Program-made: the position numbers and the translations under genes | Part shown: positions 1 through 59,583 of the stretch, piece by piece | Layout of the letters: every line of letters begins with the position of its first letter | Numbering within the stretch: position 1 is the stretch's first letter | Source of the DNA: a virus | Taxonomy: Duplodnaviria > Caudoviricetes | Virus record (IMG/VR): IMGVR_UViG_3300049432_000036 | Location: 1 to 59,583 of that record | Direction: 5' to 3' (one strand) | DNA length: 59,583 nt | Notes under the pieces: generated by a model | The model's database searches: none | Told to the model about the DNA's origin: nothing | The model's input: the letters and a program-made list of their open reading frames with translations, nothing else

Positions 1-127
1 AGACCGCCGCGCCGGTCCCCGCGTCCCTGGCTAGCTCCAACGAAGCGTTCTGAGAGGAACTGAAATGCGATTCATCACCAAGGCGAAGTACGCACTCATG
101 ATCGTGGCCGTAACGGCCAGCATGGGT
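1..127. repeat. 127-bp terminal direct repeat (copy 1), assembly circularisation overlap
   Basis: Identical to 59457-59583; cuts through genes; length equals a common assembler k-mer. Confidence 0.95.
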
Positions 128-466
128 GCGACGAAGGACTGCGGCGGAAAGGCCGCCGGAGCCAGTTATGCTGGAGACGGCGTGACCATGTTCGTCGGAG
201 CTGACAACCGGGCCTGCTCCGGAAACACAAAGTGGTGTTCTGAGGAAGGGAACGGCAAGCTTCGGTTCGGGAAGACCTACACGGCCGAAGCTGTCGGGTC
301 GCTGAAGGAGTTCCCGGACTGCGAGTGGTCGGTGTACACGATCAACGCGAGTGGCCGGGTCCGCGTGCAAGGGAAGGGCACGGGGCGCAAGGCCAAGATC
401 AAGGTCGACCGGCCGGAGACGGTGCACGTGTTCCTCAAGTCCGAAGACTGCGGGCTGTGGAAATGA
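65..466 (+). CDS. Hypothetical secreted/lipoprotein-like protein
   Basis: RBS GAGG; basic N-terminus, hydrophobic stretch, then Cys; Cys-containing beta-rich body. Confidence 0.75.
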   Translation: MRFITKAKYALMIVAVTASMGATKDCGGKAAGASYAGDGVTMFVGADNRACSGNTKWCSEEGNGKLRFGKTYTAEAVGSLKEFPDCEWSVYTINASGRVRVQGKGTGRKAKIKVDRPETVHVFLKSEDCGLWK

Positions 467-765
467 AACCGGCCGTCCGTAGCGTCGAAGAGATCGTGAC
501 CATTCGGCTCGATCTCCGGGGTGACGGTGAGTTTCCGGTCGCTGGTGCCCCGAAGCACAAGGTGGTAGAGGTGGCGTGGCTGACGAAGTCCACCAGCTCG
601 CACCCCATCCAGGCGACTCTGAAGCCGTCCCTGCGAGTCAAGTGCTGGCTGACCTGGGCCGAACTCCCCGATGAGGTCCAGACAGCGCTGATGCTCGCGG
701 CTCAGCGCGGCGATATCCCGGACGTGGAGAGCTGGTCCAGGGCCCAACGAAAGTCACGAGCCTGA
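463..765 (+). CDS. Hypothetical protein
   Basis: ATGA overlap with upstream stop; starts MKPAVRSVEE. Confidence 0.7.
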   Translation: MKPAVRSVEEIVTIRLDLRGDGEFPVAGAPKHKVVEVAWLTKSTSSHPIQATLKPSLRVKCWLTWAELPDEVQTALMLAAQRGDIPDVESWSRAQRKSRA

Positions 766-781
766 CCGAAGGGTAAGGATG

Positions 782-810
782 GCCGCCCCTCTCCACCAGG
801 GGCGGCTTTT
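782..810 (+). terminator. Intrinsic terminator
   Basis: GCCGCCCCT/AGGGGCGGC stem followed by TTTT. Confidence 0.75.
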
Positions 811-868
811 CCTGGCCAATCGGCCGTACACTGGGTGCGCTGTCACCCTGACAGGAAGGCGGTCTGCT

Positions 869-1912
869 ATGACCGAAGAGAAGATCCTCACCCGAGTTCG
901 GAATCTCCTGAACAAGGCCAACCAGACGGAGTTCCCCGAGGAGAGGGATGCGCTCATTGCGAAGGCCGATGAGCTTATGATCAAGCACACCATCGACGAA
1001 GCCATGCTGATGGCGACGATGTCGAAGAACGACCGACGCAAGCCGGTCAAGGAGCACTTCACCGCAGCCGACGCGAACGCGCCGCACTGGGAGAAGTTCC
1101 GCACGGTCCTGCGTCACATCGCGACCCTTCACCACTGTCGCATCGTGTTCCACTACGCCGGTGATTGCACCCTGTTCGGCTTCCACGAGGATGTCGAGTA
1201 CGTCAAGATGAAGTGGCTCAACGTCTATCTTCACTTCAGCCGGACGATCAACCCGCGTTGGGACACGTCCCTGTCGGCCGGAGAGAACGCCTACAACTTC
1301 CACCGCGCCGGTACGGCCTGGACGGATGTCGAGGGAGTTTGCATCAACGCCGGTCAGAAGCTAAACGTCAAGCAGCTCCGGTCGGCCTACCGCGCCCACT
1401 GCGCAGCGATCGGCGAAGAGCCGAAGCGTATGACCCAGTCGAACTTCTACTACAAGGAGGCGTTCGCCGAAGCCTTCCGTATGCGCATCTGTGCTCGCAT
1501 CATGGACCTGATAGGGTCTCGCGACTCGCAGACCGCCGAAGCCGGAGCGCTGGTTGCGGTGAAGGATCTCCGGAGCCAGGTCGATGACCTGTTCTATGAG
1601 ACGTACCCGAACCGCCGCCCGATGACCCCGGAACAGGTCGCTGAGCTGGAGCGGCTGAACGCGGAAGCCGAAGAGGCACTGCAGCGTCGCCTGGAGGCGA
1701 TGTCTCCGGCACAGCGCCGGGAGTACGACGCGGAGCAAGAGCGCCGACACCGCGAGCGCGAGAAGGACAACGCCCATTACTGGCGGAACCAGGAGCGCAT
1801 CGAGAGCCGTCTCAACCGATCCGGCGGGGCGCGCAGCGGCCGGGTATCGGCCGATCAGGTCGACCTGTCCCGTACCGAGTCCGTGAACAACGCGGGCCGG
1901 AAGGAGTTGTGA
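869..1912 (+). CDS. DUF2786-domain protein
   Basis: N-terminal KILTRVRNLLNKA..FPEERDALIAKADELMIKH matches DUF2786 pattern; RBS AGGAAGG. Confidence 0.75.
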   Translation: MTEEKILTRVRNLLNKANQTEFPEERDALIAKADELMIKHTIDEAMLMATMSKNDRRKPVKEHFTAADANAPHWEKFRTVLRHIATLHHCRIVFHYAGDCTLFGFHEDVEYVKMKWLNVYLHFSRTINPRWDTSLSAGENAYNFHRAGTAWTDVEGVCINAGQKLNVKQLRSAYRAHCAAIGEEPKRMTQSNFYYKEAFAEAFRMRICARIMDLIGSRDSQTAEAGALVAVKDLRSQVDDLFYETYPNRRPMTPEQVAELERLNAEAEEALQRRLEAMSPAQRREYDAEQERRHREREKDNAHYWRNQERIESRLNRSGGARSGRVSADQVDLSRTESVNNAGRKEL

Positions 1913-2556
1913 TGTTGGCAGCCGTATGTGGGTCCTGTACCGGACACCACGACACAATTGATGAATACCGCGTCTGTGCCGGAGTCGGCGTGGCGAGGTC
2001 GGAGTCTGAGGTCATGGACCGGGTCTCTGGTACGACGACCACGATCAACCCGCCGTCCGATCGCCAGGTCAAGTACGCGCTGGACCTCTTGGAGTCAAGG
2101 GTTTGGCCGGACGGGTTCTCTGATGAGGACTTGCGAGGGATGGAACGGCGCGTCGTCTCGGATCTGATCGACCGCTTGCACAAGGCACCTCGGCGTCCTA
2201 GCGATCGGCAAGTAGGGGCCACTGGCTTCAAAAAGGACGAGTTCGCCGACGTGCCCAACGGCCGGTACGCCTTGAACTACGAGGACGAGGGCTGGAAGTT
2301 CTTCCAGGTCCACCAGGGCGTCAAGATTGCCTTCCTGGATCTCCTGATTGGTTCGCCCGGCTCCTACCGGAAGCAGAGCATGCGCGGTGCGCCCCGGGTC
2401 AAGATCCTTGAACGGATCCAGGAAGACCCGCGATCGGCTTCCGTCAACTTCGGGATCCAGAGCGGGACGTGCGGTATCTGTTCGTCGCCGTTGACCAACG
2501 AGGAATCCCTCAAGCTGGGTATCGGCCCGGTATGCCGCGCGAAGATGGGGTGGTGA
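1912..2556 (+). CDS. DUF6011-type Zn-finger protein
   Basis: C-terminal CGICSSPLTNEESLKLGIGPVC. Confidence 0.75.
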   Translation: MLAAVCGSCTGHHDTIDEYRVCAGVGVARSESEVMDRVSGTTTTINPPSDRQVKYALDLLESRVWPDGFSDEDLRGMERRVVSDLIDRLHKAPRRPSDRQVGATGFKKDEFADVPNGRYALNYEDEGWKFFQVHQGVKIAFLDLLIGSPGSYRKQSMRGAPRVKILERIQEDPRSASVNFGIQSGTCGICSSPLTNEESLKLGIGPVCRAKMGW

Positions 2557-2557
2557 C

Positions 2558-2746
2558 ATGAGCAAGGAACGCTTGACATTGGACGAGTTGATCGCACAAC
2601 TCTGTCAGTTGCGGGAGGAGTCGTGGGCTTCCGCCCGGGACTTCGTGGCGGTCGAAATGCCGTTGTCAGATCTCACTTACATCGAGCGGGTTGAGCTGGT
2701 AGGCAGCCGCGCCTACATCGTCGCGGCGGAGGTAGATCGCACATGA
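2558..2746 (+). CDS. Hypothetical protein
   Basis: Tightly packed in operon. Confidence 0.65.
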   Translation: MSKERLTLDELIAQLCQLREESWASARDFVAVEMPLSDLTYIERVELVGSRAYIVAAEVDRT

Positions 2747-3648
2747 GGTACATCGCAACGACGACGAGGCGGGCCCATGTGGTGGTGAAGAGCTCGCCAT
2801 GTTCGATCGTGAACCAGAACGTTGACGCATGGAAGGGTCAGCGTTCCCTGAAGCCAGAGGACGTCATCGACAACTACAAGGACTGCGCGCGGTGCGACAC
2901 GCACAACCAGGCGCGGAAAGAGCTCACGAACCCGCAGCCGGAGCCGAAGCGCCGTTCTAACGTCGTGAAGCTGGTGACGAAGGACAGCGTACCGGTCGCC
3001 GATGAACGTACGACGAAGAAGGCACAGGAACACGCCGACCTCGCTCGGGAGTACGGATGGGAAGTCAAGATCACGTCGAACGTCCGGCGCGGCCTAACGG
3101 TCATCGCCTCGAAGGGCGACGAGATTTGCGTCCTGGCATATCGCGAGAATGGCGTCCTTTGGAATGATGAAATCCGTTTCAAGGTTCCTGGTAGATCTGT
3201 TCCTATGCATAACTCGGGAACCTGGCGTCGTCAAGTGTCCCTCCCGGAGGGCAAACGACCCATCCCGGCGCGACCGAAGCGATTCGGGAACAAGAGGCCT
3301 GCCGGACCCATCAGTTCATCTGAGTCTGCAAATTCCGAGGAAACTGAGGATGAAAATACCGCTGAGGTAATCCCGCTGAATTCATCCTCGCTTCCTTTCC
3401 TGAAGGACGACGAAGACGCGATCATCGCCGACGCGATCAAAGGCCAGGTCCTCTACTGGCGGAACAACATGATGGCGAAGGTCGTCAGCGCCCGCGTTCC
3501 GACGAAGGCGCGGATGATCCGCTTCAGCTACACGAAGCATGGTCGCCGGTTCGTGAGCTTCCCCGAGACGGAGTTCACGAAGGATGGCGAGATCTGGGGT
3601 GCAGAGCGCTCCGTGGCCATCGAGGACATGCTGCGGGTGAGGGCGTAG
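2743..3648 (+). CDS. Hypothetical protein
   Basis: 301-aa ORF, ATGA overlap, GGAGG RBS. Confidence 0.75.
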   Translation: MRYIATTTRRAHVVVKSSPCSIVNQNVDAWKGQRSLKPEDVIDNYKDCARCDTHNQARKELTNPQPEPKRRSNVVKLVTKDSVPVADERTTKKAQEHADLAREYGWEVKITSNVRRGLTVIASKGDEICVLAYRENGVLWNDEIRFKVPGRSVPMHNSGTWRRQVSLPEGKRPIPARPKRFGNKRPAGPISSSESANSEETEDENTAEVIPLNSSSLPFLKDDEDAIIADAIKGQVLYWRNNMMAKVVSARVPTKARMIRFSYTKHGRRFVSFPETEFTKDGEIWGAERSVAIEDMLRVRA

Positions 3649-3696
3649 CGAGAACCCATCGCCGCGCTGGCTACGCGTGGCCAGGATACGTGAAGA

Positions 3697-3730
3697 GATG
3701 CGGGCCTGGGTCCTACCCTGGGTCCGCATC
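3697..3730 (+). terminator. Intergenic stem-loop (terminator/stabiliser)
   Basis: GATGCGGGCCTGGG pairs with CCTGGGTCCGCATC (with G-U pairs). Confidence 0.55.
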
Positions 3731-3761
3731 CCCAAGCCATTAGAAGCCAAGGAGGCCGACC

Positions 3762-5699
3762 GTGAAGGTGGTAGTGGAGAAGATCGGTAACCGCATCCAC
3801 CTGCGGTCGCCGTTCGAGTACAAGGACCGGGCCAAGGGACTGCCCGGCGCAAGGTGGTCGAAGAGCTCGAAGTCATGGACATATGCATGCGACCTTGAGA
3901 TCTGCCGAATGATGCGGGAAGAGTTCCGCGAGGAATTGGAGATTGGCCCTGAGTTGTTTGCATGGGCCCAAAATGAAGTCTCCCGCGAGCGCGCGGCTAC
4001 GACAATGCTCCGGGCAACAGGGGTCTCCTATGATGCGAAAAGTGTTGTTGTCCCTACGCGCGTAGAACGACTAACACCTAAAATCGCTTGGGGGTTCAGA
4101 GGTAAACCGTACCAAGTCCCGGGCGCGCGCTTCCTCGCGTACGCGAGGCAAGCACTGATTGCAGATGAACCGGGAATGGGTAAGACCATTCAAACTCTGG
4201 CCGCATTAGTGGAGAACCTTACCGAGGGCGGACGGGTGCTCGTGCTCGCTCCGAAGACCTCGGTGACCGCAGTTTGGCGGGAAGAGCTCCGCAAGTGGCT
4301 GGAGGGATTTGAGCACAGTGTCACGGTCCTCTCCGGCCTGACTCCGGCGAAAACCCAGGAACGGCTGGAGGAGTACGACGCCTTGCCGGACGACGGACGC
4401 TTGCATTTCCTCTTGGCCAACGCCGAGATTGTCCGCATCAAGTCCACCATGACCTGTACCCGCGTCGGCAGCGAGAAGGGCTGCGACGGAACGTACGAGT
4501 GGTGCGAGTTCGCCGACAAGCACAAAGGCGCGGTCGAGCCACGTCTGCCACAACTCTTCAAGCGGCAGTGGGACGCGATCGTGGCCGACGAAACCCACAA
4601 GTGGCTGATCAACACGAGGGGCAAGAAGGCGTCCCAGGTCGGCCGGGGATTCGTCGCGCTGAAGACCGTTGATGACGGCCTGCGGTACGCGCTGACCGGC
4701 ACACCCTACAAGGGCAAGAAGCACAACCTGTGGGGCACGCTCAACTGGCTCCGTCCGAAGGTCTACACCAGTAAGTGGAACTGGATCGAGCGGTATTTCG
4801 AGGTCCAGAAGACCGACTACAGCCGGGTGATCGGTGACATCATTCCGGAACGCGAGGAATCGCTCATGCGCAGCTTGGACGCGCTGTGTCTCCGGCGTAC
4901 CAAAGCTGAGATCAGGAAGATCAACCCCGACTGGATGCCGCCGGAGAAGATCTACCACCAGGTCAAGGTGCCGATGGATCCCAAGCAGGCCAAGGCGTAC
5001 AAGTCCATCACCCGGGACGCGGAGGTGAAGCTCAAGGGCGGAACCCTCACCGCCCTGGGCGTTCTCGCAGAGTTCACCCGGCTCAAGCAGTTCGCGTCCT
5101 GCTACGGCTACATCAACGACCGGGGCGAGTTCATGCCCAGCCTGCCATCTGGGAAGTTCGACTGGCTGTTGGAGTTCCTGGAGGAACGCGGCATCGAGAC
5201 CAAATCTGGGACGGCCAAGTATGGCGACCTGAGCGAGGAAGTTCACAAGGTGGTGATCGCCTCCCAGTTCACGAAGAACATCAATCTCTGGGCCGCTGAG
5301 TTGGTAGCGCGTGGCATCCCCTGCTACGTCCTGACCGGCCAGACCTCCGAAGGGAAACGGTCCGAGCTCGTCCGCCGGTTCCAGACCGACGACCGGCCGC
5401 GAGTCTTCCTCATCAACACGATGGCTGGTGGTGTATCGATCACCTTGGACGCAGCCGACGACGTTGTGATCATGGATGAGACGTGGATCCCGGATGACCA
5501 GTTGCAGGTTGAAGACCGGGCGCACCGCGCGTCGAACGTCAAGCACCAAGTTCATATCTGGTACGTACGTGCCGAAGACACGATCGAGGAGATGATTGCA
5601 GAGGCCAACTTTGCCAAGGCTGAAAGCAACTTTGTGATGCTCGACAAGAGGCGAGGTCTAGAGTTCGCCTCTGCGCAGTATGGGATTGACCCCAAGTAG
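3762..5699 (+). CDS. SNF2/SF2 DNA helicase
   Basis: ADEPGMGKT (motif I), VADETH (II), LTGTP (III), QVEDRAHR (VI). Confidence 0.92.
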   Translation: MKVVVEKIGNRIHLRSPFEYKDRAKGLPGARWSKSSKSWTYACDLEICRMMREEFREELEIGPELFAWAQNEVSRERAATTMLRATGVSYDAKSVVVPTRVERLTPKIAWGFRGKPYQVPGARFLAYARQALIADEPGMGKTIQTLAALVENLTEGGRVLVLAPKTSVTAVWREELRKWLEGFEHSVTVLSGLTPAKTQERLEEYDALPDDGRLHFLLANAEIVRIKSTMTCTRVGSEKGCDGTYEWCEFADKHKGAVEPRLPQLFKRQWDAIVADETHKWLINTRGKKASQVGRGFVALKTVDDGLRYALTGTPYKGKKHNLWGTLNWLRPKVYTSKWNWIERYFEVQKTDYSRVIGDIIPEREESLMRSLDALCLRRTKAEIRKINPDWMPPEKIYHQVKVPMDPKQAKAYKSITRDAEVKLKGGTLTALGVLAEFTRLKQFASCYGYINDRGEFMPSLPSGKFDWLLEFLEERGIETKSGTAKYGDLSEEVHKVVIASQFTKNINLWAAELVARGIPCYVLTGQTSEGKRSELVRRFQTDDRPRVFLINTMAGGVSITLDAADDVVIMDETWIPDDQLQVEDRAHRASNVKHQVHIWYVRAEDTIEEMIAEANFAKAESNFVMLDKRRGLEFASAQYGIDPK

Positions 5700-5702
5700 A
5701 GT

Positions 5703-5738
5703 GCGGCCCGTATCCCAGTGAGGTGGGATACGGGCCGT
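5703..5738 (+). terminator. Stem-loop after helicase
   Basis: 15-bp stem GCGGCCCGTATCCCA/TGGGATACGGGCCGT. Confidence 0.65.
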
Positions 5739-5776
5739 GCTGTGCGGGAGGTCCGCACTTACCCAGGAAGGGAATC

Positions 5777-6505
5777 ATGAACAAGATCACGAAGTTCCTC
5801 ACCATCACTCTGCTGCCCGCAGCCACGGTGCTCGTCGCCACCTCTCCGGCGTCGGCGGTCAACTCCGACACGGCCCGCGCTGCGGTCGTGGTCCAGCCGT
5901 CGCCCAACACGGTCGGTACCGGCGAGCTCAAGAACGGCGGCACGTTCGGCTGGGACATGGCGGACAACACCATCCCCTGGCTGAAGCTGGGCTCGCAGCT
6001 CCGTGGTGAGATCCGTGCGGCCCAGACGAAGTCCGATGCGGCGGCGGAGAAGGCGACGGCAGCGGAGAACAAGGCGGATGACGCGCTGGCCCGGCCGGAC
6101 AAGGGCGGAGCCCAGACGCTCTTCACCAAGGCCGGTACGACCATCGTGAACATTGGCGGCACCTTCTCCACGCGGCACACCGAGGTCGGCACGTTCACCA
6201 TGAAGAAGGGCACCTGGCTGACCAGCCTGCAGGCGAAGTTCAACCGCAAGACCGCTTCGCCCGCCGGTGACCCTGACGTTCAGCCGCAGCTCCAGCTCGT
6301 CTGCGACGGCCAGTACGTCACCATCATGGGCAACTCCATCTCCCCGGCGCTGGACGCGGACCTGACCGGTTCCGCCGTCAACATCATCACCGTCACGGCC
6401 GACACCACGTGCACCGTGAACACGTTCGGTTACAACAGCGTTCGCGGGCAGCAGGGGTCCGGTGAGATCACCGTCGACGCGCAGGTGATCGCTACCAACG
6501 CCTGA
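5777..6505 (+). CDS. Secreted protein with signal peptide
   Basis: MNKITKFLTITLLPAATVLVATSPASA (AxA cleavage site); RBS GGAAGG. Confidence 0.8.
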   Translation: MNKITKFLTITLLPAATVLVATSPASAVNSDTARAAVVVQPSPNTVGTGELKNGGTFGWDMADNTIPWLKLGSQLRGEIRAAQTKSDAAAEKATAAENKADDALARPDKGGAQTLFTKAGTTIVNIGGTFSTRHTEVGTFTMKKGTWLTSLQAKFNRKTASPAGDPDVQPQLQLVCDGQYVTIMGNSISPALDADLTGSAVNIITVTADTTCTVNTFGYNSVRGQQGSGEITVDAQVIATNA

Positions 6506-6521
6506 CCTACCCGTTTGTAGC

Positions 6522-6565
6522 CAGTGGCCCGCTCCTATTTCCCGGGGAGCGGGCCACTGCTGTTT
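6522..6565 (+). terminator. Intrinsic terminator
   Basis: 14-bp stem CAGTGGCCCGCTCC/GGAGCGGGCCACTG then CTGTTT. Confidence 0.75.
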
Positions 6566-6574
6566 GGAGGCAAT

Positions 6575-6868
6575 ATGGACATCTACCAAGATATGAATGA
6601 TTGGTGGGTCGGCTACTACCGTGGTGAGGATTACCACTATGTATGCCCCTTGCCAACGATCGTGATCCGCTGGGCGCGCAAGTCCATACATCCCCGGCCG
6701 GTTCCCTCGCCTAGTCGTCGGCTTCCCAAGGGTGTACGGCGCGGACAGCGTCCTGATGTTCGGCGTGTTGTTCTCCGGCCGGTCAATCTCGACCAGCCGC
6801 CATCCCGAGTTACCCAAGCGCTGTTCCGGCAGCGCCCAACGAGGAAGCTGGAAGAAGATGATGAGTAG
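6575..6868 (+). CDS. Hypothetical protein
   Basis: GGAGG RBS before ATG 6575. Confidence 0.55.
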   Translation: MDIYQDMNDWWVGYYRGEDYHYVCPLPTIVIRWARKSIHPRPVPSPSRRLPKGVRRGQRPDVRRVVLRPVNLDQPPSRVTQALFRQRPTRKLEEDDE

Positions 6869-7334
6869 ATGGAAGACCTTGAACCCGTTTGTCCTGTTCC
6901 CGATCCTGACTACCATCGCGGTGCTACTTGCCGCGTGGCTCTGGCAGCCTTCGGCGGTCGATGTCAGCCCGCTCGTGAAGCCGCCGATGATCGAGGTTGG
7001 GGTGGCCGTCCCCGAGACCATCGTGAGCGTGGGCCAGGGACAGGTCGTCGGGGATGAGGCGTTCTGGCATGGCTTCCGCCTTGACCGTGGCTGGCACTTG
7101 GCGGAGACTGGCGACTATGGCCGCTACACGCTTGTGGCTACGGTCTCCAACATCCAGGGTGAACCGGCGACAGCCCGAGTGCTCGTGCAAGTACGAGTTG
7201 CGGAGCGCGACATCGAGATGTTGTTGTGCAGGGTTACCTTGGAGGCTGGTGATTCCAAGCCGCTGATCTGCTCTGACACCAGCCATGCATCCTACACGTC
7301 GCGTTGGTCGCGCATCACGCTCAGTGCCGTCTGA
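6858..7334 (+). CDS. Membrane-anchored protein
   Basis: N-terminal TM helix FVLFPILTTIAVLLAAWLW followed by beta-rich domain. Confidence 0.7.
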   Translation: MMSRWKTLNPFVLFPILTTIAVLLAAWLWQPSAVDVSPLVKPPMIEVGVAVPETIVSVGQGQVVGDEAFWHGFRLDRGWHLAETGDYGRYTLVATVSNIQGEPATARVLVQVRVAERDIEMLLCRVTLEAGDSKPLICSDTSHASYTSRWSRITLSAV

Positions 7335-7672
7335 TGGTGAAACGCAGGGCACCTAGCGCTCGATGGAACCGGGAGCATCGTGACAAGATCCCGCACCGCA
7401 CCCGGCTGGCCGCAGCCTTCCATGCTTGGAAGATCAACACGTTCTTCCCGGATGGGAAGCGGGATCGAAAGCCGTACCCCTGCTGCTGGGGACCGGACTA
7501 CCACACTGGTGAGAATGCAAAGATACATTGGCATGTCGGTCGGCCGACTACCAATCACCAACGTGGCTATGACGGGCCGTGGCAGGGCTACTCGGCAGAG
7601 GAAATGAGCAAGCTCGTGTCTGGTGGCCAGAGGAGGCTGAATGGGATAAACACCAGAAACCCAAACCCGTAA
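7334..7672 (+). CDS. Hypothetical protein
   Basis: TGATG coupling to upstream gene. Confidence 0.55.
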   Translation: MVKRRAPSARWNREHRDKIPHRTRLAAAFHAWKINTFFPDGKRDRKPYPCCWGPDYHTGENAKIHWHVGRPTTNHQRGYDGPWQGYSAEEMSKLVSGGQRRLNGINTRNPNP

Positions 7673-7747
7673 CAAAGTTTGAAGTTTGCCTATCATCAAG
7701 TACGACGTTAAGTTCATCCCGGACAACAACAGGAAGGAGTCACCATC

Positions 7748-8221
7748 ATGGTGGCACGGAAGACGGCGGCGAAGAAGACCGCCGCCAGCAAGCGAGCGGC
7801 AGCGGCACCCGTGGAGGAGGTCGAGGAGACCACCCGGCGTGGGCGTACGCCGGACATGGGGAAGTACGAGCTGTTCGCGGAGTGGGCTGCCGAGGAGCAC
7901 GACTTCGAGGTGGACCCCGAGCAGGCGATGTTCGTCATGACCCACTACAAGGATTTCCAGGTCTCGGACGTCAACAAGCAGTACAACGAGGACAAGCGGG
8001 CGGCTGCGGAGCAGGCGAAGGCCGAACGGGCCAGCCGTCGTGCGGAGCGCGAGTCGGCCAGCGACGACGAGGACGTGGAGAAGCCGGTCCGGCGTACCGC
8101 CAAGAAGGCCAGCGCTGCAACGGCTTCCGCCCCGGCCAAGAAGGCTGCGGCCGCCAAGAAGGCCCCGGCGAAGAAGGCAACCGCCCGGCGTCGCCCGGCG
8201 GCGGCTCAGGAAGCATTCTGA
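7748..8221 (+). CDS. Ala/Lys-rich histone-like (putative DNA-binding) protein
   Basis: AAKK/PAKK repeats flanking a small folded core; AGGAAGGAG RBS. Confidence 0.75.
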   Translation: MVARKTAAKKTAASKRAAAAPVEEVEETTRRGRTPDMGKYELFAEWAAEEHDFEVDPEQAMFVMTHYKDFQVSDVNKQYNEDKRAAAEQAKAERASRRAERESASDDEDVEKPVRRTAKKASAATASAPAKKAAAAKKAPAKKATARRRPAAAQEAF

Positions 8222-8235
8222 CCCTGCCCCGGTAT

Positions 8236-8268
8236 CGCCCCGCTCTCACCTGACCGGAGAGCGGGGCG
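8236..8268 (+). terminator. Stem-loop after histone-like gene
   Basis: 12-bp stem CGCCCCGCTCTC/GAGAGCGGGGCG. Confidence 0.6.
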
Positions 8269-8300
8269 TATCCGTCCCAACCACTTGGAAGGAGCTTGGG

Positions 8301-9416
8301 ATGGCAACAAGGGCCAAGACCCCAGAACCCGCTGTGGTTCACATCCGGACCTCGGAACGCAAGCACTTCCACCGTTGTGTGCTCCGGTGGAAGTGGACCA
8401 TCTTGGATGGGCTCGTGACGAAAGACCCGAGTCACGCGCTGTGGTTCGGCTCCGGCATCCACGAGGCGCTTGCTCACTACTATGCACCAGGGCTCAAGCG
8501 GAACAAGGATTTCGTGGAGGTCTGGGAAGCCTGGTGCGACGACGGCTCCGGCGACGGGCAGTACCAGAAGGTCTCCGACCTGGGCGACAAGTTCGTGGAG
8601 TCTCGTGAGCTCGGCATCGCGATGCTGCGAGGACACTTCGAGCGCTGGGGTGAGTATGACAAGAAGCTTGACTTCATCCAGTCGGAGATGCCGTTCCAGG
8701 TGATGATCCCGCTGGACGACGGAACCAAGATCGAGTATGACGGAACGTTCGACGGCGTGTTCATCGACAAGAACGACCGCAACAAGATCAAGCTTCTGGA
8801 GAACAAGACGGCGAAGGCCATTCAGGTCTCGCACCTCTCGCTGGACCCGCAGGCAGGGGCGTACTGGGCGATTGCCTACACGATCCTCAAGAAGCGTGGC
8901 GTGCTGAAGGACAACCAGAACATCTCCGGGATCATGTACAACTTCCTGCGGAAGTCGATGCCGGATGGGAAGACCCGCAACAAGAACGGACACGTCACCA
9001 ACAAGCCGACCAAGGCGCAGTACGTTGCGCAGCTGATGAAGAACGCCCAAGACGAGTTCCGGCTGTCGCGCCTGAAGATCGAGGACCTTGCAAAGGTTGC
9101 CGAGGAACGCGGCATCGAGGTCTACGGCGATGTGTCGAAGGTCCAGCCGTCTCCGCTGTTCGTTCGTGAGTTCGTGAAGCGGACTGCGCGCGAGCGGACG
9201 TCCGAGATCCAGGGCATCAAGAACGACGCGTTGCACATGAACGCTGTCCGCAACGGTCTCCTCCCGGTGACGAAGAACCCGACTCAGGACTGCTCGTGGG
9301 ATTGCAGCTTCTTCCAGATGTGCGAGCTCTACCAGCAGCAGTCGGACTGGGAACAGTTCCGGGATGCCGTGTTTGTCGTCAGGGATCCATACGAGGACCA
9401 TCGGAAGGTGGCGTGA
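8301..9416 (+). CDS. Cas4/RecB-like PD-(D/E)XK exonuclease
   Basis: N-terminal RTSERKHFHRC, WFGSGIHEAL, GTFDG..ENKT, C-terminal C-x3-C-x5-C. Confidence 0.85.
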   Translation: MATRAKTPEPAVVHIRTSERKHFHRCVLRWKWTILDGLVTKDPSHALWFGSGIHEALAHYYAPGLKRNKDFVEVWEAWCDDGSGDGQYQKVSDLGDKFVESRELGIAMLRGHFERWGEYDKKLDFIQSEMPFQVMIPLDDGTKIEYDGTFDGVFIDKNDRNKIKLLENKTAKAIQVSHLSLDPQAGAYWAIAYTILKKRGVLKDNQNISGIMYNFLRKSMPDGKTRNKNGHVTNKPTKAQYVAQLMKNAQDEFRLSRLKIEDLAKVAEERGIEVYGDVSKVQPSPLFVREFVKRTARERTSEIQGIKNDALHMNAVRNGLLPVTKNPTQDCSWDCSFFQMCELYQQQSDWEQFRDAVFVVRDPYEDHRKVA

Positions 9417-9595
9417 GGCCCCTGAAGGACGCGGGCCTGGCAGAGGTACACGCCCTGCGTCGCAGAACCAGGAGACAGCTTGCTATGGCCCGCATCGGCA
9501 AGGCTGACTTCGAGTACATCGATAGGCGTCTCGATGAGATTGAGGCGCGTATCGTGTCCATGCAAGAGTTCGATGAGTACGGAAAGGAGGCATGA
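9413..9595 (+). CDS. Hypothetical protein
   Basis: GTGA overlap; fills gap to ATPase. Confidence 0.65.
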   Translation: MRPLKDAGLAEVHALRRRTRRQLAMARIGKADFEYIDRRLDEIEARIVSMQEFDEYGKEA

Positions 9596-10440
9596 TGGTA
9601 GCTACACGGGGACTGCCACCTGAGATCATCGATCTACAGGACTACACGGAGTCCATCAACTGGTTGTTGTACGGGCATTCCGGCGCGGGCAAGACGGTCA
9701 TCGCAGGGAAGCTTCCCGGCAAGGTGCTCATCCTCGCCAACGAGCAAGGGACCATCTCGGCGAAGCGCCAGGGTTCCAAGGCGAAGGTGTGGACCATCCG
9801 CAAGTGGGAGGATCTGGCGGAGGCATACGAGTGGTTGGCGAACAACGACCACCCGTTTGACTGGGTCGTGATCGACACGATCACTCAGATGCAGTACAAG
9901 TGCATCAGGTGGATCATGCGTACAGTCGTCGCCGGGAACCCGCAGCGTGATCCGCACATCCCGGCCCAGGGTGACCACTTCAAGTGGCAGCTTGCCATGA
10001 AGGAGATGGTGACGGACTTCAATGAGCTTCCGGTCAATGTCCTTTGGACCGCACAGGAGATGGTACGCGAGGACACGGAAGGCGAAGAGCTAGTCCTGCC
10101 CTTGATCGAGGGGAAGGATTACCAGATCTCCGCCTGGGTCTGTGCGCAGATGGACATCGTCACCCATCTCAAGAACCTCACCGTCAAGAAGAAGGCGGCG
10201 AACGGAGCTATCACCAAGACGTTCGTACGTCGCCTTACCTGCAACGAATCCCCTCCCATCTTCGCCAAGGACCGGTTCGATGTCCTCGGGCGAACGGTCG
10301 ACAACCCGGACATCGTGGAACTGCTGCAACGCATCAAGGACACGGAGAACGGGCGACCAACTTCGACAGCTGCCCGCCGTCCCGCAGCCCGTGCCGGTGT
10401 GGCAGCGAAGCGAACGACACGTAAGCGCACCAGCGCTTAA
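9592..10440 (+). CDS. AAA_24/Sak4-like ATPase (recombination)
   Basis: Walker A YGHSGAGKT, Walker B VVIDT, AKDR motif; follows exonuclease. Confidence 0.85.
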   Translation: MMVATRGLPPEIIDLQDYTESINWLLYGHSGAGKTVIAGKLPGKVLILANEQGTISAKRQGSKAKVWTIRKWEDLAEAYEWLANNDHPFDWVVIDTITQMQYKCIRWIMRTVVAGNPQRDPHIPAQGDHFKWQLAMKEMVTDFNELPVNVLWTAQEMVREDTEGEELVLPLIEGKDYQISAWVCAQMDIVTHLKNLTVKKKAANGAITKTFVRRLTCNESPPIFAKDRFDVLGRTVDNPDIVELLQRIKDTENGRPTSTAARRPAARAGVAAKRTTRKRTSA

Positions 10441-10458
10441 CTCAGGAAGGAACTACAG

Positions 10459-11472
10459 ATGGTTGCAAGAGGCAAGGTTGTCGTCGCCAAGTGGGGCGTG
10501 CCCTCGAAGGAGCCCGAGGACGTTCCGGATTTCCTCAGCAATGAGGAGATCGCGGAGAAGATGGGCGGTGAGCCCAAGGGCGTTTACCGCCTCAAGCTCA
10601 AGAAGATGGTCGTCGTCAAGAACAAGAACAACGACGACATGATCAAGATCACCGCCGAGATCTTCGAGACGGACAAGGAGAAGAAGGGCTACAACGGCTG
10701 GGCCTTCTGGACTCAGGAGAACGTCACCGAGGAGTCCGCCGGATACCTCAAGGCGTTCCTCCGGGCGTTCGGCGCTTCGTGGGCCGACTTCCAGCAGCGC
10801 ACGAAGATGACGCCGGAGACCAAGACCGAACCGGCCCAGATTGTCTCCATCGGCAAGGTCAACTTCGCCGGTACCAAGCCGGTCCTGGTCCGCGCCACGG
10901 TCGGTATGGGCCGGGCGCAGAACGGCTACGAAGCCCGTACCGAGATCAAGCGCTGGCTGCCGATGGCGGACGCCGACGCCGACGCCGATGAGGTCGAAGA
11001 CGCTGACGAGGTCGAGGATGAGGACCTGTTGGACGACGAGGACCTGGAGGAGTCGGCCGACGGCGGTGAGCTGGAGGATGAGGACGACGAGGAAGCGGAG
11101 CTGCGCGAAGAGCTGGACGGGCTGAGCCTCCCGGACCTTCGCAAGCGCATCAAGTCCAACGACGCCGACGCCAAGACGGTTGGGCTCAAGAAGCCCGCCC
11201 TGATTGACCTCATCGTGGAGCAGGAGTTGCTGCTGGACGACGAGGAAGAGCCGGAAGACGAGCTGGACGAAGACGAGGACGACGGCGGTGAGGCCGAACT
11301 CCGGGAGGAGCTGGAGGCGCTGACCATCGGCGCTCTCAAGCAGCGGGCCAAGGCCAACGGCGAGAAGGTTGTTGTCCTCAAGCCGATCAAGGACAAGGCT
11401 GAGGTCATCGACATCATCGTGACCCAGGAGCTTCTGGGCGATGACGAGGACGGCGAAGAACCGCCGTTCTGA
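10459..11472 (+). CDS. ssDNA-binding protein-like (DUF669-like) with acidic tail and two helical repeats
   Basis: Follows Sak4-like ATPase; beta-rich N-domain; D/E-rich tail ending EEPPF. Confidence 0.7.
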   Translation: MVARGKVVVAKWGVPSKEPEDVPDFLSNEEIAEKMGGEPKGVYRLKLKKMVVVKNKNNDDMIKITAEIFETDKEKKGYNGWAFWTQENVTEESAGYLKAFLRAFGASWADFQQRTKMTPETKTEPAQIVSIGKVNFAGTKPVLVRATVGMGRAQNGYEARTEIKRWLPMADADADADEVEDADEVEDEDLLDDEDLEESADGGELEDEDDEEAELREELDGLSLPDLRKRIKSNDADAKTVGLKKPALIDLIVEQELLLDDEEEPEDELDEDEDDGGEAELREELEALTIGALKQRAKANGEKVVVLKPIKDKAEVIDIIVTQELLGDDEDGEEPPF

Positions 11473-11546
11473 TCCGAACGACCCTTGGTGGATAAGGCCG
11501 TGCAGAACCGTTCAAACCGGCTAGCCGTCGCCAAGACCAAGGGTTA

Positions 11547-11584
11547 GGAAGGGGTCGTGGGATTGGTAGCCTGCGGCCCCTTCC
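11547..11584 (+). terminator. Stem-loop after SSB gene
   Basis: GGAAGGGGTCGTGGG/CCTGCGGCCCCTTCC. Confidence 0.65.
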
Positions 11585-11642
11585 GTTCATCCCTACGCGC
11601 GTAACATAGCGCTCCTGACCCGATCCGTGATTGGGGGTGTTA

Positions 11643-11936
11643 ATGAGTAAATTCCAAGGATTGAGTGATATCAATCCATTGCATATGCCTAGCAAGTTCC
11701 AGGAGGGACTGTGGGCCGACTACGTCATGGAGCAGGACGGCACAGACACCGAAGGCAACTGGCACGGCAGCTGTCCCCTGCATACTTGGGGGGCCGGTGA
11801 GCCGACTGCGTTGTTCAACTTCCAGTCTGGTGTGATGGTGTGTCTGGGCGATCCCTGCTGCCACGAGGGCAAGCGGGCAATCAGCCTTACCAACGTCCTG
11901 ACGCAGATGCGGAGCAACCTACATGAGAAACGCTGA
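11643..11936 (+). CDS. Stand-alone primase-type (CHC2-like) Zn-binding domain protein
   Basis: GNWHGSCPLH...ALFNFQSGVMVCLGDPC resembles the Zn domain of the next gene. Confidence 0.6.
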   Translation: MSKFQGLSDINPLHMPSKFQEGLWADYVMEQDGTDTEGNWHGSCPLHTWGAGEPTALFNFQSGVMVCLGDPCCHEGKRAISLTNVLTQMRSNLHEKR

Positions 11937-14766
11937 CAAGTACGTTCGGGCATTTGAACGTTTCCTTGTTGGCCAGCCCCAGTCCGATGGCGAGTGGAGA
12001 AGCTTCTGCCCGATCAACGAGGACCCGACGACTTCCAAGTCACCGAGTGCAAGTTTGAACTTCGAGACTGGTTTGTGGCATTGCCAGTCTTGTGGTAACG
12101 GCGGAACGATCCGGTTGCTATACCGGACTATGAGGGAACAGCGGGGAATGGAGTCTCCGGCGGCGCGGAAGAAGCCGGGTGACACCAGCAACGTCGTGAA
12201 CATCGACAAGACCAAGCCTTTGCCTAGTGCGGAGCAGGTTGAGTTCTGGCATAAGACGTTGATGGCGTCGGCTCGCGCTCACAAGTACGTGAGCGAGGAA
12301 CGCGGGCTGACGGATGAGACGTTGCGGAAGTATCTGGTTGGCTGGGACGGGCAACGATTCACCATCCCGGTCTATGACTCGGACGGCGACCTCGTCAACA
12401 TCCGCCGGTACAACCCGCGAGCCCGCAGCCACAAGGACAAGATGATTAGCTGGGGTCCTGGTTATGGGTCCGGCCGGATCTATGGGTTGGAGGTGCTGCA
12501 AGAGCATGACGAAGTCCTGTACACAGAAGGCGAGTGGGACAGGTTAGTTGCCATGCAGGCTGGGTTTCCGGCGGTGACGGATACGTCCGGCGCGTCGGTG
12601 TTCAAGCCTGAATGGGCTCGATACTTCAAGGGCAAGACCATCTATTTCGGTTTCGATGATGACAAGCAGGGCGACGCCGGAGCGATGAAGGCGACGCAGT
12701 ACCTGAAGCAAGTTGCGGCGGGCTGCTACCGGATCAAGCTCAACACCGGCATCGAGGGCGGCGACATCACGGACTACTTCGTGAAGCTCGATCGGTCGGC
12801 CGACGACCTGTGGCAGCTTCATGATGAAGCAGTGCCGCTTTGGCAGCCGGAGGAGAAGCACCAAGTACCCGCTGCGGGCCGTGCGGTCACGGTCGAGGAG
12901 TCGCAGAACGTCAACTACTCCGAGCCCTTGGAGTTGACGGTAATGATCATCGGGAAGCAGACACCGGCGTTCATCGCACCGAAGCGGATCGAAGCGACTT
13001 GCGGCATGAACGCCGGTGCCGTTTGCAACATGTGTCCGTTGATGGTGAATGACGGGAAGATCATGAAGACGGTTGAGCCGGATGACGAGAAGCTGTTGAA
13101 GTTCGTCAACATCGGCGACGCCCGGGTGAATGAGTTGTACGGCGAGATCACCGGAGCTATGTGCAAGAAGTTCGTTGACTACGATGTGACTGCGGCTTAC
13201 AACATCGAGGAGCTTGTAGTCACACCCTCGTTGGACTACCGCAGCGAGGACACCGAGACGCCCATCCAGCGTCGCGTGTTCAACGTTGGCACCTACTCCA
13301 CGCCAATCAACCAGACTGTGAAGATCATCGGCAAGCAGGTCGCCGAATCACAGACGCAACGTGGTACGTTCATGGGCTGGCATCTCCAAACGGTCAACAC
13401 TGACCTGGAGGAGTTCGAGATGACCCCTCGGATCATGCAACAGCTCAAGCGATTTCAAGTCAAGCCGGGTCAGTCCCCGCTCGACAAGTGCATGGAGATC
13501 GCACGGGATATGGCATCCAACGTCACGCACATCTACGGGCGACCTCTGTTGCACGTCGCGTATGACATGGTGTTCCATTCCGTCATCCAGTTCGACTTCG
13601 ACAAGAAGCCAGTGAGGAAAGGCTGGCTAGAGGCGCTGATCATCGGCGACACCCGTACCGGCAAGAGCGAGGCCGTAACGCACCTGAGGCGTCACTACGG
13701 AGCCGGAGTCATCAAGTCCTGTGAAGGAGCCTCATTCGCCGGTCTCGTGGGCGGGGCGCAGAACGTACCCGGCGGCAAGAGTGGATGGATGGTTACTTGG
13801 GGCGTGATCCCGCTCAATGATCGGCGGCTTGTGGTGCTGGACGAGATGTCTGGACTCATGGCCGTCAAGGAGCGGAACATCCTCGGTGACATGTCCTCAG
13901 TTCGATCCGAGGGCAAGGCCGTCATCAGCAAGATCGTCCAGGACGAGACCAGCGCTCGTACAAGGATCATCTGGTTGTCCAACCCGAGCGATGGAACACG
14001 GATCGCGGACCTGCCCGGGTCGGCGCTGAGGGCGATCAAGAAGCTCATCCACAACCCCGAGGACATCGCCCGTCTCGACTTCGCGATGGCCGTTGCAAAC
14101 AACGAGGTTGACGCCGACATCATCAACTCAACCGAACACAAACCAGTCCGGCACCGATACACGTCGGACGCCTGCCACAACCTCATCATGTGGGCGTGGA
14201 GCCGGAAGAAGGAGCAGGTGATCTGGGGCCAAGGTGCGGAGCAAGCTATCTATGACGCGGCGATCAGCATGGGCTCTCGCTACGTCTCTGATCCACCACT
14301 AGTACAGGTGGAGAACATCAGGGTCAAGATCGCCCGTATCGCCGTCGCGCTCGCAGCCCGCACGTTCTCGTGCTCGAAGAACGGCGACAAAGTCTGGGTA
14401 AGGAAGATGCATGTTGAAAGTGCGATCGAGTTCTTGGACGCGGTCTATTCGTCTGAAGCGATGGGTTACATGCGTTCTTCCCGGCGCGTACTCGTCACCC
14501 GGCAGGAAGCACAAGACTCCAAGGGCAAAGTGCGGAAGTTCCTCAAGAGCGAACCGCATGTCCTCGCTGCGGTTCGGGCGATCGGCGCGGAGACGTTTCG
14601 TTCCCGTGACTTTGAAGAGCAGGCGGCGCTGACCAAGGACGAAGCGAACTTGGTCATGAGGTCGTTGACCGAATGGCGGATGATCTCGCGTGAAGCGCGC
14701 GGCGCAGTCCGCTTCGAGCCAGCCATGACGGAAGTGCTGAGGGAGTTGGAAGATGCCGGATACTGA
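11923..14766 (+). CDS. DNA primase (Zn finger + TOPRIM) fused to MCM-like AAA+ helicase
   Basis: CP..PSASLN..GLWHCQSCG; TEGEWD and FDDDKQG TOPRIM motifs; GDTRTGKS, VVLDEMSG, SNP, IARLDF. Confidence 0.88.
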   Translation: MRNADKYVRAFERFLVGQPQSDGEWRSFCPINEDPTTSKSPSASLNFETGLWHCQSCGNGGTIRLLYRTMREQRGMESPAARKKPGDTSNVVNIDKTKPLPSAEQVEFWHKTLMASARAHKYVSEERGLTDETLRKYLVGWDGQRFTIPVYDSDGDLVNIRRYNPRARSHKDKMISWGPGYGSGRIYGLEVLQEHDEVLYTEGEWDRLVAMQAGFPAVTDTSGASVFKPEWARYFKGKTIYFGFDDDKQGDAGAMKATQYLKQVAAGCYRIKLNTGIEGGDITDYFVKLDRSADDLWQLHDEAVPLWQPEEKHQVPAAGRAVTVEESQNVNYSEPLELTVMIIGKQTPAFIAPKRIEATCGMNAGAVCNMCPLMVNDGKIMKTVEPDDEKLLKFVNIGDARVNELYGEITGAMCKKFVDYDVTAAYNIEELVVTPSLDYRSEDTETPIQRRVFNVGTYSTPINQTVKIIGKQVAESQTQRGTFMGWHLQTVNTDLEEFEMTPRIMQQLKRFQVKPGQSPLDKCMEIARDMASNVTHIYGRPLLHVAYDMVFHSVIQFDFDKKPVRKGWLEALIIGDTRTGKSEAVTHLRRHYGAGVIKSCEGASFAGLVGGAQNVPGGKSGWMVTWGVIPLNDRRLVVLDEMSGLMAVKERNILGDMSSVRSEGKAVISKIVQDETSARTRIIWLSNPSDGTRIADLPGSALRAIKKLIHNPEDIARLDFAMAVANNEVDADIINSTEHKPVRHRYTSDACHNLIMWAWSRKKEQVIWGQGAEQAIYDAAISMGSRYVSDPPLVQVENIRVKIARIAVALAARTFSCSKNGDKVWVRKMHVESAIEFLDAVYSSEAMGYMRSSRRVLVTRQEAQDSKGKVRKFLKSEPHVLAAVRAIGAETFRSRDFEEQAALTKDEANLVMRSLTEWRMISREARGAVRFEPAMTEVLRELEDAGY

Positions 14767-14944
14767 AGGTACGTGCGGCGCCAAGGCGACGGTTGCGATC
14801 GGCAGGTTTACTGATGCCGATGTGGAATGCGGTCGCAAGCCGGGGCATGAGGAGGAGTTGCATGTTGCATCCGAAACCAAGAAGGCCATCGACAAACGGA
14901 CCGGCAAGGAAAGCGATGCAACGCTCATCATCACCTGGGCTTGA
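14753..14944 (+). CDS. Hypothetical protein
   Basis: Overlaps primase stop; Cys/His pattern. Confidence 0.55.
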   Translation: MPDTEGTCGAKATVAIGRFTDADVECGRKPGHEEELHVASETKKAIDKRTGKESDATLIITWA

Positions 14945-15185
14945 GCTCGTCACCGTTCCCAATGCTGAGGACATGGACGATGAGACGTTCCTCAAGCACA
15001 TCGACAAGCGTCACCGCCAGGACACGAAACACGACGGGCAGAATGTCCTCTTCCCTCGCAGCAGCTGGACGGCGTGGGTCCCGCTGTACCGGACGTGGCA
15101 TGAGAGACTCCACGCCATAGCGATCCCAGGCCAGTACGACCACGAGCACCTACGGCCAGCCTACTTGGAAGGGGAGGAAGAATGA
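14916..15185 (+). CDS. Hypothetical protein
   Basis: His-rich small ORF in operon; start uncertain. Confidence 0.6.
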   Translation: MQRSSSPGLELVTVPNAEDMDDETFLKHIDKRHRQDTKHDGQNVLFPRSSWTAWVPLYRTWHERLHAIAIPGQYDHEHLRPAYLEGEEE

Positions 15186-15316
15186 AGAAGCTCATCAAGT
15201 GCCAAGGCTGCGGGTCGAAAGTCTGGGTGCCGCAGGAGACCATGATCATGCCCCGGCACCGCAAGGCTGATCGAAGCCGCTGCCCGATGTCACAGAAGAA
15301 GGTGGAGACGGAATGA
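15182..15316 (+). CDS. Small Zn-finger protein (44 aa, not in ORF track)
   Basis: MKKLIKCQGCGSKV...PRH....RCPMS; ATGA overlaps at both ends. Confidence 0.6.
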   Translation: MKKLIKCQGCGSKVWVPQETMIMPRHRKADRSRCPMSQKKVETE

Positions 15317-16134
15317 GAGTTGCAATCCTCGGTAGCGGACCGGCGGGGATGATGGCTGCGGCGGCGGTCAGCCACGGACACGACTGGAGTGGTGGTCCGT
15401 ATGACATCCAGATCTTCTCCGCCGGTGGCAAGTCCTCGCTCTTCGGGGCGCAGTACTTGCATGCTCCTATCCCTGGCTACACTGACAATCGGTACCCCAA
15501 CGCCAAGCGCCCCATCAACTATCTCCTCCGGGGCGAAGCGGACGACTACCGGCTGAAGGTGTACGGGCCGATGTGGGATGGGACGGTGTCGCCGGAAGAG
15601 TTCACGGAGACCCACCACGCGTGGGACATCCGCCAGACGTACGACGCGTTGTGGAAGGAGTATGAACGCGACGTCAACGAGGTCCGCATGGACCCGGCGG
15701 GCATGCGATTGTTGATGGACGGCCGGACGGCGTACGGGTCGTTTGACCTGGTGATCAACTCGATCCCTCGCCCGGCCCTCTGCGCAGAAGGGCACCAGTT
15801 CTCCTCAACCCAGATCTGGGCGGCCGGGGAAGCGCCGGAGCTCGGCATCGACCTCGATCGGTTCAAGTGCCCGGACAACACCGTCATCTGCAATGGTGAG
15901 GATAGTCCCAGTTGGTACAGGCTTTCCAACATCTTCGGATACAAGACGGTTGAATGGCCGGAGCACATCAAGCCGCCGATCCCCTCATCCGCTCTCGTCA
16001 CGAAGCCGCTGAAGACGAACTGTGACTGCTGGCCGGGCGTGTTACACGTCGGCCGGTACGGCAAGTGGGCCAAGGGCGTGTTGTCCCACACGGCCTATGA
16101 GGAGGTTAAGGAGCATGTCTCGTCCAAGGTTTGA
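15313..16134 (+). CDS. FAD-dependent oxidoreductase (UDP-galactopyranose mutase-like fold)
   Basis: VAILGSGPAG dinucleotide-binding motif, GAQYLH, C-terminal GRYGKW. Confidence 0.8.
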   Translation: MRVAILGSGPAGMMAAAAVSHGHDWSGGPYDIQIFSAGGKSSLFGAQYLHAPIPGYTDNRYPNAKRPINYLLRGEADDYRLKVYGPMWDGTVSPEEFTETHHAWDIRQTYDALWKEYERDVNEVRMDPAGMRLLMDGRTAYGSFDLVINSIPRPALCAEGHQFSSTQIWAAGEAPELGIDLDRFKCPDNTVICNGEDSPSWYRLSNIFGYKTVEWPEHIKPPIPSSALVTKPLKTNCDCWPGVLHVGRYGKWAKGVLSHTAYEEVKEHVSSKV

Positions 16135-16753
16135 TGCGCCGGTTGTGGCGCTCGATATCGACGGGACGTTGGGTGACTACCATGGCCACTTCATCCGCTT
16201 CGCGGAGCAGTACCTAGGCCGCTCGCTTCCCGACCCGTACGCAGTGACCGGCGGGATACCGCTCTACAAGTATCTCCACATCAGCCACTCGATGTACCGC
16301 CAGATCAAGCTCGCTTATCGGCAAGGCGGCATGAAGCGCTCGATGCCGGTCTATGAGAATGCATCCAATCTGTCCAGGATGATCCGGCGGAACGGTTGCC
16401 AGGTGTGGATCTGTACGACGCGTCCCTATCTGCGCCTGGACAACATCGACCCCGATACACGCCATTGGCTACGGCGTCACAAGATCCAGTATGACGCGGT
16501 GTTGTTCGGCGAGCATAAGTATCGGGACCTCAAGAAAGCGGTTGGAGACCGCGTGTTGTTCGTCGTGGACGACCTACCACCGATGTTGGAGCAGGCGTCC
16601 GAGTCCGGTATGACAACCGTGCTGCGACGCCAGCCCTACAACGACGGTTGGTACTACTCTGCCAACCACATCGCAAGCGACCTCGAAGAAGTGATGGAAG
16701 TATTCAGGAAGGAGTTCACCAATTATGTCGAGTCACAACCACGGGTTCGGTGA
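16115..16753 (+). CDS. HAD-superfamily (5'-nucleotidase-like) phosphatase
   Basis: ALDIDGTL (motif I), CTTR (II), VVDD (IV). Confidence 0.85.
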   Translation: MSRPRFDAPVVALDIDGTLGDYHGHFIRFAEQYLGRSLPDPYAVTGGIPLYKYLHISHSMYRQIKLAYRQGGMKRSMPVYENASNLSRMIRRNGCQVWICTTRPYLRLDNIDPDTRHWLRRHKIQYDAVLFGEHKYRDLKKAVGDRVLFVVDDLPPMLEQASESGMTTVLRRQPYNDGWYYSANHIASDLEEVMEVFRKEFTNYVESQPRVR

Positions 16754-17495
16754 AGCCTGTCGGCCGTCGTGTGAGCTGTACGGCATGGGGAACGCGCAGA
16801 ACTCGCCGCGCCAGCCGACCAACCCCGACCCGATGAACCGGCCGATGCCGACCTATGCGGATCGAGGACGGCCCGCGCCCTCCCGGCCCGCCCAGGAACT
16901 GTTGGCGGCTGAGCGGTCGATGTCCCAGGCCGCCATGGGCCGGATGCCCGAAGAAGCAGAGCTGTCCAGTATCGCGGCGGGCCGACTCACTCCGCCGCCT
17001 TTGGCCCCGGCCCCGCAGTTGACGGACTCGGACTTTGTTGGCGGCAAGCCGTTGCGAACGGATCACCCGATGCCGCGTTCGAACGCCGACCTCGGCAGAC
17101 GATTGGAGGCCGATGGCCCCAATTACCAGGTTGACCAGTTCGCCGAGAAGCGCGAGGCGGATGACGCGTTGTGGCTGCGAGTCGGCATCAACGCCGATCT
17201 CGTCCCGCCACGAGTGATGGACATGATGCACAACCTGGCCACGGACGCGTTGCCATCGTTCGTTCGTCACAACCTCGAATACCGTGATGCTGACCAGGCG
17301 CTCGGATACCGAGGGCAGTTCGCCGAGATCTCTCATGTCGTGGCGAAGCTGAGGAAGCTCGTGTGGGATGATCAGTATGGTGTGACGTTCGAACACGTCG
17401 CATCTGATGAGGTGCGCAAGGAACTCAAGGCGCTCATCGGGCATGCACTGTTGGCGCTCGACCTACTGAAGGCAGGTAACAAGAATGGAAAGTGA
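16725..17495 (+). CDS. Protein with C-terminal all-alpha NTP-PPase-like (Nmad1/DUF1599-like) domain
   Basis: RHNLEY..LGYRGQFAEI..KLRKLVWD..LKALIGHALL; Pro-rich disordered N-half. Confidence 0.55.
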   Translation: MSSHNHGFGEACRPSCELYGMGNAQNSPRQPTNPDPMNRPMPTYADRGRPAPSRPAQELLAAERSMSQAAMGRMPEEAELSSIAAGRLTPPPLAPAPQLTDSDFVGGKPLRTDHPMPRSNADLGRRLEADGPNYQVDQFAEKREADDALWLRVGINADLVPPRVMDMMHNLATDALPSFVRHNLEYRDADQALGYRGQFAEISHVVAKLRKLVWDDQYGVTFEHVASDEVRKELKALIGHALLALDLLKAGNKNGK

Positions 17496-18231
17496 ACTAG
17501 AACTGAAGCGACCCCTCTGGGTGATTGGGGCCAAGGGCGGCAATCTCGGAGGGATGGTCGCGAAGGTCGCGAGTGACGACTGGTACTACAAGGAGATCAT
17601 CGTCACCGATACGGAGGTTGACGTTTGCAACCAGGAGAAGTTGGTACGGTTCGTCGCTGAGATCAGGAAGAGCTCACCGGAGACCGGCATCGACATCGCC
17701 TATTGCGCAGGCGTCAACATCCTGGATGCGATCATGGACGTGGACGAGGTGAACCTGTACCAAACGTTCAACGTCAACGTCATGGGGTTCATTCGAGTGA
17801 TGCAGGCGCTGGAGCGCGTGTACTACCCCGGCGACGAGCTTCCGATGATGACGAGGCAGACGCGCTCTAACGTGGTTGCTGTAGCTTCGGATGCCGCCCG
17901 GGTACCGATGCGCCGATCGATCACGTACTGCGCCAGCAAGGCCGCTCTCGTCCAAGCCGTGCGGGTCGCGGCGAGGGAGTTGGCCCCGTTCATCCGCGTC
18001 AACTCCGTCTCGCCGGGGATCATCGATGAGACCCCGATGACGGACACCATCGACCGCGAGGTCATGCGGCAGCGCTCGTGGACTCGGGATCAGCAGCTCG
18101 ATTACGAGCGCTCATCAATCCCGATGGGTCGGCGCGGACACAAAGGCGAGGTCGCCGACCTCATCCTGCACACCCTGCTCGGGCCGGTCTACATGACCGG
18201 CTCCAACATCGAGATCAACGGAGGCAAGTGA
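17485..18231 (+). CDS. Short-chain dehydrogenase/reductase (SDR)
   Basis: GAKGGNLG, CAG, YCASK catalytic motif, IRVNSVSPG, YMTGSNIEINGG. Confidence 0.92.
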   Translation: MESELELKRPLWVIGAKGGNLGGMVAKVASDDWYYKEIIVTDTEVDVCNQEKLVRFVAEIRKSSPETGIDIAYCAGVNILDAIMDVDEVNLYQTFNVNVMGFIRVMQALERVYYPGDELPMMTRQTRSNVVAVASDAARVPMRRSITYCASKAALVQAVRVAARELAPFIRVNSVSPGIIDETPMTDTIDREVMRQRSWTRDQQLDYERSSIPMGRRGHKGEVADLILHTLLGPVYMTGSNIEINGGK

Positions 18232-18233
18232 AC

Positions 18234-18725
18234 ATGCGTGGCATCAGCTTCGACGTACCGCTGGCGGGAAACATCAAGATCGACCAGCTGGCGTTCTGTG
18301 CCTGGGACGACGCCGACGAGGAGTTCATCAAGGACTTCCTGGGACTCCGGCACCGCAACTGGATCGAGGACACCGTGACGGCGCGCGGGCAGGTCGGCGC
18401 GCTGGACGACGTGACCAACGTCGCCAAGCTGCTCTTCAACTACGATCTCGACCACGAGATCGAGATCCTGCGGTACATCGAGGGGCCGAACTACCTGACC
18501 CTGGCGGACGTGCCCGGCGGCCGGATGTGCCACATCGGTTCCCATTTCATCGGCGATGGTCTCGTGCCCCGGGTCGATGCGCAGATCATCCAGCAGCTCG
18601 TGACCCAGGAGCATTCCAACCCGTTCCAGGCGGAGCACAAGCGCCACTACCGCTACACCATCTACAACACCTACCAGAAGCTGGGGATGTTCTTCAAGAT
18701 TATCGAGCGGTTGGACAATGCCTGA
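18234..18725 (+). CDS. VOC/glyoxalase-fold (epimerase-like) protein
   Basis: IDQLAF...EIEILRYIEGPNY...MCHIGSH...KIIER pattern. Confidence 0.55.
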   Translation: MRGISFDVPLAGNIKIDQLAFCAWDDADEEFIKDFLGLRHRNWIEDTVTARGQVGALDDVTNVAKLLFNYDLDHEIEILRYIEGPNYLTLADVPGGRMCHIGSHFIGDGLVPRVDAQIIQQLVTQEHSNPFQAEHKRHYRYTIYNTYQKLGMFFKIIERLDNA

Positions 18726-19020
18726 CATCCCGGGCAAGCTGCGCGAAGCGGCCGGGGTCTTCGAGGCCCGCAATGAGGTCTACCAGGACGCCTACAAGAT
18801 CGTGGGCAAGGTACTGGAGGACCTGTTCCCGAACGGCATGAAGCTTGTGTCGGAAGAGGACCACACGAGGTATCACCTCCTGGCCCTCATCATCGTGAAG
18901 CTGACTCGCTACTCGGCGAACTGGCAGACCGGTCACAAGGAGTCGATGGACGACCTCATCGTGTACGGAGCGATGCTGGCGGCGATCGATGACGAGATGC
19001 CGAAGCTCCCGGAGTTCTGA
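18718..19020 (+). CDS. DUF6378-like all-alpha nucleotide pyrophosphatase-like protein
   Basis: ARNEVY...VKLTRY...HKESMDDLIVY. Confidence 0.6.
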   Translation: MPDIPGKLREAAGVFEARNEVYQDAYKIVGKVLEDLFPNGMKLVSEEDHTRYHLLALIIVKLTRYSANWQTGHKESMDDLIVYGAMLAAIDDEMPKLPEF

Positions 19021-19190
19021 TGGAACTGATCGTGAAACCCAGCGGCGACAACAAGTTCATTACTGTCGCTGAACTGTTGGAACTCGCCGACGCTTGCCGT
19101 CATCAGGAGATTGACCCGAAGCGCATTGTCTGCGCCGACGGCCCGATCAGCCTGCGCAACGAGCTTCGCGGCCTGAGGATCAAGAGGTAA
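19020..19190 (+). CDS. Hypothetical protein (56 aa, not in ORF track)
   Basis: TGATG coupling; ends 2 nt before dnaE start. Confidence 0.6.
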   Translation: MELIVKPSGDNKFITVAELLELADACRHQEIDPKRIVCADGPISLRNELRGLRIKR

Positions 19191-19192
19191 AC

Positions 19193-22100
19193 ATGGAGTA
19201 TGTATCCCTTCACCATCACAGCACTTACAGCTACATGGACGGCTTCGGGCCGGTCAAGGATCACGTCGAACGCGCGGCGGAACTAGAGATGAACGCTCTG
19301 GCCCTCACCGAGCACGGCAACGTCTCCTCTCATGTACAGCTGGAGAAAGAGAGCAACAGGCTAGGTATCAAGCCGATCTTCGGGCTGGAGGCTTACTGCG
19401 CGCCGTCGAACATGAAGGAGCAGAAGAACCGGCGGAAGTGGCACTTGACCCTGTTGGCTGAGACGGATGAGGGATACCGCAACCTCATGAGGCTTGTCAC
19501 CAAGTCGTGGGCGGAGGGCTTCTACCAGTGGCCCACCGTCCACGGCGAGTGGCTGAGGGAGCACAGCGAAGGGATCATCGCCCTGTCCGGCTGCGCAGAC
19601 TCTCATCTGTCTTGTACGTTGCTCGGCGGCAAGGGCCGCGAGACGGGCGACGAGCGGGAAGCCCTTGCTGTTATGAGGAATTACAAGAGGATCTTCGGTG
19701 ATAGGTACTATGTCGAGGTCCAGATGTTCCCCGAGTTGGAGCGGACGCGGAAGCTCAACCCTTGGTTTGCAAATGCTGCGGCCAAGCTCGGCGTGAAGAT
19801 CGTCGCGACCGCAGACTGCCACTACCCGTTGCCCGATGACAACAAGATGCAAACTATCCTTCACACGGCCGGGCGCGGACTTGGCACCGTGGACACGGCG
19901 GAGTCACAGTGGGAGTACAACATCCGGCTGTGCCCGCCGTCCTCGGACCGCGTTGTCATGGATCGCCTGCGGGCTACCGGCCTGACTAGGTCACAAGCCT
20001 CCCAAGCCCTCCATACAACGGCGGAGATCGCTAGCCGTTGCAGCGTTGAGCTTCCGAAGATGGATATGTTGAAGTTCCCTTTGCCTCGTGGGGTGAAGGA
20101 CAAGACTGAGCTGATCTGGTCTTGGCTTCGGGAAGGCTGGAAGTTCCGCTGGCAGACTGATGCCTACCTTCGAGAGCACAAGAAGGAGGCTGTAGAGCGG
20201 ATCAAGTACGAGATGGAAATGATCATCATGAAGGACTATGTTGATTACTTCCTCATGCTCTCGGATGCTGTGCGCTGGTGCAAGGAGAAGGCAGACCCGG
20301 TCGCCGTCGGCCCGGCCCGTGGGTCGGCCGCAGCGTCGTTGGTTTGCTACATTCTGCGCATCACGGAGATCAACCCGCTTCCTTTCCCCAACATGCTGTT
20401 CGAGCGGTTCATCGACATCAACCGAACCGACCTTCCTGACGTCGACCTGGACTTCGATGACGAGAACCGTTGGCAGCTCGTAGAGCACTTGACCGACTTG
20501 TACGGCGCGGACCACGTCGCCAACATCGGTACCTACACGAAGTACCGGGGCAAGAACTCCTTGGAGGATGTGGCACGTGCACATGACATCCCCGTTTGGG
20601 AGATCCAGCCGGTGAAGGATCTGATGATTGAGAGATCGGGCGGTGACTCCCGGCTGGACTCTTCGATCGAGGACACCGTGGACATGTTCCCGGCTGCGCG
20701 GGCCGTCTTCGACAAGCACCCCGAGTTGGAGTATGCGCTTCGGCTTGAGGGCAACATGAAGGCGTCTTCGGTCCACGCGGCCGGACTCGTGATCAGCAAC
20801 GACCCCATCACCGAGAACGTCGCGATGTATGAGCGGAAGGACAAGCACGGGAACTCGCGACGTGTGGTGAGCGTGGACAAGTATGACGCGGAGTACTTGG
20901 GCATGCTGAAGGCCGACTTCCTTGGACTCACCACCATGGGGATGGTAGCTCGTGCCATCAAGCAGATTGGGATGCCCCTCAACGACCTGTACCACCTGCC
21001 GTTCACGGATGAGAAGGTGCTGGAGGCGTTCCGCGAGAACGACGTGGTTGGCATCTTCCAGTTTGGCGGAGGTGCTACCAAGATTGTCAACGGAGATGTG
21101 AAACCGGACAACTTCCTGGAGCTGTGCGATATCAACGCGCTCTCCCGGCCGGGGCCGCTTCACTCGGGCAGCACCTCCGACTACATCGACATCAAGCATG
21201 GGCGGAAGAAGGCGGAGAGCTTCCACCCGATGATCGATGAGATCACGAAGCACACTTATTCCACAATCATCTACCAGGAACAGATCCTCAGAATCATCAA
21301 GGAGATGGGTGGTCTTCCCTGGACGCACGTCCAGGAGATCCGGCGCATCATCTCCCTCAAACGAGGGGTCGGCGCGTTCCAGCAACGGTTCGAGCAGTTC
21401 GTTGAAGGGGCGAAGGAGCACGGCGTTGACCGCACTCTCGCAGACCGCATCTGGAAGCGGTTGGTAACGGCTGGACAGTACGCCTTCAACCAGTCGCACT
21501 GTGTGAGCTATTCGGCCTTGGCCTACTGGCAGATGTACCTCAAGGTCTACCACCCGCAGGCGTTCTACGCAGCTTGTCTCGTGAAGTTCGACAAGATCCA
21601 GTACAAGCTGATGCGGGACGCTATGAGCCACGGGCTGGCGATCAAGCCGCCGGGTCTCAACACTGCGCACGTCGACTGGTACAGCGACGGCGATGTCATT
21701 CGCGCAGGATACAAGCAGATTCCCGGCGTCGGCTACAAGATGGCCGAAGCAATCATCGAGGAACGGGAGACCAACGGGCCGTTTGAGAACTGGGAAGATC
21801 TCATCAGGGTAAAGGGGATTGGCGAGAAGACCGCGCCGAAATACGCCCACTGGGCTGCACACGAAGACCCGTTCGGTATCCACCGCGTGGACCTCGTGTT
21901 GGAGCGGGTGCGGAAGGCGATCACGTCCGGCCGACTGATGGACCAGGACATGAAGGGTCGTATGATCCCGCTGCCCACGCCAAACTTCCGAGGTGCGGAG
22001 ATACCCACAGATCAAGGTGATGTAGCCGTCACCTACATCGGCATCCCGCAGAAGCGGAACCCGCAGGATGTCATCGAGGATGAGCGGGCGCGTACGGGTA

Positions 22101-22387
22101 AGAGCATGGCTGAGGTAACCGCCGAGATCAAGCGGCCGGACCTCTCGAAGAAGATGACCGTTGAGTGCTTCGACGACACGGATGTCTTGGTATATGTGAG
22201 GTTTGGCCGGTATGACTTCCCGCGCTTCGAGAAGGCGTTGTGGAATATGCGACTCAACCACGACGTGTTGATCGTGAAGGGCATGAAGCGGAAGGGCTTC
22301 GGTACCGGCATCCATGTCAAGGCGGCGTGGTGTATCGACCCGGATGACCTGTTAGAAGAGGAAGACGGCGAGGAGGATGAGTCATAG
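19193..22387 (+). CDS. dnaE: DNA polymerase III alpha subunit (DnaE-like, family C)
   Basis: PHP motifs HHHS/TEHG/DCHY; RGSAAASLV; catalytic PDVDLD; KADFLGL; AFNQSH. Confidence 0.97.
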   Translation: MEYVSLHHHSTYSYMDGFGPVKDHVERAAELEMNALALTEHGNVSSHVQLEKESNRLGIKPIFGLEAYCAPSNMKEQKNRRKWHLTLLAETDEGYRNLMRLVTKSWAEGFYQWPTVHGEWLREHSEGIIALSGCADSHLSCTLLGGKGRETGDEREALAVMRNYKRIFGDRYYVEVQMFPELERTRKLNPWFANAAAKLGVKIVATADCHYPLPDDNKMQTILHTAGRGLGTVDTAESQWEYNIRLCPPSSDRVVMDRLRATGLTRSQASQALHTTAEIASRCSVELPKMDMLKFPLPRGVKDKTELIWSWLREGWKFRWQTDAYLREHKKEAVERIKYEMEMIIMKDYVDYFLMLSDAVRWCKEKADPVAVGPARGSAAASLVCYILRITEINPLPFPNMLFERFIDINRTDLPDVDLDFDDENRWQLVEHLTDLYGADHVANIGTYTKYRGKNSLEDVARAHDIPVWEIQPVKDLMIERSGGDSRLDSSIEDTVDMFPAARAVFDKHPELEYALRLEGNMKASSVHAAGLVISNDPITENVAMYERKDKHGNSRRVVSVDKYDAEYLGMLKADFLGLTTMGMVARAIKQIGMPLNDLYHLPFTDEKVLEAFRENDVVGIFQFGGGATKIVNGDVKPDNFLELCDINALSRPGPLHSGSTSDYIDIKHGRKKAESFHPMIDEITKHTYSTIIYQEQILRIIKEMGGLPWTHVQEIRRIISLKRGVGAFQQRFEQFVEGAKEHGVDRTLADRIWKRLVTAGQYAFNQSHCVSYSALAYWQMYLKVYHPQAFYAACLVKFDKIQYKLMRDAMSHGLAIKPPGLNTAHVDWYSDGDVIRAGYKQIPGVGYKMAEAIIEERETNGPFENWEDLIRVKGIGEKTAPKYAHWAAHEDPFGIHRVDLVLERVRKAITSGRLMDQDMKGRMIPLPTPNFRGAEIPTDQGDVAVTYIGIPQKRNPQDVIEDERARTGKSMAEVTAEIKRPDLSKKMTVECFDDTDVLVYVRFGRYDFPRFEKALWNMRLNHDVLIVKGMKRKGFGTGIHVKAAWCIDPDDLLEEEDGEEDES

Positions 22388-22544
22388 CTTTCGATGGTGC
22401 CCGGCTTTCACTTGGGGCGCAAGGCGGCACTTGCATAAGTGTTGCATGACGGACCAACACAAGTTCCGTGGATTGATGATGCACTTCTGCGAGTGCGGGC
22501 ACGCATGGGAGGCGAAGATATGGGATGGATTATCTGGGGAGTAA
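22377..22544 (+). CDS. Small Cys/His-rich protein (55 aa)
   Basis: GGAGG RBS; MSHSFRWCPA...HFCECGHAW. Confidence 0.5.
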   Translation: MSHSFRWCPAFTWGARRHLHKCCMTDQHKFRGLMMHFCECGHAWEAKIWDGLSGE

Positions 22545-22631
22545 CCCTCTGGGGCTTTATATGCTTCGGACTTGGGATGCTGCTCGGCGCATACGTAACC
22601 AGAGAACATCGAGCGATGAGGAGTTACTGGG

Positions 22632-22928
22632 ATGGCCCTTGGCAGCAATCGGGACAAGCAACCGACTCGGGTGGCGGAGATCCTGCTGAACGCGCAGGCT
22701 CTGGACGACCGGCGCCAGGTACAGATCAACCGGCAGATCCGGATCATCAACCGGCTCGTGGAGGAGAACACGGCCCTGCGGAACGGACTTGAGTCGATTC
22801 GCAACGACGAAGACCAGGAGATGACCGCCGTCGAAGCTGCGGTCGCCACCCTGGCTGGGGCAAACAACATCACCGAACGCTGGCACCGCGAAGACGCGGA
22901 GTGGGAAAAGGAGCAGGAGAAGAAATGA
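22632..22928 (+). CDS. Hypothetical coiled-coil protein
   Basis: Heptad-like sequence; ATGA overlap with next gene. Confidence 0.6.
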   Translation: MALGSNRDKQPTRVAEILLNAQALDDRRQVQINRQIRIINRLVEENTALRNGLESIRNDEDQEMTAVEAAVATLAGANNITERWHREDAEWEKEQEKK

Positions 22929-23614
22929 CCGAACCGAGCATCACCGGAATGGCAGCACAAGACGGCGGGACCGAACTGCTGAAGTACATGGGAACGGACG
23001 CGCAGCGTTGGGCTCAGGCGTTCATGAAGGTCGTGGCCGATCGGCCCGCGCCGGAGATCGATGAGGGCTTCATGATCGGCTGGTTCGCGAATGCGATCGA
23101 GACCGGCCGGTCCGCAGCCATGAGTAGTTCGGAGTACGTCACCAGCATCAACGAGTTCGCCCTCAAGGCCAACGAGACCGCCCACAAGAAGGGCTGGTGG
23201 AGCAACGCCAGGCAGTTCGACGGCGTACTGATGCTCATCGTCTCGGAAGCCAGTGAAGCCCTGGAGGAGTGGAGAAACAACCACAAGGAGGACGAAGGCT
23301 ACTGGAGCCTGCCGAAGTACCGGCCAGCGATCGAAGCCCTCCCTGAGGGACTGCGTGAGACCGCAGCCACGATCGAAGAGATGCCTGATGATGGAATCGA
23401 CATCGTGGATGAGAACTTCAATCAGGACGAGATCCAGGCTCTCGCCATGGAGGGCTTCCTGAAGCCTGAGGGTATCCCGTCCGAGCTGGCTGACATCGTG
23501 ATCCGCGTCATGGATTGCGCGGTGGAGTACGGCATCGACCTCGAAGACGAGATCACCCTCAAGATGGCCTACAACGCCACCCGGCCGCACAAGCACGGAG
23601 GCAAGCGCTCGTGA
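22925..23614 (+). CDS. MazG-like NTP pyrophosphohydrolase
   Basis: LIVSEASEALEEWR, ELADIVIRVMD, KMAYNATRPHKHG. Confidence 0.88.
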   Translation: MTEPSITGMAAQDGGTELLKYMGTDAQRWAQAFMKVVADRPAPEIDEGFMIGWFANAIETGRSAAMSSSEYVTSINEFALKANETAHKKGWWSNARQFDGVLMLIVSEASEALEEWRNNHKEDEGYWSLPKYRPAIEALPEGLRETAATIEEMPDDGIDIVDENFNQDEIQALAMEGFLKPEGIPSELADIVIRVMDCAVEYGIDLEDEITLKMAYNATRPHKHGGKRS

Positions 23615-23732
23615 GCCGATGGTGCACCAGAAACCACAGGATACATGGGCTGTTGCACTACACCAGCATCCGGACTCGCTTGATCCTGGAAGCGAGTCAC
23701 CTATCAACGTACGCTTGCAGGTTGAGGAACCG

Positions 23733-24218
23733 ATGACACTTCGTATCTACATCGCCGGGCCGATCATGGCGCCAGGCGCGGACGGCTTCCTGCCGACAAG
23801 GGCGGAAATCGAAGGCCGCAAGAAGAAGTTTTATGAGGTATACAACAGGATTCGGGAGAGCGTCGGCAACGACAACGTCGTGGTCAACCCGCTCGACATC
23901 CCGGCCTGCGGCGGTGTGCCAACGAACCCGTATCTCCACGCGGGATTGCCACAGTGTCCGTCAACCGAGATGGGCGGCGTCGAACACTCGTGGCAGTGTT
24001 TCCTCAGGTACGACCTGGAGAAGATGGTCATGTGCGATGAGCTCGTCATGCTCCCGGGCTGGGAAGGGTCGCCGGGAGCCTCAGTCGAACACAAGGTGGC
24101 GAAGATGCTCGGACTGGAGATCAACTTCTGGTGCGACGTCCACAACATCTCCCACCCCGAAGACGGTTTCAACCCTGCATGCGAAGGAGTGACGAATGTC
24201 AACCGTATTCATCCCTGA
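23733..24218 (+). CDS. DUF4406/nucleoside 2-deoxyribosyltransferase-like protein
   Basis: IYIAGP, VVNP, CDELVMLPGWEGSPGASVE. Confidence 0.85.
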   Translation: MTLRIYIAGPIMAPGADGFLPTRAEIEGRKKKFYEVYNRIRESVGNDNVVVNPLDIPACGGVPTNPYLHAGLPQCPSTEMGGVEHSWQCFLRYDLEKMVMCDELVMLPGWEGSPGASVEHKVAKMLGLEINFWCDVHNISHPEDGFNPACEGVTNVNRIHP

Positions 24219-25224
24219 GTGGCTCGTGACCCGGCGCGAGACGGACGACGGGCACCTGTTCCCGGCGGCCAGCCGACTCGACAGCGACACGACGGAGCAC
24301 GACGTTCTCACCAGGGATGTGGCGTTCAACCGTCACTCCATGAACGACGGGCACCACATCTCGCCGTACGACAACAACACGGTCCAGGTCGGCTCCGACA
24401 ACATCGAGGCGGCGCTGGTACAGGGGATCGATGAGGCGAACTTCAAGCGCGTCCTGTCGGCCGCGACGCGGGCCACGATCGGTATCGACATCACGCCGGA
24501 ATGGGAGGTGTGTGATTACAACTGGGATCTGGTGACCGAATGCAAGAAGGGCCACACGGATCACCGAGCCGACACGGTGCGCAGCCGACGCATGGGGTTG
24601 CGTGATCCGCTGGAGCCGGAGAAGGACTGGGAGGAGATGTTGAAGGGCGGTCTCCAGACGGCGCTAGAGTCGCAGACCATTGTGTTCGCGGTCACTGGGG
24701 TGTCGCGGACTTGTACGCATCAGCTCGTCCGCTCCCGGCGCGCAGCCTTCCACCAGCAGTCCCAGCGAGCTTCGTTCATGGGCGACCACCCCGAGATGCG
24801 GATGCCGGAGAGCGTGTGGCGGAAGCCGGACGTACGGCTGAAGTGGATCGAGGCGATCATGAAGTCGCACGAGGCGTATCGGGCTGCATGCGAGGCCGAT
24901 GTGGCATATCAGGACGCCCGGTTCATCTTGCCGGAGGGTACGACCAACTTCATCATGCTGGAGTACCCTGTGCGCGAGTTCCTGAACGTGTACGCCTACC
25001 GCGCCTGTCACATGTTCCAGTGGGAGATCGCTGCGGTCATGCGGGAGTGCCGGGAGGCGCTGCTGAAGGCACACCCGTGGTTGGAGCCGTACGTGAAGAT
25101 CACGTGTGAGAAGACCGGCGTGTGCGAGTTCCAGGGCTGGGAGAAGGTCGAAGGGCAGTGCACGCTGCCCATGGCGAAGGAAGACAACCGGCGGTTCAAG
25201 CCGGTTCATCACCGGATCGGATAG
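24196..25224 (+). CDS. thyX: Divergent ThyX-like flavin-dependent thymidylate synthase
   Basis: GVSRTCTHQLVRSR..FHQQSQR, DARFILP, QWEI; several canonical residues substituted. Confidence 0.85.
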   Translation: MSTVFIPEWLVTRRETDDGHLFPAASRLDSDTTEHDVLTRDVAFNRHSMNDGHHISPYDNNTVQVGSDNIEAALVQGIDEANFKRVLSAATRATIGIDITPEWEVCDYNWDLVTECKKGHTDHRADTVRSRRMGLRDPLEPEKDWEEMLKGGLQTALESQTIVFAVTGVSRTCTHQLVRSRRAAFHQQSQRASFMGDHPEMRMPESVWRKPDVRLKWIEAIMKSHEAYRAACEADVAYQDARFILPEGTTNFIMLEYPVREFLNVYAYRACHMFQWEIAAVMRECREALLKAHPWLEPYVKITCEKTGVCEFQGWEKVEGQCTLPMAKEDNRRFKPVHHRIG

Positions 25225-25281
25225 TTGAAGTTCGGCGGTGCGTCGGCTCCGGTCGGCGCACCCACCACCTTGGAGATGTTC

Positions 25282-25692
25282 ATGCCCGAACCAAAGGAGA
25301 TCGATCCGAAGCTGCTGGATCGGATCAACGTTGCTATCCACGAGTCCCTGATGCAAATGGTCAGGGTCATGGTACAAACCGGCTTCAAGCCCGCGTCTGC
25401 GATCAGCCTCGTGCGCGAGCGCCTGGACAACATCGAGTCACTCATCAAGGAGGAAGAACGTGGTACGTCTGCTGATGTTTCTCTACTGCTTGCTGGTGGC
25501 AAGCGAAAGCTCAGCGCCGAAGAAGTCAAGGCGCGTCTGGCCGTGGTCCGGCCGCCGGAAGGCGGACCCGGTGAAGGACTTCCTGGCGCTGCGGGAGAGC
25601 CGGGCGCACCAGTTGGCCCTGGAGGCAGGGTCAAGAGCGCTGGTGAAAGCGTCCACCCAGACGACATCGAAGTCTGTGAAGGGCACGGCTGA
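25282..25692 (+). CDS. Hypothetical protein
   Basis: MPEPKEIDP...; 3' part overlaps next ORF. Confidence 0.5.
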   Translation: MPEPKEIDPKLLDRINVAIHESLMQMVRVMVQTGFKPASAISLVRERLDNIESLIKEEERGTSADVSLLLAGGKRKLSAEEVKARLAVVRPPEGGPGEGLPGAAGEPGAPVGPGGRVKSAGESVHPDDIEVCEGHG

Positions 25693-26050
25693 CAAGCCGA
25701 AGCACAGGGCAACTGTCGAGGTGATCCCGCCCTCGCTCGTGGAGTTCGAAGCGGAGACGGCGGTCATTCTCCAGATACCGCGTGCAACTGAGGCGTCGTA
25801 CCGTCTGGGCATGTTCGGCAACCGGCGGTATGACAACCCGATCGGCCGGACGCTGACCCGGGAGTTCATCCGGCGTGACCCGCAGCACACGCCCCTGATC
25901 GCCATACGCCATGTCCCGGTTGAGGACGCAGTGCGAGCCGCATGGCACGCCACCGTCACCCACGAGGGCCAAACCTCGCCAGCGTCGGCGCAGGCTCCGA
26001 AGGGACGGGCCACCCCGAAGCGCCCGAAGCGGAAGCAGAGGGACTGGTAA
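25460..26050 (+). CDS. Hypothetical protein
   Basis: AAGGAGG RBS before GTG; TAATG coupling to next gene. Confidence 0.55.
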   Translation: MVRLLMFLYCLLVASESSAPKKSRRVWPWSGRRKADPVKDFLALRESRAHQLALEAGSRALVKASTQTTSKSVKGTADKPKHRATVEVIPPSLVEFEAETAVILQIPRATEASYRLGMFGNRRYDNPIGRTLTREFIRRDPQHTPLIAIRHVPVEDAVRAAWHATVTHEGQTSPASAQAPKGRATPKRPKRKQRDW

Positions 26051-26289
26051 TGGCCCTCGACAACAACCCTGGCCAGTTCGCTCCGGGGTCGGAAGGGAAG
26101 TGGGGTGACTTCGTGGACAGCGTCGGAGACATCACCCGTCACACGCCGTCACAGGTCCGCGCGGCGCAGCTCTCGGTGGTGGAGATCGGAGCGAAGCTGG
26201 ACCCGGTCGAAACGTTGTTGTTTCTATCAATGCTGGGGATTGACAGGAAGGTCGATCAACATGACGACGATTGCAAGGACGGTCGATAG
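26050..26289 (+). CDS. Hypothetical protein
   Basis: TAATG coupling. Confidence 0.6.
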   Translation: MALDNNPGQFAPGSEGKWGDFVDSVGDITRHTPSQVRAAQLSVVEIGAKLDPVETLLFLSMLGIDRKVDQHDDDCKDGR

Positions 26290-26554
26290 GGACAAGTCCC
26301 TTCCCCACCAGATCATCATCGGAACCGGACGGCATACCGGCGAGATGTCGGTGAGTTGTAACTGCCGGAAGTTCGGCAGGCAAGGCGGCGGATACTCGCC
26401 GATGGGGTTCGTGGCGTACGGAGACGGGTCGGAGCTCGAAGCCCTCAAGCTCTACAACCAGCCGGGCTGGCACAACAAGGTCGACGGGGAGCCGGACTTC
26501 CACCCCGAGCTCAACAACTACCAGAACGTCAAGAATGTGGAGGTCAATGAATGA
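26261..26554 (+). CDS. Hypothetical protein
   Basis: AGGAAGG RBS; CxC motif. Confidence 0.6.
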   Translation: MTTIARTVDRDKSLPHQIIIGTGRHTGEMSVSCNCRKFGRQGGGYSPMGFVAYGDGSELEALKLYNQPGWHNKVDGEPDFHPELNNYQNVKNVEVNE

Positions 26555-27150
26555 GCCGGTACACGTCGGAGACTACGGGGTGGGCTGTGGTGACGGCTTA
26601 CGATCCCGGCGGTACGACTGGCTGGAGTGTGATGTGTGTTGAACCCACAGCCCTGCTGGTGAAACGACACGCCTCCATCGAGCGGCCGAAGGTCTATGGG
26701 GCGGCCGGTAAGCCGCTCCCGGGAGTGCTGAAGCACTTTGCTTATGGAGAGATCACCGGTCCCCGTCCGGAGCAGTGCGACCAGCTTGCCGAGCTGATCG
26801 ATATGTGGGCTGACTGCGCGGTGGTCGGCGAGCGGTTCGACCTCCGCAAGTTCCTGCGCGATCCGGCGCTGTTGGAGCCCGTACGGTTTAACGCTTGCAT
26901 CGAATGGCATCTGTACGGGTCCGGCCGTCCGCTCCACGAACAGACACCAGAACAAGCGAAGTCACGATGGAACGACGACCGGCTGAAGCGGGCGAAGTCG
27001 CTGGGCCATCCTTGGTGGGTGGTTGGGAAGGATCACGCACGGGACGGCGTACGCCATGCGGGGTTGTTCCTGGATCGAGCTCGCCAGCAACCGGAGCTGC
27101 GCGGCAGAGCGTGGCCCCATTTGTTCAATCTCAAGGGAGAACTGAAGTGA
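26551..27150 (+). CDS. RuvC-like Holliday junction resolvase
   Basis: AYDPGGTTG, VVGERF, HARDGVRH (RNase H fold acidic residues). Confidence 0.8.
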   Translation: MSRYTSETTGWAVVTAYDPGGTTGWSVMCVEPTALLVKRHASIERPKVYGAAGKPLPGVLKHFAYGEITGPRPEQCDQLAELIDMWADCAVVGERFDLRKFLRDPALLEPVRFNACIEWHLYGSGRPLHEQTPEQAKSRWNDDRLKRAKSLGHPWWVVGKDHARDGVRHAGLFLDRARQQPELRGRAWPHLFNLKGELK

Positions 27151-27584
27151 CTGAGAAGCTTGTAGACCTCCGGCCGGAAGAGGGCGACCACCCTCTCATC
27201 AAGCTACCGGCAACGGTGGTCGAATGGATGCGGGATCGGCCACAGCCTCCGTTGTACAACGCGTACATCTGCCGTCGCCGTGCCAAGCACATCATCGTCA
27301 CCGTCGACATCCACGCGGGCGTGACGCCCATGTTCCTCAGTTGCCGCGACCCGCACTGTGACTCGGACATGGTGTCGGCCGGATACCCCGGCGGCGGCAA
27401 GGGACCGGTTCCGGATCACCTTCGCGACAAGCCGGTCTGGGTCTGGTACCGGATGAGCGAGCCGGAGTTCCGGAAGGAACCGGCTGAGGTACGCGGCCAC
27501 GTTTTGCAAGGCGGGCTGAAGATCCGGCCCTGCCCACTGACGCTGGACCAGTTCGAAGCGGAGTGGGCTCGTCATGGCGCGTGA
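27147..27584 (+). CDS. Hypothetical protein
   Basis: GTGA overlap; Cys motifs. Confidence 0.65.
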   Translation: MTEKLVDLRPEEGDHPLIKLPATVVEWMRDRPQPPLYNAYICRRRAKHIIVTVDIHAGVTPMFLSCRDPHCDSDMVSAGYPGGGKGPVPDHLRDKPVWVWYRMSEPEFRKEPAEVRGHVLQGGLKIRPCPLTLDQFEAEWARHGA

Positions 27585-27813
27585 TCGCCGGTTCGGCGGC
27601 GCGATGTGGATGGAGTATCTGGGCTCCATTCTGGAGACGGAGCCGGAGGTATGTCCGGACTCCGCGATCACGCGCTACAAGTACGACGAGTGGAACTACA
27701 TCGAAGTCCACATGAGCGAACGTGGTATCGAGATCCGCTCGGTAGGGGCAGAAATGCTCATCAGTCCTATATCTGGTAACAACGTCGAAGTCTTTCTGAG
27801 GGATCGCAGATGA
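27574..27813 (+). CDS. Hypothetical protein
   Basis: Packed in operon. Confidence 0.6.
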   Translation: MARDRRFGGAMWMEYLGSILETEPEVCPDSAITRYKYDEWNYIEVHMSERGIEIRSVGAEMLISPISGNNVEVFLRDRR

Positions 27814-28208
27814 GCAGGCAAGTGGTAGTGGATCAGCGCTTCGAGTCCGAACCGGCCAAGGTGGTGTGGAAGTACTCGGTGCCTCTGGAGAGGGGACCGC
27901 AGCAGATTGCGATCTTGCCCGGCTCGCGTATGGTGCACTGCGAGTTCTTCGCTGTCTCGGCTGTGAGCGGAGAGTTCCAGATTTGGTACGAGGTGCCGCT
28001 CATCGTGATGGAGGAGCCGTACAAGCCGCGTGTGTTCCAGGTCTTCGGGACCGGCGACCAGAGCATTCCCAAGTCGGCCAAGCATGTGCACACGGGCATC
28101 TACTGGAACGAAGACCGTGGACGCCGGACCACGCCGCAGTACGTGTGGCACTTGTACGAGTACCCGAGCGGCGCTCACCTCGTGGAGAAAGTGACAGGGA
28201 TCATCTGA
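27810..28208 (+). CDS. Hypothetical phage protein
   Basis: VWKYSVPL...FQVFGTG...YVWHLYE, a common small phage-protein pattern. Confidence 0.7.
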   Translation: MSRQVVVDQRFESEPAKVVWKYSVPLERGPQQIAILPGSRMVHCEFFAVSAVSGEFQIWYEVPLIVMEEPYKPRVFQVFGTGDQSIPKSAKHVHTGIYWNEDRGRRTTPQYVWHLYEYPSGAHLVEKVTGII

Positions 28209-28480
28209 TGGGCCCCGAGGAGCGCTGTGCCGATACTGACATGTTGGTTGGGCAGTGCGCTTGTGCGAAGCATCGCAACTCGGTGATGGACTGCGAGGTC
28301 TACGGAGATCGCACGTCGGCCGAGAAGAGACGCATCATCACCGGCCGGTTCAAGGTCCGCTGGGGCGCTGACTGTAGCGACTGCGGAGCGCCGATCCTGA
28401 TGGACGAGGCCGCAGCATACACCAATACGGGCGCGATCGTTTGCGGTCCGTGCTCAGACATCATTGAAGGAGTGGCGTAA
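28208..28480 (+). CDS. Cys-rich (Zn-binding) hypothetical protein
   Basis: CSDC and CGPC pairs; TGATG coupling. Confidence 0.65.
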   Translation: MGPEERCADTDMLVGQCACAKHRNSVMDCEVYGDRTSAEKRRIITGRFKVRWGADCSDCGAPILMDEAAAYTNTGAIVCGPCSDIIEGVA

Positions 28481-28830
28481 TGGGCATGCGTGGCAAGGTG
28501 ACACAGGACTCCCTGAACGAGTCGGAAGCGGCGGAGTTCTGGGAGCAGTGCGTGGGCGATCGCCAGCTATCGTGGACGGTTGGGAAGTTCTCCAGCCATG
28601 ACCACTGGCCGGTGAAGTTGTACGAAGCCGAGACCGGCGAGAGTGGGACGCTTGTCATCACCGATCTCCAATTTGCCCAGGTGACATTCGTGTACGCGAA
28701 GAACGGCGTTGACTGGCACACGCTCTCCCTGGAGTACCTCAACGACGACGGCGATTGGAAGCCATTCAAGATCTCGGTGGAGTTCGTCCGCTGGCAGACC
28801 CACCGGCGGAACCGCCGACTCCAAGCATGA
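28480..28830 (+). CDS. Hypothetical protein
   Basis: TAATG coupling. Confidence 0.65.
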   Translation: MGMRGKVTQDSLNESEAAEFWEQCVGDRQLSWTVGKFSSHDHWPVKLYEAETGESGTLVITDLQFAQVTFVYAKNGVDWHTLSLEYLNDDGDWKPFKISVEFVRWQTHRRNRRLQA

Positions 28831-29006
28831 GCCGGGATCGCTTCAGCACGTACGAGGTGGTGTGGGAAGAAAAGAACATCGAGGTCGGTACTGCGCGCTG
28901 CGACGTGGTGGCGAAGGATATCGACCAGGCACTACGTCGCTGGCGTTCGGATCATAAGAAAGTGGCACTTCGCCACATCAAGGGGATCTGGAGGGTAAGT
29001 CGTTGA
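28827..29006 (+). CDS. Hypothetical protein
   Basis: ATGA overlap. Confidence 0.55.
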   Translation: MSRDRFSTYEVVWEEKNIEVGTARCDVVAKDIDQALRRWRSDHKKVALRHIKGIWRVSR

Positions 29007-29740
29007 TCGTCTCCCATAAGTACAAGTTTGTGATCGCTGTGCCTTGCGGCATGGGCTGCGGTCCGTGGCTTAACCGCATAGCTGCGGAAGGGCCGGAGGG
29101 GTATCTCGAAGTCGTCGGGCATCCGAACGATGTAGTGGTGCCGGAAGGCTGTGAGAAGTATGCCCGGTTCTTCGTGGATACCCCACAGACTCGCTTGCCT
29201 CGGATGTACCTCGCGCAGATCGACAATGATGTGCCTTGGAAGCTGCCACCGGAGGAGCTGGAGGAAGCGGGCAGTAGTTCGCTAAAACGCATTGAGAGAT
29301 GGCTGGAGTGGTACGCGGTACGTCGGCGCGGACACTTCACCCGGATGGCGGCGGAGGACCGCAAGGGGAATGGGTGGGGGATGCGATCAGGGCACGGGGA
29401 GTGGGCATACTTCGAGCACCCGACTCAGCTCGCGCAGGCGTTCGCCGGTATCGGGAATCACCCGGCCCGGGCCGATGCTCCGTGGGGCCGTATCGCGCCG
29501 AAATTCATGAAGCTGGAGGAATTCTCTCGCGGCTGGAAAGACGTGATTAAAATGGTGCACGGGGAGTCGCAAGACGCCAAAGACACCCGTTCGCTGTTGC
29601 GTTGGCACATTCCTGACATGGAGAAGTTCTATGAGATTCGCGATGACCTCGCGACGTTGTTTCTCCAAGAAGGCGCTTGGAACTATGTCACGAAGGTCCG
29701 TAAGCAGCAATCTGGGGATGTTTCTCTGTTTGATCAGTAA
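29003..29740 (+). CDS. Hypothetical protein (N-terminus weakly sulfotransferase-like)
   Basis: 245-aa ORF starting MIVSHKYKFVI. Confidence 0.65.
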   Translation: MIVSHKYKFVIAVPCGMGCGPWLNRIAAEGPEGYLEVVGHPNDVVVPEGCEKYARFFVDTPQTRLPRMYLAQIDNDVPWKLPPEELEEAGSSSLKRIERWLEWYAVRRRGHFTRMAAEDRKGNGWGMRSGHGEWAYFEHPTQLAQAFAGIGNHPARADAPWGRIAPKFMKLEEFSRGWKDVIKMVHGESQDAKDTRSLLRWHIPDMEKFYEIRDDLATLFLQEGAWNYVTKVRKQQSGDVSLFDQ

Positions 29741-29788
29741 TGTGCAGCAAACACAAATAAGCCTCGACGCGGATCTACGTACGCGTAT

Positions 29789-29812
29789 AGGCGATCGCGC
29801 GCGCCTTTGTTT
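29789..29812 (+). terminator. Possible terminator ending the replication arm
   Basis: AGGCG/CGCCT stem followed by TTGTTT. Confidence 0.45.
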
Positions 29813-29956
29813 GACTTCTAGGGGACATCTCTCGCGCGAGGAAAATGCGATTCTCTCTTACGGGCGTAGGAGACATGTTGGTTTCGGGAGAGGGGAGTGG
29901 GAGGGTAGTTTCGAGGATGGTCCTAGGCGTAGGCGCTCGCGAGGGAGGGATTTGAC

Positions 29957-30379
29957 GTGAAGTTTCTGGGGTTTCTACATAGGGGTGTGAAAGAGGTGCA
30001 AGAGCCTGAGGTTGCGGTTTGGAAGGGACCGGTGATCCAGGTTGCTTCGATGTGCCAGCATATTACTGGGGATCGACACAAGCTTGTTGTTGTGGATCTC
30101 CGGCCGCTGGTTCGGGAACTTGCGACGGGCGTTGTTGGTGAGGTAATACCGCTCGGTGGGATCCAGATGGGCACGTTTGGAATCGTGCTGAAAGGGTTTG
30201 CTGCGACGGATATCTGGGCCGTGATGCGGAATGTGCTCTGGGAGGATGAGCATTGCATGGTTTGTTGCGGGGCCATGCTGAAGTTCGTGGAACCGCTTCA
30301 CAATGAGCTCCTGACTAGGTGCGGACCTACAATTGGCCGCAATGGAAGGAGTGTGACGGATGAGTACTGGACCGATTGA
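29957..30379 (+). CDS. Hypothetical protein
   Basis: GGAGG RBS before GTG; G/T-rich. Confidence 0.6.
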   Translation: MKFLGFLHRGVKEVQEPEVAVWKGPVIQVASMCQHITGDRHKLVVVDLRPLVRELATGVVGEVIPLGGIQMGTFGIVLKGFAATDIWAVMRNVLWEDEHCMVCCGAMLKFVEPLHNELLTRCGPTIGRNGRSVTDEYWTD

Positions 30380-30784
30380 GTTTGCGCGATCTGTCCCCGT
30401 TGATGAATTGGGGAGTACGGAATATGGAGGTGATCCTGGTCTTGTTGCTGGGAGCCCTAACGTTGCCGGTGTTGGTCTATCCGGCCGTGGGGTTGATCAC
30501 CTGGCGCATCTCACTACGGCGGAACGCCTGGGCGTGTTGCAACGGTCCAAGTCAACGGCGTACGTTGAGGTTGAGGTTGACGAGGATGGTGCGGTCACTG
30601 AGACGCACGTTGTAGTTGCTGATGGGGTCGATCCGGTCACTGGTCTTGGTGTTGCTGAGGCCGACGCGGATGACGGAGTTGCTGGGGTACCGGCGACGGA
30701 CTTTGCTGGTGGACCGAACGCCGAGTAGTTAGTTGCATGGATCGGTAATTGTCTAACCCAAGCTGAAGCGAAGTGGAGCGGAAA

Positions 30785-31396
30785 ATGCCTGCCTCTTCTG
30801 GTGAAACTCCTCGCGGTCGAGGTCGGCCAAAGGGCAGCAAACCAAGTCCGGCGCAAGCTGCTGCATTGAAGGCTGGTGCTGCAAAGAGAGCCGAAACGTT
30901 GGCCAATCGTAGGAAGGCCAAAGAACAGAAAGACCCTGACGTTAAGTCACGACACCAGATGCTCTTGGACGGTGAGCTCAAGGTGTCGGAGCTTGATGAT
31001 GACGAGCTGTCGAAGTTCCGGGGTCGTGACATCGACGGCGAGTTCAAAGGCAGGATTGCGCCTTTGCCCGTCAAGCTGCATGCGTCGATTCGTCAACGCC
31101 TGTTGGGAAAGATGCAAGCAAACATCGAGGGCTTCCTTCCGCGTGCAACGGAGATCCTCAACGACATCGCGGAGTCGAGTGAGAACGACTCTGCAAGGGT
31201 CAAGGCCGTCGACCTGTTGTTGCAACGAGGCGCTGGTAAGGTGCCCGACGTGGTCCGGGTCGGCGCAGAAGACCCGTGGGATGTCATCCTTGGTGACGTG
31301 TTGCGAGATGGTGGATTGGAGTCCGAGGAGCTGAAACGCTTGACGGACGGCCTGACCGACCTCGCAGGGCGTGGCGGGCGCGACGACGGCTTCTGA
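30785..31396 (+). CDS. Probable terminase small subunit
   Basis: Directly upstream of TerL; basic N-terminus (RGRGRPKG), helical ARVKAVDLLL motif. Confidence 0.65.
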   Translation: MPASSGETPRGRGRPKGSKPSPAQAAALKAGAAKRAETLANRRKAKEQKDPDVKSRHQMLLDGELKVSELDDDELSKFRGRDIDGEFKGRIAPLPVKLHASIRQRLLGKMQANIEGFLPRATEILNDIAESSENDSARVKAVDLLLQRGAGKVPDVVRVGAEDPWDVILGDVLRDGGLESEELKRLTDGLTDLAGRGGRDDGF

Positions 31397-31487
31397 ACGT
31401 GGCAGGGTTGGGCCTACGGACGTGAAGGGATGCGTCCGTGGGTCCTTCCTTAGCTTATGGCTTCATAATCGCTTAGAAAGGAACCTC

Positions 31488-33014
31488 ATGGCTCCGAGAG
31501 TTGCCCTGGGAGAGGTGGACCCGGAGCGCTTGTACGCGGCTCTGAGGAAGACCCGGCCGCTTGCATACCCGATGTGGAAGAACGGTGGGTTCAAGCCGCA
31601 TCTCTCCCAAGCGGCCGTGTTGATGCATAGCGCTCGTAACAAGGTCGTATCGGGCGGACGACGGCTCGGCAAGTCGGAGATCGGGGCGGCCGAACTCGAT
31701 GCTGAAGTGGTCAAGACCAAGATCGTTCTCTCCAAACTGATCGAGATGGACAAGCGTCGTGAGTTCTGGATCATTGGGCCGGAGTACACGGATGCTGAGA
31801 AGGAGTTCCGCAAGCATTGGAACCTCCTCAAGAAGCTGGGGATTCCGTTCGACAAGCCTGGTTCCTACTATGATGCGCATAGTGGTGATATGCAGCTTTC
31901 GTTGATGAAAGGCCGGTACCTGGTACTTGGAAAGTCGGCCAAACATCCGGAGCGTCTGGTTGGTGAGGGATTGAACGGGGCCATTATGGCGGAAGCGGCG
32001 AAGATGAAGGAGAGCGTGTGGTCGAAGTACATCCGGCCGACGCTCGCTGACTTCAACGGATGGTCCATCTTTGCCAGTACACCAGAAGGCAAGAACTGGT
32101 TCTACGAGCTCTGGCAGGACGGCCAGGACCCTCTGAACGATGAATGGGCATCGTGGCGCATACCCTCGTGGATGAACCCGTATGTCTATCCTGGTGGAGC
32201 TACCGAAGCGAGCATCGCGACCCTTCGCGCAGCTCTCGAAGAACGGGCCAATGGCTTCAATTTCCAGGCGTTGGTGAAGCGTCTCCGGTTGAATCCCGAG
32301 ATCGCCTCGATGGTTCGTGACCTCGATGAGATCACCTTCAACCAGGAAGTCGCGGCGGACTTCTCGGAGTTCGTCGGCCGGGTGTTCAAGGACTTCGATG
32401 AGGAGGTGCATGTTGGGGACTTCAAGTACAACCCCGACTGGCCTTTGTATGCGGCGGTGGACTACGGATTCACGAACCCTTTCGTGTGGCTCCTGATCCA
32501 GATCGATCCGTTCGACAACGTGTATGTGATCAATGAGTTTTACGAAAAGGGCCTGACGATTGACGACGCAGCGCGTGAGTTGATCGCTCGTGGCTTGGCG
32601 CCGACGACCATGACCGGCTTCTATCCCGACCCCGCTTCGCCCGGCGACACCGCAGCCTTGGAGAAGCATCTCAAGATTGCAAGCTTTGGCCATACGGGTG
32701 GAGAAATCTCGACACGGCTCCGGTACATCCGCGAGGCGCTGAAGGTCCGCAACAAGCACCTGCCTTGGGGCGACCCGGAACGTAGGCCCAAGCTGATGTT
32801 CGATCGCAAGTGTGAGAACTCGATCCGGGAGTTCAATGACTACCGCTACCCGAAGGGTGAGGAGAAGCGGGACAAGAACAATCAAGAGAACCCACTCAAG
32901 AAGGACGACCACACTCCAGAAGCACTCGGGAGGTTCTACCATGGCTACTACGGAAACCCCGACCAATCCGCCGGAGTCACCACAGTCCGACGCGGGCGCT
33001 TCGCTCGGCGTTAG
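31488..33014 (+). CDS. terL: Terminase large subunit
   Basis: GGRRLGKS Walker A, MAEAA Walker B variant, ASTPEGKNWFY, VDYG and DDH nuclease motifs. Confidence 0.95.
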   Translation: MAPRVALGEVDPERLYAALRKTRPLAYPMWKNGGFKPHLSQAAVLMHSARNKVVSGGRRLGKSEIGAAELDAEVVKTKIVLSKLIEMDKRREFWIIGPEYTDAEKEFRKHWNLLKKLGIPFDKPGSYYDAHSGDMQLSLMKGRYLVLGKSAKHPERLVGEGLNGAIMAEAAKMKESVWSKYIRPTLADFNGWSIFASTPEGKNWFYELWQDGQDPLNDEWASWRIPSWMNPYVYPGGATEASIATLRAALEERANGFNFQALVKRLRLNPEIASMVRDLDEITFNQEVAADFSEFVGRVFKDFDEEVHVGDFKYNPDWPLYAAVDYGFTNPFVWLLIQIDPFDNVYVINEFYEKGLTIDDAARELIARGLAPTTMTGFYPDPASPGDTAALEKHLKIASFGHTGGEISTRLRYIREALKVRNKHLPWGDPERRPKLMFDRKCENSIREFNDYRYPKGEEKRDKNNQENPLKKDDHTPEALGRFYHGYYGNPDQSAGVTTVRRGRFARR

Positions 33015-33339
33015 TTGTGCGGAGTTCCTGAAGGCATTCGAGCGGATCATCGATCTGTTCAAGAAGGAGCACAAGCAGTCCGACTACACGTTGGCCGGTG
33101 ATTAGGGGCCATGAGCTACAAAGATCCGGCGAAGTTCGCTCGTGGCGCGTTCAAGTCCGATGCTGATCTGTGCACCAAGAGGTTCATCCAGATCGTTGCC
33201 AACGATCCGCATCTGGACTACAACCTCTCACGGCTACTTGCCTTGTTTGCAACGCCTATGCCTCGTACGACCGGCGGATACGCGCACCACGACGGCCTAG
33301 AATCTTGACCACCAAGCACGCACAACAGGAAGGGTCACC

Positions 33340-34857
33340 ATGACCACACAGGCAGCCGAGATGGTGACTCCATACTCCACTGTGGCCCCGTACTTCGGCG
33401 CACCGCCCACGTGGCTGACGGAGATGGACGCCCAGCGGATCTTGAGCTACCAGGTCTATGAGCAGATCTACTGGAACGTGCCGGAGACGTTCATCCTTCA
33501 GCAGCGTGGCTCGGATGCAGACCCGATCTACGTTCCGACTGCGCGGACGATCATCGACACCACTAATCGCTACGTAGCCAAGGACTTCGGGTTCATGATC
33601 GACCCGAACGTGGGCACGCCCGCCGGGCAGGATCTCCTCCGCAACGCCCTCACGTCGCTGTTCCGGCGCGAGAGGTTCTGGTCTCAGTTCGCGAGCAACA
33701 AGCGCTTCGGTTTGATCCGGGGTGATTGGATGTTCCACATCTGGGCGAATGCGAAGAAGCCGCAAGGCCGACGTATCACCATCGAGACAATCGATCCGGC
33801 CGCCTACTTCCCGGTCTACCACCCGGACGACCCGGCGCGTCTGATCGCCGTCCACATCGCTGAGCAGTATGTGGACCCGGAGGACAACAAGGTCTACATC
33901 AAGCGCCAGACGTACTTCCGGGGGCGCAACCCGCTGGAGAACGACGGGACTGACACAACGATCTGGAATGAGGTGGCGTTGTTCGACCCGAAGGGGTGGG
34001 AGGACATCACCATCAACCCCAAGACGGTCATCAAGCCTCTCGTCCAGCTTCCGCCGCAGATCACCAGTATCCCGGTCTACCACATCCGGAACTTTGAGAC
34101 CCCCGGCGACCCTTTCGGCAGTAGCGAGTTGCGCGGCTTCGAACGGATCATGGCCGCAGTCAACCAGGCGATCTCCGACGAGGAGCTGGCGCTTGCCCTT
34201 GAGGGCTTGGGGATGTATGCAACGGACGGTGGTCCGCCCCGAGACGAGCAAGGGAACATCACCGATTGGGTCATGAGCCCTGGCAACGTAGTCGAGCACG
34301 CAAAGGGGTCCACCTTCAACCGGGTAACCGGCGTGGGAACGGTGACGCCGGTACTCGATCACATCCAGTTCCTGATCAACAGCTTGAAGGAGGCATCCGG
34401 CACGCCCGACGTGGCCACAGGGAAGGTTGACGTGGCGGTTGCTGAGTCGGGTATCTCCCTGAGCCTTCAGATGGGCCCGATGATCTCGAAGGTCTCGGAG
34501 AAGGACCAAGTGGTCACGGACGTCATGCGGCAGATGTACTACGACATCTCCTATGGCTTCCTGCCTGCATACGAGGCGACGGTCACGGACGCCTATGCCG
34601 AGCCGTCGTATGGTGAGGTACTGCCGAACGACAAGGCCGCTCAGGTCGCCGAGATCCTTCTGATGCAGAGCCAGGCTCTCGTGGACGCCGACTGGGCACG
34701 TACCGAGATTGCGAAGATTCGCGGGTATGACTTCGGCAACTCCATGAGCCAGAAGGTCATCGATGACATGGCGGAGAAGGCCGCTGCCGTCGACCCGTTC
34801 GCAGCCCGGATGGCGGCGGAAAGTGAAGTACAAGACGAAACCGGAGGAGCAGCATAA
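33340..34857 (+). CDS. Portal protein
   Basis: 505 aa after TerL; IPVYHI..GSSEL and SGISL portal-like motifs. Confidence 0.88.
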   Translation: MTTQAAEMVTPYSTVAPYFGAPPTWLTEMDAQRILSYQVYEQIYWNVPETFILQQRGSDADPIYVPTARTIIDTTNRYVAKDFGFMIDPNVGTPAGQDLLRNALTSLFRRERFWSQFASNKRFGLIRGDWMFHIWANAKKPQGRRITIETIDPAAYFPVYHPDDPARLIAVHIAEQYVDPEDNKVYIKRQTYFRGRNPLENDGTDTTIWNEVALFDPKGWEDITINPKTVIKPLVQLPPQITSIPVYHIRNFETPGDPFGSSELRGFERIMAAVNQAISDEELALALEGLGMYATDGGPPRDEQGNITDWVMSPGNVVEHAKGSTFNRVTGVGTVTPVLDHIQFLINSLKEASGTPDVATGKVDVAVAESGISLSLQMGPMISKVSEKDQVVTDVMRQMYYDISYGFLPAYEATVTDAYAEPSYGEVLPNDKAAQVAEILLMQSQALVDADWARTEIAKIRGYDFGNSMSQKVIDDMAEKAAAVDPFAARMAAESEVQDETGGAA

Positions 34858-35141
34858 TGCCAGTAGGTAACGAAGACATCAAGATGATCGAGGACGGGAA
34901 GAACCTCTTCCAGTCGCAGTACTGCTCGTCATTCGTGGTCGCCGACGACACGACGGATGGGAACCGCCGGTCTCTGTTCTCGTGCCAGGCGTTCGAGAAG
35001 CATGGCGTGCATGGAAAGTTTGGCACGCCGGTCCACTTCGCTGCCAATGGTGACACGTGGTTCAGGGAGGGCGAAGGCGAATGGGCACACTGGCAGCACG
35101 AAGGTGATGTCTTGGTCGAGCTCAACATGTCCGGCGCGTGA
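34857..35141 (+). CDS. Hypothetical protein
   Basis: TAATG coupling to portal. Confidence 0.55.
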   Translation: MPVGNEDIKMIEDGKNLFQSQYCSSFVVADDTTDGNRRSLFSCQAFEKHGVHGKFGTPVHFAANGDTWFREGEGEWAHWQHEGDVLVELNMSGA

Positions 35142-35236
35142 GGCCGGGTATCACGGGGGCGCTGCGGGACATTCTGTGAGGCATGCCGGAGACTGCATGC
35201 ATTGCTTCGGCGAGGACGAGTGTCTGGAGAGTAGTG

Positions 35237-35356
35237 ATGGCAAACACCAAGAAAGCCAAGAAGCGCCGGGCGGGCAAGATCTCAGCGTTGCGCCGGAAGG
35301 GCCTGGGCCCGAAGGTCGCTCGTAAGATCGCGAACGGCAAGAAGAGCAAGTCGTAA
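35237..35356 (+). CDS. Very basic 39-aa protein (not in ORF track)
   Basis: MANTKKAKKRRAGKISALRRKGLGPKVARKIANGKKSKS; GGAG RBS. Confidence 0.6.
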   Translation: MANTKKAKKRRAGKISALRRKGLGPKVARKIANGKKSKS

Positions 35357-35444
35357 TTGCTGCAAAGCTTTGCTAGATGTGGCAATTGCGCGTAACATCA
35401 GGACGTTCGGCACTCAGCCGGACGAAGCGGAGCACAGGAAGGCA

Positions 35445-36386
35445 ATGCAAATGAGTGGCATGGCGGTCAAACACACGAAGGACCCGGGCGACCACGCGAT
35501 GAGCGCGGACTGTTGGTGCAACCCGGAGGTGATCAAGGTCGAAGCCGTCGCGGATCACCCGGCGCTCGATGAACCGCAAGGGATCCACGCCAAGGGCACG
35601 TTGGCTGAATGGTTGTACAACCGGTTCGGCACCAAGATGGAGCCGTTGGACCCAACCGAGACGGCGAAGACTTGGGACCGGCTCGAAGCCGAAGACCAGT
35701 CCTACTGGGCGCACCAGGCTTATGCCGTGCGACGTGCCGTTGAGCGCGTCGACGCGCCATACAAGCCCAAGCCCGAGCAGGATGACACGGAACTCGTGGC
35801 GTTGGCCGAAGACCAGACGATTCGTGCCCTCCACCACGTTCACGAGATCTGCGGCGGCGAGGTCAAGGGGTTCCGCCAGCTGAATCTCAAGGCCGCCGAG
35901 AGCATGGGCGAAGCGATCCGCATCGCGGTCGGCGCGGCGTCAACCTGCTGGACGAACATGATGGGCGCTGGCGTCTTCAAGAGCACCGAAGCGCTGGACA
36001 TCTCGACTCAGCTCGAACATCACATCGATGCTCACATCACGAAGGGTCTTGGGGCTATCGGCCTTCGGCACAACGTCATCGGCGCGAAACTGCGCGCGCT
36101 CAAGGAGCGAGGTGAGACAACCGTCCCGATCCAGGACGTGATGGACATCCTCGTGGGCAAGAAGGACCAGGAAGCTCACAGCACCGTGCCGTACAACGTG
36201 GAGAAGGCGCGTTGCTGGTGCGGGTCTGACGTCGGCCCGCGTCTGCCCAGCGACCCCTGGGGCAACGGCTGCCTTGCCGACATCAAGCACGACTGGGCAC
36301 ACGAGACTCCGGAGGCCAAGCCCGCTCCCAAGACGCCGGGGTACGACGGCCCGGAAGGCACCGAGTGGGGCGGTACGGCCCGATGA
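35445..36386 (+). CDS. Hypothetical protein
   Basis: AGGAAGG RBS; mosaic of CWC/HxxH motifs. Confidence 0.7.
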   Translation: MQMSGMAVKHTKDPGDHAMSADCWCNPEVIKVEAVADHPALDEPQGIHAKGTLAEWLYNRFGTKMEPLDPTETAKTWDRLEAEDQSYWAHQAYAVRRAVERVDAPYKPKPEQDDTELVALAEDQTIRALHHVHEICGGEVKGFRQLNLKAAESMGEAIRIAVGAASTCWTNMMGAGVFKSTEALDISTQLEHHIDAHITKGLGAIGLRHNVIGAKLRALKERGETTVPIQDVMDILVGKKDQEAHSTVPYNVEKARCWCGSDVGPRLPSDPWGNGCLADIKHDWAHETPEAKPAPKTPGYDGPEGTEWGGTAR

Positions 36387-36670
36387 ACGAGGATGACCTT
36401 GAAGTCCTGGCGTTCGCCGAGAAGGATGCAAACCCCAACTCGTGGAACATGCCGATCCACTACGAGGGCAACTGCCTGATCGGCTGTAAGGGCCGGAAGC
36501 TTCTACGCACCAGGAACCTGTTCGCGGTGGGCAACTGGATCGAGTACCACCGCGAAGGCGCGGAGCACGTAGGCAACCTGCTCAAGCGCTCCGGGGGTGA
36601 CCTCGACAAGCTTCCGGAGATCAAGGGCAACATCATGATGTGCGAGGGCGTTGGAGAGGTGGAGAAATGA
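36383..36670 (+). CDS. Hypothetical protein
   Basis: ATGA overlap. Confidence 0.6.
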   Translation: MNEDDLEVLAFAEKDANPNSWNMPIHYEGNCLIGCKGRKLLRTRNLFAVGNWIEYHREGAEHVGNLLKRSGGDLDKLPEIKGNIMMCEGVGEVEK

Positions 36671-37020
36671 GCGAGCCGATCGAGACGGCGACACCTTGGG
36701 GCGGCCGGTCGCAGAAGCCGCCAATTACTCAGGTGGAGGCGGAGCGGAAGGCGTTCGAGGCAGCAGCGAAGAAGGCGATGACCGAACCGGGCAACGGGAA
36801 GGTGCACCCGATGTCGGTCACGTCGGAAGGCTACGAGCCGAACCGGCCGATGGTCGTTCGGGACGACGCCAACGAGATCACCAAGAAGATCGGGAAGCGG
36901 CAGCCCGGCTACAACGACATCGTCGTTGACAAGTGGGACAAGGTGGTCGTGTACTCCGTAGTGACCTGCGCCGCGTTGATCGGCGCAGTCGTGGTGTACC
37001 TCTTCTTCAAACTGGGGTGA
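36667..37020 (+). CDS. Membrane protein (C-terminal TM helix)
   Basis: VVVYSVVTCAALIGAVVVYLFF. Confidence 0.65.
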   Translation: MSEPIETATPWGGRSQKPPITQVEAERKAFEAAAKKAMTEPGNGKVHPMSVTSEGYEPNRPMVVRDDANEITKKIGKRQPGYNDIVVDKWDKVVVYSVVTCAALIGAVVVYLFFKLG

Positions 37021-37023
37021 AAT

Positions 37024-37896
37024 ATGGCCGATCCGAAGCTAGACCGGGCACCGCTCGATGCGTATCTGCGTCGGCAAGTGACCGTAGATGTGGAAATGCG
37101 GAAGGTTCTACGGGCTGCGATCAAGTCCTTGGACTCCGAGATCAAGCGTCTGTCCGAGTCGGCCAAGATCGGCAACCAGGTTCGCGCGTCACAACTCCGT
37201 TTGACGCGGGAGCTGATGTCGGTATGGCGTGACGTCGGCTCGGTGATCGAGTCCGGCATCATGAACAGTGCAGAGGACGTGGCGAAAGTCCAGCAGGCGT
37301 TCGACAAGGACCTGATGAAGCGGCTTGGGACCAAGATGTCGCCGGACTTCGCCCGTTCTCTCGTCGCCCAGGCCGAAGAAGGACTCCAGTCCTACATCAG
37401 CCGACGTCACTTCAACATGACGCTGAGCGAGCGGGTGTACCGGAATGGCAAGAGATCCGTTGCTTCAGTTGAGTCGATCATCAACCAGGGTCTCTTGTCT
37501 GGCCGATCTGCGAGTGAGATCGCACGTATGGTCCGATCATTTATCAATCCTCGCACGCCTGGCGGGTTGTCTTATGCTGCTATGCGACTCGCAAGGACCG
37601 AGCTCAACAACGCCTTCCACGAAACCTCAATAAGGATGGCAAAAGATGATCCATTCGTGAGCCGGATGAAGTGGAATCTGTCCGGCTCACACCCGAAGCC
37701 TGATATCTGTAACCAGTTGGCTGGTAAAGTCAACAAGTCCGGCTGGGAACCTGGTGAATACTCCGTTGATCAGGTCCCGCGCAAGCCGCACCCGCAGTGT
37801 CTGTGTTTCACGACCACAGTTCCCATCAGCGAAGAGGCTTTCCTGCGCAACATGAACGCCGGGAAGTATGACAATATGGCTGAAGTAGCGGCCTGA
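37024..37896 (+). CDS. MuF-like minor head/head morphogenesis protein
   Basis: RLARTE, DIC..L and PHPQCLC motifs. Confidence 0.85.
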   Translation: MADPKLDRAPLDAYLRRQVTVDVEMRKVLRAAIKSLDSEIKRLSESAKIGNQVRASQLRLTRELMSVWRDVGSVIESGIMNSAEDVAKVQQAFDKDLMKRLGTKMSPDFARSLVAQAEEGLQSYISRRHFNMTLSERVYRNGKRSVASVESIINQGLLSGRSASEIARMVRSFINPRTPGGLSYAAMRLARTELNNAFHETSIRMAKDDPFVSRMKWNLSGSHPKPDICNQLAGKVNKSGWEPGEYSVDQVPRKPHPQCLCFTTTVPISEEAFLRNMNAGKYDNMAEVAA

Positions 37897-37907
37897 GCGG
37901 AGCAACC

Positions 37908-38297
37908 ATGGCGAAGAGCAAGGCAAAAGGGGCCAATAGCCCCAAACGTCCGACCTCCGTCAAGATCTTCTTCCTGACTTACCGCATCAACTACTACACG
38001 GAGCCGGAATGGCTGGCGTCGCCGTTGGACAACGACCTCGCCGGGCAATGCGATAGCAACGCTTCGTGTATGCACATACGTATCTCGCCGAGCATCCACG
38101 AGCAGATGTTGCGCGAAGTGGTGCTTCACGAGATCCTGCATGCGATCTGGTGGCATATGGGTCTGCGCGACAACCCGATCCAGGCCGATGATGTTGAGGC
38201 CCACGAGGAGGAGCATGTCCTGCGCACGTCGCACGGCCTGATGCCAGTAATGCAAGAGAATCCCAAGCTCATGGCCTGGCTCATGTCGCCCGGGTAG
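37908..38297 (+). CDS. HExxH metallopeptidase-like protein
   Basis: VVLHEILHAIW followed by EE. Confidence 0.75.
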   Translation: MAKSKAKGANSPKRPTSVKIFFLTYRINYYTEPEWLASPLDNDLAGQCDSNASCMHIRISPSIHEQMLREVVLHEILHAIWWHMGLRDNPIQADDVEAHEEEHVLRTSHGLMPVMQENPKLMAWLMSPG

Positions 38298-38332
38298 GCT
38301 CATCTCGCGGCCTCCCCGAGCCGTTGTTTGCA

Positions 38333-38370
38333 CAAGTAGCCCTACTGCCTAACGGTAGTGGGGCTATTTG
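38333..38370 (+). terminator. Stem-loop/terminator upstream of scaffold gene
   Basis: CAAGTAGCCCTACTGCC/GGTAGTGGGGCTATTTG. Confidence 0.6.
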
Positions 38371-38448
38371 CATTTCCCCATGTTCTACAGGCATCTCTGG
38401 GTGCTCCGGTATGCTTTGGTACCAAACGGAGCGGAAGGAGACAACCTC

Positions 38449-39126
38449 ATGACACAGAGCGGTCAGGAGGGTGGCTCGGCTGACAGCGCGCAGCAGGGCC
38501 AGCAGAACAACAGCACCGGCACTGACAGCGCGCAGGGCACGGGCAACGGTACGGGCGGTTCGTCGGCTGACAGTGCGCAGCAGAACGACAGCAGCTCCGC
38601 CGAGAAGGACAATGCCGTCAGTCGTGCAGAGTTCGAGCGGTTGAAGAACCAGCTCAGCGCGGCGGACCAGAAGCGATCGCAGGCTGAGGCTGAGCTGCAG
38701 GAGCTGAAGGACAAGGACCTGTCCGAGAAGGACAAGGCCGTCAAGGATCTCAAGGCCGTTACTGATGAGCGGGATTCCCTACTCAGCACGGTCAACGAGC
38801 TCCGGCTGGCCAACGCCTTCCTGAGCGCCAACAAGGTGACTTGGAACGACGGGGACGTTGCCCTTTCGATCGCCCAGGCCAAGGGGTATCTGGCCGACGC
38901 GGTGAACGACAAGGGTGAGGTCAACGCCAAGGAACTGGAGAAGGCGCTCGACAAACTCGCCGCCGACCACAAGTACCTGGTGAAGGTTACCGGGGACGAG
39001 GACGACGAGGAGGAGGAGACTCCTGCATCGGGTGCTCCGGCCAGTGGAGCCGGTCGCAAGAAGCAGGATGACCAGGTTCGTGCCGATCGGATCAAGTCGC
39101 AGCTGCCCGCCCTCGGACGACGGTAG
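38449..39126 (+). CDS. Capsid scaffolding protein
   Basis: Disordered N-terminus, coiled coil, KYLVK motif; two genes before major capsid. Confidence 0.8.
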   Translation: MTQSGQEGGSADSAQQGQQNNSTGTDSAQGTGNGTGGSSADSAQQNDSSSAEKDNAVSRAEFERLKNQLSAADQKRSQAEAELQELKDKDLSEKDKAVKDLKAVTDERDSLLSTVNELRLANAFLSANKVTWNDGDVALSIAQAKGYLADAVNDKGEVNAKELEKALDKLAADHKYLVKVTGDEDDEEEETPASGAPASGAGRKKQDDQVRADRIKSQLPALGRR

Positions 39127-39158
39127 CCCGAAACCCCACTATCCAAGGAGATTGCAAC

Positions 39159-39545
39159 ATGGCTCGGATCGACAAGACCGAACCTCATGTGGGGAGCTTT
39201 CGCGCTCCACTGGGGTTCCAGCCTGTCGCAGCCGACGTGGGCAAGATCTACGCCGTTGACATCAACGGTTCCGGCGCGGCTGTCAAGTCCGTGGACGGCA
39301 CCGACTGTCGTGGTGTGATCTGTCTCTCGTCGCTCATCCCGCAGGGCAAGCCCGTGGACGTCATGACGTCCGGCGAGATCGTGGACATCCTGGATGCTTC
39401 GTCCGGTGTCACCGGCTTCGCTGCGGGTGCCCTCGTCAAGGCCGGTGCTGCTGGTATCGTCAGCAACGCCGCTGCCGGCAAGGCCATCGGCTGGTTCGTC
39501 CAGCCGTGGCGTCTGATCGTCCGACTGCAGGCGGTGGCTGAGTAA
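39159..39545 (+). CDS. Head decoration/capsid cement protein
   Basis: Small beta-rich protein between scaffold and capsid. Confidence 0.65.
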   Translation: MARIDKTEPHVGSFRAPLGFQPVAADVGKIYAVDINGSGAAVKSVDGTDCRGVICLSSLIPQGKPVDVMTSGEIVDILDASSGVTGFAAGALVKAGAAGIVSNAAAGKAIGWFVQPWRLIVRLQAVAE

Positions 39546-40693
39546 TGGCTAGAGGATTCCACGCCGCAGGCGACATCCTGGTCACCCAGACGCAGGACGG
39601 CACCAACCTCAACCAGCTCTGGGACGACTACCAGGCCGCGCTGGCCATGTGGAACGCGCAGCGGGACACGCTCGTGTCGTTCCTCACCTACCGGACCACC
39701 GACCTCACCGAGCAGATGTACGACTCGGGCGAGATCGGCGACTTCGAGCCCGCCACCGAGTACGGCGTGCCGGTCGGCATCCGGCCGGGCGTCAAGCCGA
39801 TGACCATCGGTTACGACTTCGGCTGGTACGACCTCGCCGGGCGGTTCACCTGGAAGTTCCTGGCGAAGGCCACGAGCACTCAGGTGAACGCGTTCACCAA
39901 CATGGCGCTCGAAGCCGACAACCGGCTGATGTTCACCGAGGTCATGCGGACCCTGTTCCGCAGCGACCGCCGGACGGCGGAGGAAGGCCACCTGGTGTAC
40001 CCGTTCTACGCGGGCCAGGTCGGCGACAAGCCGCCGAACAACGGCACCACGGTGTTCGCGGATTCCCACAACCACTACGTCACGACCGGGGCAGCGACCT
40101 TCCCGGCCGCCGGAGCGGGTACCGCGATCGCCACCGCCGACATCACCGACCTCCAGGCCCTCGTGGACCTGGTCGGGGAGCACGGCTACAACGTGCAGAA
40201 CGGCTATCGCGTTGTCCTGATGGTCAACAAGGCCCAGGGCGACGTGATCCGCACGATCCGCAGCCAGGTCAACGGCGGGCCGGTCGGCTCCCTGTACGAC
40301 TTCGTTCCGGCTACGGGCACCAGCCCGTTCCTGCTGCCGACGAACATGCAGGTCGTCTCCGGTCAGCAGCCGCCCAACCAGCTCAACGGCCTTTCGGTCA
40401 TCGGCTCGTGGGGCGATGTCCTGATCATCCAGGACACCTACATCCCGGCCGGGTACATGGTCTGCTTCGCCACGGGTGGCGCGGAGACCCTGAACAACCC
40501 GATCGGTATCCGTGAGGACCAGATCGCTGGCCTGCGTGGGCTCAAGCTGGTCAAGGGCCGTGAGCCTGACTACCCGCTGATCGAGTCGTACTACACGCGC
40601 GGCTTCGGCACCGGTGTCCGCAAGCGTGGCGCGGGTGCGATCATGCAGGTGACCGCTTCGCCGACCTACACGGCTCCGGCCGTCTACGCGTAA
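39545..40693 (+). CDS. Major capsid protein
   Basis: 382 aa, strong codon bias, synteny; C-terminal YYTRGFGTGVRKRGAG. Confidence 0.88.
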   Translation: MARGFHAAGDILVTQTQDGTNLNQLWDDYQAALAMWNAQRDTLVSFLTYRTTDLTEQMYDSGEIGDFEPATEYGVPVGIRPGVKPMTIGYDFGWYDLAGRFTWKFLAKATSTQVNAFTNMALEADNRLMFTEVMRTLFRSDRRTAEEGHLVYPFYAGQVGDKPPNNGTTVFADSHNHYVTTGAATFPAAGAGTAIATADITDLQALVDLVGEHGYNVQNGYRVVLMVNKAQGDVIRTIRSQVNGGPVGSLYDFVPATGTSPFLLPTNMQVVSGQQPPNQLNGLSVIGSWGDVLIIQDTYIPAGYMVCFATGGAETLNNPIGIREDQIAGLRGLKLVKGREPDYPLIESYYTRGFGTGVRKRGAGAIMQVTASPTYTAPAVYA

Positions 40694-40706
40694 GGGAGGT
40701 TGCATC

Positions 40707-41054
40707 ATGCGTGAGATGGACATGAACAACCTCACTGACGAGGACAAGGCGTGGCTGCGGTCCTGGAACCGGGAGATTCCCGGCGAGGACGGCGCGGGCG
40801 TGCAGCAGGTCTTGGTTCCGGGTAACCCGCCCGGTGGCGAGACCAACCCGGCTGCAAACGCCGCCATGTTCGAGCCGGGAGCCGGTCCGGACCCGTTCGA
40901 CGGCCAGGAGCCGCCGGACGACTACAACGACTGGACTGGTGACCAGCTCTCTTGGGAGCTGGGGAACCGTGGCCTGCCGAAGTCCGGCAAGAAGGCCGAT
41001 CTGGTCGCACGTCTGATCGAGGACGACGAGAACGGTGACGAGCCCAACGGGTAA
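40707..41054 (+). CDS. SAP/HeH-domain head accessory protein
   Basis: YNDWTGDQLSWELGNRGLPKSGKKADLVARL matches SAP motif. Confidence 0.75.
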   Translation: MREMDMNNLTDEDKAWLRSWNREIPGEDGAGVQQVLVPGNPPGGETNPAANAAMFEPGAGPDPFDGQEPPDDYNDWTGDQLSWELGNRGLPKSGKKADLVARLIEDDENGDEPNG

Positions 41055-41076
41055 CCGTTGCACCTCGTCATGAGGA

Positions 41077-41126
41077 CGATTGCCCGGGTCACTTCCGCTC
41101 CGCTAGTGGCCCGGGCAGTCGCCTTG
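41077..41126 (+). terminator. Terminator after capsid genes
   Basis: CGATTGCCCGGGTCACT/AGTGGCCCGGGCAGTCG then CCTTG. Confidence 0.7.
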
Positions 41127-41237
41127 TACGGCACTGGCGAGGAGTGGCCCAGGGGCCATGAAGGGACGCGGAGACAACTCCGAGTCCAGCCCTAGTCTTC
41201 AAGTCGCCGTAGTGGCCACGAGAGCCATGGAGGGAAG

Positions 41238-41561
41238 ATGGCCGAGTACACCCCCGAAGAGCGGATGCAACTGCGTCGCATGATCGGCGATGCGACTGAG
41301 CCGTATACGTTCTCTGATGAAGAGATTGACGAGTTCCTCACGGCTACGGACGGCGATCTGCGCGCCGCAGCCGCCACCTACTGGTACGGCCGGTCGACTG
41401 AGTTCAGCCAGATGGTTGACATCACCGAAGCCGGGTCCAGCCGGAAGAACTCCGACCTGTTCAAGAACGCGCTTGCACTCGCCAAGCAGTTCGATGACGC
41501 CGACGACCTACCCACCGAGGTGGTCACGCCCTCGACCACGCGCCGGATCGTGAGGCGGTAG
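41238..41561 (+). CDS. Head-to-tail adaptor
   Basis: LRRMIGD..YTFSDEEIDEFL gp6-like pattern; synteny. Confidence 0.75.
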   Translation: MAEYTPEERMQLRRMIGDATEPYTFSDEEIDEFLTATDGDLRAAAATYWYGRSTEFSQMVDITEAGSSRKNSDLFKNALALAKQFDDADDLPTEVVTPSTTRRIVRR

Positions 41562-41563
41562 CT

Positions 41564-41926
41564 ATGGTGCTGTCTGAGAATGAGGTGATGCGGAAGCAGA
41601 CCGCCGAATTCATCGCTGTGTATCCGCTGGTGATTATCCTGGTGCGCCCCGGCGCTGAGGACGACGGCGCAGGCGGGACGCGGCCAGACCCCGAAGCCCT
41701 GGAACCGCAGATCTTCCGGCAGATCACTCAGCCGACCTCGCCGCAGGTCTTCACCCGCACGATCGATGGCGAGGAAGTCAAGCCCGATTTCGTGTTGTTA
41801 GGTGAGTGGAACGTCGATGTTCAGATCGGCGACTACTACTTCAAAGACGGCGCCAAGCACGAAGTGGCGTACGTCAAGGAAGACCGCCGGTACGAGACCT
41901 GGGCGGAGGTGGTGTACCGTGGCTAA
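41564..41926 (+). CDS. Head-to-tail stopper
   Basis: Synteny; DVQIGD motif. Confidence 0.65.
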   Translation: MVLSENEVMRKQTAEFIAVYPLVIILVRPGAEDDGAGGTRPDPEALEPQIFRQITQPTSPQVFTRTIDGEEVKPDFVLLGEWNVDVQIGDYYFKDGAKHEVAYVKEDRRYETWAEVVYRG

Positions 41927-42284
41927 GGATGGGATCGAGTGGAAGGGTGACCTATCCGGGAATCTTCAGACGCTCGGTGCTCGTACGAAGAACCGGATGG
42001 TTGCGACGGCCCACTACGTCGCCCCGCAGATCCAGAGCGATATGCGATCCAACGCGCCGTGGCAAGACCAGACGAGTAACGCACGCAACGGTCTCTTTGC
42101 CAAGGTGGTCGTGGCGACCAACGCCGTGTCGATCGTGTTGTATCACTCGGTGCCGTACGGGATCTGGCTGGAGCTGCGGTGGTCGGGCAAGTACGCGATC
42201 ATCACACCCTCGCTTGCAAAATGGGGTCCGAAGTACTTCGAGCTTCTGGCCAAGGCCGTGTTTGATCAGAAGGGACGGCCATGA
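41919..42284 (+). CDS. HK97 gp10-like neck protein
   Basis: APWQDQTSNARNGL, VPYGIWLE. Confidence 0.7.
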   Translation: MAKDGIEWKGDLSGNLQTLGARTKNRMVATAHYVAPQIQSDMRSNAPWQDQTSNARNGLFAKVVVATNAVSIVLYHSVPYGIWLELRWSGKYAIITPSLAKWGPKYFELLAKAVFDQKGRP

Positions 42285-42691
42285 GTATCCGCAAGCGTCT
42301 TTACCAGGCTGTTGTCACGGTGACCGGATACCCCGGCTCCCGGGTCTTGTCGTCCGGCGCTGGTGGGCAGGCCGCTCCCGGCAAGTCCCCAGTGCGGCCC
42401 TTCATCATGATCCGGTTCCAGCCGGACGGCCCGGGTCTCCTGCCCCGGCTCCCCGTGTCGCAGCTGCGGTGGAACGCGTGGGTTCACGATGAGCCGGGGA
42501 CCATGGAGAGAATCGACGCGGCTGTGGCAGCGTTGAAGGAAGGCATCCCCGGCGAGCTTGTCGGAGCTGGAGAAGGAGTCAGGGTCATCGAGACTGTCTG
42601 GGAAGGCACGTTTGCAGATGGCTATGACGACCACTACGGCACGAACGTGACATACGTGGACTTCCTCACCACCTACAAGTCCATTCCGTAG
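42281..42691 (+). CDS. Tail terminator
   Basis: Synteny; RPFIMI..WVHD pattern. Confidence 0.65.
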   Translation: MSIRKRLYQAVVTVTGYPGSRVLSSGAGGQAAPGKSPVRPFIMIRFQPDGPGLLPRLPVSQLRWNAWVHDEPGTMERIDAAVAALKEGIPGELVGAGEGVRVIETVWEGTFADGYDDHYGTNVTYVDFLTTYKSIP

Positions 42692-42720
42692 GATTACGCG
42701 CAAAGGAAGGAGCACTACAA

Positions 42721-43179
42721 ATGGCAAAAGTCAAGGTGCGGTACAAGGGCGCGAGTGACGTTCGCATCCTCCCGGCCGACCAGCTCAAGGAGCGCGGCGT
42801 CAAGGGCGTCACCGAGGACCTGGTCTTCTCGCCGGGGAACCTGTGGGCACAGGAGGTGGAGATGTCCGACGAACTGGAGGCCATCCTCCGTGCCGATGGC
42901 GCCTTCGTGATCCAGCCCGTCGCCGACGACGGCGGCACCACGGTCACCGATTCGGCTGACCCGCTGGAAACCTCAGTTGACGCGGTCGATGACACCGGCA
43001 ACAAGGTTGTCATGGACGAGACCGGCCAGACGGAGGAGAACAAGCACCCGCTGGAAGCCGAAGCCGAAGCGGTCGGTGAGGCTGAGAAGATGGAGGACGA
43101 GAAGGCACCTCTCTCATCCGAGACCGGTTCGACCGCCGGGCCCGACACCAACGTCGCGACCGGCAGCCGGAAGAGGTAA
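42721..43179 (+). CDS. Hypothetical virion-associated protein
   Basis: Strong RBS; acidic tail; in tail module. Confidence 0.7.
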   Translation: MAKVKVRYKGASDVRILPADQLKERGVKGVTEDLVFSPGNLWAQEVEMSDELEAILRADGAFVIQPVADDGGTTVTDSADPLETSVDAVDDTGNKVVMDETGQTEENKHPLEAEAEAVGEAEKMEDEKAPLSSETGSTAGPDTNVATGSRKR

Positions 43180-43182
43180 GCC

Positions 43183-43386
43183 ATGGAATTGCGCTGCGGA
43201 AGCAAGATGCACGGAAGGCTCATAGAAGGTGGGCTTTTCGAGGTGTCTTGTGGCAGCGCATTCTGCGGTAAGAAACCCGGCGTGGTAGTACTCCACCGAT
43301 TCAATGTCCAGACTGGTGAGCTGGTGGAAACCCTGAAGTACAAGGACACGCCGACCGTCAGCAAGAGAAACAGGAGGGTGGCCTAA
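43183..43386 (+). CDS. Small Zn-ribbon protein (Mu Com-like pattern)
   Basis: MELRCGSKMHG...VSCGSAFC. Confidence 0.6.
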   Translation: MELRCGSKMHGRLIEGGLFEVSCGSAFCGKKPGVVVLHRFNVQTGELVETLKYKDTPTVSKRNRRVA

Positions 43387-43940
43387 TGGCCGAAGAAGCA
43401 CTGCCGTATGGTCTGCGCGAGGTCGGATTGACCCCGTACACGACCCCCGCAGCGACCACACTCGGAGCGCCGGTGAAGTACCCCGTGGCGCGCACCCTCA
43501 GCTTCGAGGAGGCTGAGGACTTCGAGGAGCTTCGTGGCGACGACAAGGTCGTTGCCATCCGGGGCAAGGGTGCGTCGGTGAACTGGGAGATGGAGAACGG
43601 TGGCATTTCCCTGCCGGTGTACAAGAACATGGCCGGTGGAACGCTCATCACCACTGGTGTCACTCCGAGTACTGTCAGCACCTACAAGAAGAAGGTGACC
43701 GACGTTCGCCCGTACTGGAAGGGCGAAGGCCGGAGCATCAACGATGACGGCGGAGACTTCCACGGCATCCTGTACAAGGCGCGCGCTTCCGACTCGCTCT
43801 CCGGCGAGATGGCCGACGGCGCGTTCTGGCTCACTTCGGCCAGCGGGTCTGCGCTCCCGGCAACGCTCACTGGCGAGGTCGACACCTTGTACGACTTCAT
43901 CCTCAACGAGACCGCGACCCCCATCGACTTCACTCCGTAG
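43386..43940 (+). CDS. Major tail protein
   Basis: 184 aa; LPYGLR, ELRGDD; precedes chaperone and tape measure. Confidence 0.8.
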   Translation: MAEEALPYGLREVGLTPYTTPAATTLGAPVKYPVARTLSFEEAEDFEELRGDDKVVAIRGKGASVNWEMENGGISLPVYKNMAGGTLITTGVTPSTVSTYKKKVTDVRPYWKGEGRSINDDGGDFHGILYKARASDSLSGEMADGAFWLTSASGSALPATLTGEVDTLYDFILNETATPIDFTP

Positions 43941-43973
43941 TCGATTCACCCATCGGAGCCCCAGGAGGCCAGC

Positions 43974-44573
43974 ATGGTTACCTCTGCAAAGAACTGGAAG
44001 AACAAGCAAGTTGTCGGCGACATCGAGCTCACGCTCCCGTCCGGCAACACCTGCCTCGTGCGGCGTCTCAAGCCCGAGGCATTTCTCAAGACTGGGTTGA
44101 TCCCGGATTCCCTGTCCGGTATGGTGAATACCGCCATCAAGAGCAAGAAGGGTCTCCCGCCGGACGCTCTGAAGCAGATCGTGGCCGACCCGAAGAAAAT
44201 CCGGCAGGCCATGCAGATGACGGACGAGGTCGCCTGCTACATGGTTCGCGAGCCGAAGCTGGTCATGCCGCCGAAGTGTAAGCACGAGATGGCGGGAAGC
44301 CGGGTCTGCGGCGAGTACTTCGACACCGACGACAAGCGCCACGAGGACGACCAGCACCCCGACTGGCACGCGTTCATCGAGGGCGACCGCGACGAAGACG
44401 TGTTGTACGCCGACCAGGTGTCCGAGGAGGACAAGCAGTTCATCTTCCAGTTCGGGACCGGAGGAACCGCTGATGTAGAGCGGTTTCGTAAAGAATTCGG
44501 CGGCCATGTGGCAGGTATTTCAAACGGCCAAAACGTACGGGGTAAGGGCAAGCGAACTACTGGCAATAAGTGA
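43974..44573 (+). CDS. Tail assembly chaperone (G)
   Basis: Between major tail and tape measure genes; LTLPSG motif. Confidence 0.78.
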   Translation: MVTSAKNWKNKQVVGDIELTLPSGNTCLVRRLKPEAFLKTGLIPDSLSGMVNTAIKSKKGLPPDALKQIVADPKKIRQAMQMTDEVACYMVREPKLVMPPKCKHEMAGSRVCGEYFDTDDKRHEDDQHPDWHAFIEGDRDEDVLYADQVSEEDKQFIFQFGTGGTADVERFRKEFGGHVAGISNGQNVRGKGKRTTGNK

Positions 44574-44799
44574 TCCTTGGACTGCGTTCTGCGTGGACAA
44601 CGCCGTGGCTCACTTCGGTTCGTCGCTGGAAGCGGAGCTGGACTCCGTAGAGGGCAAGACATCCGCAGAGGTCAACAAGAAAAGGGCGAGAATCATGGAG
44701 AAGTGGCTGGACATCCCGCGCCGCTTCAAGTCGCCCATGGCGAGCCGTATGAAGTCTGACGTAGTGCACGACATCACTGTCCAAGGAGGCATTGACTGA
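44484..44799 (+). CDS. Tail assembly chaperone frameshift extension (GT), +1 frame
   Basis: Overlapping +1-frame ORF opens after TAG 44476-78, next to TTT_CGT at 44484-89. Confidence 0.65.
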
Positions 44800-47432
44800 T
44801 GTCCTATAACCTGGGTACGGCCGAAGGCGTCATTACCACTTCCTACAACGGGAAGGGAGTGTCTGAGGCCAACAAGGATGTTGACAAGCTCACCAAGGGT
44901 CACAAGGACGCTGCGGAGGCAGTCAACAAGGTAGGCCGTGCTTCAGGTATCGCTGGTGTCGCAGTCGCTGCGGGCATCGGTGTAGCAGTCAACGCTGCTG
45001 CGAACTTCGAGCAGCGCATGTCGGCTGTAAAGGCCGTGTCCGGCGCGAGCGCAGCCGAGATGGATCAGCTGAGCAAGAAGGCTCTTCAGCTCGGCAAGGA
45101 CACTTCCTTCAGTGCGACCGACGCGGCATCAGCGATCGAGGAATTGGTTAAGGCTGGTGTATCCGTACCCGATGTGATGAACGGTGCTGCTGACGCCACC
45201 GTCGCGCTTGCCGCAGCTGGTGAGGTCTCCCTCCCCGAAGCAGCTGCGATCGCATCGAACGCGATGAACCAGTTCCAGCTCTCGGCACAGGACATGCCGA
45301 AGGTCGCCGACCTCATCGCTGGTGCCGCTAACGCTTCTGCTATTGACGTTAAGGAGTTCGGCTACTCCCTGTCGCAGGCCGGAGCCGTTGCCAACCTCGT
45401 GGGCGCGAGCTTCGATGACACCGCGACGGCGATTGCCCTTATGGGCAACGCGGGCATCAAGGGTTCGGATGCCGGTACGTCGCTGAAGACGATGCTGTCC
45501 AATCTTCAGCCCCAGACCAAGAAGCAGACCTCCCTTATGGAGAAGCTGGGAATTGTCACGAAGGAGCAGGGCAACCGCTTCTTCGACGCCCAGGGCAACC
45601 TCAAGTCGTTCGCCGAGATCGCCGAAATCCTCCAGACTTCCTTGAAGGGCGCAACAAAGGCCCAGCAGCAGCAGGCGCTAGAGACCATCTTCGGTTCGGA
45701 TGCGATCCGTGCTGCGGCGATCTTCACCCAGGCCGGAGCCAAGGGCTTCGACAAGATGTCCGCCTCCATGAACAAGGTGAAGGCCGCCGACGTAGCGAAG
45801 ACCCGGCTGGACAACTTCAAGGGCTCCCTGGAGCAGATGAAGGGGTCGCTGGAGACGACCGGTATCGTCATCGGCCAGCTGTTTCTGCCCTATCTGCGAT
45901 CGCTCGTGGATGGGATCGCCAAGGTAGTCAATGCATTTCTGAGTCTTTCGCCCGGAGTCCAAAAGGGCATCGTCATCTTCGTCGCCATCGTCGGCGCGAT
46001 CCTGCTGTTCGTCGCAGCTACGGTGAAGATCGTTAGAGCCGTGCAAACAGTCATCGAAGTCGCGAAGGTTCTTCGTCTAGTGATGGCCTCCACTTGGGTC
46101 GCGACTTTGGGGCCAATAGCCCTTGTTATTGCTGCCATCGCGCTACTGGTACTAGGCATTAGGTATGCGTGGAAGCATTCGGAGACCTTCCGCACTGTCG
46201 TGCTCGCAGTATGGGGCGCGATCAAGACGGCGGTATCTGCCACTCTTGCCTGGTTTACTGGGACTTTGTGGCCCGGCATCCAGGCTGTCTGGAACGGGAT
46301 TGTGTCCGGCCTTCAGGCGGTCGGTAACTTCTTCGTGACAATCTGGAACGCGATCAAGACCGGAGTGTCAGCCGCGATCGGATTCGTGTCGAGCGTCATC
46401 ACGACCGGGATGAACGTCATCAACGCGATCATCAGCGCCGTACTCGGTGTGGTGATGGGAGTCTGGAACGCGTTCTGGGGAGTGTTCGGCGGCGTGATCA
46501 AGGCCGCCTGGAACCTCATTGTACAGGTGGTGAAACTGGGCATCGCGATGGTTCAGTTCACGATCGCCTCGGTGTTGAAGGTAATCGAGATCGTGGTGAG
46601 GACAGTTTGGGGAGCGATCTCGAAGTTCCTCACTACGATCTGGAACGCGATCAAGAGCGTGGCGTCGGCGGTCTGGAACGCGATCAAGGCTTACTTCGTT
46701 GGTGTATTCAACACCATCAAGAGCATCACCCTGACCGTGTGGAACGCTGTCAGGAATGCGGTCATCGCTGCGATCAACGCCGTCAAGGGTCCGGTCATGG
46801 CGGCGGTCAACGCCGTGAAGTCGGCGGTCTCGACGGCTTGGAACGCTGTGAAGTCCGTCAGCGTCTCGATCTGGAACGGCTTGGTAAGTGTGGTGTCCGG
46901 GCCGATCAACCGAGTCCTGTCGGTTGTCAGTAGCGTTGTGGGGAAGATCCGGGGTGTGTTCGCCGGAGCCGGTAAGTGGTTGTACAACGCCGGACGAGAC
47001 ATCATCCAGGGACTCCTCAACGGTATCGAATCCCTCATCAATGCGGTCACCGGCAAGCTCAAGTGGCTGACGGATCACATCCCGAAGGTCAAGGGTCCGG
47101 AGGCCAAGGACAAGCGCCTCTTGCGCCCGTCCGGCCGATGGATCATGGAGGGCTTCGTGGACGAGTTGGACAAGGGCGTCAACAACGCTCTTGCCTTGCT
47201 GTCGAACGCGACAGGGATGCTTCCCGACACGATTACTGCGCGATCGGTGACGGACGTGATGCCCGCGACCGGCCTAGCCCGCGCCGCAGCTGTCGTGTCG
47301 ACCGGCGGGCTCGCGACCCCGGCCGGACGAGTTACCAACCTCAACCTTGAGGTATACAACCCGGTCGGCGTGCCTACGTCCGAGGAACTCAGCACGCAGG
47401 CCACCCGCATGGCGACGTTGGGAGTTCTGTAA
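44799..47432 (+). CDS. Tape measure protein
   Basis: 877 aa Ala/Gly-rich; TP901-like core; WNAIK/WNAVK repeats. Confidence 0.95.
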   Translation: MSYNLGTAEGVITTSYNGKGVSEANKDVDKLTKGHKDAAEAVNKVGRASGIAGVAVAAGIGVAVNAAANFEQRMSAVKAVSGASAAEMDQLSKKALQLGKDTSFSATDAASAIEELVKAGVSVPDVMNGAADATVALAAAGEVSLPEAAAIASNAMNQFQLSAQDMPKVADLIAGAANASAIDVKEFGYSLSQAGAVANLVGASFDDTATAIALMGNAGIKGSDAGTSLKTMLSNLQPQTKKQTSLMEKLGIVTKEQGNRFFDAQGNLKSFAEIAEILQTSLKGATKAQQQQALETIFGSDAIRAAAIFTQAGAKGFDKMSASMNKVKAADVAKTRLDNFKGSLEQMKGSLETTGIVIGQLFLPYLRSLVDGIAKVVNAFLSLSPGVQKGIVIFVAIVGAILLFVAATVKIVRAVQTVIEVAKVLRLVMASTWVATLGPIALVIAAIALLVLGIRYAWKHSETFRTVVLAVWGAIKTAVSATLAWFTGTLWPGIQAVWNGIVSGLQAVGNFFVTIWNAIKTGVSAAIGFVSSVITTGMNVINAIISAVLGVVMGVWNAFWGVFGGVIKAAWNLIVQVVKLGIAMVQFTIASVLKVIEIVVRTVWGAISKFLTTIWNAIKSVASAVWNAIKAYFVGVFNTIKSITLTVWNAVRNAVIAAINAVKGPVMAAVNAVKSAVSTAWNAVKSVSVSIWNGLVSVVSGPINRVLSVVSSVVGKIRGVFAGAGKWLYNAGRDIIQGLLNGIESLINAVTGKLKWLTDHIPKVKGPEAKDKRLLRPSGRWIMEGFVDELDKGVNNALALLSNATGMLPDTITARSVTDVMPATGLARAAAVVSTGGLATPAGRVTNLNLEVYNPVGVPTSEELSTQATRMATLGVL

Positions 47433-48316
47433 TGGTGAACACGAGTCGTTGGCCGGTGACCGTCGATGGCACACGGCTCGATACGCTGGCCTACAACATC
47501 CGCACTCGGCAAGGCCGCGACCTCGAAGCGCCGCTGTCCGGCGAGGACATCGACACGGGCATGCGAGACGGCAACATCTGGGTCCCGCACAAGCGTCGTG
47601 GTCCAGGCCGACTGGTGTTGGATATGTGGGCGAACGGGACCGATATTGATGGTGTGATCCCGGTCGACGGCGACGACTACTACAAGTACATCAAGAACTT
47701 GGATCTCCTCAAGAGGATGTTTGGAGTAACGCACCGTCTCCTTGACGTCCGGCTACAGATGGACGCTGCGGGAACGGATATCCGCCAGGCGCTCTCGTAC
47801 AAGTCGGCGCTTGTCACGCCCGAGATGAAGTCCGGCTATCCGTACACCGCCGACCTCACCATCGAGCTCACGATCCCTGGTGCCTTCCTCCAATCGGTAG
47901 CCGATGCCAACTACACGTCCGGTATCGGGCTCACCGCCGGAGACAAGTCTCTCACGGCGGCGTTCGGCGCAGCTACCGCGCCGATGCGCGATCTGTGGGT
48001 AATCGTTGACGGGCCAGGGACGAACGTCCGGCTGACCGACCGGAATGCCCACTACATCCAGTACAACGGCATCATCGCCAACCTTGGCCGGTGGATCGTG
48101 AATACCACCGAGCAGACCTCGAAGATTGGTGTTGAGGCTGATGTGTTCACGATGAACGGGACCGATGTGTATGCACAGACGGAGTATGCAGGAGGCCACT
48201 CCCCCAATATGTTCGGCATCACGGCCGATCCACTAGGGCCGCAAGTCACCGTCAGTGGAACGGGCTTCGGCGCGAACAGTCGTCTCCGTATCCGTGGCAA
48301 GATCAAGTTCCTGTAA
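47432..48316 (+). CDS. Distal tail protein/minor tail protein
   Basis: Immediately after tape measure gene. Confidence 0.75.
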   Translation: MVNTSRWPVTVDGTRLDTLAYNIRTRQGRDLEAPLSGEDIDTGMRDGNIWVPHKRRGPGRLVLDMWANGTDIDGVIPVDGDDYYKYIKNLDLLKRMFGVTHRLLDVRLQMDAAGTDIRQALSYKSALVTPEMKSGYPYTADLTIELTIPGAFLQSVADANYTSGIGLTAGDKSLTAAFGAATAPMRDLWVIVDGPGTNVRLTDRNAHYIQYNGIIANLGRWIVNTTEQTSKIGVEADVFTMNGTDVYAQTEYAGGHSPNMFGITADPLGPQVTVSGTGFGANSRLRIRGKIKFL

Positions 48317-48325
48317 GGAGGCGAC

Positions 48326-49435
48326 ATGGCAACAGCATATCCGGCCGCGATTGATAACTTCAATCTACCAACCGCCGCGAACAACCTGAGCGACGCTCCG
48401 GTTATCCACCACTCGCAGCATAGTGATGTGAATGCTGCGGTTCGGGCTATCGAGTTGGAGTTGGGGACTCTCCCCAAGGGCGCGTCGGCCGACGTCAAAA
48501 CCCGGCTCAATGCCATCGAGGCATCGATCAGTGGTCTCCAGGCGAGCTCTGCCAAGGGTGCGCCGAACGGCTATGCTGGTCTCGATGCGGGATCGATGCT
48601 GGCCCAGAACGTGGATGCTGGGAAGATCACCTCCGGCTCCATCGCCGTGGCCAGGATTCCCAACCTGAGTGGTGCGAAGATCCTCGGCACGGGATCGGGT
48701 GGCGCGACCATCCCTCTGGACGCCGTGCCCAACCTCGCGGCTGCGCAGACAACCTCCGGCGTCTTTGCCGTCGCTCGTATCCCGGACTTCGACGCGGCGA
48801 AGATCATCAGCGGCACGATTGCGGCCGCGCGACTCCCCAGCACCGTGACGGCGAATGCAAATGCAACAGTAGTTGCCGACGTAGCGGGCATGCTCGCGAT
48901 CCCGCTCATCAACCGTGTTGATGGCATGATGGTTCTGGTGAAGAGCCCATGGACCCTCTACACGTACCGCGCCGACAACAACACCTTCATCCAGTCCGGC
49001 GGACCGGGTGCCGTCTCCGAGCCCGTGATGTACGCGGAGGATGCGGCCGACTACCTGAACGTTGGCGTCACCGTCCTCACCTCCGGCGTCAACTGCGGCT
49101 TCGCCTTCAAGGGTCCGCAGTCCGGCCGGATCATGGTCGCCCCGACGATGCACGCTAGCAACGACACTGCTGGTCTCTTCTGCTACCTGAGTTACGAGGT
49201 CCGCTCCGGAGCCGTCGTTGGCAGTGGTGGGCTAATTCACACCGCCACAACAGAAGAGGCATACGCGATCGGCGGCGGTGCGGCTACCCGTGGACGTGGT
49301 AGCGCTCTCCAGCTCATGGCCGAAGCGCTCGGGCCGGGCGCTGACTACAACATCCGTACGATGCACACTGCTGCTGGTGCCGCCGGTACGTTCGACATCT
49401 TCTTCCGCGCCATCACAGTGATTCCGGTGCACTGA
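48326..49435 (+). CDS. Minor tail/fibre protein
   Basis: AGKITSG-x-IAVARIP fibre repeats. Confidence 0.75.
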   Translation: MATAYPAAIDNFNLPTAANNLSDAPVIHHSQHSDVNAAVRAIELELGTLPKGASADVKTRLNAIEASISGLQASSAKGAPNGYAGLDAGSMLAQNVDAGKITSGSIAVARIPNLSGAKILGTGSGGATIPLDAVPNLAAAQTTSGVFAVARIPDFDAAKIISGTIAAARLPSTVTANANATVVADVAGMLAIPLINRVDGMMVLVKSPWTLYTYRADNNTFIQSGGPGAVSEPVMYAEDAADYLNVGVTVLTSGVNCGFAFKGPQSGRIMVAPTMHASNDTAGLFCYLSYEVRSGAVVGSGGLIHTATTEEAYAIGGGAATRGRGSALQLMAEALGPGADYNIRTMHTAAGAAGTFDIFFRAITVIPVH

Positions 49436-52400
49436 TGACGACGACATACGATGCCAACATCCCGTACGACTCCGTCATCGGGTACGACGGCAACCCGCCG
49501 ACTGTCACGAGCGCGCAGCTTCCGACCTGGCAGCTAGAGGTCTTCAACCCGTTCACCAGTGTGGTGTCCCCGCTTCCCGAAGCCGTCATCGACACGATGG
49601 ACTTCGCGGAGAGCCAAGCTGCGGCGATCAGCTTCACCATCGCTAATAGCAGCAAGGGTGCCAATCTCCTTGGTGATCTGATGATTGTTCGGCTGAAGGA
49701 GAACAGCAAGTATGTCCGCGACGGCGCTTGGCTGTTGCGTGGACAGAACTGGAACGCTGGCAAGCGCGCCCAGATCAAGACCTGGACCGGCCGGAGCCTT
49801 CTCTGGGATCGCCTCAACTACACTGTGATCCAGCCGACTCCGCGCAAGCTCTTCACCGGCCGGACGCCGGGGTACATCCTCAACGACTTGTTCACGGAAG
49901 CCCAGACGCGCGACGTTGGGTTCTGGGATAACTTCACGTGGACCTTCACCGCAACCCTGGACAGCAACGGCCACGCATGGCCGACCCCGCTGGGCTCGAT
50001 GGAGTATCTGCCCACCGCGAACTACGCCGATATCGTCAGCAACTTGGTCGACAAGGGAGTTGTGCAAGTATCCCTGGTAGGCAACGAGATCCGGGCCGTT
50101 GTCCCTGACACGGACGGCGCGCAGACGCCGGTGTTGCTGGTAGTTGGGAAGGATGTCACCGACGCACCACAGCAGTCGTCCGCAGACAATCTCGCGAGTG
50201 ACGTGGTGATCGTCGGCGACGAAGGCGTCACGGTGGTACGTGCAAATACTGAGACCCGTGCAAGGTACTGGCGCGAGGAAGTTGGCATCAGCCAGGGCGG
50301 CACCAAGGACATCGGCACTCTCTCCGTGTTCGGGGATGTGGCTCTGAGTGGCGGGTCTGAACCGAGGATCCAGAGGACATACGAGCTCGTAGTCACCCAG
50401 GAGCGGCCATTCCTGCCAGTCCGGGACTATGTCGTAGGGGATTGGGTCCGCGCCCAACACGCCGACGACACCCCGGCCCAGGCGTACCGCGTCAAGCAGA
50501 TCACCTTGAAGCAAGCCGGGGGTAAGTGGACCGGTAGCCTGGTGCTGAATGACAAGTTCACCGAGAATGAGCTACGGCTGGTGAAGAAGGTCCAAGGGAT
50601 CATCGGCGGTGCCGTGATCACCGGTTCGGCGCAGACCTCTACGCCGGACGCCGACAAGGACCTGTCGATTCCGAACGCGCCCACCACCCCCGTGGTCAAC
50701 ATGACCTCGTACGTGGATGATACGGGCCATACCAAGGTCGCGGCCACGGTCGAGTTCTCGCCGCCCGTCACCAACACCGACGGCTCCCCGTTCACCGACC
50801 CCGGCGACTACCGGATGGGTTGGCGCTACAGCACCGAATCCACTAGTGCATGGCGATACCTGCGCAACGACTCGCCGTTGTGGTACTTGTCGCCGTTGGA
50901 TCCCGGTCGATCCGTCGTGGTGCTTGCACAGGCTATCGACTCATCCGGCCACATCTCGGCATATAGCCCAGGCTACAGTTTTGACACGGTCGTGGACACG
51001 ACTCCGCCGCCGGTACCTTCCACGCCTCTGCTGACGAGCTTGTTGCGAACGTTGGTCGTCCAATACAACGGCCTGACCGCCGCCGGTGCGCAGCCACCCG
51101 CCGATCAGAATCGGATTGAGGTATTCACCAGTCTCGTCAATGATTTCAACGTGGAGCTGGAGGGGACACTTCGCGGCTACCTGAACTCTGCGGGCCAACT
51201 GAGCCTACCGATGTACACCGTGCCAATCGGGCAGACGGTATATGTCAAGTTCGTCGCCGTCGACAACAACGGCAACCGGTCCGCGCCCAGCATCCAGAAT
51301 TCCAATGTGCTGCAAGGGGTTACCGGCTCGGACATCGTCGCCGGATCGATCGTTGCGAACAACCTCGCGGTTGGCTCCGTGACTGCGCAGGCGATCCTGG
51401 CCGGTGCGATCACGGCCGACAAGATCTCCCTGGGCCAAACGATGAACCTCGTCCAGGACCCCAGCTTTGATAACCCCGACTGGTGCGCGCGTCGGTTGAC
51501 GACGGCGTGGACAGAGAAGCCCAGCCGCTGGGGATTCAAGAAGTCCGGTGACATCAACTGGTCGTTGATCAAGCGGAACGGCGGGTACCTCCAAGCGCTC
51601 TCCTCCGCAGACGGCGTCAACGGCGGCCGGATGTACTTGACCGACTGGATCTACACCCAGCTGGGAGAGTCGTACTACTTCGGCATGTATATGCGCGAGG
51701 GCGAGTTCACCCCCAACGCAGGCTCCAGTATCCGCATGGGCATCGACGTAGCCCAAGCAGACGGCGCGATCCTGACGGACGGCATCCCCTGCGCACCGCT
51801 TGGCGCGTTCTGGACGAAGTACGAATACCGTTACGTAGTGGGTAATCCGGCCTGGACCAAGGTCCGCTTCTGGATCCGGGCGGACAACCTGACCTCTGGT
51901 GACATCGCGATTGATGATGTCGAGGTGCGTGGCGGCGTCGGCCGGACGGAGTACGCCGGTAGTCGCGGAGTCATTGACCCGCTGGGGATTTTCGCCTGGG
52001 ACGGTGACGAGATCCAGACGGTTGCTGTCGACTTCCGCACCGGTGACGTGACCGTCGCAGGTACCATCACTAGTGGCTTTAGTGGCAAACGTACGGTCAT
52101 CAACCCTGGCACCACATTGCTGCCGGAGATGCGGTTCTACCCGCAAAGCGGAGACCTGTATGCCTATGTCAACGCTTCGGACAACGGGTCATACCCGTTC
52201 ATCGGCGTCAACGCGCCGGATGTTGGCACTAGTTCCCAAGTGATGATCTTGTATGACAACTCCTTTGTTTTGGGAGAGGTCAACAAAACCCTTGGTGAAA
52301 TGGTTGGCGCTGGTGTCCAAGGGCAAGGAACTGGAGCGGCAGCCTATCTGTGGCTGTTTGGTAAGGTGCCTTTGGCATCTGATGGAGATATGACTCTGTC

Positions 52401-52674
52401 CAGTTACCTCACAAAGAACATCGCCGCTAGCGGTGGTGCATTCGGTATCGCAGTCAGCAAGCCTCCGGCCGCTACTTCCGGACAATGGCTGCTGTTGTAT
52501 TCCATCAGAAGGAACAACGGACAGAGATTCCATCATTTCGTGACGGCTACGGCTGCGGGCTCCGAAACGATTTCGTTCTATCCGGCGGTTTCTGGTGGAG
52601 TAGATAACCCCGCCTTCAATGGAACCGTACTAGACATTCGTTACATGTGGGTTAGGAGCGATGGGGATGCTTAA
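49435..52674 (+). CDS. Baseplate hub/central tail fibre with FN3-like and carbohydrate-binding-like domains
   Basis: 1079 aa; DTTPPPVP, AVDNNGNRSAPS FN3 motifs; NLVQDPSFD CBM-like start. Confidence 0.8.
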   Translation: MTTTYDANIPYDSVIGYDGNPPTVTSAQLPTWQLEVFNPFTSVVSPLPEAVIDTMDFAESQAAAISFTIANSSKGANLLGDLMIVRLKENSKYVRDGAWLLRGQNWNAGKRAQIKTWTGRSLLWDRLNYTVIQPTPRKLFTGRTPGYILNDLFTEAQTRDVGFWDNFTWTFTATLDSNGHAWPTPLGSMEYLPTANYADIVSNLVDKGVVQVSLVGNEIRAVVPDTDGAQTPVLLVVGKDVTDAPQQSSADNLASDVVIVGDEGVTVVRANTETRARYWREEVGISQGGTKDIGTLSVFGDVALSGGSEPRIQRTYELVVTQERPFLPVRDYVVGDWVRAQHADDTPAQAYRVKQITLKQAGGKWTGSLVLNDKFTENELRLVKKVQGIIGGAVITGSAQTSTPDADKDLSIPNAPTTPVVNMTSYVDDTGHTKVAATVEFSPPVTNTDGSPFTDPGDYRMGWRYSTESTSAWRYLRNDSPLWYLSPLDPGRSVVVLAQAIDSSGHISAYSPGYSFDTVVDTTPPPVPSTPLLTSLLRTLVVQYNGLTAAGAQPPADQNRIEVFTSLVNDFNVELEGTLRGYLNSAGQLSLPMYTVPIGQTVYVKFVAVDNNGNRSAPSIQNSNVLQGVTGSDIVAGSIVANNLAVGSVTAQAILAGAITADKISLGQTMNLVQDPSFDNPDWCARRLTTAWTEKPSRWGFKKSGDINWSLIKRNGGYLQALSSADGVNGGRMYLTDWIYTQLGESYYFGMYMREGEFTPNAGSSIRMGIDVAQADGAILTDGIPCAPLGAFWTKYEYRYVVGNPAWTKVRFWIRADNLTSGDIAIDDVEVRGGVGRTEYAGSRGVIDPLGIFAWDGDEIQTVAVDFRTGDVTVAGTITSGFSGKRTVINPGTTLLPEMRFYPQSGDLYAYVNASDNGSYPFIGVNAPDVGTSSQVMILYDNSFVLGEVNKTLGEMVGAGVQGQGTGAAAYLWLFGKVPLASDGDMTLSSYLTKNIAASGGAFGIAVSKPPAATSGQWLLLYSIRRNNGQRFHHFVTATAAGSETISFYPAVSGGVDNPAFNGTVLDIRYMWVRSDGDA

Positions 52675-53203
52675 GATCACGGGGTTCGAAAGGCGAAAGG
52701 GATCTAGCATTATCTGGCTGGAGTTGCCAGAGGAGCTTGCAAAGGCCGACATCACCGTCTTCCAGTACATGATGCATGATGGCATTCTGGAAGCCTACAT
52801 GGAGGCATATGCACTCATGCCTGGTGAAGCCTTAGAGCTCATGCTGCTGGACTGGTATGACGATGATGTTGATATTCCTCCATATAAGGAGGAAGGAATG
52901 CGGGCCGTGGTCGAAGAGATTCTGGGCAATGTGGGCATGATTGATTGGTCCGCCGTTGATCGCAATGAGATTCTGTCTCAAATCACTGTGACTGAAGACA
53001 ACGCACCGGAGCTCGTAGCGCAATGGCGCGAGCGGCGTCGCCAAACCGAACAAGCGGTTGCTGCGCACCAACGGACGCAGGATGAGCGTGAGGCCGCAGC
53101 ATTCGTGGATGACCTCCCGGCCGCAGTACGCGCGCAGCCGCGCGATATCGACTCCATCCAGGCCATGGACTCACTAGGATTAGCTATCCAGTTTGTCGAG
53201 TAA
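52661..53203 (+). CDS. Hypothetical protein (possible fibre chaperone)
   Basis: AGGAG RBS; follows fibre gene. Confidence 0.65.
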   Translation: MGMLKITGFERRKGSSIIWLELPEELAKADITVFQYMMHDGILEAYMEAYALMPGEALELMLLDWYDDDVDIPPYKEEGMRAVVEEILGNVGMIDWSAVDRNEILSQITVTEDNAPELVAQWRERRRQTEQAVAAHQRTQDEREAAAFVDDLPAAVRAQPRDIDSIQAMDSLGLAIQFVE

Positions 53204-53221
53204 GACCACAGGAAGGTCATT

Positions 53222-53491
53222 ATGAGTCAGGAATCCATTCAGGTCCCGCAACAGAAAGTACAGGAGATCTTCAAGGGAAAAGCTCAGGTCGCCATCGGCG
53301 ACCTTCTTCTGGAGAACTCCCAGTTGTCGGCGGCCATGGAGACGATGTCGGTGGAACTCCAGGATCTTCGGCAGCAGGTGGCCGCGTACCGGCAGCGCGA
53401 CCTGGAACAGCGCACACCCGCGCGAGTGGACAACGTAGGCAACAACACGCCCCCGGACCCCGGGCCTCCGCAGGATCCATCGACGGCCTGA
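53222..53491 (+). CDS. Small coiled-coil protein
   Basis: AGGAAGG RBS; heptad pattern. Confidence 0.65.
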   Translation: MSQESIQVPQQKVQEIFKGKAQVAIGDLLLENSQLSAAMETMSVELQDLRQQVAAYRQRDLEQRTPARVDNVGNNTPPDPGPPQDPSTA

Positions 53492-53505
53492 CAATATGGG
53501 TCGCC

Positions 53506-53937
53506 ATGAACGGAGTAGGCGTGCGAGTCAGAGAGATGCTTGACAACGGGAGATTCTGGTCGGGGATACTATGTGCTGCCTCTTTCTCAAGAGGCACCGC
53601 ATACATAGAACGTCCGCCAGCTATTCCCAATGCGGCCGGGCGGGCTATCGAGACCTACATTCCGTACCCTGTATGGGGCTGGATACTCTTGGTCACAATG
53701 ACCATGATTGTCATCGGGCACCTCTTCTCGCACCTCCGTTGGTTTGGTATTGCGGGTCATACCTTATCGGTCATTGCATATGGCACCTTCGGTCTTTCGC
53801 TTGGCCTCTCCGCTATCGGTACCGGAGAGAGCTGGGCCAATACTGGCCTGTTCTTGTCCGCAGCCTTGTTGCATGTGAACTGCTCCATTTACATGGCGGA
53901 CGAGATCGCAGGCCATAAGAATGGAGGTGGAGATTGA
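53506..53937 (+). CDS. Multi-pass membrane protein (lysis region)
   Basis: About four hydrophobic segments. Confidence 0.7.
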   Translation: MNGVGVRVREMLDNGRFWSGILCAASFSRGTAYIERPPAIPNAAGRAIETYIPYPVWGWILLVTMTMIVIGHLFSHLRWFGIAGHTLSVIAYGTFGLSLGLSAIGTGESWANTGLFLSAALLHVNCSIYMADEIAGHKNGGGD

Positions 53938-54236
53938 TTCCCCTGGGCTTGACTAGCGAGGCCGTGATTGGTACTGGTTCCATCTTGGTGGCACTCGTGG
54001 GTGCGGTGTTCACCGGCATGGTCTCGCTGCGTCACGCCCGTAAAGACGTGGCTACTGCCAACGTCATGGAACTCCGGTCTCATCGAAATGCTTGGGAATG
54101 GTCTGTCCGAACCTTCTACAAGATCCTTCCGTTGTTGGACCCGGTCTTAGCCGCTGAGATCCGTACGGAGATGGCGAGACATCAAGAGAGAATCGACAAT
54201 CCCCAGCCTGATCACAAGAAGGAGTCCGCGTCATGA
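53934..54236 (+). CDS. Single-TM membrane protein
   Basis: VIGTGSILVALVGAVFTGMVSL. Confidence 0.7.
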   Translation: MIPLGLTSEAVIGTGSILVALVGAVFTGMVSLRHARKDVATANVMELRSHRNAWEWSVRTFYKILPLLDPVLAAEIRTEMARHQERIDNPQPDHKKESAS

Positions 54237-55117
54237 GCCCGATGCGAAGCTGGGGCAGGACAACTTGGATATTTGCCTTGTTCACTCTCTCGCTCTTGGT
54301 GATCGTTGCTGTGGGCACCATTCGAATGGCGTTCTATAGTGATGACCAAAAGGAACAAAAAGAGCAAGCCCAGGCCGGGCAAATAGAACAGCAGGAAGAC
54401 AAGAAGGATTTCGCCGCTGAGATTGATCGCATTTGCAAACTAAAGACGCCTGAAGCCGCGAACCTGCGGAAGCGCGGTAAATGCGAAGAGGCCAAGGAGG
54501 TCATCAAGGAGCCAACCGTTGTCCCGGAGAAGGGCGACCAAGGTGACAAAGGTGAGAAGGGCGACCCGCCTTCGGACGAACAGGTACAGCGAGCGGTCGA
54601 TGCGTGGTGTAGCAACGGTCGTTGTAACGGCAAGTCGCCGACCCCGCAGCAGGTGGCCGCAGCGGTAGCGGCCTATTGCAACGCTCGTGGGCAATGTACG
54701 CCTCCGAAGCCAAAGGACGGCGCAAAGGGTGAGCCGGGTGAAAATGCCACGAGCGAACAGATTGCGGCTGCGGTCGCGAGCTTCTGTGCTGGTGACAACT
54801 GCGACGGCGACGACGGCAAAGATGGCAAGGACGGGGAGAACGGCACGAATGGCACCAACGGCCGTAGTGTCTCCGTCAGCACTACCTCGATTGAAGGCGG
54901 CACGCGCGTCACCGTGAGCTATAGCGACGACACGCCACCGATCTCCTTCGATGTGATGAACGGTGCCAAGGGTGAACCGGGGAAGGTCGGCCCGCCCGGA
55001 CCCGCAGGCCCCGCATGTCCTACGGGATACCATCTTGAGTTGAGGCACATCGTGTCGACCGAAGCGCCGACCGGTGAAGAATCCCAAGTATGCATGAAGG
55101 ATGTGGAGTCACCATGA
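54233..55117 (+). CDS. Membrane-anchored collagen-like protein
   Basis: N-terminal TM helix; G-x-y repeats; three AV(A/D)xx(W/Y/F)C..C repeats. Confidence 0.8.
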   Translation: MSPMRSWGRTTWIFALFTLSLLVIVAVGTIRMAFYSDDQKEQKEQAQAGQIEQQEDKKDFAAEIDRICKLKTPEAANLRKRGKCEEAKEVIKEPTVVPEKGDQGDKGEKGDPPSDEQVQRAVDAWCSNGRCNGKSPTPQQVAAAVAAYCNARGQCTPPKPKDGAKGEPGENATSEQIAAAVASFCAGDNCDGDDGKDGKDGENGTNGTNGRSVSVSTTSIEGGTRVTVSYSDDTPPISFDVMNGAKGEPGKVGPPGPAGPACPTGYHLELRHIVSTEAPTGEESQVCMKDVESP

Positions 55118-55344
55118 CGTGGACCGGACCTGTTCCGAACCCGCCCGGCAAGACTAGCTACCAGGCAAGCGTCGAACACGCGAATGGAACCAGCTTCAAT
55201 ATCGAGGAGAACGCGGTGGGTGCATTGCCCGCTGATGTCGCGTCATCCTTCGAGTCGCTGATGGATCTGATCGCAGCCTCGCCGGACTGGACGTTGCTAT
55301 ATGCCAGTCGTGATTTGACCGGCCGCGAGACGTACACCCCGTAA
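55114..55344 (+). CDS. Hypothetical protein
   Basis: ATGA overlap. Confidence 0.6.
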   Translation: MTWTGPVPNPPGKTSYQASVEHANGTSFNIEENAVGALPADVASSFESLMDLIAASPDWTLLYASRDLTGRETYTP

Positions 55345-55365
55345 CACAATTGCAAGGAGCGGAGC

Positions 55366-55542
55366 ATGGAAAGTGAAGAGGAAGTGGTCGGTATCAACTC
55401 CGACTACCGCATGGAGGAACTGTCCGGCGATGAGGTCGCAGCCCTGGCCTTCGAGGCAGAGCACCGTCACCTCAAGTCGTGTCAGTCTGACGACGAGTCC
55501 AATGGTGAAAGCGACCTGAGCCTGACGGAGGAGGGCGAATGA
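55366..55542 (+). CDS. Small acidic protein (58 aa, not in ORF track)
   Basis: AAGGAG RBS; ATGA overlap with endolysin. Confidence 0.5.
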   Translation: MESEEEVVGINSDYRMEELSGDEVAALAFEAEHRHLKSCQSDDESNGESDLSLTEEGE

Positions 55543-56429
55543 CCGCGTATGCGTTGAGCGCCTTTGGCCCCAATCCCAACGCCGGTAAGTCGCCGAACGG
55601 CGCACAAGGTCGCGGTTGGGGTCCGGGTTGGCCGGATTGCCAGTCGAACAAGATGGTGAAGGTCACGAACGGCGACCACTCCGTCAACGTCCGGCGCGAG
55701 ATCGCCGAACTGGTCCTCACGCTGTTCCGGATTACGGCGCTGCGCGGATATGACATCAACCCGAAGGGCCAGCCGAACCAGACCTGGGGCTTCGCCTGCA
55801 GGGCTATAGCGAACACGCGTCGGGCATCGAACCACTCGTGGGGACTCGCGATCGACATCAACGCGCCGTCGAACCCCTACTCCATCACCTTCCACACGAA
55901 CATCCCGCCGCAGGTCGTGAACGACTGGGAGGTGTGTGGCTGGTACTGGGGCGGCCGGTACACCGTCAAGAAGGACACGATGCACTTCGAGTACATCGGC
56001 AATCCGACTTCCGTTGCCGGGCACTTGGCCAAGGCGAAGAGCATCCTCAACCAACTGCTCAACGCGTTGAAGCCTCCGGCGTCGAAGAACACCGTGAGCC
56101 TCAACTCCGTCGCATATGCGGCCAATGGTGGGTATTTACACTCCGGCCAGAAGGCTGCGGAGGACGACGCTCGTACGTGCCTGGAGTGGCTACACAACGT
56201 CCGGCACTACGCATCCGATCGAGACCTGCGGGTGTGGGAAGAGCGGCTGCGTATCGCCAAGGGCACGGACCGGCCGACCGATTGGAAGGCGGCGGGCGCG
56301 CAGTACGCCGGGATCATCAAGCGGTTCCAGCGCGTCCAAGGTCTCGCGGCTGACGGAGTCGTCGGCCCGCTCACGCGGTCGAAGCTTGCGGCCGCTATGA
56401 ACGCTGACAACTACCGCGTCAGCCTCTGA
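55539..56429 (+). CDS. Endolysin: M15 peptidase + peptidoglycan-binding domain
   Basis: SNHSWGLAIDIN, DTMHFE; C-terminal FQRVQGLAADGVVGPLT. Confidence 0.92.
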   Translation: MTAYALSAFGPNPNAGKSPNGAQGRGWGPGWPDCQSNKMVKVTNGDHSVNVRREIAELVLTLFRITALRGYDINPKGQPNQTWGFACRAIANTRRASNHSWGLAIDINAPSNPYSITFHTNIPPQVVNDWEVCGWYWGGRYTVKKDTMHFEYIGNPTSVAGHLAKAKSILNQLLNALKPPASKNTVSLNSVAYAANGGYLHSGQKAAEDDARTCLEWLHNVRHYASDRDLRVWEERLRIAKGTDRPTDWKAAGAQYAGIIKRFQRVQGLAADGVVGPLTRSKLAAAMNADNYRVSL

Positions 56430-56442
56430 AGGAGGAATGCAA

Positions 56443-56778
56443 ATGAGTAACAACGAACCGGTTCCATCCAGCAAGCCGAAGCCGGTAGTGTGGCTGGGCG
56501 GTATCGCTGCCGCTTGCACTGCCCTGGTGGGTATCCTGGCCCAGCCGGGTCTCAACGTGCCGCCGGTCGTGACCGCAGTTGTGGCCGGTATCGCGACGCT
56601 GTGCCTGGCCGTCGCTGGGTACATGACTCAGAACGTCACCGTCCCGGCGGCCAACGTCGCGGCGCGCTACATCAGCCAGACTGGTGAAGTCGTCGCCGGT
56701 CCGGCCGCGAAGCTCGTGGATGCGAGCGTGCGGGAGAACGATGCGGTACAGGTGACCTCGTTGCCGCCGACCGGCTAG
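56443..56778 (+). CDS. Holin
   Basis: Two TM helices, directly after endolysin; possible dual start MQM (56437/56443). Confidence 0.7.
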   Translation: MSNNEPVPSSKPKPVVWLGGIAAACTALVGILAQPGLNVPPVVTAVVAGIATLCLAVAGYMTQNVTVPAANVAARYISQTGEVVAGPAAKLVDASVRENDAVQVTSLPPTG

Positions 56779-56798
56779 CCGGTACCCTTGTAGTACTC

Positions 56799-56837
56799 GC
56801 GGCACCCAGCGGTTTCCTTCCTGACGCTGGGTGCCGC
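56799..56837 (+). terminator. Stem-loop ending lysis cassette
   Basis: 13-bp stem GCGGCACCCAGCG/CGCTGGGTGCCGC. Confidence 0.7.
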
Positions 56838-56902
56838 AGTTACGTTTACCGGAGTCCGGTATAGTTCCCGGACTTACTGCCCGCTGTGGCAAGACAGGAG
56901 GA

Positions 56903-57160
56903 ATGATGGCAAACGTCATCGACCGCATCCGGCTGACGCTGGACCCGCAGTCGGCCGCAAACGCCTTGTACGATGTGCTTTTGCAGTGGAAGAGGGCCGA
57001 CGACGAGTTGAGCGACATCCACACGCGTCGTAACCAGCGCCGCCGGGAGCTGTTCGCCCGCAGAGAAGCGTACGAGCGCGTTCTCGCAGCATTCATGGGG
57101 GTTACTCCCCAGAGCGTCCGACCGTTGCTGCGAGATCACTTCACGGAGCCGACCTCGTGA
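56903..57160 (+). CDS. Hypothetical protein
   Basis: AGGAGG RBS. Confidence 0.65.
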   Translation: MMANVIDRIRLTLDPQSAANALYDVLLQWKRADDELSDIHTRRNQRRRELFARREAYERVLAAFMGVTPQSVRPLLRDHFTEPTS

Positions 57161-57588
57161 CCGCCGAAGAAGACCTCAAGCTGCTGCTACAACTCGGCAC
57201 CGTCGACAACATCACGACAACGGCCCTGACCGACGCCGACCACATCGCCGGAGGCATCCCGAGATGGGCGGAGATCGTGGTGGATGTCGAGCGCGAAGGG
57301 AAGCTGCTGCGGCACTACTTCACGCGCCACGACGGCGAAGCGCTCGTGATGTCGGTACTCCGAGGGATGCACCCCCAGGCCGGTCGGCCGGTCGTCGGCT
57401 TCCTCTGGGAGAGGCTGGACGACTGCATGGTTGGCATCCTGGACGGCGAGATCGAGCCGGATGAGAAGCTTCGGTTCAAGGGCGAAGCGCTGGGACTCGC
57501 GTTCGCTATCGCGACCATCCGGCGACCACACGACCCGGACGTGGACGCTGTGCGCAAAGAGGCACGAGAGCGGTACGACGCGCGCTGA
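57157..57588 (+). CDS. Hypothetical protein
   Basis: GTGA overlap; 143 aa. Confidence 0.7.
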   Translation: MTAEEDLKLLLQLGTVDNITTTALTDADHIAGGIPRWAEIVVDVEREGKLLRHYFTRHDGEALVMSVLRGMHPQAGRPVVGFLWERLDDCMVGILDGEIEPDEKLRFKGEALGLAFAIATIRRPHDPDVDAVRKEARERYDAR

Positions 57589-57734
57589 CGCGTCAGTTAC
57601 TTGCAGTTACTGGCTACGGAGACTCACACATAAGCTGCATAACTCTCCGTAGTCGAAGGTAACGATCGTATTACGAGATCGCCCCGAGGGTGGTTTCGGC
57701 TTTGCGCTCCCTACGCGCGTAGGGTTAAGTCACT

Positions 57735-58198
57735 GTCACGGCCCCCGCTGTGGGGCTGCCTCGCTGAGAGAGCGGGCGCGCAACCTACGAGAGATACGGA
57801 CCGGCTAGTTGAGGTTCGGTAGCTCGCAGGGGATGGATCGAGAGATGGTGTCGGTCCGTAGCCCATACTCATCGGCCGGGAATCCGGGAAACTGGAATCG
57901 GCGGAGCCTGCCCTTAGGGAGAGGCTGAGCGGAGCGGAGAGGCACTAGCCCTCGTTGAGGCTCTAATCGGCACGCTACAAGGGAGAGACCGAAGTTGGTC
58001 TAAAGGACGGGTTGTAACACGAACCCCTTACCTGCCATCCACATCTACGGAACCGACTCTCATGGAGTTCGGCGCGGCCTAGGAAGCTACGAAATGACTT
58101 GCAGCCTGGCGGTTGTATCGCCCTCGAAGTCATGGAGAACTGAATAACGTCAACGAAACAAAGCAAGTTGGACGAATCGAAGCGGAGTTGATTCGTCC
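57735..58198 (+). ncRNA. Candidate large structured non-coding RNA (ends approximate)
   Basis: No credible ORF; about ten helices including two 11-bp stems, a GAAA tetraloop and long-range complementarity. Confidence 0.6.
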
Positions 58199-58272
58199 GG
58201 CCCCGTCGTACAAGCAGTAGCGCCAGGGGATGACCTTGGAGATGTCGGTATCGAATCCGACCGGGGCACGCA
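58199..58272 (+). tRNA. Degenerate tRNA-like element (pseudo-tRNA)
   Basis: Acceptor GCCCCG/CGGGGC; 5-7-5 arm CCAGG-GGATGAC-CTTGG; T-arm GTCGG-TATCGAAT-CCGAC; lacks U33, D-loop GG and CCA. Confidence 0.6.
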
Positions 58273-58297
58273 GATACCAACCGATAGGAGCTGCAAA

Positions 58298-58738
58298 ATG
58301 AAGATCAAGTTCATTGCCGAGTACACCGATGGCGTCTACACCTTCCTGGCGCTTGAGACCGGAGACCACCCGACTGGCTACTGTTCGGAGCAGGGTTGCA
58401 TGAACACCCCGAACAGCACCCTGTATGACGTTGAGGGCGACCCGATGTTGTTCTGCGCATACCACATCCAACGTCTCGACCAGGATGACGAGATGGGATG
58501 GAAGCGCGGCCGGACGATTTACCCGGTTGATGCCGATGGAGTCGAGGAGTGCTCGACCCCGGCGCAGATCGTCGCCGAATGGATCATCAACAACCCCGAG
58601 ATGTTCGTCGAGGTTGTGCCGATCCCGTTCAAGGAGATCGTTGCGGAAGACGAGAAGCGCGAGGGCATGCGCGACTGTAAGGGACGCGGGCCGGATCACC
58701 CGCAGTTCGACCCGGAGCAAGCCTACAACTTCAGCTAG
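58298..58738 (+). CDS. Hypothetical early protein with Cys/His motif
   Basis: AGGAG RBS; CSEQGC...FCAYH. Confidence 0.75.
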   Translation: MKIKFIAEYTDGVYTFLALETGDHPTGYCSEQGCMNTPNSTLYDVEGDPMLFCAYHIQRLDQDDEMGWKRGRTIYPVDADGVEECSTPAQIVAEWIINNPEMFVEVVPIPFKEIVAEDEKREGMRDCKGRGPDHPQFDPEQAYNFS

Positions 58739-58793
58739 GTCGAAACGGGGCCATTGGCCCCGTCGTCGCGTAGATGCGCGGCCTGACGAGACC
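58738..58793 (+). ncRNA. Type II hammerhead ribozyme
   Basis: GGTC-GAAA-[CGGGGCC att GGCCCCG]-TC^-[GTCGCGT agat GCGCGGC]-CTGACGA-GACC: complete catalytic core with three closed stems. Confidence 0.9.
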
Positions 58794-58816
58794 GTACCAA
58801 ACAGGAAGGCATTACC

Positions 58817-59509
58817 ATGGCAAACACGACTGCGCGGACTCGCAAGGCCGTCGCCGCAACGAAGACCGCTACTGCGAACATCACCGCCGCACGGAAGGCC
58901 GTAGCGAAGAAGACTGCGGCAGCGCCGGTCGGCGACAAGCCGAAGAAGGAGCAGACCTTCGAGGAGCGCGACTGGACATACTTGGACGACAAGCCACCCA
59001 GCGAGCAGCACGAGATCCTGGCCAAGGAGATCAACCGCCGGACGAACCTGGTGGATGACGACGGCGAGGACACGCCGATCAGCCCGAAGCAGGTCCAGGC
59101 CGTTCTCGCGATGTTCCCGCACTTCCAGCGGTCGGCGACGAACAAGGCCCGCGCCGGTTACCACCCGCTTGCCGCAGAGATCGTGGAGAAGCGTTCGGAG
59201 CACATGACCCTGGCGCACAAGGAAGCACGGGAGATCATGGACGGACTGGCCCAGGAAGTGGCCAAGAAGGCTCCGGCCAAGAAGACCGCAACCCCGAAGG
59301 CCAACCCGGCCGGAGCGGCCAAGGCTGTGGCCAAGCGGGCCGCGAGCCCGAAGCTCAACACCGAGACCCGGCCGTCAACTCCGGCCAATCCCGCGCCGAC
59401 CGCCCCGCTTCCCCACAACGGCAAGGCTCCGGCTCGCAAGGCGCGGGTCACCAAGAAGACCGCCGCGCCGGTCCCCGCGTCCCTGGCTAGCTCCAACGAA
59501 GCGTTCTGA
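58817..59509 (+). CDS. Ala/Lys-rich histone-like early protein
   Basis: AKK/PAKK-rich arms around a folded core; AGGAAGG RBS. Confidence 0.8.
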   Translation: MANTTARTRKAVAATKTATANITAARKAVAKKTAAAPVGDKPKKEQTFEERDWTYLDDKPPSEQHEILAKEINRRTNLVDDDGEDTPISPKQVQAVLAMFPHFQRSATNKARAGYHPLAAEIVEKRSEHMTLAHKEAREIMDGLAQEVAKKAPAKKTATPKANPAGAAKAVAKRAASPKLNTETRPSTPANPAPTAPLPHNGKAPARKARVTKKTAAPVPASLASSNEAF

Positions 59510-59583
59510 GAGGAACTGAAATGCGATTCATCACCAAGGCGAAGTACGCACTCATGATCGTGGCCGTAACGGCCAGCATGGGT
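59457..59583. repeat. 127-bp terminal direct repeat (copy 2)
   Basis: Identical to 1-127. Confidence 0.95.

Follow-up and report, generated by a model that had tools for sequence, protein, structure and literature searches.

The window analysed here, a stretch of viral DNA of 59,583 nucleotides, contains at 24196..25224 (+ strand) a gene for a relative of flavin-dependent thymidylate synthase (ThyX or FDTS) in which the active site histidines are replaced. This raises the question of whether such a protein still makes dTMP from dUMP or has been turned to different chemistry, such as an entry step of thymidine hypermodification. An earlier note on this DNA had proposed that flavin and dUMP binding are kept and that the donor or the reaction has changed. 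The open reading frame starts with ATG, is preceded by an AAGGAG Shine-Dalgarno sequence 7-8 nt upstream, shares its first 23 nt with the 3' end of the gene before it and encodes a putative flavoenzyme of 342 amino acids.

Residues 145-295 of the product matched Pfam Thy1 (PF02511) with an E-value of 5.1e-30 and a score of 105 bits against a cut-off of 24.8, and the protein matched PHROG 35637 at E 1e-106. The score against TIGR02170, the NCBIfam equivalog for thyX, was 84.4 bits and lay under the cut-off of 87.9. The AF2 model had a pLDDT of 87.5 and a pTM of 0.84, and when searched with Foldseek it returned ThyX structures including 2af6 (E 2.4e-9) and 1o26 (TMt 0.73), over a TMt range of 0.6-0.77. 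The structure prediction that the earlier note had suggested as a check recovered the ThyX fold, and the product has both the ThyX/FDTS fold and the Thy1 domain, as do the canonical enzymes TM0449 of Thermotoga maritima and ThyX of Mycobacterium tuberculosis. A megablast search with 10 kb around the gene gave no match to the phage collection, indicating a phage without a close cultured relative. A cluster look-up for ten family representatives gave no informative names.

The protein was mapped onto M. tuberculosis ThyX with phmmer and onto T. maritima ThyX with profile A2 against the PDB, in which the T. maritima chain 1kq4_A includes a 12-residue tag. The T. maritima residues replaced in the phage protein are H53 (L153), H59 (S159), H79 (S180), S83 (A184), N85 (H186), Y91 (A192), E144 (Q239), N163 (P258) and H178 (M273). 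Kept or conservatively exchanged are T55 (T155), E58 (E158), Q75 (Q176), R78 (R179), R80 (R181), E86 (Q187), S88 (S189), R90 (R191), R147 (R242), R165 (R260) and R174 (R269), and E182 is also shared with the canonical enzyme. The canonical ThyX motif is RHRxxSxxxxSxR. Here the motif lies within THQLVRSRRAAFHQQSQRA (residues 174-192, 24715..24771, + strand) and reads R-S-R-R-A-A-F-H-Q-Q-S-Q-R, with substitutions at the central His and the first Ser, whereas the two Arg of RHR, the later Ser and the final Arg are retained; RHR has become RSR, S83 is Ala and SxRY has become SQRA. Residues 152-159 (24649..24672, +) read GLQTALES in place of the canonical GH.S..EH, and the segment from DARFILP (residues 240-246) to RACHMFQWEI (residues 269-278; 24913..25029, +), which includes R242, R269 and C271, is retained. 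Re-reading of the DNA and alignment to the canonical sites reproduced the strings GLQTALES, RSR and SQRA as first described, together with the retention of ARFILP, R..QWEI and the catalytic Ser.

According to PMC11940539, H53 forms stacking contacts with the pteridine of folate in the ternary complex and with the isoalloxazine in its reduced state, so the premise that the first His of GHxS stacks on folate in ThyX holds for H53. PMC11940539 and PMC8316439 describe H53 as held by hydrogen bonds to Y91 and N85, Y91 and S88 as strictly conserved, and Y91 as the proposed general acid and gate partner of H53. On mutation of Y91, they report, flavin oxidation is slowed by a factor of about 1000, or carbinolamine consumption by a factor of more than 100. 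On these accounts the residues lost here form a single functional unit, because H53 stacks on folate and flavin and is bonded to Y91 and N85. Lost with this gate are H59, H79, S83 and N163, and the T. maritima equivalents of the lost residues hold folate and the reduced flavin, with Y91 also accelerating transfer of the methylene. The claimed retention of dUMP binding agrees with the alignment, in which the nucleotide-contacting Arg, Ser and Gln residues are all present and near-invariant in 121 family members. The claim that flavin binding is kept stands only in part: the phage protein has T55, E58, R78, R80, R165 and R174 but carries other residues in place of H79, N163 and H178, which we take to have roles at the flavin in ThyX.

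The extent of these changes was followed in 80 IMG/VR relatives, whose loci were retrieved with alignment A1, and in alignment A2, which contains 60 members of the RHR class and 58 of the R[ST]R class; conservation was scored over 121 family members. No His is found at positions 180 or 153 in any of the 80 relatives, position 180 being Ser in 46 and Thr in 34, and position 153 Leu in 72, Ile in 4, Ser in 2, Ala in 1 and a gap in 1. The Y91 site (position 192) is Ala in 57, Asp in 8, Tyr in 8, Ser in 4, Val in 2 and Thr in 1, and H186, at the N85 site, is conserved in 57. The RHR class of A2 has His at the H53 site in 54 of 60 members, at the H59 site in 56 and at the H79 site in all 60, and Tyr at the Y91 site in 51; the R[ST]R members differ from these at H53, H59, Y91, N163 and E144. 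Residues R179, R181, R191, R242, R269 and Q176 are at least 90% conserved in the 121 members, with S189 the exception (Ser 40, Thr 11, Gly 6 and Ala 1 in the R[ST]R class), and about 20 active site and core positions reach this level across these diverged sequences. Judged from the alignments, the replacements are clade-wide and selected, and neither chance nor sequencing error. A sequencing error or pseudogene was ruled out, the reading frame being intact and the equivalent residues present in 80 of 80 relatives. When the co-lost residues were placed on a tree, 6 changes were needed, 2 of them forced by supported branches, and co-loss of H79 with H53 or Y91 gave only 3 independent pairs, a comparison with no power; with so few evolutionary events behind it, the way the lost residues vary together does not count as independent statistical evidence.

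The branch numbers 310 relatives in IMG/VR, and the pattern is common to PB1-like Pseudomonas phages, Wifcevirus, Xanthomonas phages and cluster D mycobacteriophages. By phage host the ThyX-like matches comprise Pseudomonas 290, Escherichia 27, Rhizobium 10, Serratia 8 and Xanthomonas 6, and the gene is present in Bas98 and Bas101. All public records annotate it as thymidylate synthase. Cultured phages with the module include the Mycobacterium phages Onyinye and PBI1, Streptomyces phage Yara, Microbacterium phage Sparcetus and a Wifcevirus.

Three further parts of the protein set it apart from canonical ThyX. About 68 residues (residues 1-68, 24196..24399, +) precede the first strand of the ThyX fold and contain the motif DVAFNRHSMNDGHHISPYD, which in the form DVAFN[KR]HS.NDG.H[VI]SP.D is conserved in Onyinye, Yara, Dryad and most of the 80 IMG/VR relatives. 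The AF2 pLDDT climbs from 59 to above 90 within this extension and is 81-98 at residues 21-100, so that the long N-terminal extension reported earlier is real on both conservation and model; the PB1 and FoX7 forms are without it. The Cys/His-containing insertion was likewise confirmed, at residues 103-139 (24502..24612, +), with the pattern W-E-x-C...C...H-x2-H of a possible zinc knuckle. It is specific to the query lineage, being shared with only 6 of the 80 relatives (L011-L014, L025 and L027), and is modelled at a pLDDT below 50. The C-terminal tail bears C304-x5-C310-x11-C322 (25105..25161, +), three of four conserved cysteines of which C271 is the fourth. All four are at least 90% conserved in the 121 members, in both the RHR and the R[ST]R classes, and in the 80 relatives the four are present in 80, 80, 80 and 78 cases, while the aligned M. 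tuberculosis and T. maritima sequences are without them. We consider the four cysteines a putative metal site.

A second flavoprotein accompanies the ThyX-like gene. The gene at 15313..16134 (+) encodes a FAD protein of 273 amino acids (PHROG 8720) with an N-terminal GSGPAG Rossmann motif. Its model (pLDDT 94) matched DAAO, VioD, UGM and renalase in Foldseek and shows a single Rossmann, DAAO/amine-oxidase-like fold that has no additional domain for NAD(P)H; phmmer against the PDB gave only chance-level matches, to ribosomal protein uL2. The atlas clusters of this companion contain viruses only. It was found in 37 of 40 related records, including all 28 of those at least 90% complete, and in 63 of the 80 loci is no more than 10 kb from the ThyX-like gene, directly adjoining it in FoX7 and in five IMG/VR loci (L063, L065, L066, L070 and L071). 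It is missing from all three phages examined that carry a canonical RHR ThyX. The PB1-type companion occurs in 362 phage records (Pseudomonas 292, Escherichia 27, Serratia 9, Rhizobium 8 and Xanthomonas 6), a host spectrum that mirrors that of the ThyX-like matches, and Wifcevirus WFC is among both the 27 Escherichia phage records with the ThyX-like gene and the 27 with the companion. Overall the companion gene is found in some 360 records of PB1-like phages and their relatives and in over 120 records of actinophages. Aligned with hhalign, the actinophage-type profile (A3) and the PB1-type protein shared only a 22-column GxGxxG segment (probability 66%), and their homology was traced via intermediates with jackhmmer on the fetched loci, with E-values that refer to a small local database. 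A complex prediction for the ThyX-like protein and the companion scored 0.00, gave no answer and counts neither way.

The remaining genes of the module, all on the + strand, were compared with the 80 IMG/VR loci, where neighbour frequencies for DnaE and the HAD phosphatase were taken within 10 kb of the ThyX-like gene. A HAD-superfamily phosphatase resembling the 5'-deoxynucleotidase NT5C lies at 16115..16753 (Pfam NT5C E 4.9e-5, below the cut-off; PHROG 415); its reading frame is listed from 16022 and a start near 16115 is more likely. Homologues adjoin the companion in Onyinye and Yara, and 53 of the 80 loci have one. A short-chain dehydrogenase/reductase (SDR) at 17485..18231 (Pfam adh_short_C2, E 1.6e-26) is homologous to FoX7 gp51, two genes from the FoX7 ThyX-like gene, and is present in 18 loci. 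The helical protein of 100 residues at 18718..19020 is DUF6378-like, matching FoX7 gp52 and the C-terminus of PaP001 'PNKP' in tblastn, and corresponds to the C-terminal domain of the ThyX-adjacent HAD phosphatase in PB1 and FoX7; the DUF6378 match is weak in PaP001, and the atlas DUF6378 clusters score 0.95. DnaE-type DNA polymerase III alpha (19193..22387) is found in 70 loci. A MazG-like nucleotide pyrophosphatase (22901..23614; PHROG 3301, E 4e-30) and, directly upstream of the ThyX-like gene, a DUF4406 or nucleoside 2-deoxyribosyltransferase-like gene (23619..24218; Pfam DUF4406 E 6.9e-12, PHROG 355) occur in only 18 and 5 of the 80 loci, and a pairing of these two genes was rejected as the core partnership for that reason.

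Not every locus thus has the MazG, SDR and DUF4406 genes (18, 18 and 5 of the 80), which speaks against the hypermodification reading. Two negative results also count against it: Pfam identified no glycosyltransferase in the window, and a Walker-A scan identified no P-loop kinase of the 5-hmdU-kinase type in the module. Among 47 further reading frames of the window, the Walker-A scan and Pfam gave no downstream modification genes. A dCMP deaminase is encoded in Yara and in 8 of the 80 loci.

A census of 46 genomes, made up of the window, 5 named relatives and 40 IMG/VR records, found one Thy1 gene per genome and no ThyA (PF00303) in any of the 46. The ThyX-like gene is thus the sole thymidylate-synthase-like gene in every genome, a pattern that suits an ordinary phage thymidylate synthase just as well and counts against the hypermodification reading. 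Thymidine in distant relatives of this phage is reported to be modified. According to a 2025 preprint that is not peer reviewed (PMC12191111), virion DNA of the Pbunaviruses F8 and 14-1 contains novel thymidine-derived nucleosides of 362 and 390 Da, which occupy about one quarter of T in a TG motif; known modification genes are absent according to its authors, the biosynthetic genes are not named, and neither 'ThyX' nor 'thymidylate' occurs in its text. Both F8 and 14-1 carry the ThyX-like, companion and HAD-fusion genes, which in 14-1 are ORF59, ORF65 and ORF57. By our arithmetic, 362 would equal 5-hmdU plus a tetritol minus H2O, and 390 would equal 5-hmdU plus a pentose minus H2O. The same account leaves about three quarters of the T in these two phages canonical, and DNA of PB1-like JG024 is cut by SacII, observations that sit less well with hypermodification. 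The TG specificity implies at least one post-replicative step, not necessarily involving the ThyX-like enzyme. A literature search gave no paper tying ThyX to phage hypermodification or to PB1-like phages.

We infer that the donor or the reaction may have changed relative to ThyX, as the earlier note had supposed, a view strengthened by the clade-wide replacements, the obligate flavoprotein companion, the equivalog score below cut-off and the reported thymidine hypermodification of Pbunaviruses with the same module. Our preferred reading, held tentatively and at a little under an even chance, is that the gene belongs to a deep, virus-borne, His-less branch of ThyX and encodes a functional flavoenzyme, a dUMP C5 transferase whose product, a 5-substituted dUMP (for instance 5-hmdUMP), would feed thymidine hypermodification. 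The residues that bind and polarise the nucleotide (R179, R181, S189, R191, R242, R269 and Q176) are kept, and the gene is always accompanied by the companion in the near-complete records and usually by the NT5C-like phosphatase and DnaE. Under this reading dUMP would still be the substrate, and a one-carbon unit would be relayed from N5 of the reduced flavin to C5 of the uracil. The exocyclic methylene intermediate would not simply be reduced to dTMP. Water or some other nucleophile might capture it instead, and the resulting 5-hydroxymethyl-dUMP, or a similar dUMP substituted at C5, would be the entry to the pathway. Capture of such a methylene by nucleophiles is discussed for flavin-dependent uracil methylases in PMC8989533. 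The companion, the SDR and the phosphatase and pyrophosphatase genes of the module could provide later steps, and trimming of the competing dTTP and dTMP pool is a further possible task for the MazG-like and NT5C-like enzymes. The proposal is built on F8 and 14-1, since these phages have the same ThyX-like, companion and HAD genes and are reported to contain hypermodified thymidine.

The main rival is an ordinary thymidylate synthase that converts dUMP to dTMP with re-wired cofactor handling, in which the companion, possibly through a four-Cys metal site, would supply reductant in place of direct NADPH oxidation at the ThyX flavin, and L153, H186 and others would pack against the pterin. It is judged somewhat less likely than the preferred reading. 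The position of the gene as the only synthase-like one where ThyA is absent, the complete set of nucleotide-binding and polarising residues, the location in a DNA replication module next to DnaE, the Thy1 score far above its cut-off and the uniform public annotation all suit it, and the dCMP deaminase of Yara and the 8 loci would feed dUMP to such an enzyme; the conservation of H186 at the N85 site in 57 of the 80 relatives also speaks for it. Against this, Y91, a residue described as strictly conserved whose mutation costs 100- to 1000-fold, is Ala in 57 of 80 relatives, the score is under the thyX equivalog cut-off, the companion fold is without a separate NAD(P)H domain, and the hypermodification reported in the preprint would be left without a candidate C5 enzyme.

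A bolder, unlikely version of the altered chemistry is a folate-independent system of two flavoproteins. The companion, as a DAAO/sarcosine-oxidase-like enzyme, would oxidise a small amine or sugar derivative and deliver a one-carbon unit at the formaldehyde or iminium level, or a larger unit; the ThyX-like flavin would transfer it to C5 of dUMP, a sugar-derived nucleophile would capture the methylene, and the four cysteines would hold a metal or Fe-S centre for the altered redox cycle. If true, the precursor of the tetritol- or pentose-bearing Pbunavirus thymidines would be built directly, and the same or a related hidden DNA base would be implied in many actinophages.

It is quite unlikely that the substrate is other than free dUMP, be it UMP as for PolB, dCMP, or uracil or thymine in DNA, in a pathway unrelated to dTMP supply. 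PolB (4p5b), a UMP/dUMP methylase and a neofunctionalised paralogue according to a ThyX review, is among the structural matches, the TG context of the Pbunavirus modification implies DNA-level recognition somewhere in the pathway, and nucleic acid is a conceivable ligand of the extra N-terminal domain and the Zn-knuckle-like inserts. However, R179, R181 and R242, which bind phosphate, and R269 and S189, which contact uracil, are invariant, as expected if the substrate is a uracil mononucleotide, and the PB1 and FoX7 forms have the same active site changes without the extension and inserts. That the protein is a catalytically dead relic with a structural or regulatory role is very improbable: several residues called strictly conserved are indeed lost, but the roughly 20 positions conserved over 121 diverged members, the intact gene and unvarying Arg and Cys residues of all 80 relatives, the confident model and the conservation from actinophages to Pseudomonas and Escherichia coli phages all argue against it.

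The preferred reading, a dUMP C5 transferase, has partial precedents. PolB of polyoxin biosynthesis (4p5a and 4p5b), a C5-methylase of UMP and dUMP, is a neofunctionalised ThyX-fold paralogue and illustrates that the fold can change role, but it is a cellular enzyme of a biosynthetic cluster, still methylates and was compared here by PDB match only (E 3.4e-24 to profile A2). The dUMP 5-hydroxymethyltransferases of the ThyA family in phages M6, ViI, SP10 and PhiW-14 (PMC8989533) share the proposed role of placing on dUMP in the nucleotide pool a one-carbon handle that is elaborated later, whereas their fold and chemistry are unrelated to flavin-dependent ThyX, PF00303 is absent from the 46 genomes, and no homologue of their 5-hmdU DNA kinase was recognised in the window. 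If a pathway exists in this phage, its enzymes differ from the ThyA-type hydroxymethylase and 5-hmdU DNA kinase. A further parallel is gp130 of SP-15, a Thy1-domain protein hypothesised in PMC5977210 to be a hydroxymethyluridylate synthase, thus a ThyX-type enzyme making 5-hmdUMP in a phage with hypermodified thymine; this likeness is one of hypothesised role, and SP-15 has two Thy1 genes where the phages here have one.

What is new here is the link of the branch to Pbunaviruses, the four conserved cysteines and the CCHH insert. ThyX, a textbook enzyme, is also a target for antibiotics, and present models of its mechanism centre on the 'strictly conserved' H53/Y91 gate; a large and abundant virus-borne branch dispenses with this gate and has either re-solved the chemistry or acquired a new reaction. 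Few therapeutic Pseudomonas phages are used more than the PB1-like group, whose hypermodified thymidine was reported only recently. The ThyX-like gene and its flavoprotein companion are concrete candidates for this hypermodification. The cluster D and Onyinye-like mycobacteriophages, phages of Streptomyces, Gordonia and Microbacterium and the E. coli Wifcevirus are predicted carriers that may contain undetected modified thymidine, with consequences, if so, for restriction evasion and for the way such genomes are sequenced and annotated.

The ThyX-like gene of the window encodes an intact, selected protein of the ThyX fold, in which the nucleotide site is preserved, the folate/flavin gate is altered and four cysteines are conserved. 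The window is a complete virus record of 59,583 bp with direct terminal repeats; the genome is siphovirus-like, has a G+C content of about 60% and carries nearly all its genes on the + strand. The ORF at 24196–25224 (+) begins with ATG, is preceded by an AAGGAG ribosome-binding site and was called as a protein of 342 amino acids. Residues 145–295 matched positions 42–191 of the Pfam Thy1 profile (PF02511, E 5.1e-30) and the protein matched PHROG 35637 'thymidylate synthase' (E 1e-106); the score against the NCBIfam thyX equivalog TIGR02170 was 84.4 bits, below the cut-off of 87.9 bits. The AlphaFold2 model, obtained from an input alignment of 121 sequences, was confident (pLDDT 87.5, pTM 0.84). 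The top Foldseek matches were ThyX-fold structures only, including Mtb ThyX (2af6, E 2.4e-9), a PBCV-1-type structure (4fzb, TMt 0.77), PolB (4p5b) and T. maritima ThyX (1o26, TMt 0.73), the last being the structural comparison proposed in the earlier note.

Active-site residues were mapped by alignment to Mtb ThyX and by a profile search against T. maritima ThyX (1kq4 chain, with the 12-residue tag subtracted). Every string quoted in the earlier note, among them GLQTALES, RSR and SQRA, was found on re-reading the DNA. In T. maritima numbering, the replaced residues are H53 (L153 in the phage protein), H59 (S159), H79 (S180), S83 (A184), N85 (H186), Y91 (A192), E144 (Q239), N163 (P258) and H178 (M273), while E86 is conservatively changed (Q187). 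The residues kept are T55 (T155), E58 (E158), Q75 (Q176), R78 (R179), R80 (R181), S88 (S189), R90 (R191), R147 (R242), R165 (R260), R174 (R269) and E182 (E277). We take H79, N163 and H178 to be FAD-binding residues. The available text of PMC11940539 describes Tyr91 and Ser88 as 'strictly conserved' and critical, with flavin oxidation slowed 1000-fold on mutation of Y91; H53 stacks on both the folate pteridine of the ternary complex and the reduced isoalloxazine, and is held by hydrogen bonds from Y91 and N85, the H53-Y91 contact forming the gate of the folate site. The title and abstract of PMC8316439 state that ThyX can activate formaldehyde, and its available text suggests that Y91 acts as the general acid when water is lost from the flavin carbinolamine, a step more than 100-fold slower in Y91A. 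Given these published roles, the alignments indicate that the branch lacks the H53/Y91/N85 gate as a coherent unit of function, together with H59, H79, S83 and N163; the residues predicted to bind and polarise dUMP are kept.

The long N-terminal extension described previously is real, with about 68 residues ahead of the first strand of the fold; it carries the conserved motif DVAFN[KR]HS.NDG.H[VI]SP.D and was modelled confidently from about residue 21. The Cys/His insertion (residues 103–139) is likewise real and is lineage-specific, its W-E-x-C...C...H-x2-H pattern being shared by the query with 6 of the best 80 of 310 IMG/VR relatives; its pLDDT was below 50.

The altered active site is a family trait and not a quirk of one phage. 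A tblastn search of 50,697 phage records gave ThyX-like matches in 432, every one below 60% identity. Thirteen matches were full-length, including Mycobacterium phages Onyinye, Leopard and Aikoy (51%) and nine Streptomyces phages (42–45%); further matches came from Xanthomonas Carpasinavirus and Xylella phages (about 31%) and 290 Pseudomonas (PB1-like) records (about 30%). Cluster D mycobacteriophage PBI1 gp65 fell outside the threshold, so is absent from these matches, and has a further variant with R-Q-R and S.RF. Among 1.84 billion cluster representatives searched, 2169 matched at E ≤ 1e-3, 541 at ≤ 1e-10 and 34 at ≤ 1e-30. The query was aligned with 120 of the best 150 after removal of fragments shorter than 205 aa, six rows that aligned poorly and the lowest-ranked few. 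These 121 sequences comprised 60 with RHR, 58 with R[ST]R and 3 with other residues. In the R[ST]R class the H53 position was L41/I9/H2, Y91 was A25/H7/Y6/D6/T4, H59 was S18/F10/A9/T8/H3, N163 was P18/N17 and E144 was Q44/E13, compared with canonical residues in 54 (H53), 51 (Y91), 56 (H59), 57 (N163) and 54 (E144) of the 60 RHR sequences. Among the best 80 of 310 IMG/VR relatives, position 180 was S46/T34 and never His, position 153 was L72/I4/S2/A1 with one gap, and position 192 was A57/D8/Y8/S4/V2/T1. When the RHR and R[ST]R labels were placed on a FastTree phylogeny of the 121 sequences, for which the trait columns had been removed, 6 changes were needed compared with 39.8 for shuffled labels; only 2 were forced by supported branches and only 3 independent pairs were available. 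The joint residue loss therefore dates to a few old events, and the pattern attests to the altered site having been retained over a long time rather than to repeated convergent co-loss.

Four cysteines, C271 (codon 25006–25008, +) and C304, C310 and C322 (25105–25161, +), were at least 90% conserved across the 121 sequences in both classes, including RHR members with canonical H53/Y91, and were present in 80, 80, 80 and 78 of the best 80 of 310 IMG/VR relatives. C271 lies two residues past the catalytic R269, and the others lie in the C-terminal tail. Unlike this branch, the aligned Mtb and T. maritima ThyX sequences lack all four, which are read as a probable metal site for structural Zn or an Fe-S cluster. 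None of the titles returned by a literature search on ThyX, phage and iron-sulfur described such a site in a ThyX subfamily. The Streptomyces phage proteins of Yara and Dryad (L003:5953-7050, L006:5983-7083) have two CxxCxGxG motifs, presumably the DnaJ-type zinc-finger pattern, inserted between C304 and C310.

The ThyX-like gene has an obligate flavoprotein neighbour. In the window this partner is a 273-aa FAD-Rossmann protein (15313–16134) that starts MRVAILGSGPAG, was modelled with a pLDDT of 94 and resembles D-amino-acid oxidase, VioD, UDP-galactopyranose mutase, renalase and group-A flavin monooxygenases (Foldseek E ~1e-7, TM 0.4–0.55). In the ESM Atlas it falls in virus-only clusters with DAO/amine-oxidase-like structural neighbours. 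A profile of this actinophage-type partner, built from 60 of 120 listed homologues out of 832 matches, detected the partner in 37 of 40 related records, including all 28 that were near-complete. Among the best 80 of 310 loci, the partner lay within 10 kb of the ThyX-like gene in 63: 57 by the profile, four as PB1-type copies and two by iteration (loci L075 and L076). Upstream flanks were cut in 13 of the 17 loci without one; the partner was absent within about 10 kb upstream in L039, L082, L085 and L090, and a whole-record search for L039 (G015) located a copy elsewhere in the genome. PB1-like phages and FoX7 encode a 314–333-aa protein starting IVGAGLAGL, adjacent to or 1.2 kb upstream of the ThyX-like gene. 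Only the Rossmann motif of the two partner types was aligned by hhalign; jackhmmer from intermediate ORFs (L078, L080) joined the window partner (~1e-90) to the PB1/FoX7 proteins (~1e-23). The PB1-type partner occurred in 362 phage-collection records with the host spectrum of the ThyX-like matches, and the actinophage type in 126 (Gordonia 46, Microbacterium 36, Mycobacterium 32, Streptomyces 9); both of the two examined, PBI1 and Sparcetus, carry Thy1 alongside it. As a small control, no partner was found in three phages with canonical GH/RHR/S.R[YF] ThyX (Bacillus Wes44, Stygiolobus rod-shaped virus, Staphylococcus MVC_VPHSA1). In two related records (G005:C1:13471-14208, G021:C1:24446-25213) the partner gene contains one in-frame TGA, which could reflect sequencing error, a pseudogene or read-through.

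The surrounding genes of the window encode a primase/helicase (11923–14766), an NT5C-like HAD phosphatase (about 16115–16753), an SDR (17485–18231), a 100-aa DUF6378-like protein (18718–19020), DnaE as a single ORF of 1064 aa (19193–22387), a MazG-like pyrophosphatase (22901–23614), a DUF4406/nucleoside 2-deoxyribosyltransferase-like protein (23619–24218) and a RuvC-like protein (26551–27150). The HAD and DUF6378-like genes, separate here, form a single fusion gene immediately downstream of the ThyX-like gene in PB1-like phages and FoX7 (L010:5611-6627; L008:20398-21474). The DUF4406-type gene overlaps the ThyX-like start by 23 nt and was near it in only 5 of the best 80 of 310 related loci; its superfamily includes dNMP N-glycosidases. 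A 337-aa protein at 10459–11472 gave weak PHROG methyltransferase matches (phrog_9460, E 1.3e-11) and no Pfam family; it may be a methyltransferase of the replication module that acts on DNA or nucleotides. In Onyinye (gp82/gp84, L002:2145-5693) and Sparcetus (gp61/gp63, L092:12446-15943) the annotation splits the DnaE-like polymerase into two ORFs around a small gene, and family-2 glycosyltransferases occur in Sparcetus (gp65, L092:16164-17240, right after DnaE) and Yara (gp28, L009:4350-5276). ThyA (PF00303) was found neither in the window nor in five named relatives or 40 IMG/VR records, of which 28 have a completeness of 90% or more. Each genome had one Thy1 gene, except a 129,757-bp IMG/VR record (G011, loci L029 and L033) with two copies of the module of ThyX-like and partner genes about 65 kb from each other, which looks like a head-to-tail concatemer or assembly duplication of a ~65-kb phage.

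Digests of the Pbunaviruses F8 and 14-1 contain novel nucleosides of 362 and 390 Da replacing about a quarter of thymidines, read in the available part of the preprint as a tetrose sugar-alcohol derivative and a cyclised aldopentose derivative (PMC12191111). The words ThyX and thymidylate were not found in its text. Both phages carry an RTR-type ThyX-like gene (ORF59 in 14-1), the partner (ORF65) and the HAD-DUF6378 fusion (ORF57). By mass arithmetic, 362 and 390 correspond to 5-hmdU plus tetritol or pentose minus water, and equally to thymidine plus tetrose (362) and thymidine plus pentose minus 2 H (390), the formula thus being compatible with more than one linkage. Different modifications are reported for the two phages; their fusion proteins are 98% (14-1) and only 79% (F8) identical to that of PaP001, and their ThyX-like proteins 99% and 94%. 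The available text of PMC11990801 describes Wifcevirus Bas98-101 as resisting RM systems without any known genome protection; tblastn found the ThyX-like gene in Bas98 and Bas101. Among Escherichia phage records, 27 have the ThyX-like gene and 27 the partner, Wifcevirus WFC among them.

The ThyX-like protein is most plausibly read, though at slightly less than even confidence, as a flavin-dependent dUMP enzyme yielding a 5-substituted dUMP (e.g. 5-hmdUMP) for thymidine hypermodification. The enzyme would bind FAD and dUMP and pass a methylene via flavin N5, and the intermediate would be captured by water or a sugar-derived nucleophile instead of being reduced. The product, 5-hmdUMP or a related 5-substituted dUMP, would feed the hypermodification pathway, to which the partner, SDR and phosphatase/pyrophosphatase genes may contribute. 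Within the parts of these sources available, production of hydroxymethyl-dUMP was hypothesised for the SP-15 Thy1-domain protein (PMC5977210) and nucleophile capture of an exocyclic methylene was discussed for flavin-dependent uracil methylases (PMC8989533). The literature search returned no paper tying the His-less branch to hypermodification, and candidate genes may sit in supplementary files outside that search.

The main alternative, somewhat less probable, is that the protein makes dTMP as an ordinary thymidylate synthase does but leaves the reductive half-reaction to the partner. In all 46 genomes this gene is the only one of the thymidylate-synthase kind; it sits within the replication module, a dCMP deaminase occurs in Yara and in 8 of the best 80 of 310 loci, no glycosyltransferase or 5-hmdU-kinase-like gene was seen within the window, and most T is canonical in F8 and 14-1 according to the available part of the preprint. 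Action on another substrate is unlikely, and a dead enzyme highly improbable, because the mononucleotide-binding arginines are invariant and conservation is broad. The residue changes described in the earlier note are borne out. The change of donor or reaction that it proposed is reasonable and now better motivated, but is unproven.

The phage protein belongs to a His-less, Cys-bearing, partner-dependent branch of ThyX. To this description the present analysis adds a quantified partner association, a four-cysteine site, a lineage-specific CCHH insert and a tie to the unexplained thymidine hypermodification of Pbunaviruses, a connection that makes the question of function directly testable.

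What the first reader, a model, noticed from the sequence alone, without database searches (positions are those of the whole stretch)
57589..58816. Candidate RNA-based system at the head of the early operon: large structured RNA + tRNA mimic + self-cleaving ribozyme
Seen: the longest ORF-free stretch in the genome (57589-58297) is almost entirely base-paired. It is followed with no spacer by a tRNA-shaped element (58199-58272), one small gene, and then a full hammerhead (58738-58793) just upstream of the histone-like gene. Established: tRNA-like folds are cut by RNase P/Z, hammerheads self-cleave leaving a 5'-OH, and phages carry large ornate RNAs (GOLLD, ROOL) often next to tRNAs. Inference: one early transcript is cut by RNA-encoded signals into a discrete large RNA (3' end made at the tRNA mimic, as in MALAT1/mascRNA), a mono-cistronic mRNA, and a 5'-OH-stabilised downstream early mRNA.
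Basis: partly seen in the sequence, partly recalled or inferred. Interest (0 to 1): 0.88.

Follow-up and report, generated by a model that had tools for sequence, protein, structure and literature searches.

The report
Phage structured RNA, tRNA mimic, hammerhead
Between the late and early genes of an uncultured soil phage lies a conserved folded non-coding RNA that ends in a stripped-down tRNA look-alike and is followed by a self-cutting hammerhead ribozyme, which looks like RNA-encoded cutting signals attached to a possibly new large phage RNA.

Summary
All three elements are real, lie at the stated coordinates on the + strand, and recur in related uncultured phages.

- **Hammerhead (58738-58793).** It has a canonical type II core. 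It scores 30.7 bits, below Rfam's cut-off of 37. In 2 relatives all 56 of 56 pair cells form and 3 pairs show compensatory changes.
- **tRNA-shaped element (58200-58268).** ARAGORN and Rfam do not call it a tRNA. A covariance model built only from 4 relatives finds it at E=1.3e-6. Together with the hairpin before it, 17 of 29 pairs covary.
- **ORF-free stretch (57589-58297).** It is by far the longest in the genome. The single sequence folds no better than shuffles (z -1.45). The 5-phage alignment shows conserved structure (z -7.3; coding control +2.2). That signal sits in a core of about 305 nt (57698-58002) and in the 3' module, not across the whole stretch.

No Rfam family matches; GOLLD and ROOL are in Rfam 15. 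No RNA data exist, so transcription and cutting remain inferred. One relative lacks the hammerhead, and there the tRNA mimic sits directly before the same gene. This fits both elements being processing signals. An invariant palindrome inside the region recurs elsewhere in these genomes and may act on DNA.

Verdict: a candidate new phage RNA class with known kinds of punctuation. The scan has noted similar punctuation in other phages.

The parts
57596..57697 (+). 5' block with conserved sequence (GTTACTTGCAGTTAC, TCACACATA, CTCCGTAG, GTAACGAT..ATTACG) and no significant conserved structure. It could be a promoter or operator, or the 5' leader.
   Evidence: Alignment A4. Block test gives z -0.7 for energy and 0.9 for double changes. 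The promoter scan found 0 sigma-70-like sites.
57698..57908 (+). Long-range helix GGCUUUGCGC (57698-57707) with CGGCGGAGCC (57899-57908). It closes the first domain.
   Evidence: Helix 6: 9 pairs, 91% of cells paired. Three pairs change on one side only, always to G-U (C-G to U-G, U-A to U-G). There are no double changes, so support is moderate.
57708..57725 (+). Invariant palindrome TCCCTACGCGCGTAGGG. It is either a hairpin CCCUAC-GCGC-GUAGGG in RNA or a protein-binding site in DNA.
   Evidence: Invariant in 5 of 5 sequences. TCCCTACGCGCGTA occurs 3 times in the window, all on the + strand, against 0.31 expected, and 3-4 times in each of 2 complete relatives.
57883..57896 (+). Hairpin UCCGG-GAAA-CUGGA. 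The loop is GAAA or GCAA in 4 of 5 sequences and GAAG in L130.
   Evidence: Helix 13: 100% of cells paired, 4 of 5 pairs invariant. The hairpin sits in the most conserved hub.
57911..57983 (+). Branched domain closed by the best-supported helix of the body (57911-57929 with 57966-57983).
   Evidence: Helix 14: 15 pairs, 10 with changes on both sides, 94.5% of cells paired. Soil contigs show A57940-U57952 going to G-U and to G-C.
57986..58002 (+). Hairpin AGACC-loop-GGUCU.
   Evidence: Helix 17: 3 of 5 pairs with double changes (ACC/GGU, AGCC/GGCU, AGC/GCU).
58003..58167 (+). Variable linker. It aligns poorly and has only weak conserved structure.
   Evidence: Block test z -2.0. Single-sequence folds differ between phages.
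58170..58198 (+). Hairpin of 10-11 bp with the invariant loop G(A/C)AGCGGAGUU. It ends 1 nt before the tRNA-like acceptor.
   Evidence: MFE folds of all 5 sequences. Helix 1: 10 pairs, 5 with double changes, 100% of cells paired.
58200..58268 (+). tRNA-like three-way junction. Acceptor 58200-05/58262-67; arm 58223-39; T arm 58244-48/58257-61 with the 8-nt loop UAUCGAAU; then A58268 and CGC. The predicted RNase P cut is just 5' of G58200.
   Evidence: Model R1, built from 4 relatives only, hits 58168-58271 at 45.5 bits, E=1.3e-6. Acceptor: 4 of 6 pairs with double changes; T stem: 2 of 5. ARAGORN and Rfam are negative.
58298..58738 (+). Small ORF of 146 aa, Cys-rich, with no known family. It is a variable cassette: relatives carry a homologue (L130, L002), other ORFs (L004) or nothing (L005).
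58738..58793 (+). Type II hammerhead. Stem II is GGUC (58738-41) with GACC (58790-93). GAAA is at 58742-45. Stem III is 58745-52 with 58756-63. The cut falls after C58764. Stem I is 58765-70 with 58777-82. CUGACGA is at 58783-89.
   Evidence: Rfam RF02276 gives 30.7 bits, E=7.6e-4. The three-sequence alignment has 56 of 56 cells paired, 3 pairs with double changes and a paired 2-bp insertion in stem III.
58803..59509 (+). Shine-Dalgarno AGGAAGG (58803-09) and the gene for a 230-aa protein rich in Ala and Lys (ATG at 58817). This is the gene that always follows the hammerhead or, in L005, the tRNA mimic.
   Evidence: No family was found.

Best explanation
The + strand between the lysis genes and the replication genes of this siphovirus encodes non-coding RNA elements that selection keeps at the RNA level. 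There are three.

1. A structured RNA body: a core of about 305 nt at 57698-58002, followed by a variable linker.
2. A 3' module: a long hairpin with an invariant loop, followed after one nucleotide by a tRNA look-alike without a D arm (6-bp acceptor stem, 5-bp T stem, T-loop-like loop, one extra arm).
3. A canonical type II hammerhead, placed after an optional small-ORF cassette and 52 nt before the start codon of the Ala/Lys-rich protein gene.

Proposed mechanism (inferred, not shown): the region is transcribed rightwards with the early genes. Host RNase P cuts 5' of the tRNA mimic, and RNase Z or another nuclease cuts 3' of it. This releases the upstream RNA with a hairpin flush at its 3' end, which would shield it from 3' exonucleases. 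The hammerhead cuts itself after C58764. The downstream mRNA then starts with a 5'-OH at the foot of the stem I hairpin, a poor substrate for 5'-end-dependent RNases. The tRNA mimic and the hammerhead are therefore interchangeable punctuation marks, and the body is a separate, stable phage RNA of unknown function.
For: Shown here:
- Conserved structure in 5 phages that share about 61% identity: RNAalifold z -7.3, with 45 double-change pairs against 22.8 +/- 5.1. The coding control gives z +2.2. The body without the 3' module still gives z -4.7.
- On the RNAalifold structure, 49 of 151 pairs have double changes, against 25.9 +/- 3.3 in shuffles (0 of 500 reach it) and 7-19 when partners are slid.
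- In the 3' module, 137 of 138 cells pair and 17 of 29 pairs have double changes, against 6.6 +/- 1.8 in shuffles and 0-2 when slid.
- A model built without the window finds the window's module at E=1.3e-6. It finds nothing at E<=1 in 890,585 bases from 100 unrelated phage loci.
- The hammerhead core is complete, and its stems covary in 3 phages.
- Strand: the T-loop motif UUCRAGU, the hammerhead and all genes read on +. Single-sided changes in helix 6 keep G-U only on +. RNAalifold energy is -110.5 on + and -103.1 on -.
- In L005 the tRNA mimic sits directly before the same gene that the hammerhead precedes elsewhere.
- The stretch is non-coding. It is the longest ORF-free run, and the alignment has many 1-2-nt indels.

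From the literature:
- Hammerheads flank genes in prophages and are thought to cut long phage transcripts (PMC3088659, passages read).
- tRNA-like t-elements mark mRNA ends made by RNase P or Z (PMC1920247, abstract read).
- GOLLD and ROOL are large phage RNAs found near tRNAs or linked to them (bioRxiv 10.1101/2024.12.08.627333, passages read).
Against: - There is no expression or end-mapping evidence of any kind.
- The single sequence folds no better than its shuffles.
- Only 5 distinct sequences were available. The structure tested was predicted from the same alignment, and the alignment used was fitted to the model, so both counts lean towards the structure.
- The reverse complement also folds well (-97.5, 40 double changes).
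- The 5' 100 nt show no structural signal.
- The palindrome inside the 'RNA' recurs at two other + strand sites in the window, as a DNA-binding site would. If it marks a promoter, helix 6 and the 5' block are not part of the RNA.
- The tRNA mimic has 11 rather than 12 stacked pairs, has A or G rather than U at -1, and has no CCA, so RNase P cleavage is not assured.
- The hammerhead is below Rfam's cut-off, and I found no convincing loop I/tail pseudoknot.
- Two relatives have an extra U between CUGACGA and stem II. Rfam did not report them at E<=1.
Confidence: 0.45

Rival explanations
1. The whole stretch is a long structured 5' leader of the early operon and is never released as a discrete RNA. 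It would act in cis, for example in antitermination, as a transcription or translation switch, or as a protein-binding platform. The tRNA mimic and the hammerhead would only trim the leader off the mRNAs.
For: The region sits directly upstream of the early genes on the same strand, and neither a sigma-70-like promoter nor a + strand terminator-like site was found within it (the three terminator-like hits in 56400-59583 are all on the - strand). In L005 the mimic lies 40 nt before the start codon of the conserved gene. The same RBS context, AACAGGAAGGCAAGAYCATG, follows the mimic or the hammerhead in every phage.
Against: A hairpin that ends flush with the predicted cut, conserved in all 5 with covariation, looks like a protective 3' end for a product that is kept. 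In 4 of 5 relatives a GC-rich hairpin follows the mimic and could end an RNA gene. A core of 300 nt or more is large for known cis leaders.
Confidence: 0.25
2. Much of the conservation is at DNA level. The 5' block and the TCCCTACGCGCGTA palindrome would be operator, promoter or origin elements at the late/early boundary. Only the tRNA mimic module and the hammerhead would be functional RNAs.
For: The 5' block has conserved sequence without conserved structure (z -0.7). The palindrome is invariant and recurs 3 times in the window against 0.31 expected, once in the gap before the primase gene, and 3-4 times in each relative. In L130 the first inverted repeat carries the reverse complement of L004's centre, as a symmetric DNA site would.
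Against: The central block 57698-58002 has its own structural signal (z -4.1; 21 double changes against 10.6 +/- 3.4, maximum 18). Helix 14 has 10 of 15 pairs compensated, which DNA-binding sites do not explain. No promoter-like site was found.
Confidence: 0.2
3. The elements are relics or chance: a decayed tRNA gene and a chance hammerhead-like motif in GC-rich non-coding DNA, with no function.
For: ARAGORN and Rfam reject the tRNA. The hammerhead is below the gathering score. The window's middle arm differs from that of the relatives.
Against: Acceptor, T arm and hairpin stay paired through 17 double changes across 5 phages. The hammerhead keeps every core base and 56 of 56 paired cells, and sits at the same gene boundary in 3 phages.
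Confidence: 0.03

Closest known systems
Type II hammerhead ribozymes of phages and prophages (Rfam RF02276; Perreault et al. 2011, PMC3088659)
   Same: The topology is the same (open stem II, closed stems I and III). The core is complete: CUGANGA, GAAA, A15.1-U16.1, C17, G10.1-C11.1. It lies in a phage, between genes.
   Different: It scores 30.7 bits, below the cut-off of 37. I found no clear loop I/3'-tail pseudoknot. Only one copy is present in the genome, whereas the paper describes several flanking a gene. Two relatives carry an extra U next to stem II.
tRNA-like processing signals: plant mitochondrial t-elements (Forner et al. 2007, PMC1920247) and MALAT1/mascRNA (e.g. PMC8457004, listing and start of abstract seen)
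   Same: A non-decoding tRNA-shaped fold sits at the 3' end of a long non-coding RNA or at mRNA ends, where RNase P or RNase Z would cut. As with MALAT1, a conserved structure lies just upstream and would protect the new 3' end.
   Different: This one is bacterial and phage-encoded. The protecting element is a plain hairpin rather than a triple helix. The mimic has no D arm and a 6-nt conserved loop (CGGUAA) in 4 relatives. No cleavage data exist.
GOLLD (RF01998) and ROOL (RF03087) large ornate phage RNAs
   Same: All are large, phage-encoded, non-coding RNAs with covarying structure and unknown function. GOLLD and ROOL lie near tRNAs, and GOLLD sometimes holds tRNAs in its linker.
   Different: Rfam 15, which lists both families, reported no family other than Hammerhead_II and two snoRNA chance hits at E<=10 on 57400-59000 and none relevant in relatives. 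The host range differs (GC-rich soil phages distantly related to a Tsukamurella phage). Conserved structure was shown for only about 300 nt plus the 3' module.
Canonical tRNA (RF00005)
   Same: In relatives the T arm has G53-C61 and the loop UUCRAGU. The acceptor stem is followed by an unpaired A. The junction geometry is tRNA-like.
   Different: There is no D arm and no 7-nt anticodon loop with U33. The acceptor has 6 bp and there is no CCA. ARAGORN and Rfam do not detect it.

Membership tests
Hammerhead ribozyme, type II (RF02276) | Conserved core: C3-U4-G5-A6-N7-G8-A9, G12-A13-A14, A15.1-U16.1, H17, G10.1-C11.1 | tested here: met
   Read: CUGACGA at 58783-89, GAAA at 58742-45, GUC then the cut at 58762-64, G58790-C58741. 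The core is invariant in 3 of 3 sequences. L002 and L004 have an extra U after A9.
Hammerhead ribozyme, type II (RF02276) | Three stems, with I and III closed by loops and II open | tested here: met
   20 pairs with 56 of 56 cells paired, 3 pairs with double changes, and a paired 2-bp insertion.
Hammerhead ribozyme, type II (RF02276) | Score at or above Rfam's gathering threshold | tested here: not met
   30.7 bits against 37. Relatives were not reported at E<=1.
Hammerhead ribozyme, type II (RF02276) | Tertiary contact between stem I and the stem II side (a pseudoknot in most type II examples) | tested here: inconclusive
   Inspection by eye found at most 3 possible pairs, and these are not conserved. 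The paper says only about 40% of hammerheads use a pseudoknot.
Hammerhead ribozyme, type II (RF02276) | Self-cleavage | not testable with these tools
   This needs in vitro transcription with Mg2+.
tRNA (RF00005) | Cloverleaf with a D arm and a 7-nt anticodon loop (U33) | tested here: not met
   In relatives, 1-2 nt join the acceptor and the arm, and the loop is CGGUAA. In the window the loop is GGAUGAC with no U33, and the D hairpin has only 2 bp.
tRNA (RF00005) | Detected by tRNA finders or models | tested here: not met
   ARAGORN finds 0 in the window and in 4 loci. Rfam gives no tRNA or tmRNA hit at E<=10.
tRNA-like processing element (t-element / mascRNA type) | Coaxial acceptor-T minihelix with a T-loop-like loop and no decoding features | tested here: met
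   6 + 5 bp with the loop UUCRAGU (UAUCGAAU in the window). Covariation in 6 of 11 pairs.
tRNA-like processing element (t-element / mascRNA type) | RNA ends made by RNase P or Z at the element | not testable with these tools
   No RNA run holds the sequence.
GOLLD / ROOL | Match to the family covariance model | tested here: not met
   These families are not among the matches at E<=10 on 57400-59000, at E<=1 over the whole window, or in relatives.
GOLLD / ROOL | Large phage-encoded RNA next to a tRNA or a tRNA-like element | tested here: met
   This is a likeness of context, not membership.
Bacterial Y RNA (YrlA) with Rsr | Ro/Rsr (TROVE) gene in the genome | tested here: not met
   PF05731 gives 0 matches in the window, while the control genomes ring.

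The most novel reading that the evidence does not exclude
The body (57698-58167) together with its tRNA-like handle is a new class of large phage RNA that acts in trans. It would be analogous to GOLLD with its linked tRNAs. It might form an RNA-only assembly. Alternatively, it might present a tRNA-shaped decoy to host tRNA-directed enzymes or defences early in infection. The invariant loops (GMAGCGGAGUU, CGGUAA) would be the contact points.
Probability: 0.15. Interest if true: 0.85.

Novelty: new variant of a known kind. Interest (0 to 1): 0.6.

Why it matters
Large structured phage RNAs such as GOLLD and ROOL are few, and their functions are unknown. A further class, from GC-rich soil phages of probable actinobacterial hosts, would widen that set. 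This one carries a built-in tRNA-shaped 3' module and a neighbouring ribozyme. It would also give a compact system for asking how such RNAs get their ends.

The tRNA mimic and the hammerhead occupy the same place before one conserved gene in different relatives. This adds a case to the idea that phages punctuate operons with interchangeable RNA-encoded cutting signals, much as mitochondria use tRNAs and t-elements.

The elements are short enough for direct in vitro tests.

Tried and rejected
**Searches for close or cultured relatives**
- blastn in 'distant' mode with 57400-59000 against GenBank phages found no match.
- tblastn with the 146-aa ORF found none.
- tblastn with the 143-aa protein found only Tsukamurella phage TIN2 (40% identity over 46% of the query, 2 records of one phage). 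Its neighbourhood is not syntenic.

**Searches for more homologues of the RNA**
- Three DNA patterns in IMG/VR returned only the same 3 relatives. One search also returned L007, an unrelated phage that shares only the 17-mer; I judged this chance-level.
- Genome contigs gave nothing, either by pattern or by protein profile.
- The metagenome scan gave 2 loci. One of them, L131, has the same ORFs and motif spacing as L004, and I counted the two as one sequence.
- The 143-aa protein has 34 relatives in the protein collection, 11 of them on contigs of 10 kb or more.

**Expression**
- No RNA holder is listed among the 9 runs.
- The laid runs are contigs only and cannot show RNA ends. The parts without cover there (58177-58260, 58303-58512) are told here only. 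Table 3 of that call leaves 44 differences unshown, so I used a single pair from it.

**Other checks that led nowhere**
- No TROVE/Rsr and no CCA-adding enzyme family, so a Y-RNA or tRNA-repair reading was dropped.
- The repeat ATATCGGACGC, which relatives carry just after the 143-aa gene, is not enriched in the window (12 matches against 17.2 expected) and not elsewhere in the relatives.
- The promoter scan found 0 sites. My by-eye promoter candidates around the palindrome are not conserved.
- The flanking proteins match nothing in Pfam, PHROGs (except phrog_5406, of unknown function), NCBIfam or the Atlas.
- My crude codon-usage gene call ranked the stretch only second. The larger gap holds ORFs listed that my threshold dropped. 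One search replaces it.
- The G-U against A-C count is biased towards the strand on which the structure was predicted, so it is only weak support for the + strand.
- I recall, from no call, that an extra base between A9 and G10.1 occurs in some viroid hammerheads.
- Supplements of PMC3088659 (hammerhead alignments) were not opened and may hold related phage examples.
Full report
**Setting.** The window is a complete IMG/VR virus record of 59,583 bp with terminal repeats, so the map is circular. All called genes read on the + strand. Helicase, primase and a DnaE-type polymerase lie at 3.7-22 kb. Terminase, portal, head proteins and the tape measure lie at 31-47 kb. A collagen-like tail fibre and an endolysin lie at 54.2-56.4 kb. 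The finding therefore sits between the last late genes and the genes that lead, across the record's end, into the replication module. The only cultured phage with any protein match is Tsukamurella phage TIN2. That match is weak and not syntenic. Runs that hold the sequence are labelled soil metagenomes.

**Observation.** 57589-58297 has no + strand ORF above 39 aa. It is by far the longest + strand stretch without an ORF of 50-80 aa: 645-709 nt, against 183-234 nt for the next. As a single sequence it does not fold better than its shuffles (z -1.45; minus strand -1.51), so 'almost entirely base-paired' is not more than chance on that test. ARAGORN finds no tRNA. Rfam finds nothing at gathering level. 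With E-values, Rfam finds one meaningful hit: Hammerhead_II at 58738-58800, 30.7 bits against a cut-off of 37, E=7.6e-4 in 1.6 kb and 0.028 over the window.

**Relatives.** Protein-anchored and pattern scans gave four further distinct sequences. L002 and L005 come from complete 60-61-kb phages. L004 comes from a 16.7-kb fragment and L130 from a metagenome contig. L131 duplicates L004. All four keep the order 143-aa gene, non-coding region, Ala/Lys-rich gene.
- Between the non-coding region and that gene, the window and L130 carry homologous small ORFs.
- L002 carries two ORFs there, one of them homologous.
- L004 carries other ORFs.
- L005 carries nothing.

Contigs of closer relatives from three other studies cover 57589-58161 and 58735-58830. 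They replace the tRNA-like part (80 letters in place of 104) or the whole span from 58161 to 58761 (184 letters), which confirms that the middle is a variable cassette.

**Hammerhead.** The window's element has every core base and the type II topology. It starts on the last base of the upstream stop codon, and the predicted cut is after C58764. In the three-sequence alignment with L002 and L004, all 56 pair cells form. Three pairs change on both sides, and stem III of L002 gains two paired bases. With three sequences the shuffle control is weak: 18 of 500 shuffles reach the observed value. L130 shows the first bases of the motif before its locus ends. L005 has none. L002 and L004 have an extra U between CUGACGA and stem II, and Rfam did not report them at E<=1; their activity is open. 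A pattern for this exact stem II hits more than 119 IMG/VR contigs. The literature already places type II hammerheads around genes of prophages. This part is therefore a new member of a known kind.

**3' module.** MFE folds of all five sequences give the same picture. A 10-12-bp hairpin carries the loop G(A/C)AGCGGAGUU. After one or two bases comes a three-way junction made of a 6-bp acceptor stem, an arm and a T arm. An unpaired A and CG(A/G/C) follow. In the four relatives the T arm is GCCCG-UUCRAGU-CGGGC and the arm ends in the loop CGGUAA.

I built a covariance model from the four relatives only. It finds the window's copy at 58168-58271 with 45.5 bits, E=1.3e-6, aligning the hairpin, acceptor, T arm and tail and skipping a different middle arm. 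It finds nothing at E<=1 in 890,585 bases from 100 unrelated phage loci. On the model-fitted alignment, 137 of 138 cells pair. Seventeen of 29 pairs change on both sides, against 6.6 +/- 1.8 in shuffles (0 of 500) and 0-2 when partners are slid. That alignment leans towards the structure.

The element is not a tRNA. It has no D arm and no anticodon loop, and no tRNA or tmRNA hit appears even in a 151-nt Rfam search. The genome has no Rsr and no CCA-adding enzyme family.

**Body.** On the MAFFT alignment of the five (61% mean identity), RNAalifold predicts 151 pairs, 49 of them with double changes. Shuffles give 25.9 +/- 3.3 and slid partners 7-19. Because the structure comes from the same alignment, I added column shuffles: energy -106.0 against -64.4 +/- 5.7 (z -7.3, 132 shuffles) and 45 doubles against 22.8 +/- 5.1. 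The neighbouring coding gene treated the same way gives z +2.2. By block:
- The 5' 100 nt carry no structural signal (z -0.7).
- 57698-58002 does (z -4.1; 21 doubles against 10.6 +/- 3.4).
- 58003-58169 does so weakly (z -2.0).
- The body without the 3' module still gives z -4.7.

The best helix (57911-29 with 57966-83) has 10 of 15 pairs compensated. In soil contigs, A57940-U57952 becomes G-U and G-C. A long-range helix (57698-707 with 57899-908) changes only to G-U, which fits the + strand but is weaker evidence. The reverse complement also folds well. The strand therefore rests mainly on the T-loop, the hammerhead and the gene direction.

**A complication.** The invariant palindrome at 57708-25 recurs as TCCCTACGCGCGTA inside the helicase gene and in the gap before the primase gene. 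That makes 3 sites against 0.31 expected, all on +. It also recurs 3-4 times in each of two relatives. This looks like a DNA site for a regulator. If a promoter lies there, the RNA starts after it. No sigma-70-like promoter was found.

**Reading.** The data show RNA-level selection on a core, on a hairpin plus tRNA mimic, and on a hammerhead. The rest is inferred: that the mimic is cut by RNase P or Z, that the hairpin then caps a released RNA, and that the hammerhead gives the next mRNA a protected 5'-OH end. Three things support the inference. The geometry fits. In L005 the mimic takes the hammerhead's place before the same gene. There are also known precedents: t-elements, mascRNA (listing) and phage hammerheads. 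Earlier notes of this scan describe similar punctuation in other phages. They are leads, not evidence. What the body does is unknown. It matches no Rfam family.

**Score.** The hammerhead is ordinary and the tRNA-like punctuation is a known kind. The conserved body with its tRNA-shaped end is a candidate new class, but it rests on five sequences and no RNA data. Interest 0.6.

Noticed in passing
window 4051-4064, 11590-11603, 57708-57721: TCCCTACGCGCGTA occurs three times, always on the + strand. One copy is inside the helicase gene and one is in the 158-nt gap before the primase gene. Related phages carry 3-4 copies each. It is probably a regulator binding site.
   Followed up: partly
L002 2531-2595, L004 4427-4490, L005 4427-4500, L130 3921-3985: Relatives carry about 60 extra bases right after the 143-aa gene. 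These bases hold two copies of ATA(T/G)CGGACG and a TTGCA(C/T) motif. The window lacks this segment.
   Followed up: partly
L130 4665-4692; window 58797-58819; L005 5190-5214: The same ribosome-binding context, AACAGGAAGGCAAGAYCATG, precedes the small ORF in L130 and the Ala/Lys-rich gene in all phages. It looks as if the small ORF plus hammerhead had been inserted as a cassette that duplicated the leader.
   Followed up: no
L002 3252-3275, L004 5219-5241, L005 5171-5195, L130 4649-4668: In the four relatives a GC-rich hairpin without a U tract follows the tRNA mimic. The window has none. It could be a terminator of actinobacterial type or a further processing or stability element.
   Followed up: no
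L007 770-900: An unrelated 59-kb phage carries the identical 17-base palindrome in an intergenic region, flanked by repeats of CGTCATTGCGTC. No other similarity to the window was found.
   Followed up: partly
window 57157-57588: The 143-aa protein just upstream has 34 relatives at 52-99% identity in metagenomes. Its only family match is phrog_5406, of unknown function. It has many invariant Asp, His and Arg residues and always precedes the RNA region.
   Followed up: partly

What the first reader, a model, noticed from the sequence alone, without database searches (positions are those of the whole stretch)
57735..58198. ~460-nt ornate structured RNA candidate (GOLLD/ROOL-like context, possibly new class)
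Seen helices: TACGGACCGGC 57795-805/GTCGGTCCGTA 57850-60; TCCGG-GAAA-CTGGA 57883-96; AGCCT..AGGCT 57905-26; AGACC/GGTCT 57986-58001; GGGTT/AACCC 58009-26; CCGA..TCGG 58053-72; ATGACTT/AAGTCAT 58094-133 enclosing GGCGGT/ATCGCC; GGACGAATCGA/TTGATTCGTCC 58170-98. Segments inside the first large loop (GCAGG 57826-30, GGATGG 57831-36, AGATG 57843-47) are complementary to CCTGC, CCATCC and CATCT at 58031-46 in the same order, which suggests long-range pseudoknots. A further 11-bp hairpin (57612-54) lies upstream. The family assignment is not established.
Basis: partly seen in the sequence, partly recalled or inferred. Interest (0 to 1): 0.8.

Follow-up and report, generated by a model that had tools for sequence, protein, structure and literature searches.

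The report
New structured phage RNA with tRNA-like end
A gene-free stretch at the start of the early genes of an uncultured soil phage most likely encodes a roughly 530-base folded RNA that ends in a tRNA-shaped module, matches no catalogued RNA family and has no known function.

Summary
The finding sits in a 709-nt ORF-free gap (57589-58297). This gap lies between the lysis genes and the early/replication genes of a complete 59.6-kb virus record. The 464-nt stretch as a whole folds no better than shuffled controls (z -0.31). Three full relatives from IMG/VR and four partial Logan contigs nevertheless show clear compensatory change. On sequence-only alignments, 90-95% of cells are paired, and 12 of 29, 22 of 47 and 12 of 29 pairs change on both sides, against 1-5 in slid controls. 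Not supported: the three pseudoknots, AGCCT/AGGCT and the 11-bp helix 57795-57860. The plus strand is favoured. There is no Rfam, tRNA or tmRNA match. My reading is a new class of phage leader/noncoding RNA, about 57739-58270. The tRNA-like end may recruit RNase P; this step is inferred, not shown. Only four full sequences and no expression data were available. The scan had already noted this stretch (e1-6284079), the tRNA-like element and a neighbouring hammerhead.

The parts
57596..57698 (.). Upstream block conserved by sequence (GTTAC repeats, invariant TCACACATA, GTAACGAT..ATTACG). Probably regulatory DNA rather than part of the folded RNA.
Evidence: Invariant columns in the alignment. 66-73% identity to the three relatives, the highest of any part of the gap.
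57702..57730 (+). Candidate promoter with an operator in the spacer: TTGCGC (57702-07), then a 17-nt spacer made of T plus the perfect palindrome CCCTACGCGCGTAGGG (57709-24), then TTAAGT (57725-30). This would put the transcript start near 57737. Inferred only.
   Evidence: The palindrome is invariant in 4 of 4 sequences. Its first 14 letters recur at 4051 and 11590 in the window. The promoter scan found 0 sigma-70-like sites in 57000-59000, so the assignment is weak.
57739..57758 (+). 5' hairpin H1: 7-bp stem with the conserved loop CGCUG(U/A).
   Evidence: One search gives four different 7-bp stems around the same loop: CGGCCCC/GGGGCTG, GGGACGG/CCGTCCT, CGGCCAC/GTGGCCG and TGCGGCC/GGCCGTA. 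It is also present in the single-sequence MFE.
57759..57880 (+). 5' domain closed by a long-range helix (57759-76 pairing with 57862-80).
   Evidence: helices 2 and 3: 14 pairs, 7 changed on both sides, 97.7% and 91.7% of cells paired. The same closing helix appears in the window's own MFE. The interior is not resolved.
57883..57896 (+). GNRA-capped hairpin UCCGG-GAAA-CUGGA (GCAA in two relatives).
   Evidence: 5 pairs, 100% paired, one G-U to G-C change.
57900..57908 (+). Invariant mini-hairpin GGC-GRA-GCC within the most conserved sequence block.
   Evidence: 3 pairs that never vary. These say nothing for or against pairing.
57911..57983 (+). Domain II, four stacked helices: 57911-14/57980-83; 57917-21/57975-79; 57924-29/57966-71; 57931-35/57960-64.
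   Evidence: helices 3-5: 18 pairs, 10 changed on both sides, 81-96% paired. Wobble-to-Watson-Crick changes occur in Logan contigs: 57926 T>C in 4 of 4 runs and 57964 T>C in 3 of 4. The centroid fold of the window alone gives the same domain.
57986..58001 (+).
   Evidence: helix 6: 5 pairs, 3 changed on both sides, 90% paired.
58009..58026 (+). Hairpin GGGUU/AACCC with a loop containing GUAAC. Partly supported.
   Evidence: 3 pairs, all changed on both sides, 83% paired. Only 50% paired on the columns.
58053..58072 (+). Hairpin CCGACUC/GAGU-UCGG.
   Evidence: 58058 T>C occurs together with 58066 A>G in 2 of the 3 runs that cover it (X2, X9). It is not alignable in the three distant relatives (75% paired on the outer 4 pairs).
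58094..58133 (+). Domain III: AUGACUU/AAGUCAU enclosing GGCGGU/AUCGCC (58108-13/58117-22).
   Evidence: z -2.55 in the window. The inner hairpin is paired in 3 of 4 sequences with 2 pairs changed on both sides. The outer helix is 60.7% paired on fixed columns. Overall it does not exceed the shuffle control.
58170..58198 (+). Terminal hairpin: 10-11 bp with an invariant loop AGCGGAG and an invariant closing G-U.
   Evidence: 10 pairs, 5 changed on both sides, 100% paired. 58171 G>A occurs with 58197 C>T in X3.
58200..58270 (+). tRNA-like module. A 6-bp acceptor-like stem (58200-05/58262-67), an anticodon-like arm (58223-39), a T-arm-like hairpin (58244-61), then the invariant tail ACG (58268-70).
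   Evidence: The acceptor-like stem differs in all four sequences yet always pairs. A model built from the three relatives alone hits 58167-58272 at 44.5 bits, E 7.6e-6, the only match below E 1 in the window. The sequence-only model reaches only the hairpin at 18.1 bits. z is -2.84 here and -5.19, -3.47 and -2.65 in the relatives.
58285..58300 (+). Ribosome-binding site TAGGAG and the ATG of the first early gene (58298-58738, 146 aa, no family match).
   Evidence: No Pfam or PHROG match.

Best explanation
The gap encodes a + strand structured RNA of about 530 nt (about 57739-58270) at the head of the early operon. It is found in a small clade of uncultured soil phages.

Shown here:
- The RNA is a chain of covarying elements: a 5' hairpin, a domain closed by a long-range helix, a GNRA hairpin, a four-helix domain, several hairpins, a terminal hairpin with an invariant loop, and a Y-shaped tRNA-like module.
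- The + strand is the folded strand.
- It belongs to no Rfam family.

Inferred:
- It is transcribed from a promoter overlapping the invariant palindrome, starting near 57737, as the leader of the early genes.
- The tRNA-like module is the working 3' end. Host RNase P cuts at 58199/58200. This would release a stable folded RNA capped by the terminal hairpin and free the early mRNA.
- A hammerhead-like element 470 nt further on (58738-58800) may cut the mRNA again.

What the released RNA does in the cell is not known.
For: Covariation on sequence-only MAFFT alignments of 4 sequences:
- Core 57856-58205: 47 pairs, 94.7% of 188 cells paired, 22 pairs changed on both sides against 3-5 when the partner is slid 1-3 columns, 0 of 500 shuffles as high.
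- 5' domain: 29 pairs, 90.4% of 115 cells, 12 pairs against 1-3.
- Hairpin plus tRNA-like unit: 29 pairs, 93.0% of 114 cells, 12 pairs against 1-3. The terminal hairpin's 10 pairs are counted in both.

Independent contigs agree: 58058/58066 change together in X2 and X9, 58171/58197 change together in X3, and wobble pairs become Watson-Crick at 57926 and 57964.

Leave-one-out test: a model built without the window finds 58167-58272 at 44.5 bits. The sequence-only model scores 18.1 bits and covers the hairpin only.

Each of the four hairpin plus tRNA-like units folds alone into the same shape, with z from -2.65 to -5.19.

Structure is kept at only 55-60% nucleotide identity, lower than the neighbouring gene at 61-66%.

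Strand: the consensus fold is -54.15 kcal/mol on + (covariation term -6.62) and -41.67 on - (covariation term -1.25). The loops are GNRA and T-loop-like on +.

No conserved ORF is present.

RNase P idea:
- All four units have G at +1 paired to C, then A-C-G after the stem.
- In tRNA an acceptor/T-arm stack is what RNase P reads (my recall; the review passages I read did not state it).
- A passage of the review PMC11143913 lists phage M3 RNA, phage C4 antisense RNA, tmRNA, viral tRNA-like structures and mRNAs among non-tRNA substrates of RNase P.
Against: - The 464-nt stretch folds no better than shuffles (z -0.31). Two of four sub-domains also do not.
- Only four full sequences and four partial contigs were available, and they are related to each other. 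The tool warns that related sequences can beat every shuffle.
- The structures were predicted by RNAalifold from the same four sequences. That inflates the gap to the slid controls.
- Several stretches (57777-57861 and 58027-58169) are not resolved or are not alignable.
- L011 lacks the GGCGGU hairpin.
- There is no evidence of a transcript, of its ends or of cleavage.
- The promoter is weak by consensus, and the scan found none.
- The tRNA-like module is not seen by ARAGORN. No tRNA match came up in Rfam at E<=10, even in a 111-nt search.
- Its acceptor-like plus T stack is 11 bp, not 12, and it carries ACG, not CCA.
Confidence: 0.6

Rival explanations
1. It is a purely cis-acting leader that is never released. 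The folded 5' UTR would control the early operon, for example by making RNA polymerase resistant to terminators (as the put RNAs of phage HK022 or nut/boxB of lambda do; both recalled), by sensing a ligand, or by setting mRNA stability and translation.
For: Position directly upstream of the first early gene, with no terminator-like site between. All genes of the 59.6-kb genome lie on one strand, so long read-through is needed. L002 and L003 carry boxB-like hairpins with the loop GAAGA.
Against: At about 530 nt it is several times larger than known antitermination or riboswitch leaders (recalled). The boxB-like hairpins are missing in the window and in L011. The last stem (58262-67) does not overlap the ribosome-binding site at 58285-90. 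No riboswitch or leader family matched in Rfam.
Confidence: 0.25
2. The conserved features act as DNA: promoters and operators, a replication origin, a packaging or end site, or a folded single-stranded DNA signal.
For: The gap lies at the late/early junction, where such sites are expected. The block 57596-57735 is conserved by sequence, with repeats and a perfect 16-bp palindrome that recurs in part at two other places. Compensatory changes would also keep a DNA hairpin.
Against: The strand asymmetry (-54.15 against -41.67 kcal/mol), the invariant G-U pairs, the GNRA tetraloops and a T-loop-like hairpin all point to RNA. The large terminase gene is 26 kb away, at 31371-33014. No iterons or direct repeats longer than chance were seen in 57739-58270. 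This rival probably does hold for the upstream block.
Confidence: 0.08
3. The 3' module is a decayed phage tRNA gene or a tRNA-derived attachment site, and the rest is unconstrained GC-rich spacer that forms hairpins by chance.
For: The T-arm GCCCG-UUCRAGU-CGGGC is tRNA-like. GC-rich DNA folds well by chance, which is what z -0.31 shows.
Against: Both strands of the acceptor-like stem are present and change together in all four phages. A decaying gene or a one-sided att core would not keep that. The three relatives share a non-tRNA architecture: no D-arm and a 6-nt loop CGGUAA. I scanned only part of the ORFs and saw no integrase among them. Upstream helices covary far above the slid controls.
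Confidence: 0.05

Closest known systems
GOLLD and ROOL RNAs (large ornate RNAs of phages and prophages)
   Same: Several hundred nucleotides, many helices, carried by phage genomes, often next to tRNAs (recalled), and function unknown. [quoted passage not shown]
   Different: No match of any Rfam family came up here. This RNA occurs in high-GC soil phages and sits as the leader of the early operon. It looks like a chain of hairpins and two closed domains, not one globally closed fold. Nothing is known about multimerisation.
Phage RNAs matured by host RNase P (C4 antisense RNA of P1/P7, M3 RNA of phi80)
   Same: These are phage-coded non-tRNA RNAs cut out of longer transcripts by RNase P (passage read in PMC11143913). 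Here an acceptor/T-arm-like stack follows the folded RNA directly.
   Different: Cleavage is not tested here. There is no sequence likeness. The stack is 11 bp and the tail is ACG, not CCA. The upstream RNA is far larger.
tRNA-like 3' end signals of long noncoding RNAs (MALAT1/mascRNA; recalled, no call)
   Same: A tRNA-shaped module at the end of a long structured RNA defines the 3' end of that RNA through RNase P.
   Different: That case is eukaryotic and nuclear. It is an analogy of mechanism only.
tmRNA
   Same: A tRNA-like part (acceptor and T arm, no normal anticodon function) is joined to a large structured RNA. Some phages of actinobacteria carry tmRNA genes (recalled).
   Different: ARAGORN found no tmRNA in the window or in the relatives, and no tmRNA match came up in Rfam. 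Both strands of the stem are local instead of coming from the 5' and 3' ends. I did not look for a tag reading frame.
Catalogue of 10,006 candidate structured RNAs in viruses (PMC10690425)
   Same: It comes from the same kind of source: intergenic regions of IMG/VR, scored by covariation. The authors report tRNA-like candidates and candidates upstream of genes (passages read).
   Different: With about four IMG/VR copies it may have fallen below their thresholds.

Membership tests
GOLLD / ROOL / OLE and every other Rfam 15 family | Match to the family's covariance model at or above its gathering score | tested here: not met
   0 matches over the whole window. At E<=10 over 57400-58500 the only hit was snoTBR5, 13.9 bits, E 4. 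Nothing fell inside the gaps of L011, L002 or L003 at E<=5.
tRNA | Cloverleaf recognised by ARAGORN or the Rfam tRNA model | tested here: not met
   0 genes in the window and in 3 relatives. No tRNA match came up at E<=10 in 58150-58850 or in a 111-nt search of L002.
tRNA | Acceptor stem stacked on a 5-bp T stem with a 7-nt UUCRANY-type loop, followed directly by the 3' acceptor strand and a discriminator base | tested here: met
   UUCAAGU or UUCGAGU loops on GCCCG/CGGGC in 3 of 4 sequences. The window has GUCGG/CCGAC with an 8-nt loop. There is a 6-bp acceptor-like stem in 4 of 4, followed by A. The loop consensus is recalled.
tRNA | D-arm, 7-nt anticodon loop, 3' CCA or a site for it | tested here: not met
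   The three relatives have no D-arm and a 6-nt loop CGGUAA. The window has a 5-7-nt loop and 17 nt in place of a D-arm. The tail is ACG in 4 of 4.
tmRNA | ARAGORN/Rfam match; tRNA-like domain formed by the two ends; tag-peptide reading frame | tested here: not met
   ARAGORN found no tmRNA and Rfam gave no match. The stem strands lie 57 nt apart, not at the two ends of the RNA. The tag frame was not examined.
RNase P substrate | Cleavage by RNase P at the 5' side of the acceptor-like stem | not testable with these tools
   Only the shape and the G(+1)-C pair plus A-C tail are seen.
Conserved structured RNA (generic) | Base pairs kept through compensatory changes beyond controls, on one strand | tested here: met
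   (12 of 29, 12 of 29 and 22 of 47 pairs changed on both sides, against 1-5 in slid controls). for the strand. Caveats: four related sequences, and the structure was derived from them.
Hammerhead ribozyme type II (the neighbour at 58738-58800, not the finding itself) | Rfam model at gathering score; CUGANGA and GAAA cores; three stems | tested here: inconclusive
   30.7 bits against a gathering score of 37, E 3.3e-4 in a 701-nt scan, with both cores present. L002 keeps it, with paired changes in two stems. It was not reported in L002 at E<=5 in the 18-kb scan.

The most novel reading that the evidence does not exclude
This is a new class of large phage RNA that carries its own processing cassette. 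A tRNA mimic recruits host RNase P to release a roughly 460-nt ornate RNA in the first minutes of infection. The released RNA, or the freed tRNA-like piece, then acts in trans on the host. It might act as a decoy for tRNA-directed defence nucleases or as an RNA-only assembly of the ROOL/GOLLD kind.
Probability: 0.15. Interest if true: 0.85.

Novelty: new variant of a known kind. Interest (0 to 1): 0.6.

Why it matters
Few large structured RNAs without a known job are known in bacteria and phages (recalled), and those studied have taught something new about RNA architecture. This one is backed by covariation and has a clear genomic role position: the first thing transcribed from the early operon. 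It also has a built-in tRNA-like end that gives a direct, cheap test, namely RNase P cleavage in vitro. If the processing model holds, it would be a bacterial-virus counterpart of tRNA-like 3' end formation of long noncoding RNAs. It would also give a handle on how soil phages of high-GC hosts start infection. If only the structure holds, it is still a new entry for RNA family databases.

Tried and rejected
Family searches
- Rfam at gathering score on the window gave nothing.
- Rfam in E-value mode on 57400-58500, on 58150-58850, on three relatives and on L002 4120-4230 gave only noise inside the gap.
- ARAGORN found nothing.

Searches for more relatives
- blastn of the gap against 50,697 phage records: no match.
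- tblastn of the 143-aa neighbour found only a weak hit in Tsukamurella phage TIN2 (40% identity over 46% of the query). That locus has no long gap.
- The 146-aa downstream protein has no relative in IMG/VR.
- Pattern scans gave chance hits only. L009 is unrelated high-GC DNA. L013 lies inside a coding frame of a Streptomyces genome. None of the 18 further IMG/VR stretches fits model R1 at E<=1.
- The protein-pattern scan of genome contigs found no relative among 600 stretches.
- Model R1 was not found in the 151 genomes sampled from the phylum of G004. That shows little, because the sample holds no known positive.

Other negatives
- No RNA holder was listed among the 13 sequencing runs. The runs laid are contigs and say nothing about expression or ends.
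- The long-range helix GCCGG(57875-79)/CUGGC(58106-10) proposed was dropped. It competes with the better supported 57759-76/57862-80 helix and shows almost no covariation.
- The first hairpin register (columns 22-43) was replaced by the 7-bp stems.
- Pseudoknots: X3 has seven deletion events between 57828 and 57850 and no listed change at 58031-46. However, 59 substitution rows and 18 indel rows of that table were not shown.
- Pfam and PHROGs gave no function for the flanking small proteins.
- Earlier-findings look-ups by relatives and by sequence gave nothing beyond this genome.
- Paper searches turned up no description of this element. The supplements of PMC10690425, which may list it, were closed.
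Full report
CONTEXT
The window is a complete 59,583-bp IMG/VR virus record. Its 'direct terminal repeat' is exactly 127 nt. That length looks like an assembler overlap (my recall of a common k-mer size), so it says nothing about the physical ends.

All long ORFs lie on the + strand. The gene order is as follows.
- Replication and recombination genes in the first 25 kb: DUF2786, DUF6011, SNF2 helicase, PD-(D/E)XK nuclease, AAA_24, an MCM-like protein and DnaE.
- Large terminase at 31371-33014 and tape-measure protein at 44799-47432.
- An M15 peptidase endolysin with a peptidoglycan-binding domain at 55539-56429.
- Three small ORFs, the last of 143 aa at 57157-57588.

A 709-nt gap (57589-58297) follows, and then a 146-aa ORF that begins the early block. 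The finding therefore sits at the late/early junction of a genome read in one direction.

THE OBSERVATION
As a single sequence the 464-nt stretch is unremarkable. Its MFE is -173 kcal/mol against -170.95 +/- 6.58 for dinucleotide shuffles, giving z -0.31. The minus strand gives z -0.63.

RELATIVES
- blastn against cultured phages found nothing.
- The 143-aa neighbour led to L002 and L003 in IMG/VR. It has 33 protein relatives, all from metagenomes.
- A profile search added L011.
- Pattern scans of IMG/VR, of JGI metagenomes and of one genome per species gave only duplicates of these three or chance hits.
- Laying Logan contigs of four soil runs on the gap gave partial information on four more lineages. 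X3 covers 57690-58297, X9 covers 57689-58161, X2 covers 57852-58149 and X10 covers 57856-58005.

In all six lineages where both could be seen (window, L011, L002, L003, X3, X9), the element directly follows the 143-aa gene.

COVARIATION
RNAalifold on plain MAFFT alignments of the four full sequences predicted helices with many compensatory changes. I counted them with controls.

Region | Pairs | Cells paired | Pairs changed on both sides | Slid controls | Shuffles as high | Call
Core 57856-58205 | 47 | 94.7% of 188 | 22 | 3-5 | 0 of 500 | 62
57725-57880 | 29 | 90.4% of 115 | 12 | 1-3 | 0 of 500 | 59
58165-58300 | 29 | 93.0% of 114 | 12 | 1-3 | 0 of 500 | 60

The terminal hairpin is counted in both.

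These figures need three caveats.
- There are only four sequences, and they are related.
- The structures were derived from the same sequences.
- The tool itself warns that shuffles are not probabilities.

Three lines of evidence do not share these weaknesses.
1. The Logan contigs were not used to derive the structure, and they show paired changes where predicted. 58058 T>C occurs with 58066 A>G in X2 and X9. 58171 G>A occurs with 58197 C>T in X3. Wobble pairs become Watson-Crick at 57926 (4 of 4 runs) and 57964 (3 of 4 runs).
2. A covariance model built from L011, L002 and L003 alone finds the window's 58167-58272 at 44.5 bits, E 7.6e-6. It is the only hit below E 1 in 59.6 kb on both strands. 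The same alignment modelled without structure scores 18.1 bits and reaches only the hairpin.
3. Each of the four hairpin plus tRNA-like units, folded alone, gives the same shape with z -2.84, -5.19, -3.47 and -2.65.

Pairing is kept at 55-60% nucleotide identity. That is lower than in the adjacent protein gene, at 61-66%.

ANATOMY (+ strand)
1. H1, 57739-58: a 7-bp stem with four different sequences around the conserved loop CGCUG(U/A).
2. A long-range helix, 57759-76 with 57862-80: 14 pairs, 7 changed on both sides. It closes a variable insert, 57777-57861.
3. GNRA hairpin, 57883-96.
4. An invariant GGC-GRA-GCC mini-hairpin, 57900-08.
5. Domain II, 57911-83, with four stacked helices: 18 pairs, 10 changed on both sides. 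The centroid fold of the window alone gives the same domain.
6. Hairpin 57986-58001.
7. Hairpin 58009-26 (partial support).
8. Hairpin 58053-72 (support from close relatives only).
9. Domain III, 58094-133. z is -2.55. The inner hairpin is kept in 3 of 4 sequences. The outer helix needs register shifts in L002 and L003 and is missing in L011. It is not above controls.
10. An A-rich linker.
11. Terminal hairpin 58170-98, with an invariant loop AGCGGAG and a closing G-U.
12. One or two bases later, a Y-shaped tRNA-like module, 58200-58267.

The module's 6-bp acceptor-like stem reads GCCCCG/CGGGGC, GCAUCC/GGAUGC, GGCCCU/AGGGCC and GCAACU/AGUUGC in the four phages. The 5-bp T-like stem carries UUCAAGU or UUCGAGU in the relatives and an 8-nt loop in the window. 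It abuts the 3' strand of the acceptor-like stem, as in tRNA. The stem always starts with G paired to C and is followed by A-C-G. The relatives have no D-arm, and they have a long arm with the loop CGGUAA. The window has a 5-bp arm and 17 unpaired or weakly paired bases instead.

- AGCCT/AGGCT (57905-26) never varies informatively. Its 3' arm and interior are used by covarying domain II. In L011 the two arms are not complementary.
- The 11-bp helix 57795-805/57850-60 lies in the variable insert, has 56-71% of cells paired, and is not in the MFE of the 142-nt domain. I call it unresolved.
- The three pseudoknot pairings have 33-67% of cells paired. The segments are deleted or changed in X3, while no change is listed in their partners (the table was truncated). 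Three segments paired 'in the same order' cannot form one continuous antiparallel helix.
- The upstream 11-bp hairpin (62.8% paired) sits in a block that is conserved by sequence.

STRAND AND NATURE
- The plus-strand consensus fold is -54.15 kcal/mol with a covariation term of -6.62. The minus-strand fold is -41.67 kcal/mol with -1.25, and A-C mismatches appear where + has G-U.
- GNRA tetraloops and a T-loop-like hairpin are RNA motifs (established knowledge, recalled).
- No ORF is shared among the four gaps.
I conclude that the covarying part is RNA read from the + strand.

UPSTREAM BLOCK
57596-57735 behaves differently. It has high sequence identity (66-73%), GTTAC repeats one helical turn apart and an invariant TCACACATA. 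It also has an invariant perfect palindrome, CCCTACGCGCGTAGGG, whose first 14 letters recur at 4051 and 11590 in this genome and once more in L011's record.

TTGCGC, a 17-nt spacer made of the palindrome, and then TTAAGT (AAGAGT or AAGGAT in the relatives) could be a promoter with an operator in its spacer. That would start the RNA at about 57737, two bases before H1. This is inference: the hexamers are weak, and the consensus scan found nothing.

MECHANISM
I commit to the following, with the inferred steps marked.
- The RNA is made as the leader of the early operon (inferred from position and from the absence of a terminator).
- The tRNA-like module is an RNase P site (inferred from shape, from the G+1-C pair and from the A-C tail).
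- Cleavage at 58199/58200 would leave a folded RNA of about 460 nt whose 3' end is protected by the conserved terminal hairpin. It would also leave an mRNA that starts with the tRNA-like piece.

A review passage lists phage M3 RNA, phage C4 antisense RNA, tmRNA, viral tRNA-like structures and mRNAs among non-tRNA substrates of RNase P (PMC11143913, passages read). A hammerhead-like element between the first and second early genes fits a theme of RNA processing but is a separate finding. It scores 30.7 bits against a gathering score of 37 and is kept with paired changes in L002.

I put about 0.8 on 'real conserved structured RNA of no known family'. I put about 0.3 on the RNase P step. The confidence of 0.6 given for the combined statement reflects both. 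The main rival is a leader that acts only in cis.

COMPARISON AND NOVELTY
- No Rfam 15 family matches, and ARAGORN sees no tRNA or tmRNA.
- The element works like, but is not a member of, the large ornate phage RNAs (GOLLD, ROOL) and the RNase P-matured phage RNAs.
- A 2023 catalogue of 10,006 candidate structured RNAs from IMG/VR v3 (PMC10690425, passages read) may or may not contain it. Its supplements were closed.
- My four paper searches found no description of it.
I rate it a new variant of a known kind: a new class of large phage RNA joined to a tRNA-like end.

LIMITS
- Only four full sequences were available.
- There is no statistical test of covariation that accounts for phylogeny.
- There are no transcript data.
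- The host is unknown.
- About 40% of the length (57777-57861 and 58027-58169) has no settled structure.

Noticed in passing
window 58738-58800 (+); L002 about 4712-4775: Hammerhead type II-like element between the first and second early genes. It scores 30.7 bits against a gathering score of 37, E 3.3e-4 in a 701-nt scan, and has the CUGACGA and CGAAAC cores. L002 keeps it with paired changes in two stems. L003 lacks both the 146-aa gene and the element.
   Followed up: partly
window 4051-4064, 11590-11603, 57708-57721; one extra copy in the record behind L011: The 14-mer TCCCTACGCGCGTA occurs three times on the + strand. One copy is inside the SNF2 helicase ORF and one is in the 450-nt gap before the MCM-like gene. 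That is far more than chance for a 60-kb genome. It may be a binding site or a promoter element.
   Followed up: partly
window 57577-57594 and 57739-57758; L011 3638-3657 and 4162-4177; L002 3637-3656; L003 3631-3650: Hairpins with the same 6-nt loop CGCUG(A/U) on unrelated stems recur. One of them spans the stop codon of the 143-aa ORF. This may be a protein-binding hairpin motif.
   Followed up: no
L003 3896-3911 and 4120-4135; L011 4089-4106; L002 4168-4183: The loop CGGUAA appears on the long arm of the tRNA-like module in three relatives, and a second time inside the core of L003. The window's hairpin 58009-26 carries GUAAC in its loop. The upstream DNA block carries the complementary GTTAC repeats.
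   Followed up: no
L002 4038-4052; L003 3998-4012: Hairpins of the form 5-bp stem, loop GAAGA, like lambda boxB (recalled). They are absent from the window and from L011.
   Followed up: no
window 1-127 and 59457-59583: The terminal repeat is exactly 127 nt. That is typical of an assembler's overlap on a circular or concatemeric template (recalled). The physical ends of the genome are therefore unknown.
   Followed up: no
window 57157-57588: The 143-aa protein has 33 relatives at 52-85% identity, all from metagenomes. It has no Pfam family, one PHROG of unknown function, and a weak match in Tsukamurella phage TIN2. It precedes the RNA in all six lineages that could be checked.
   Followed up: partly
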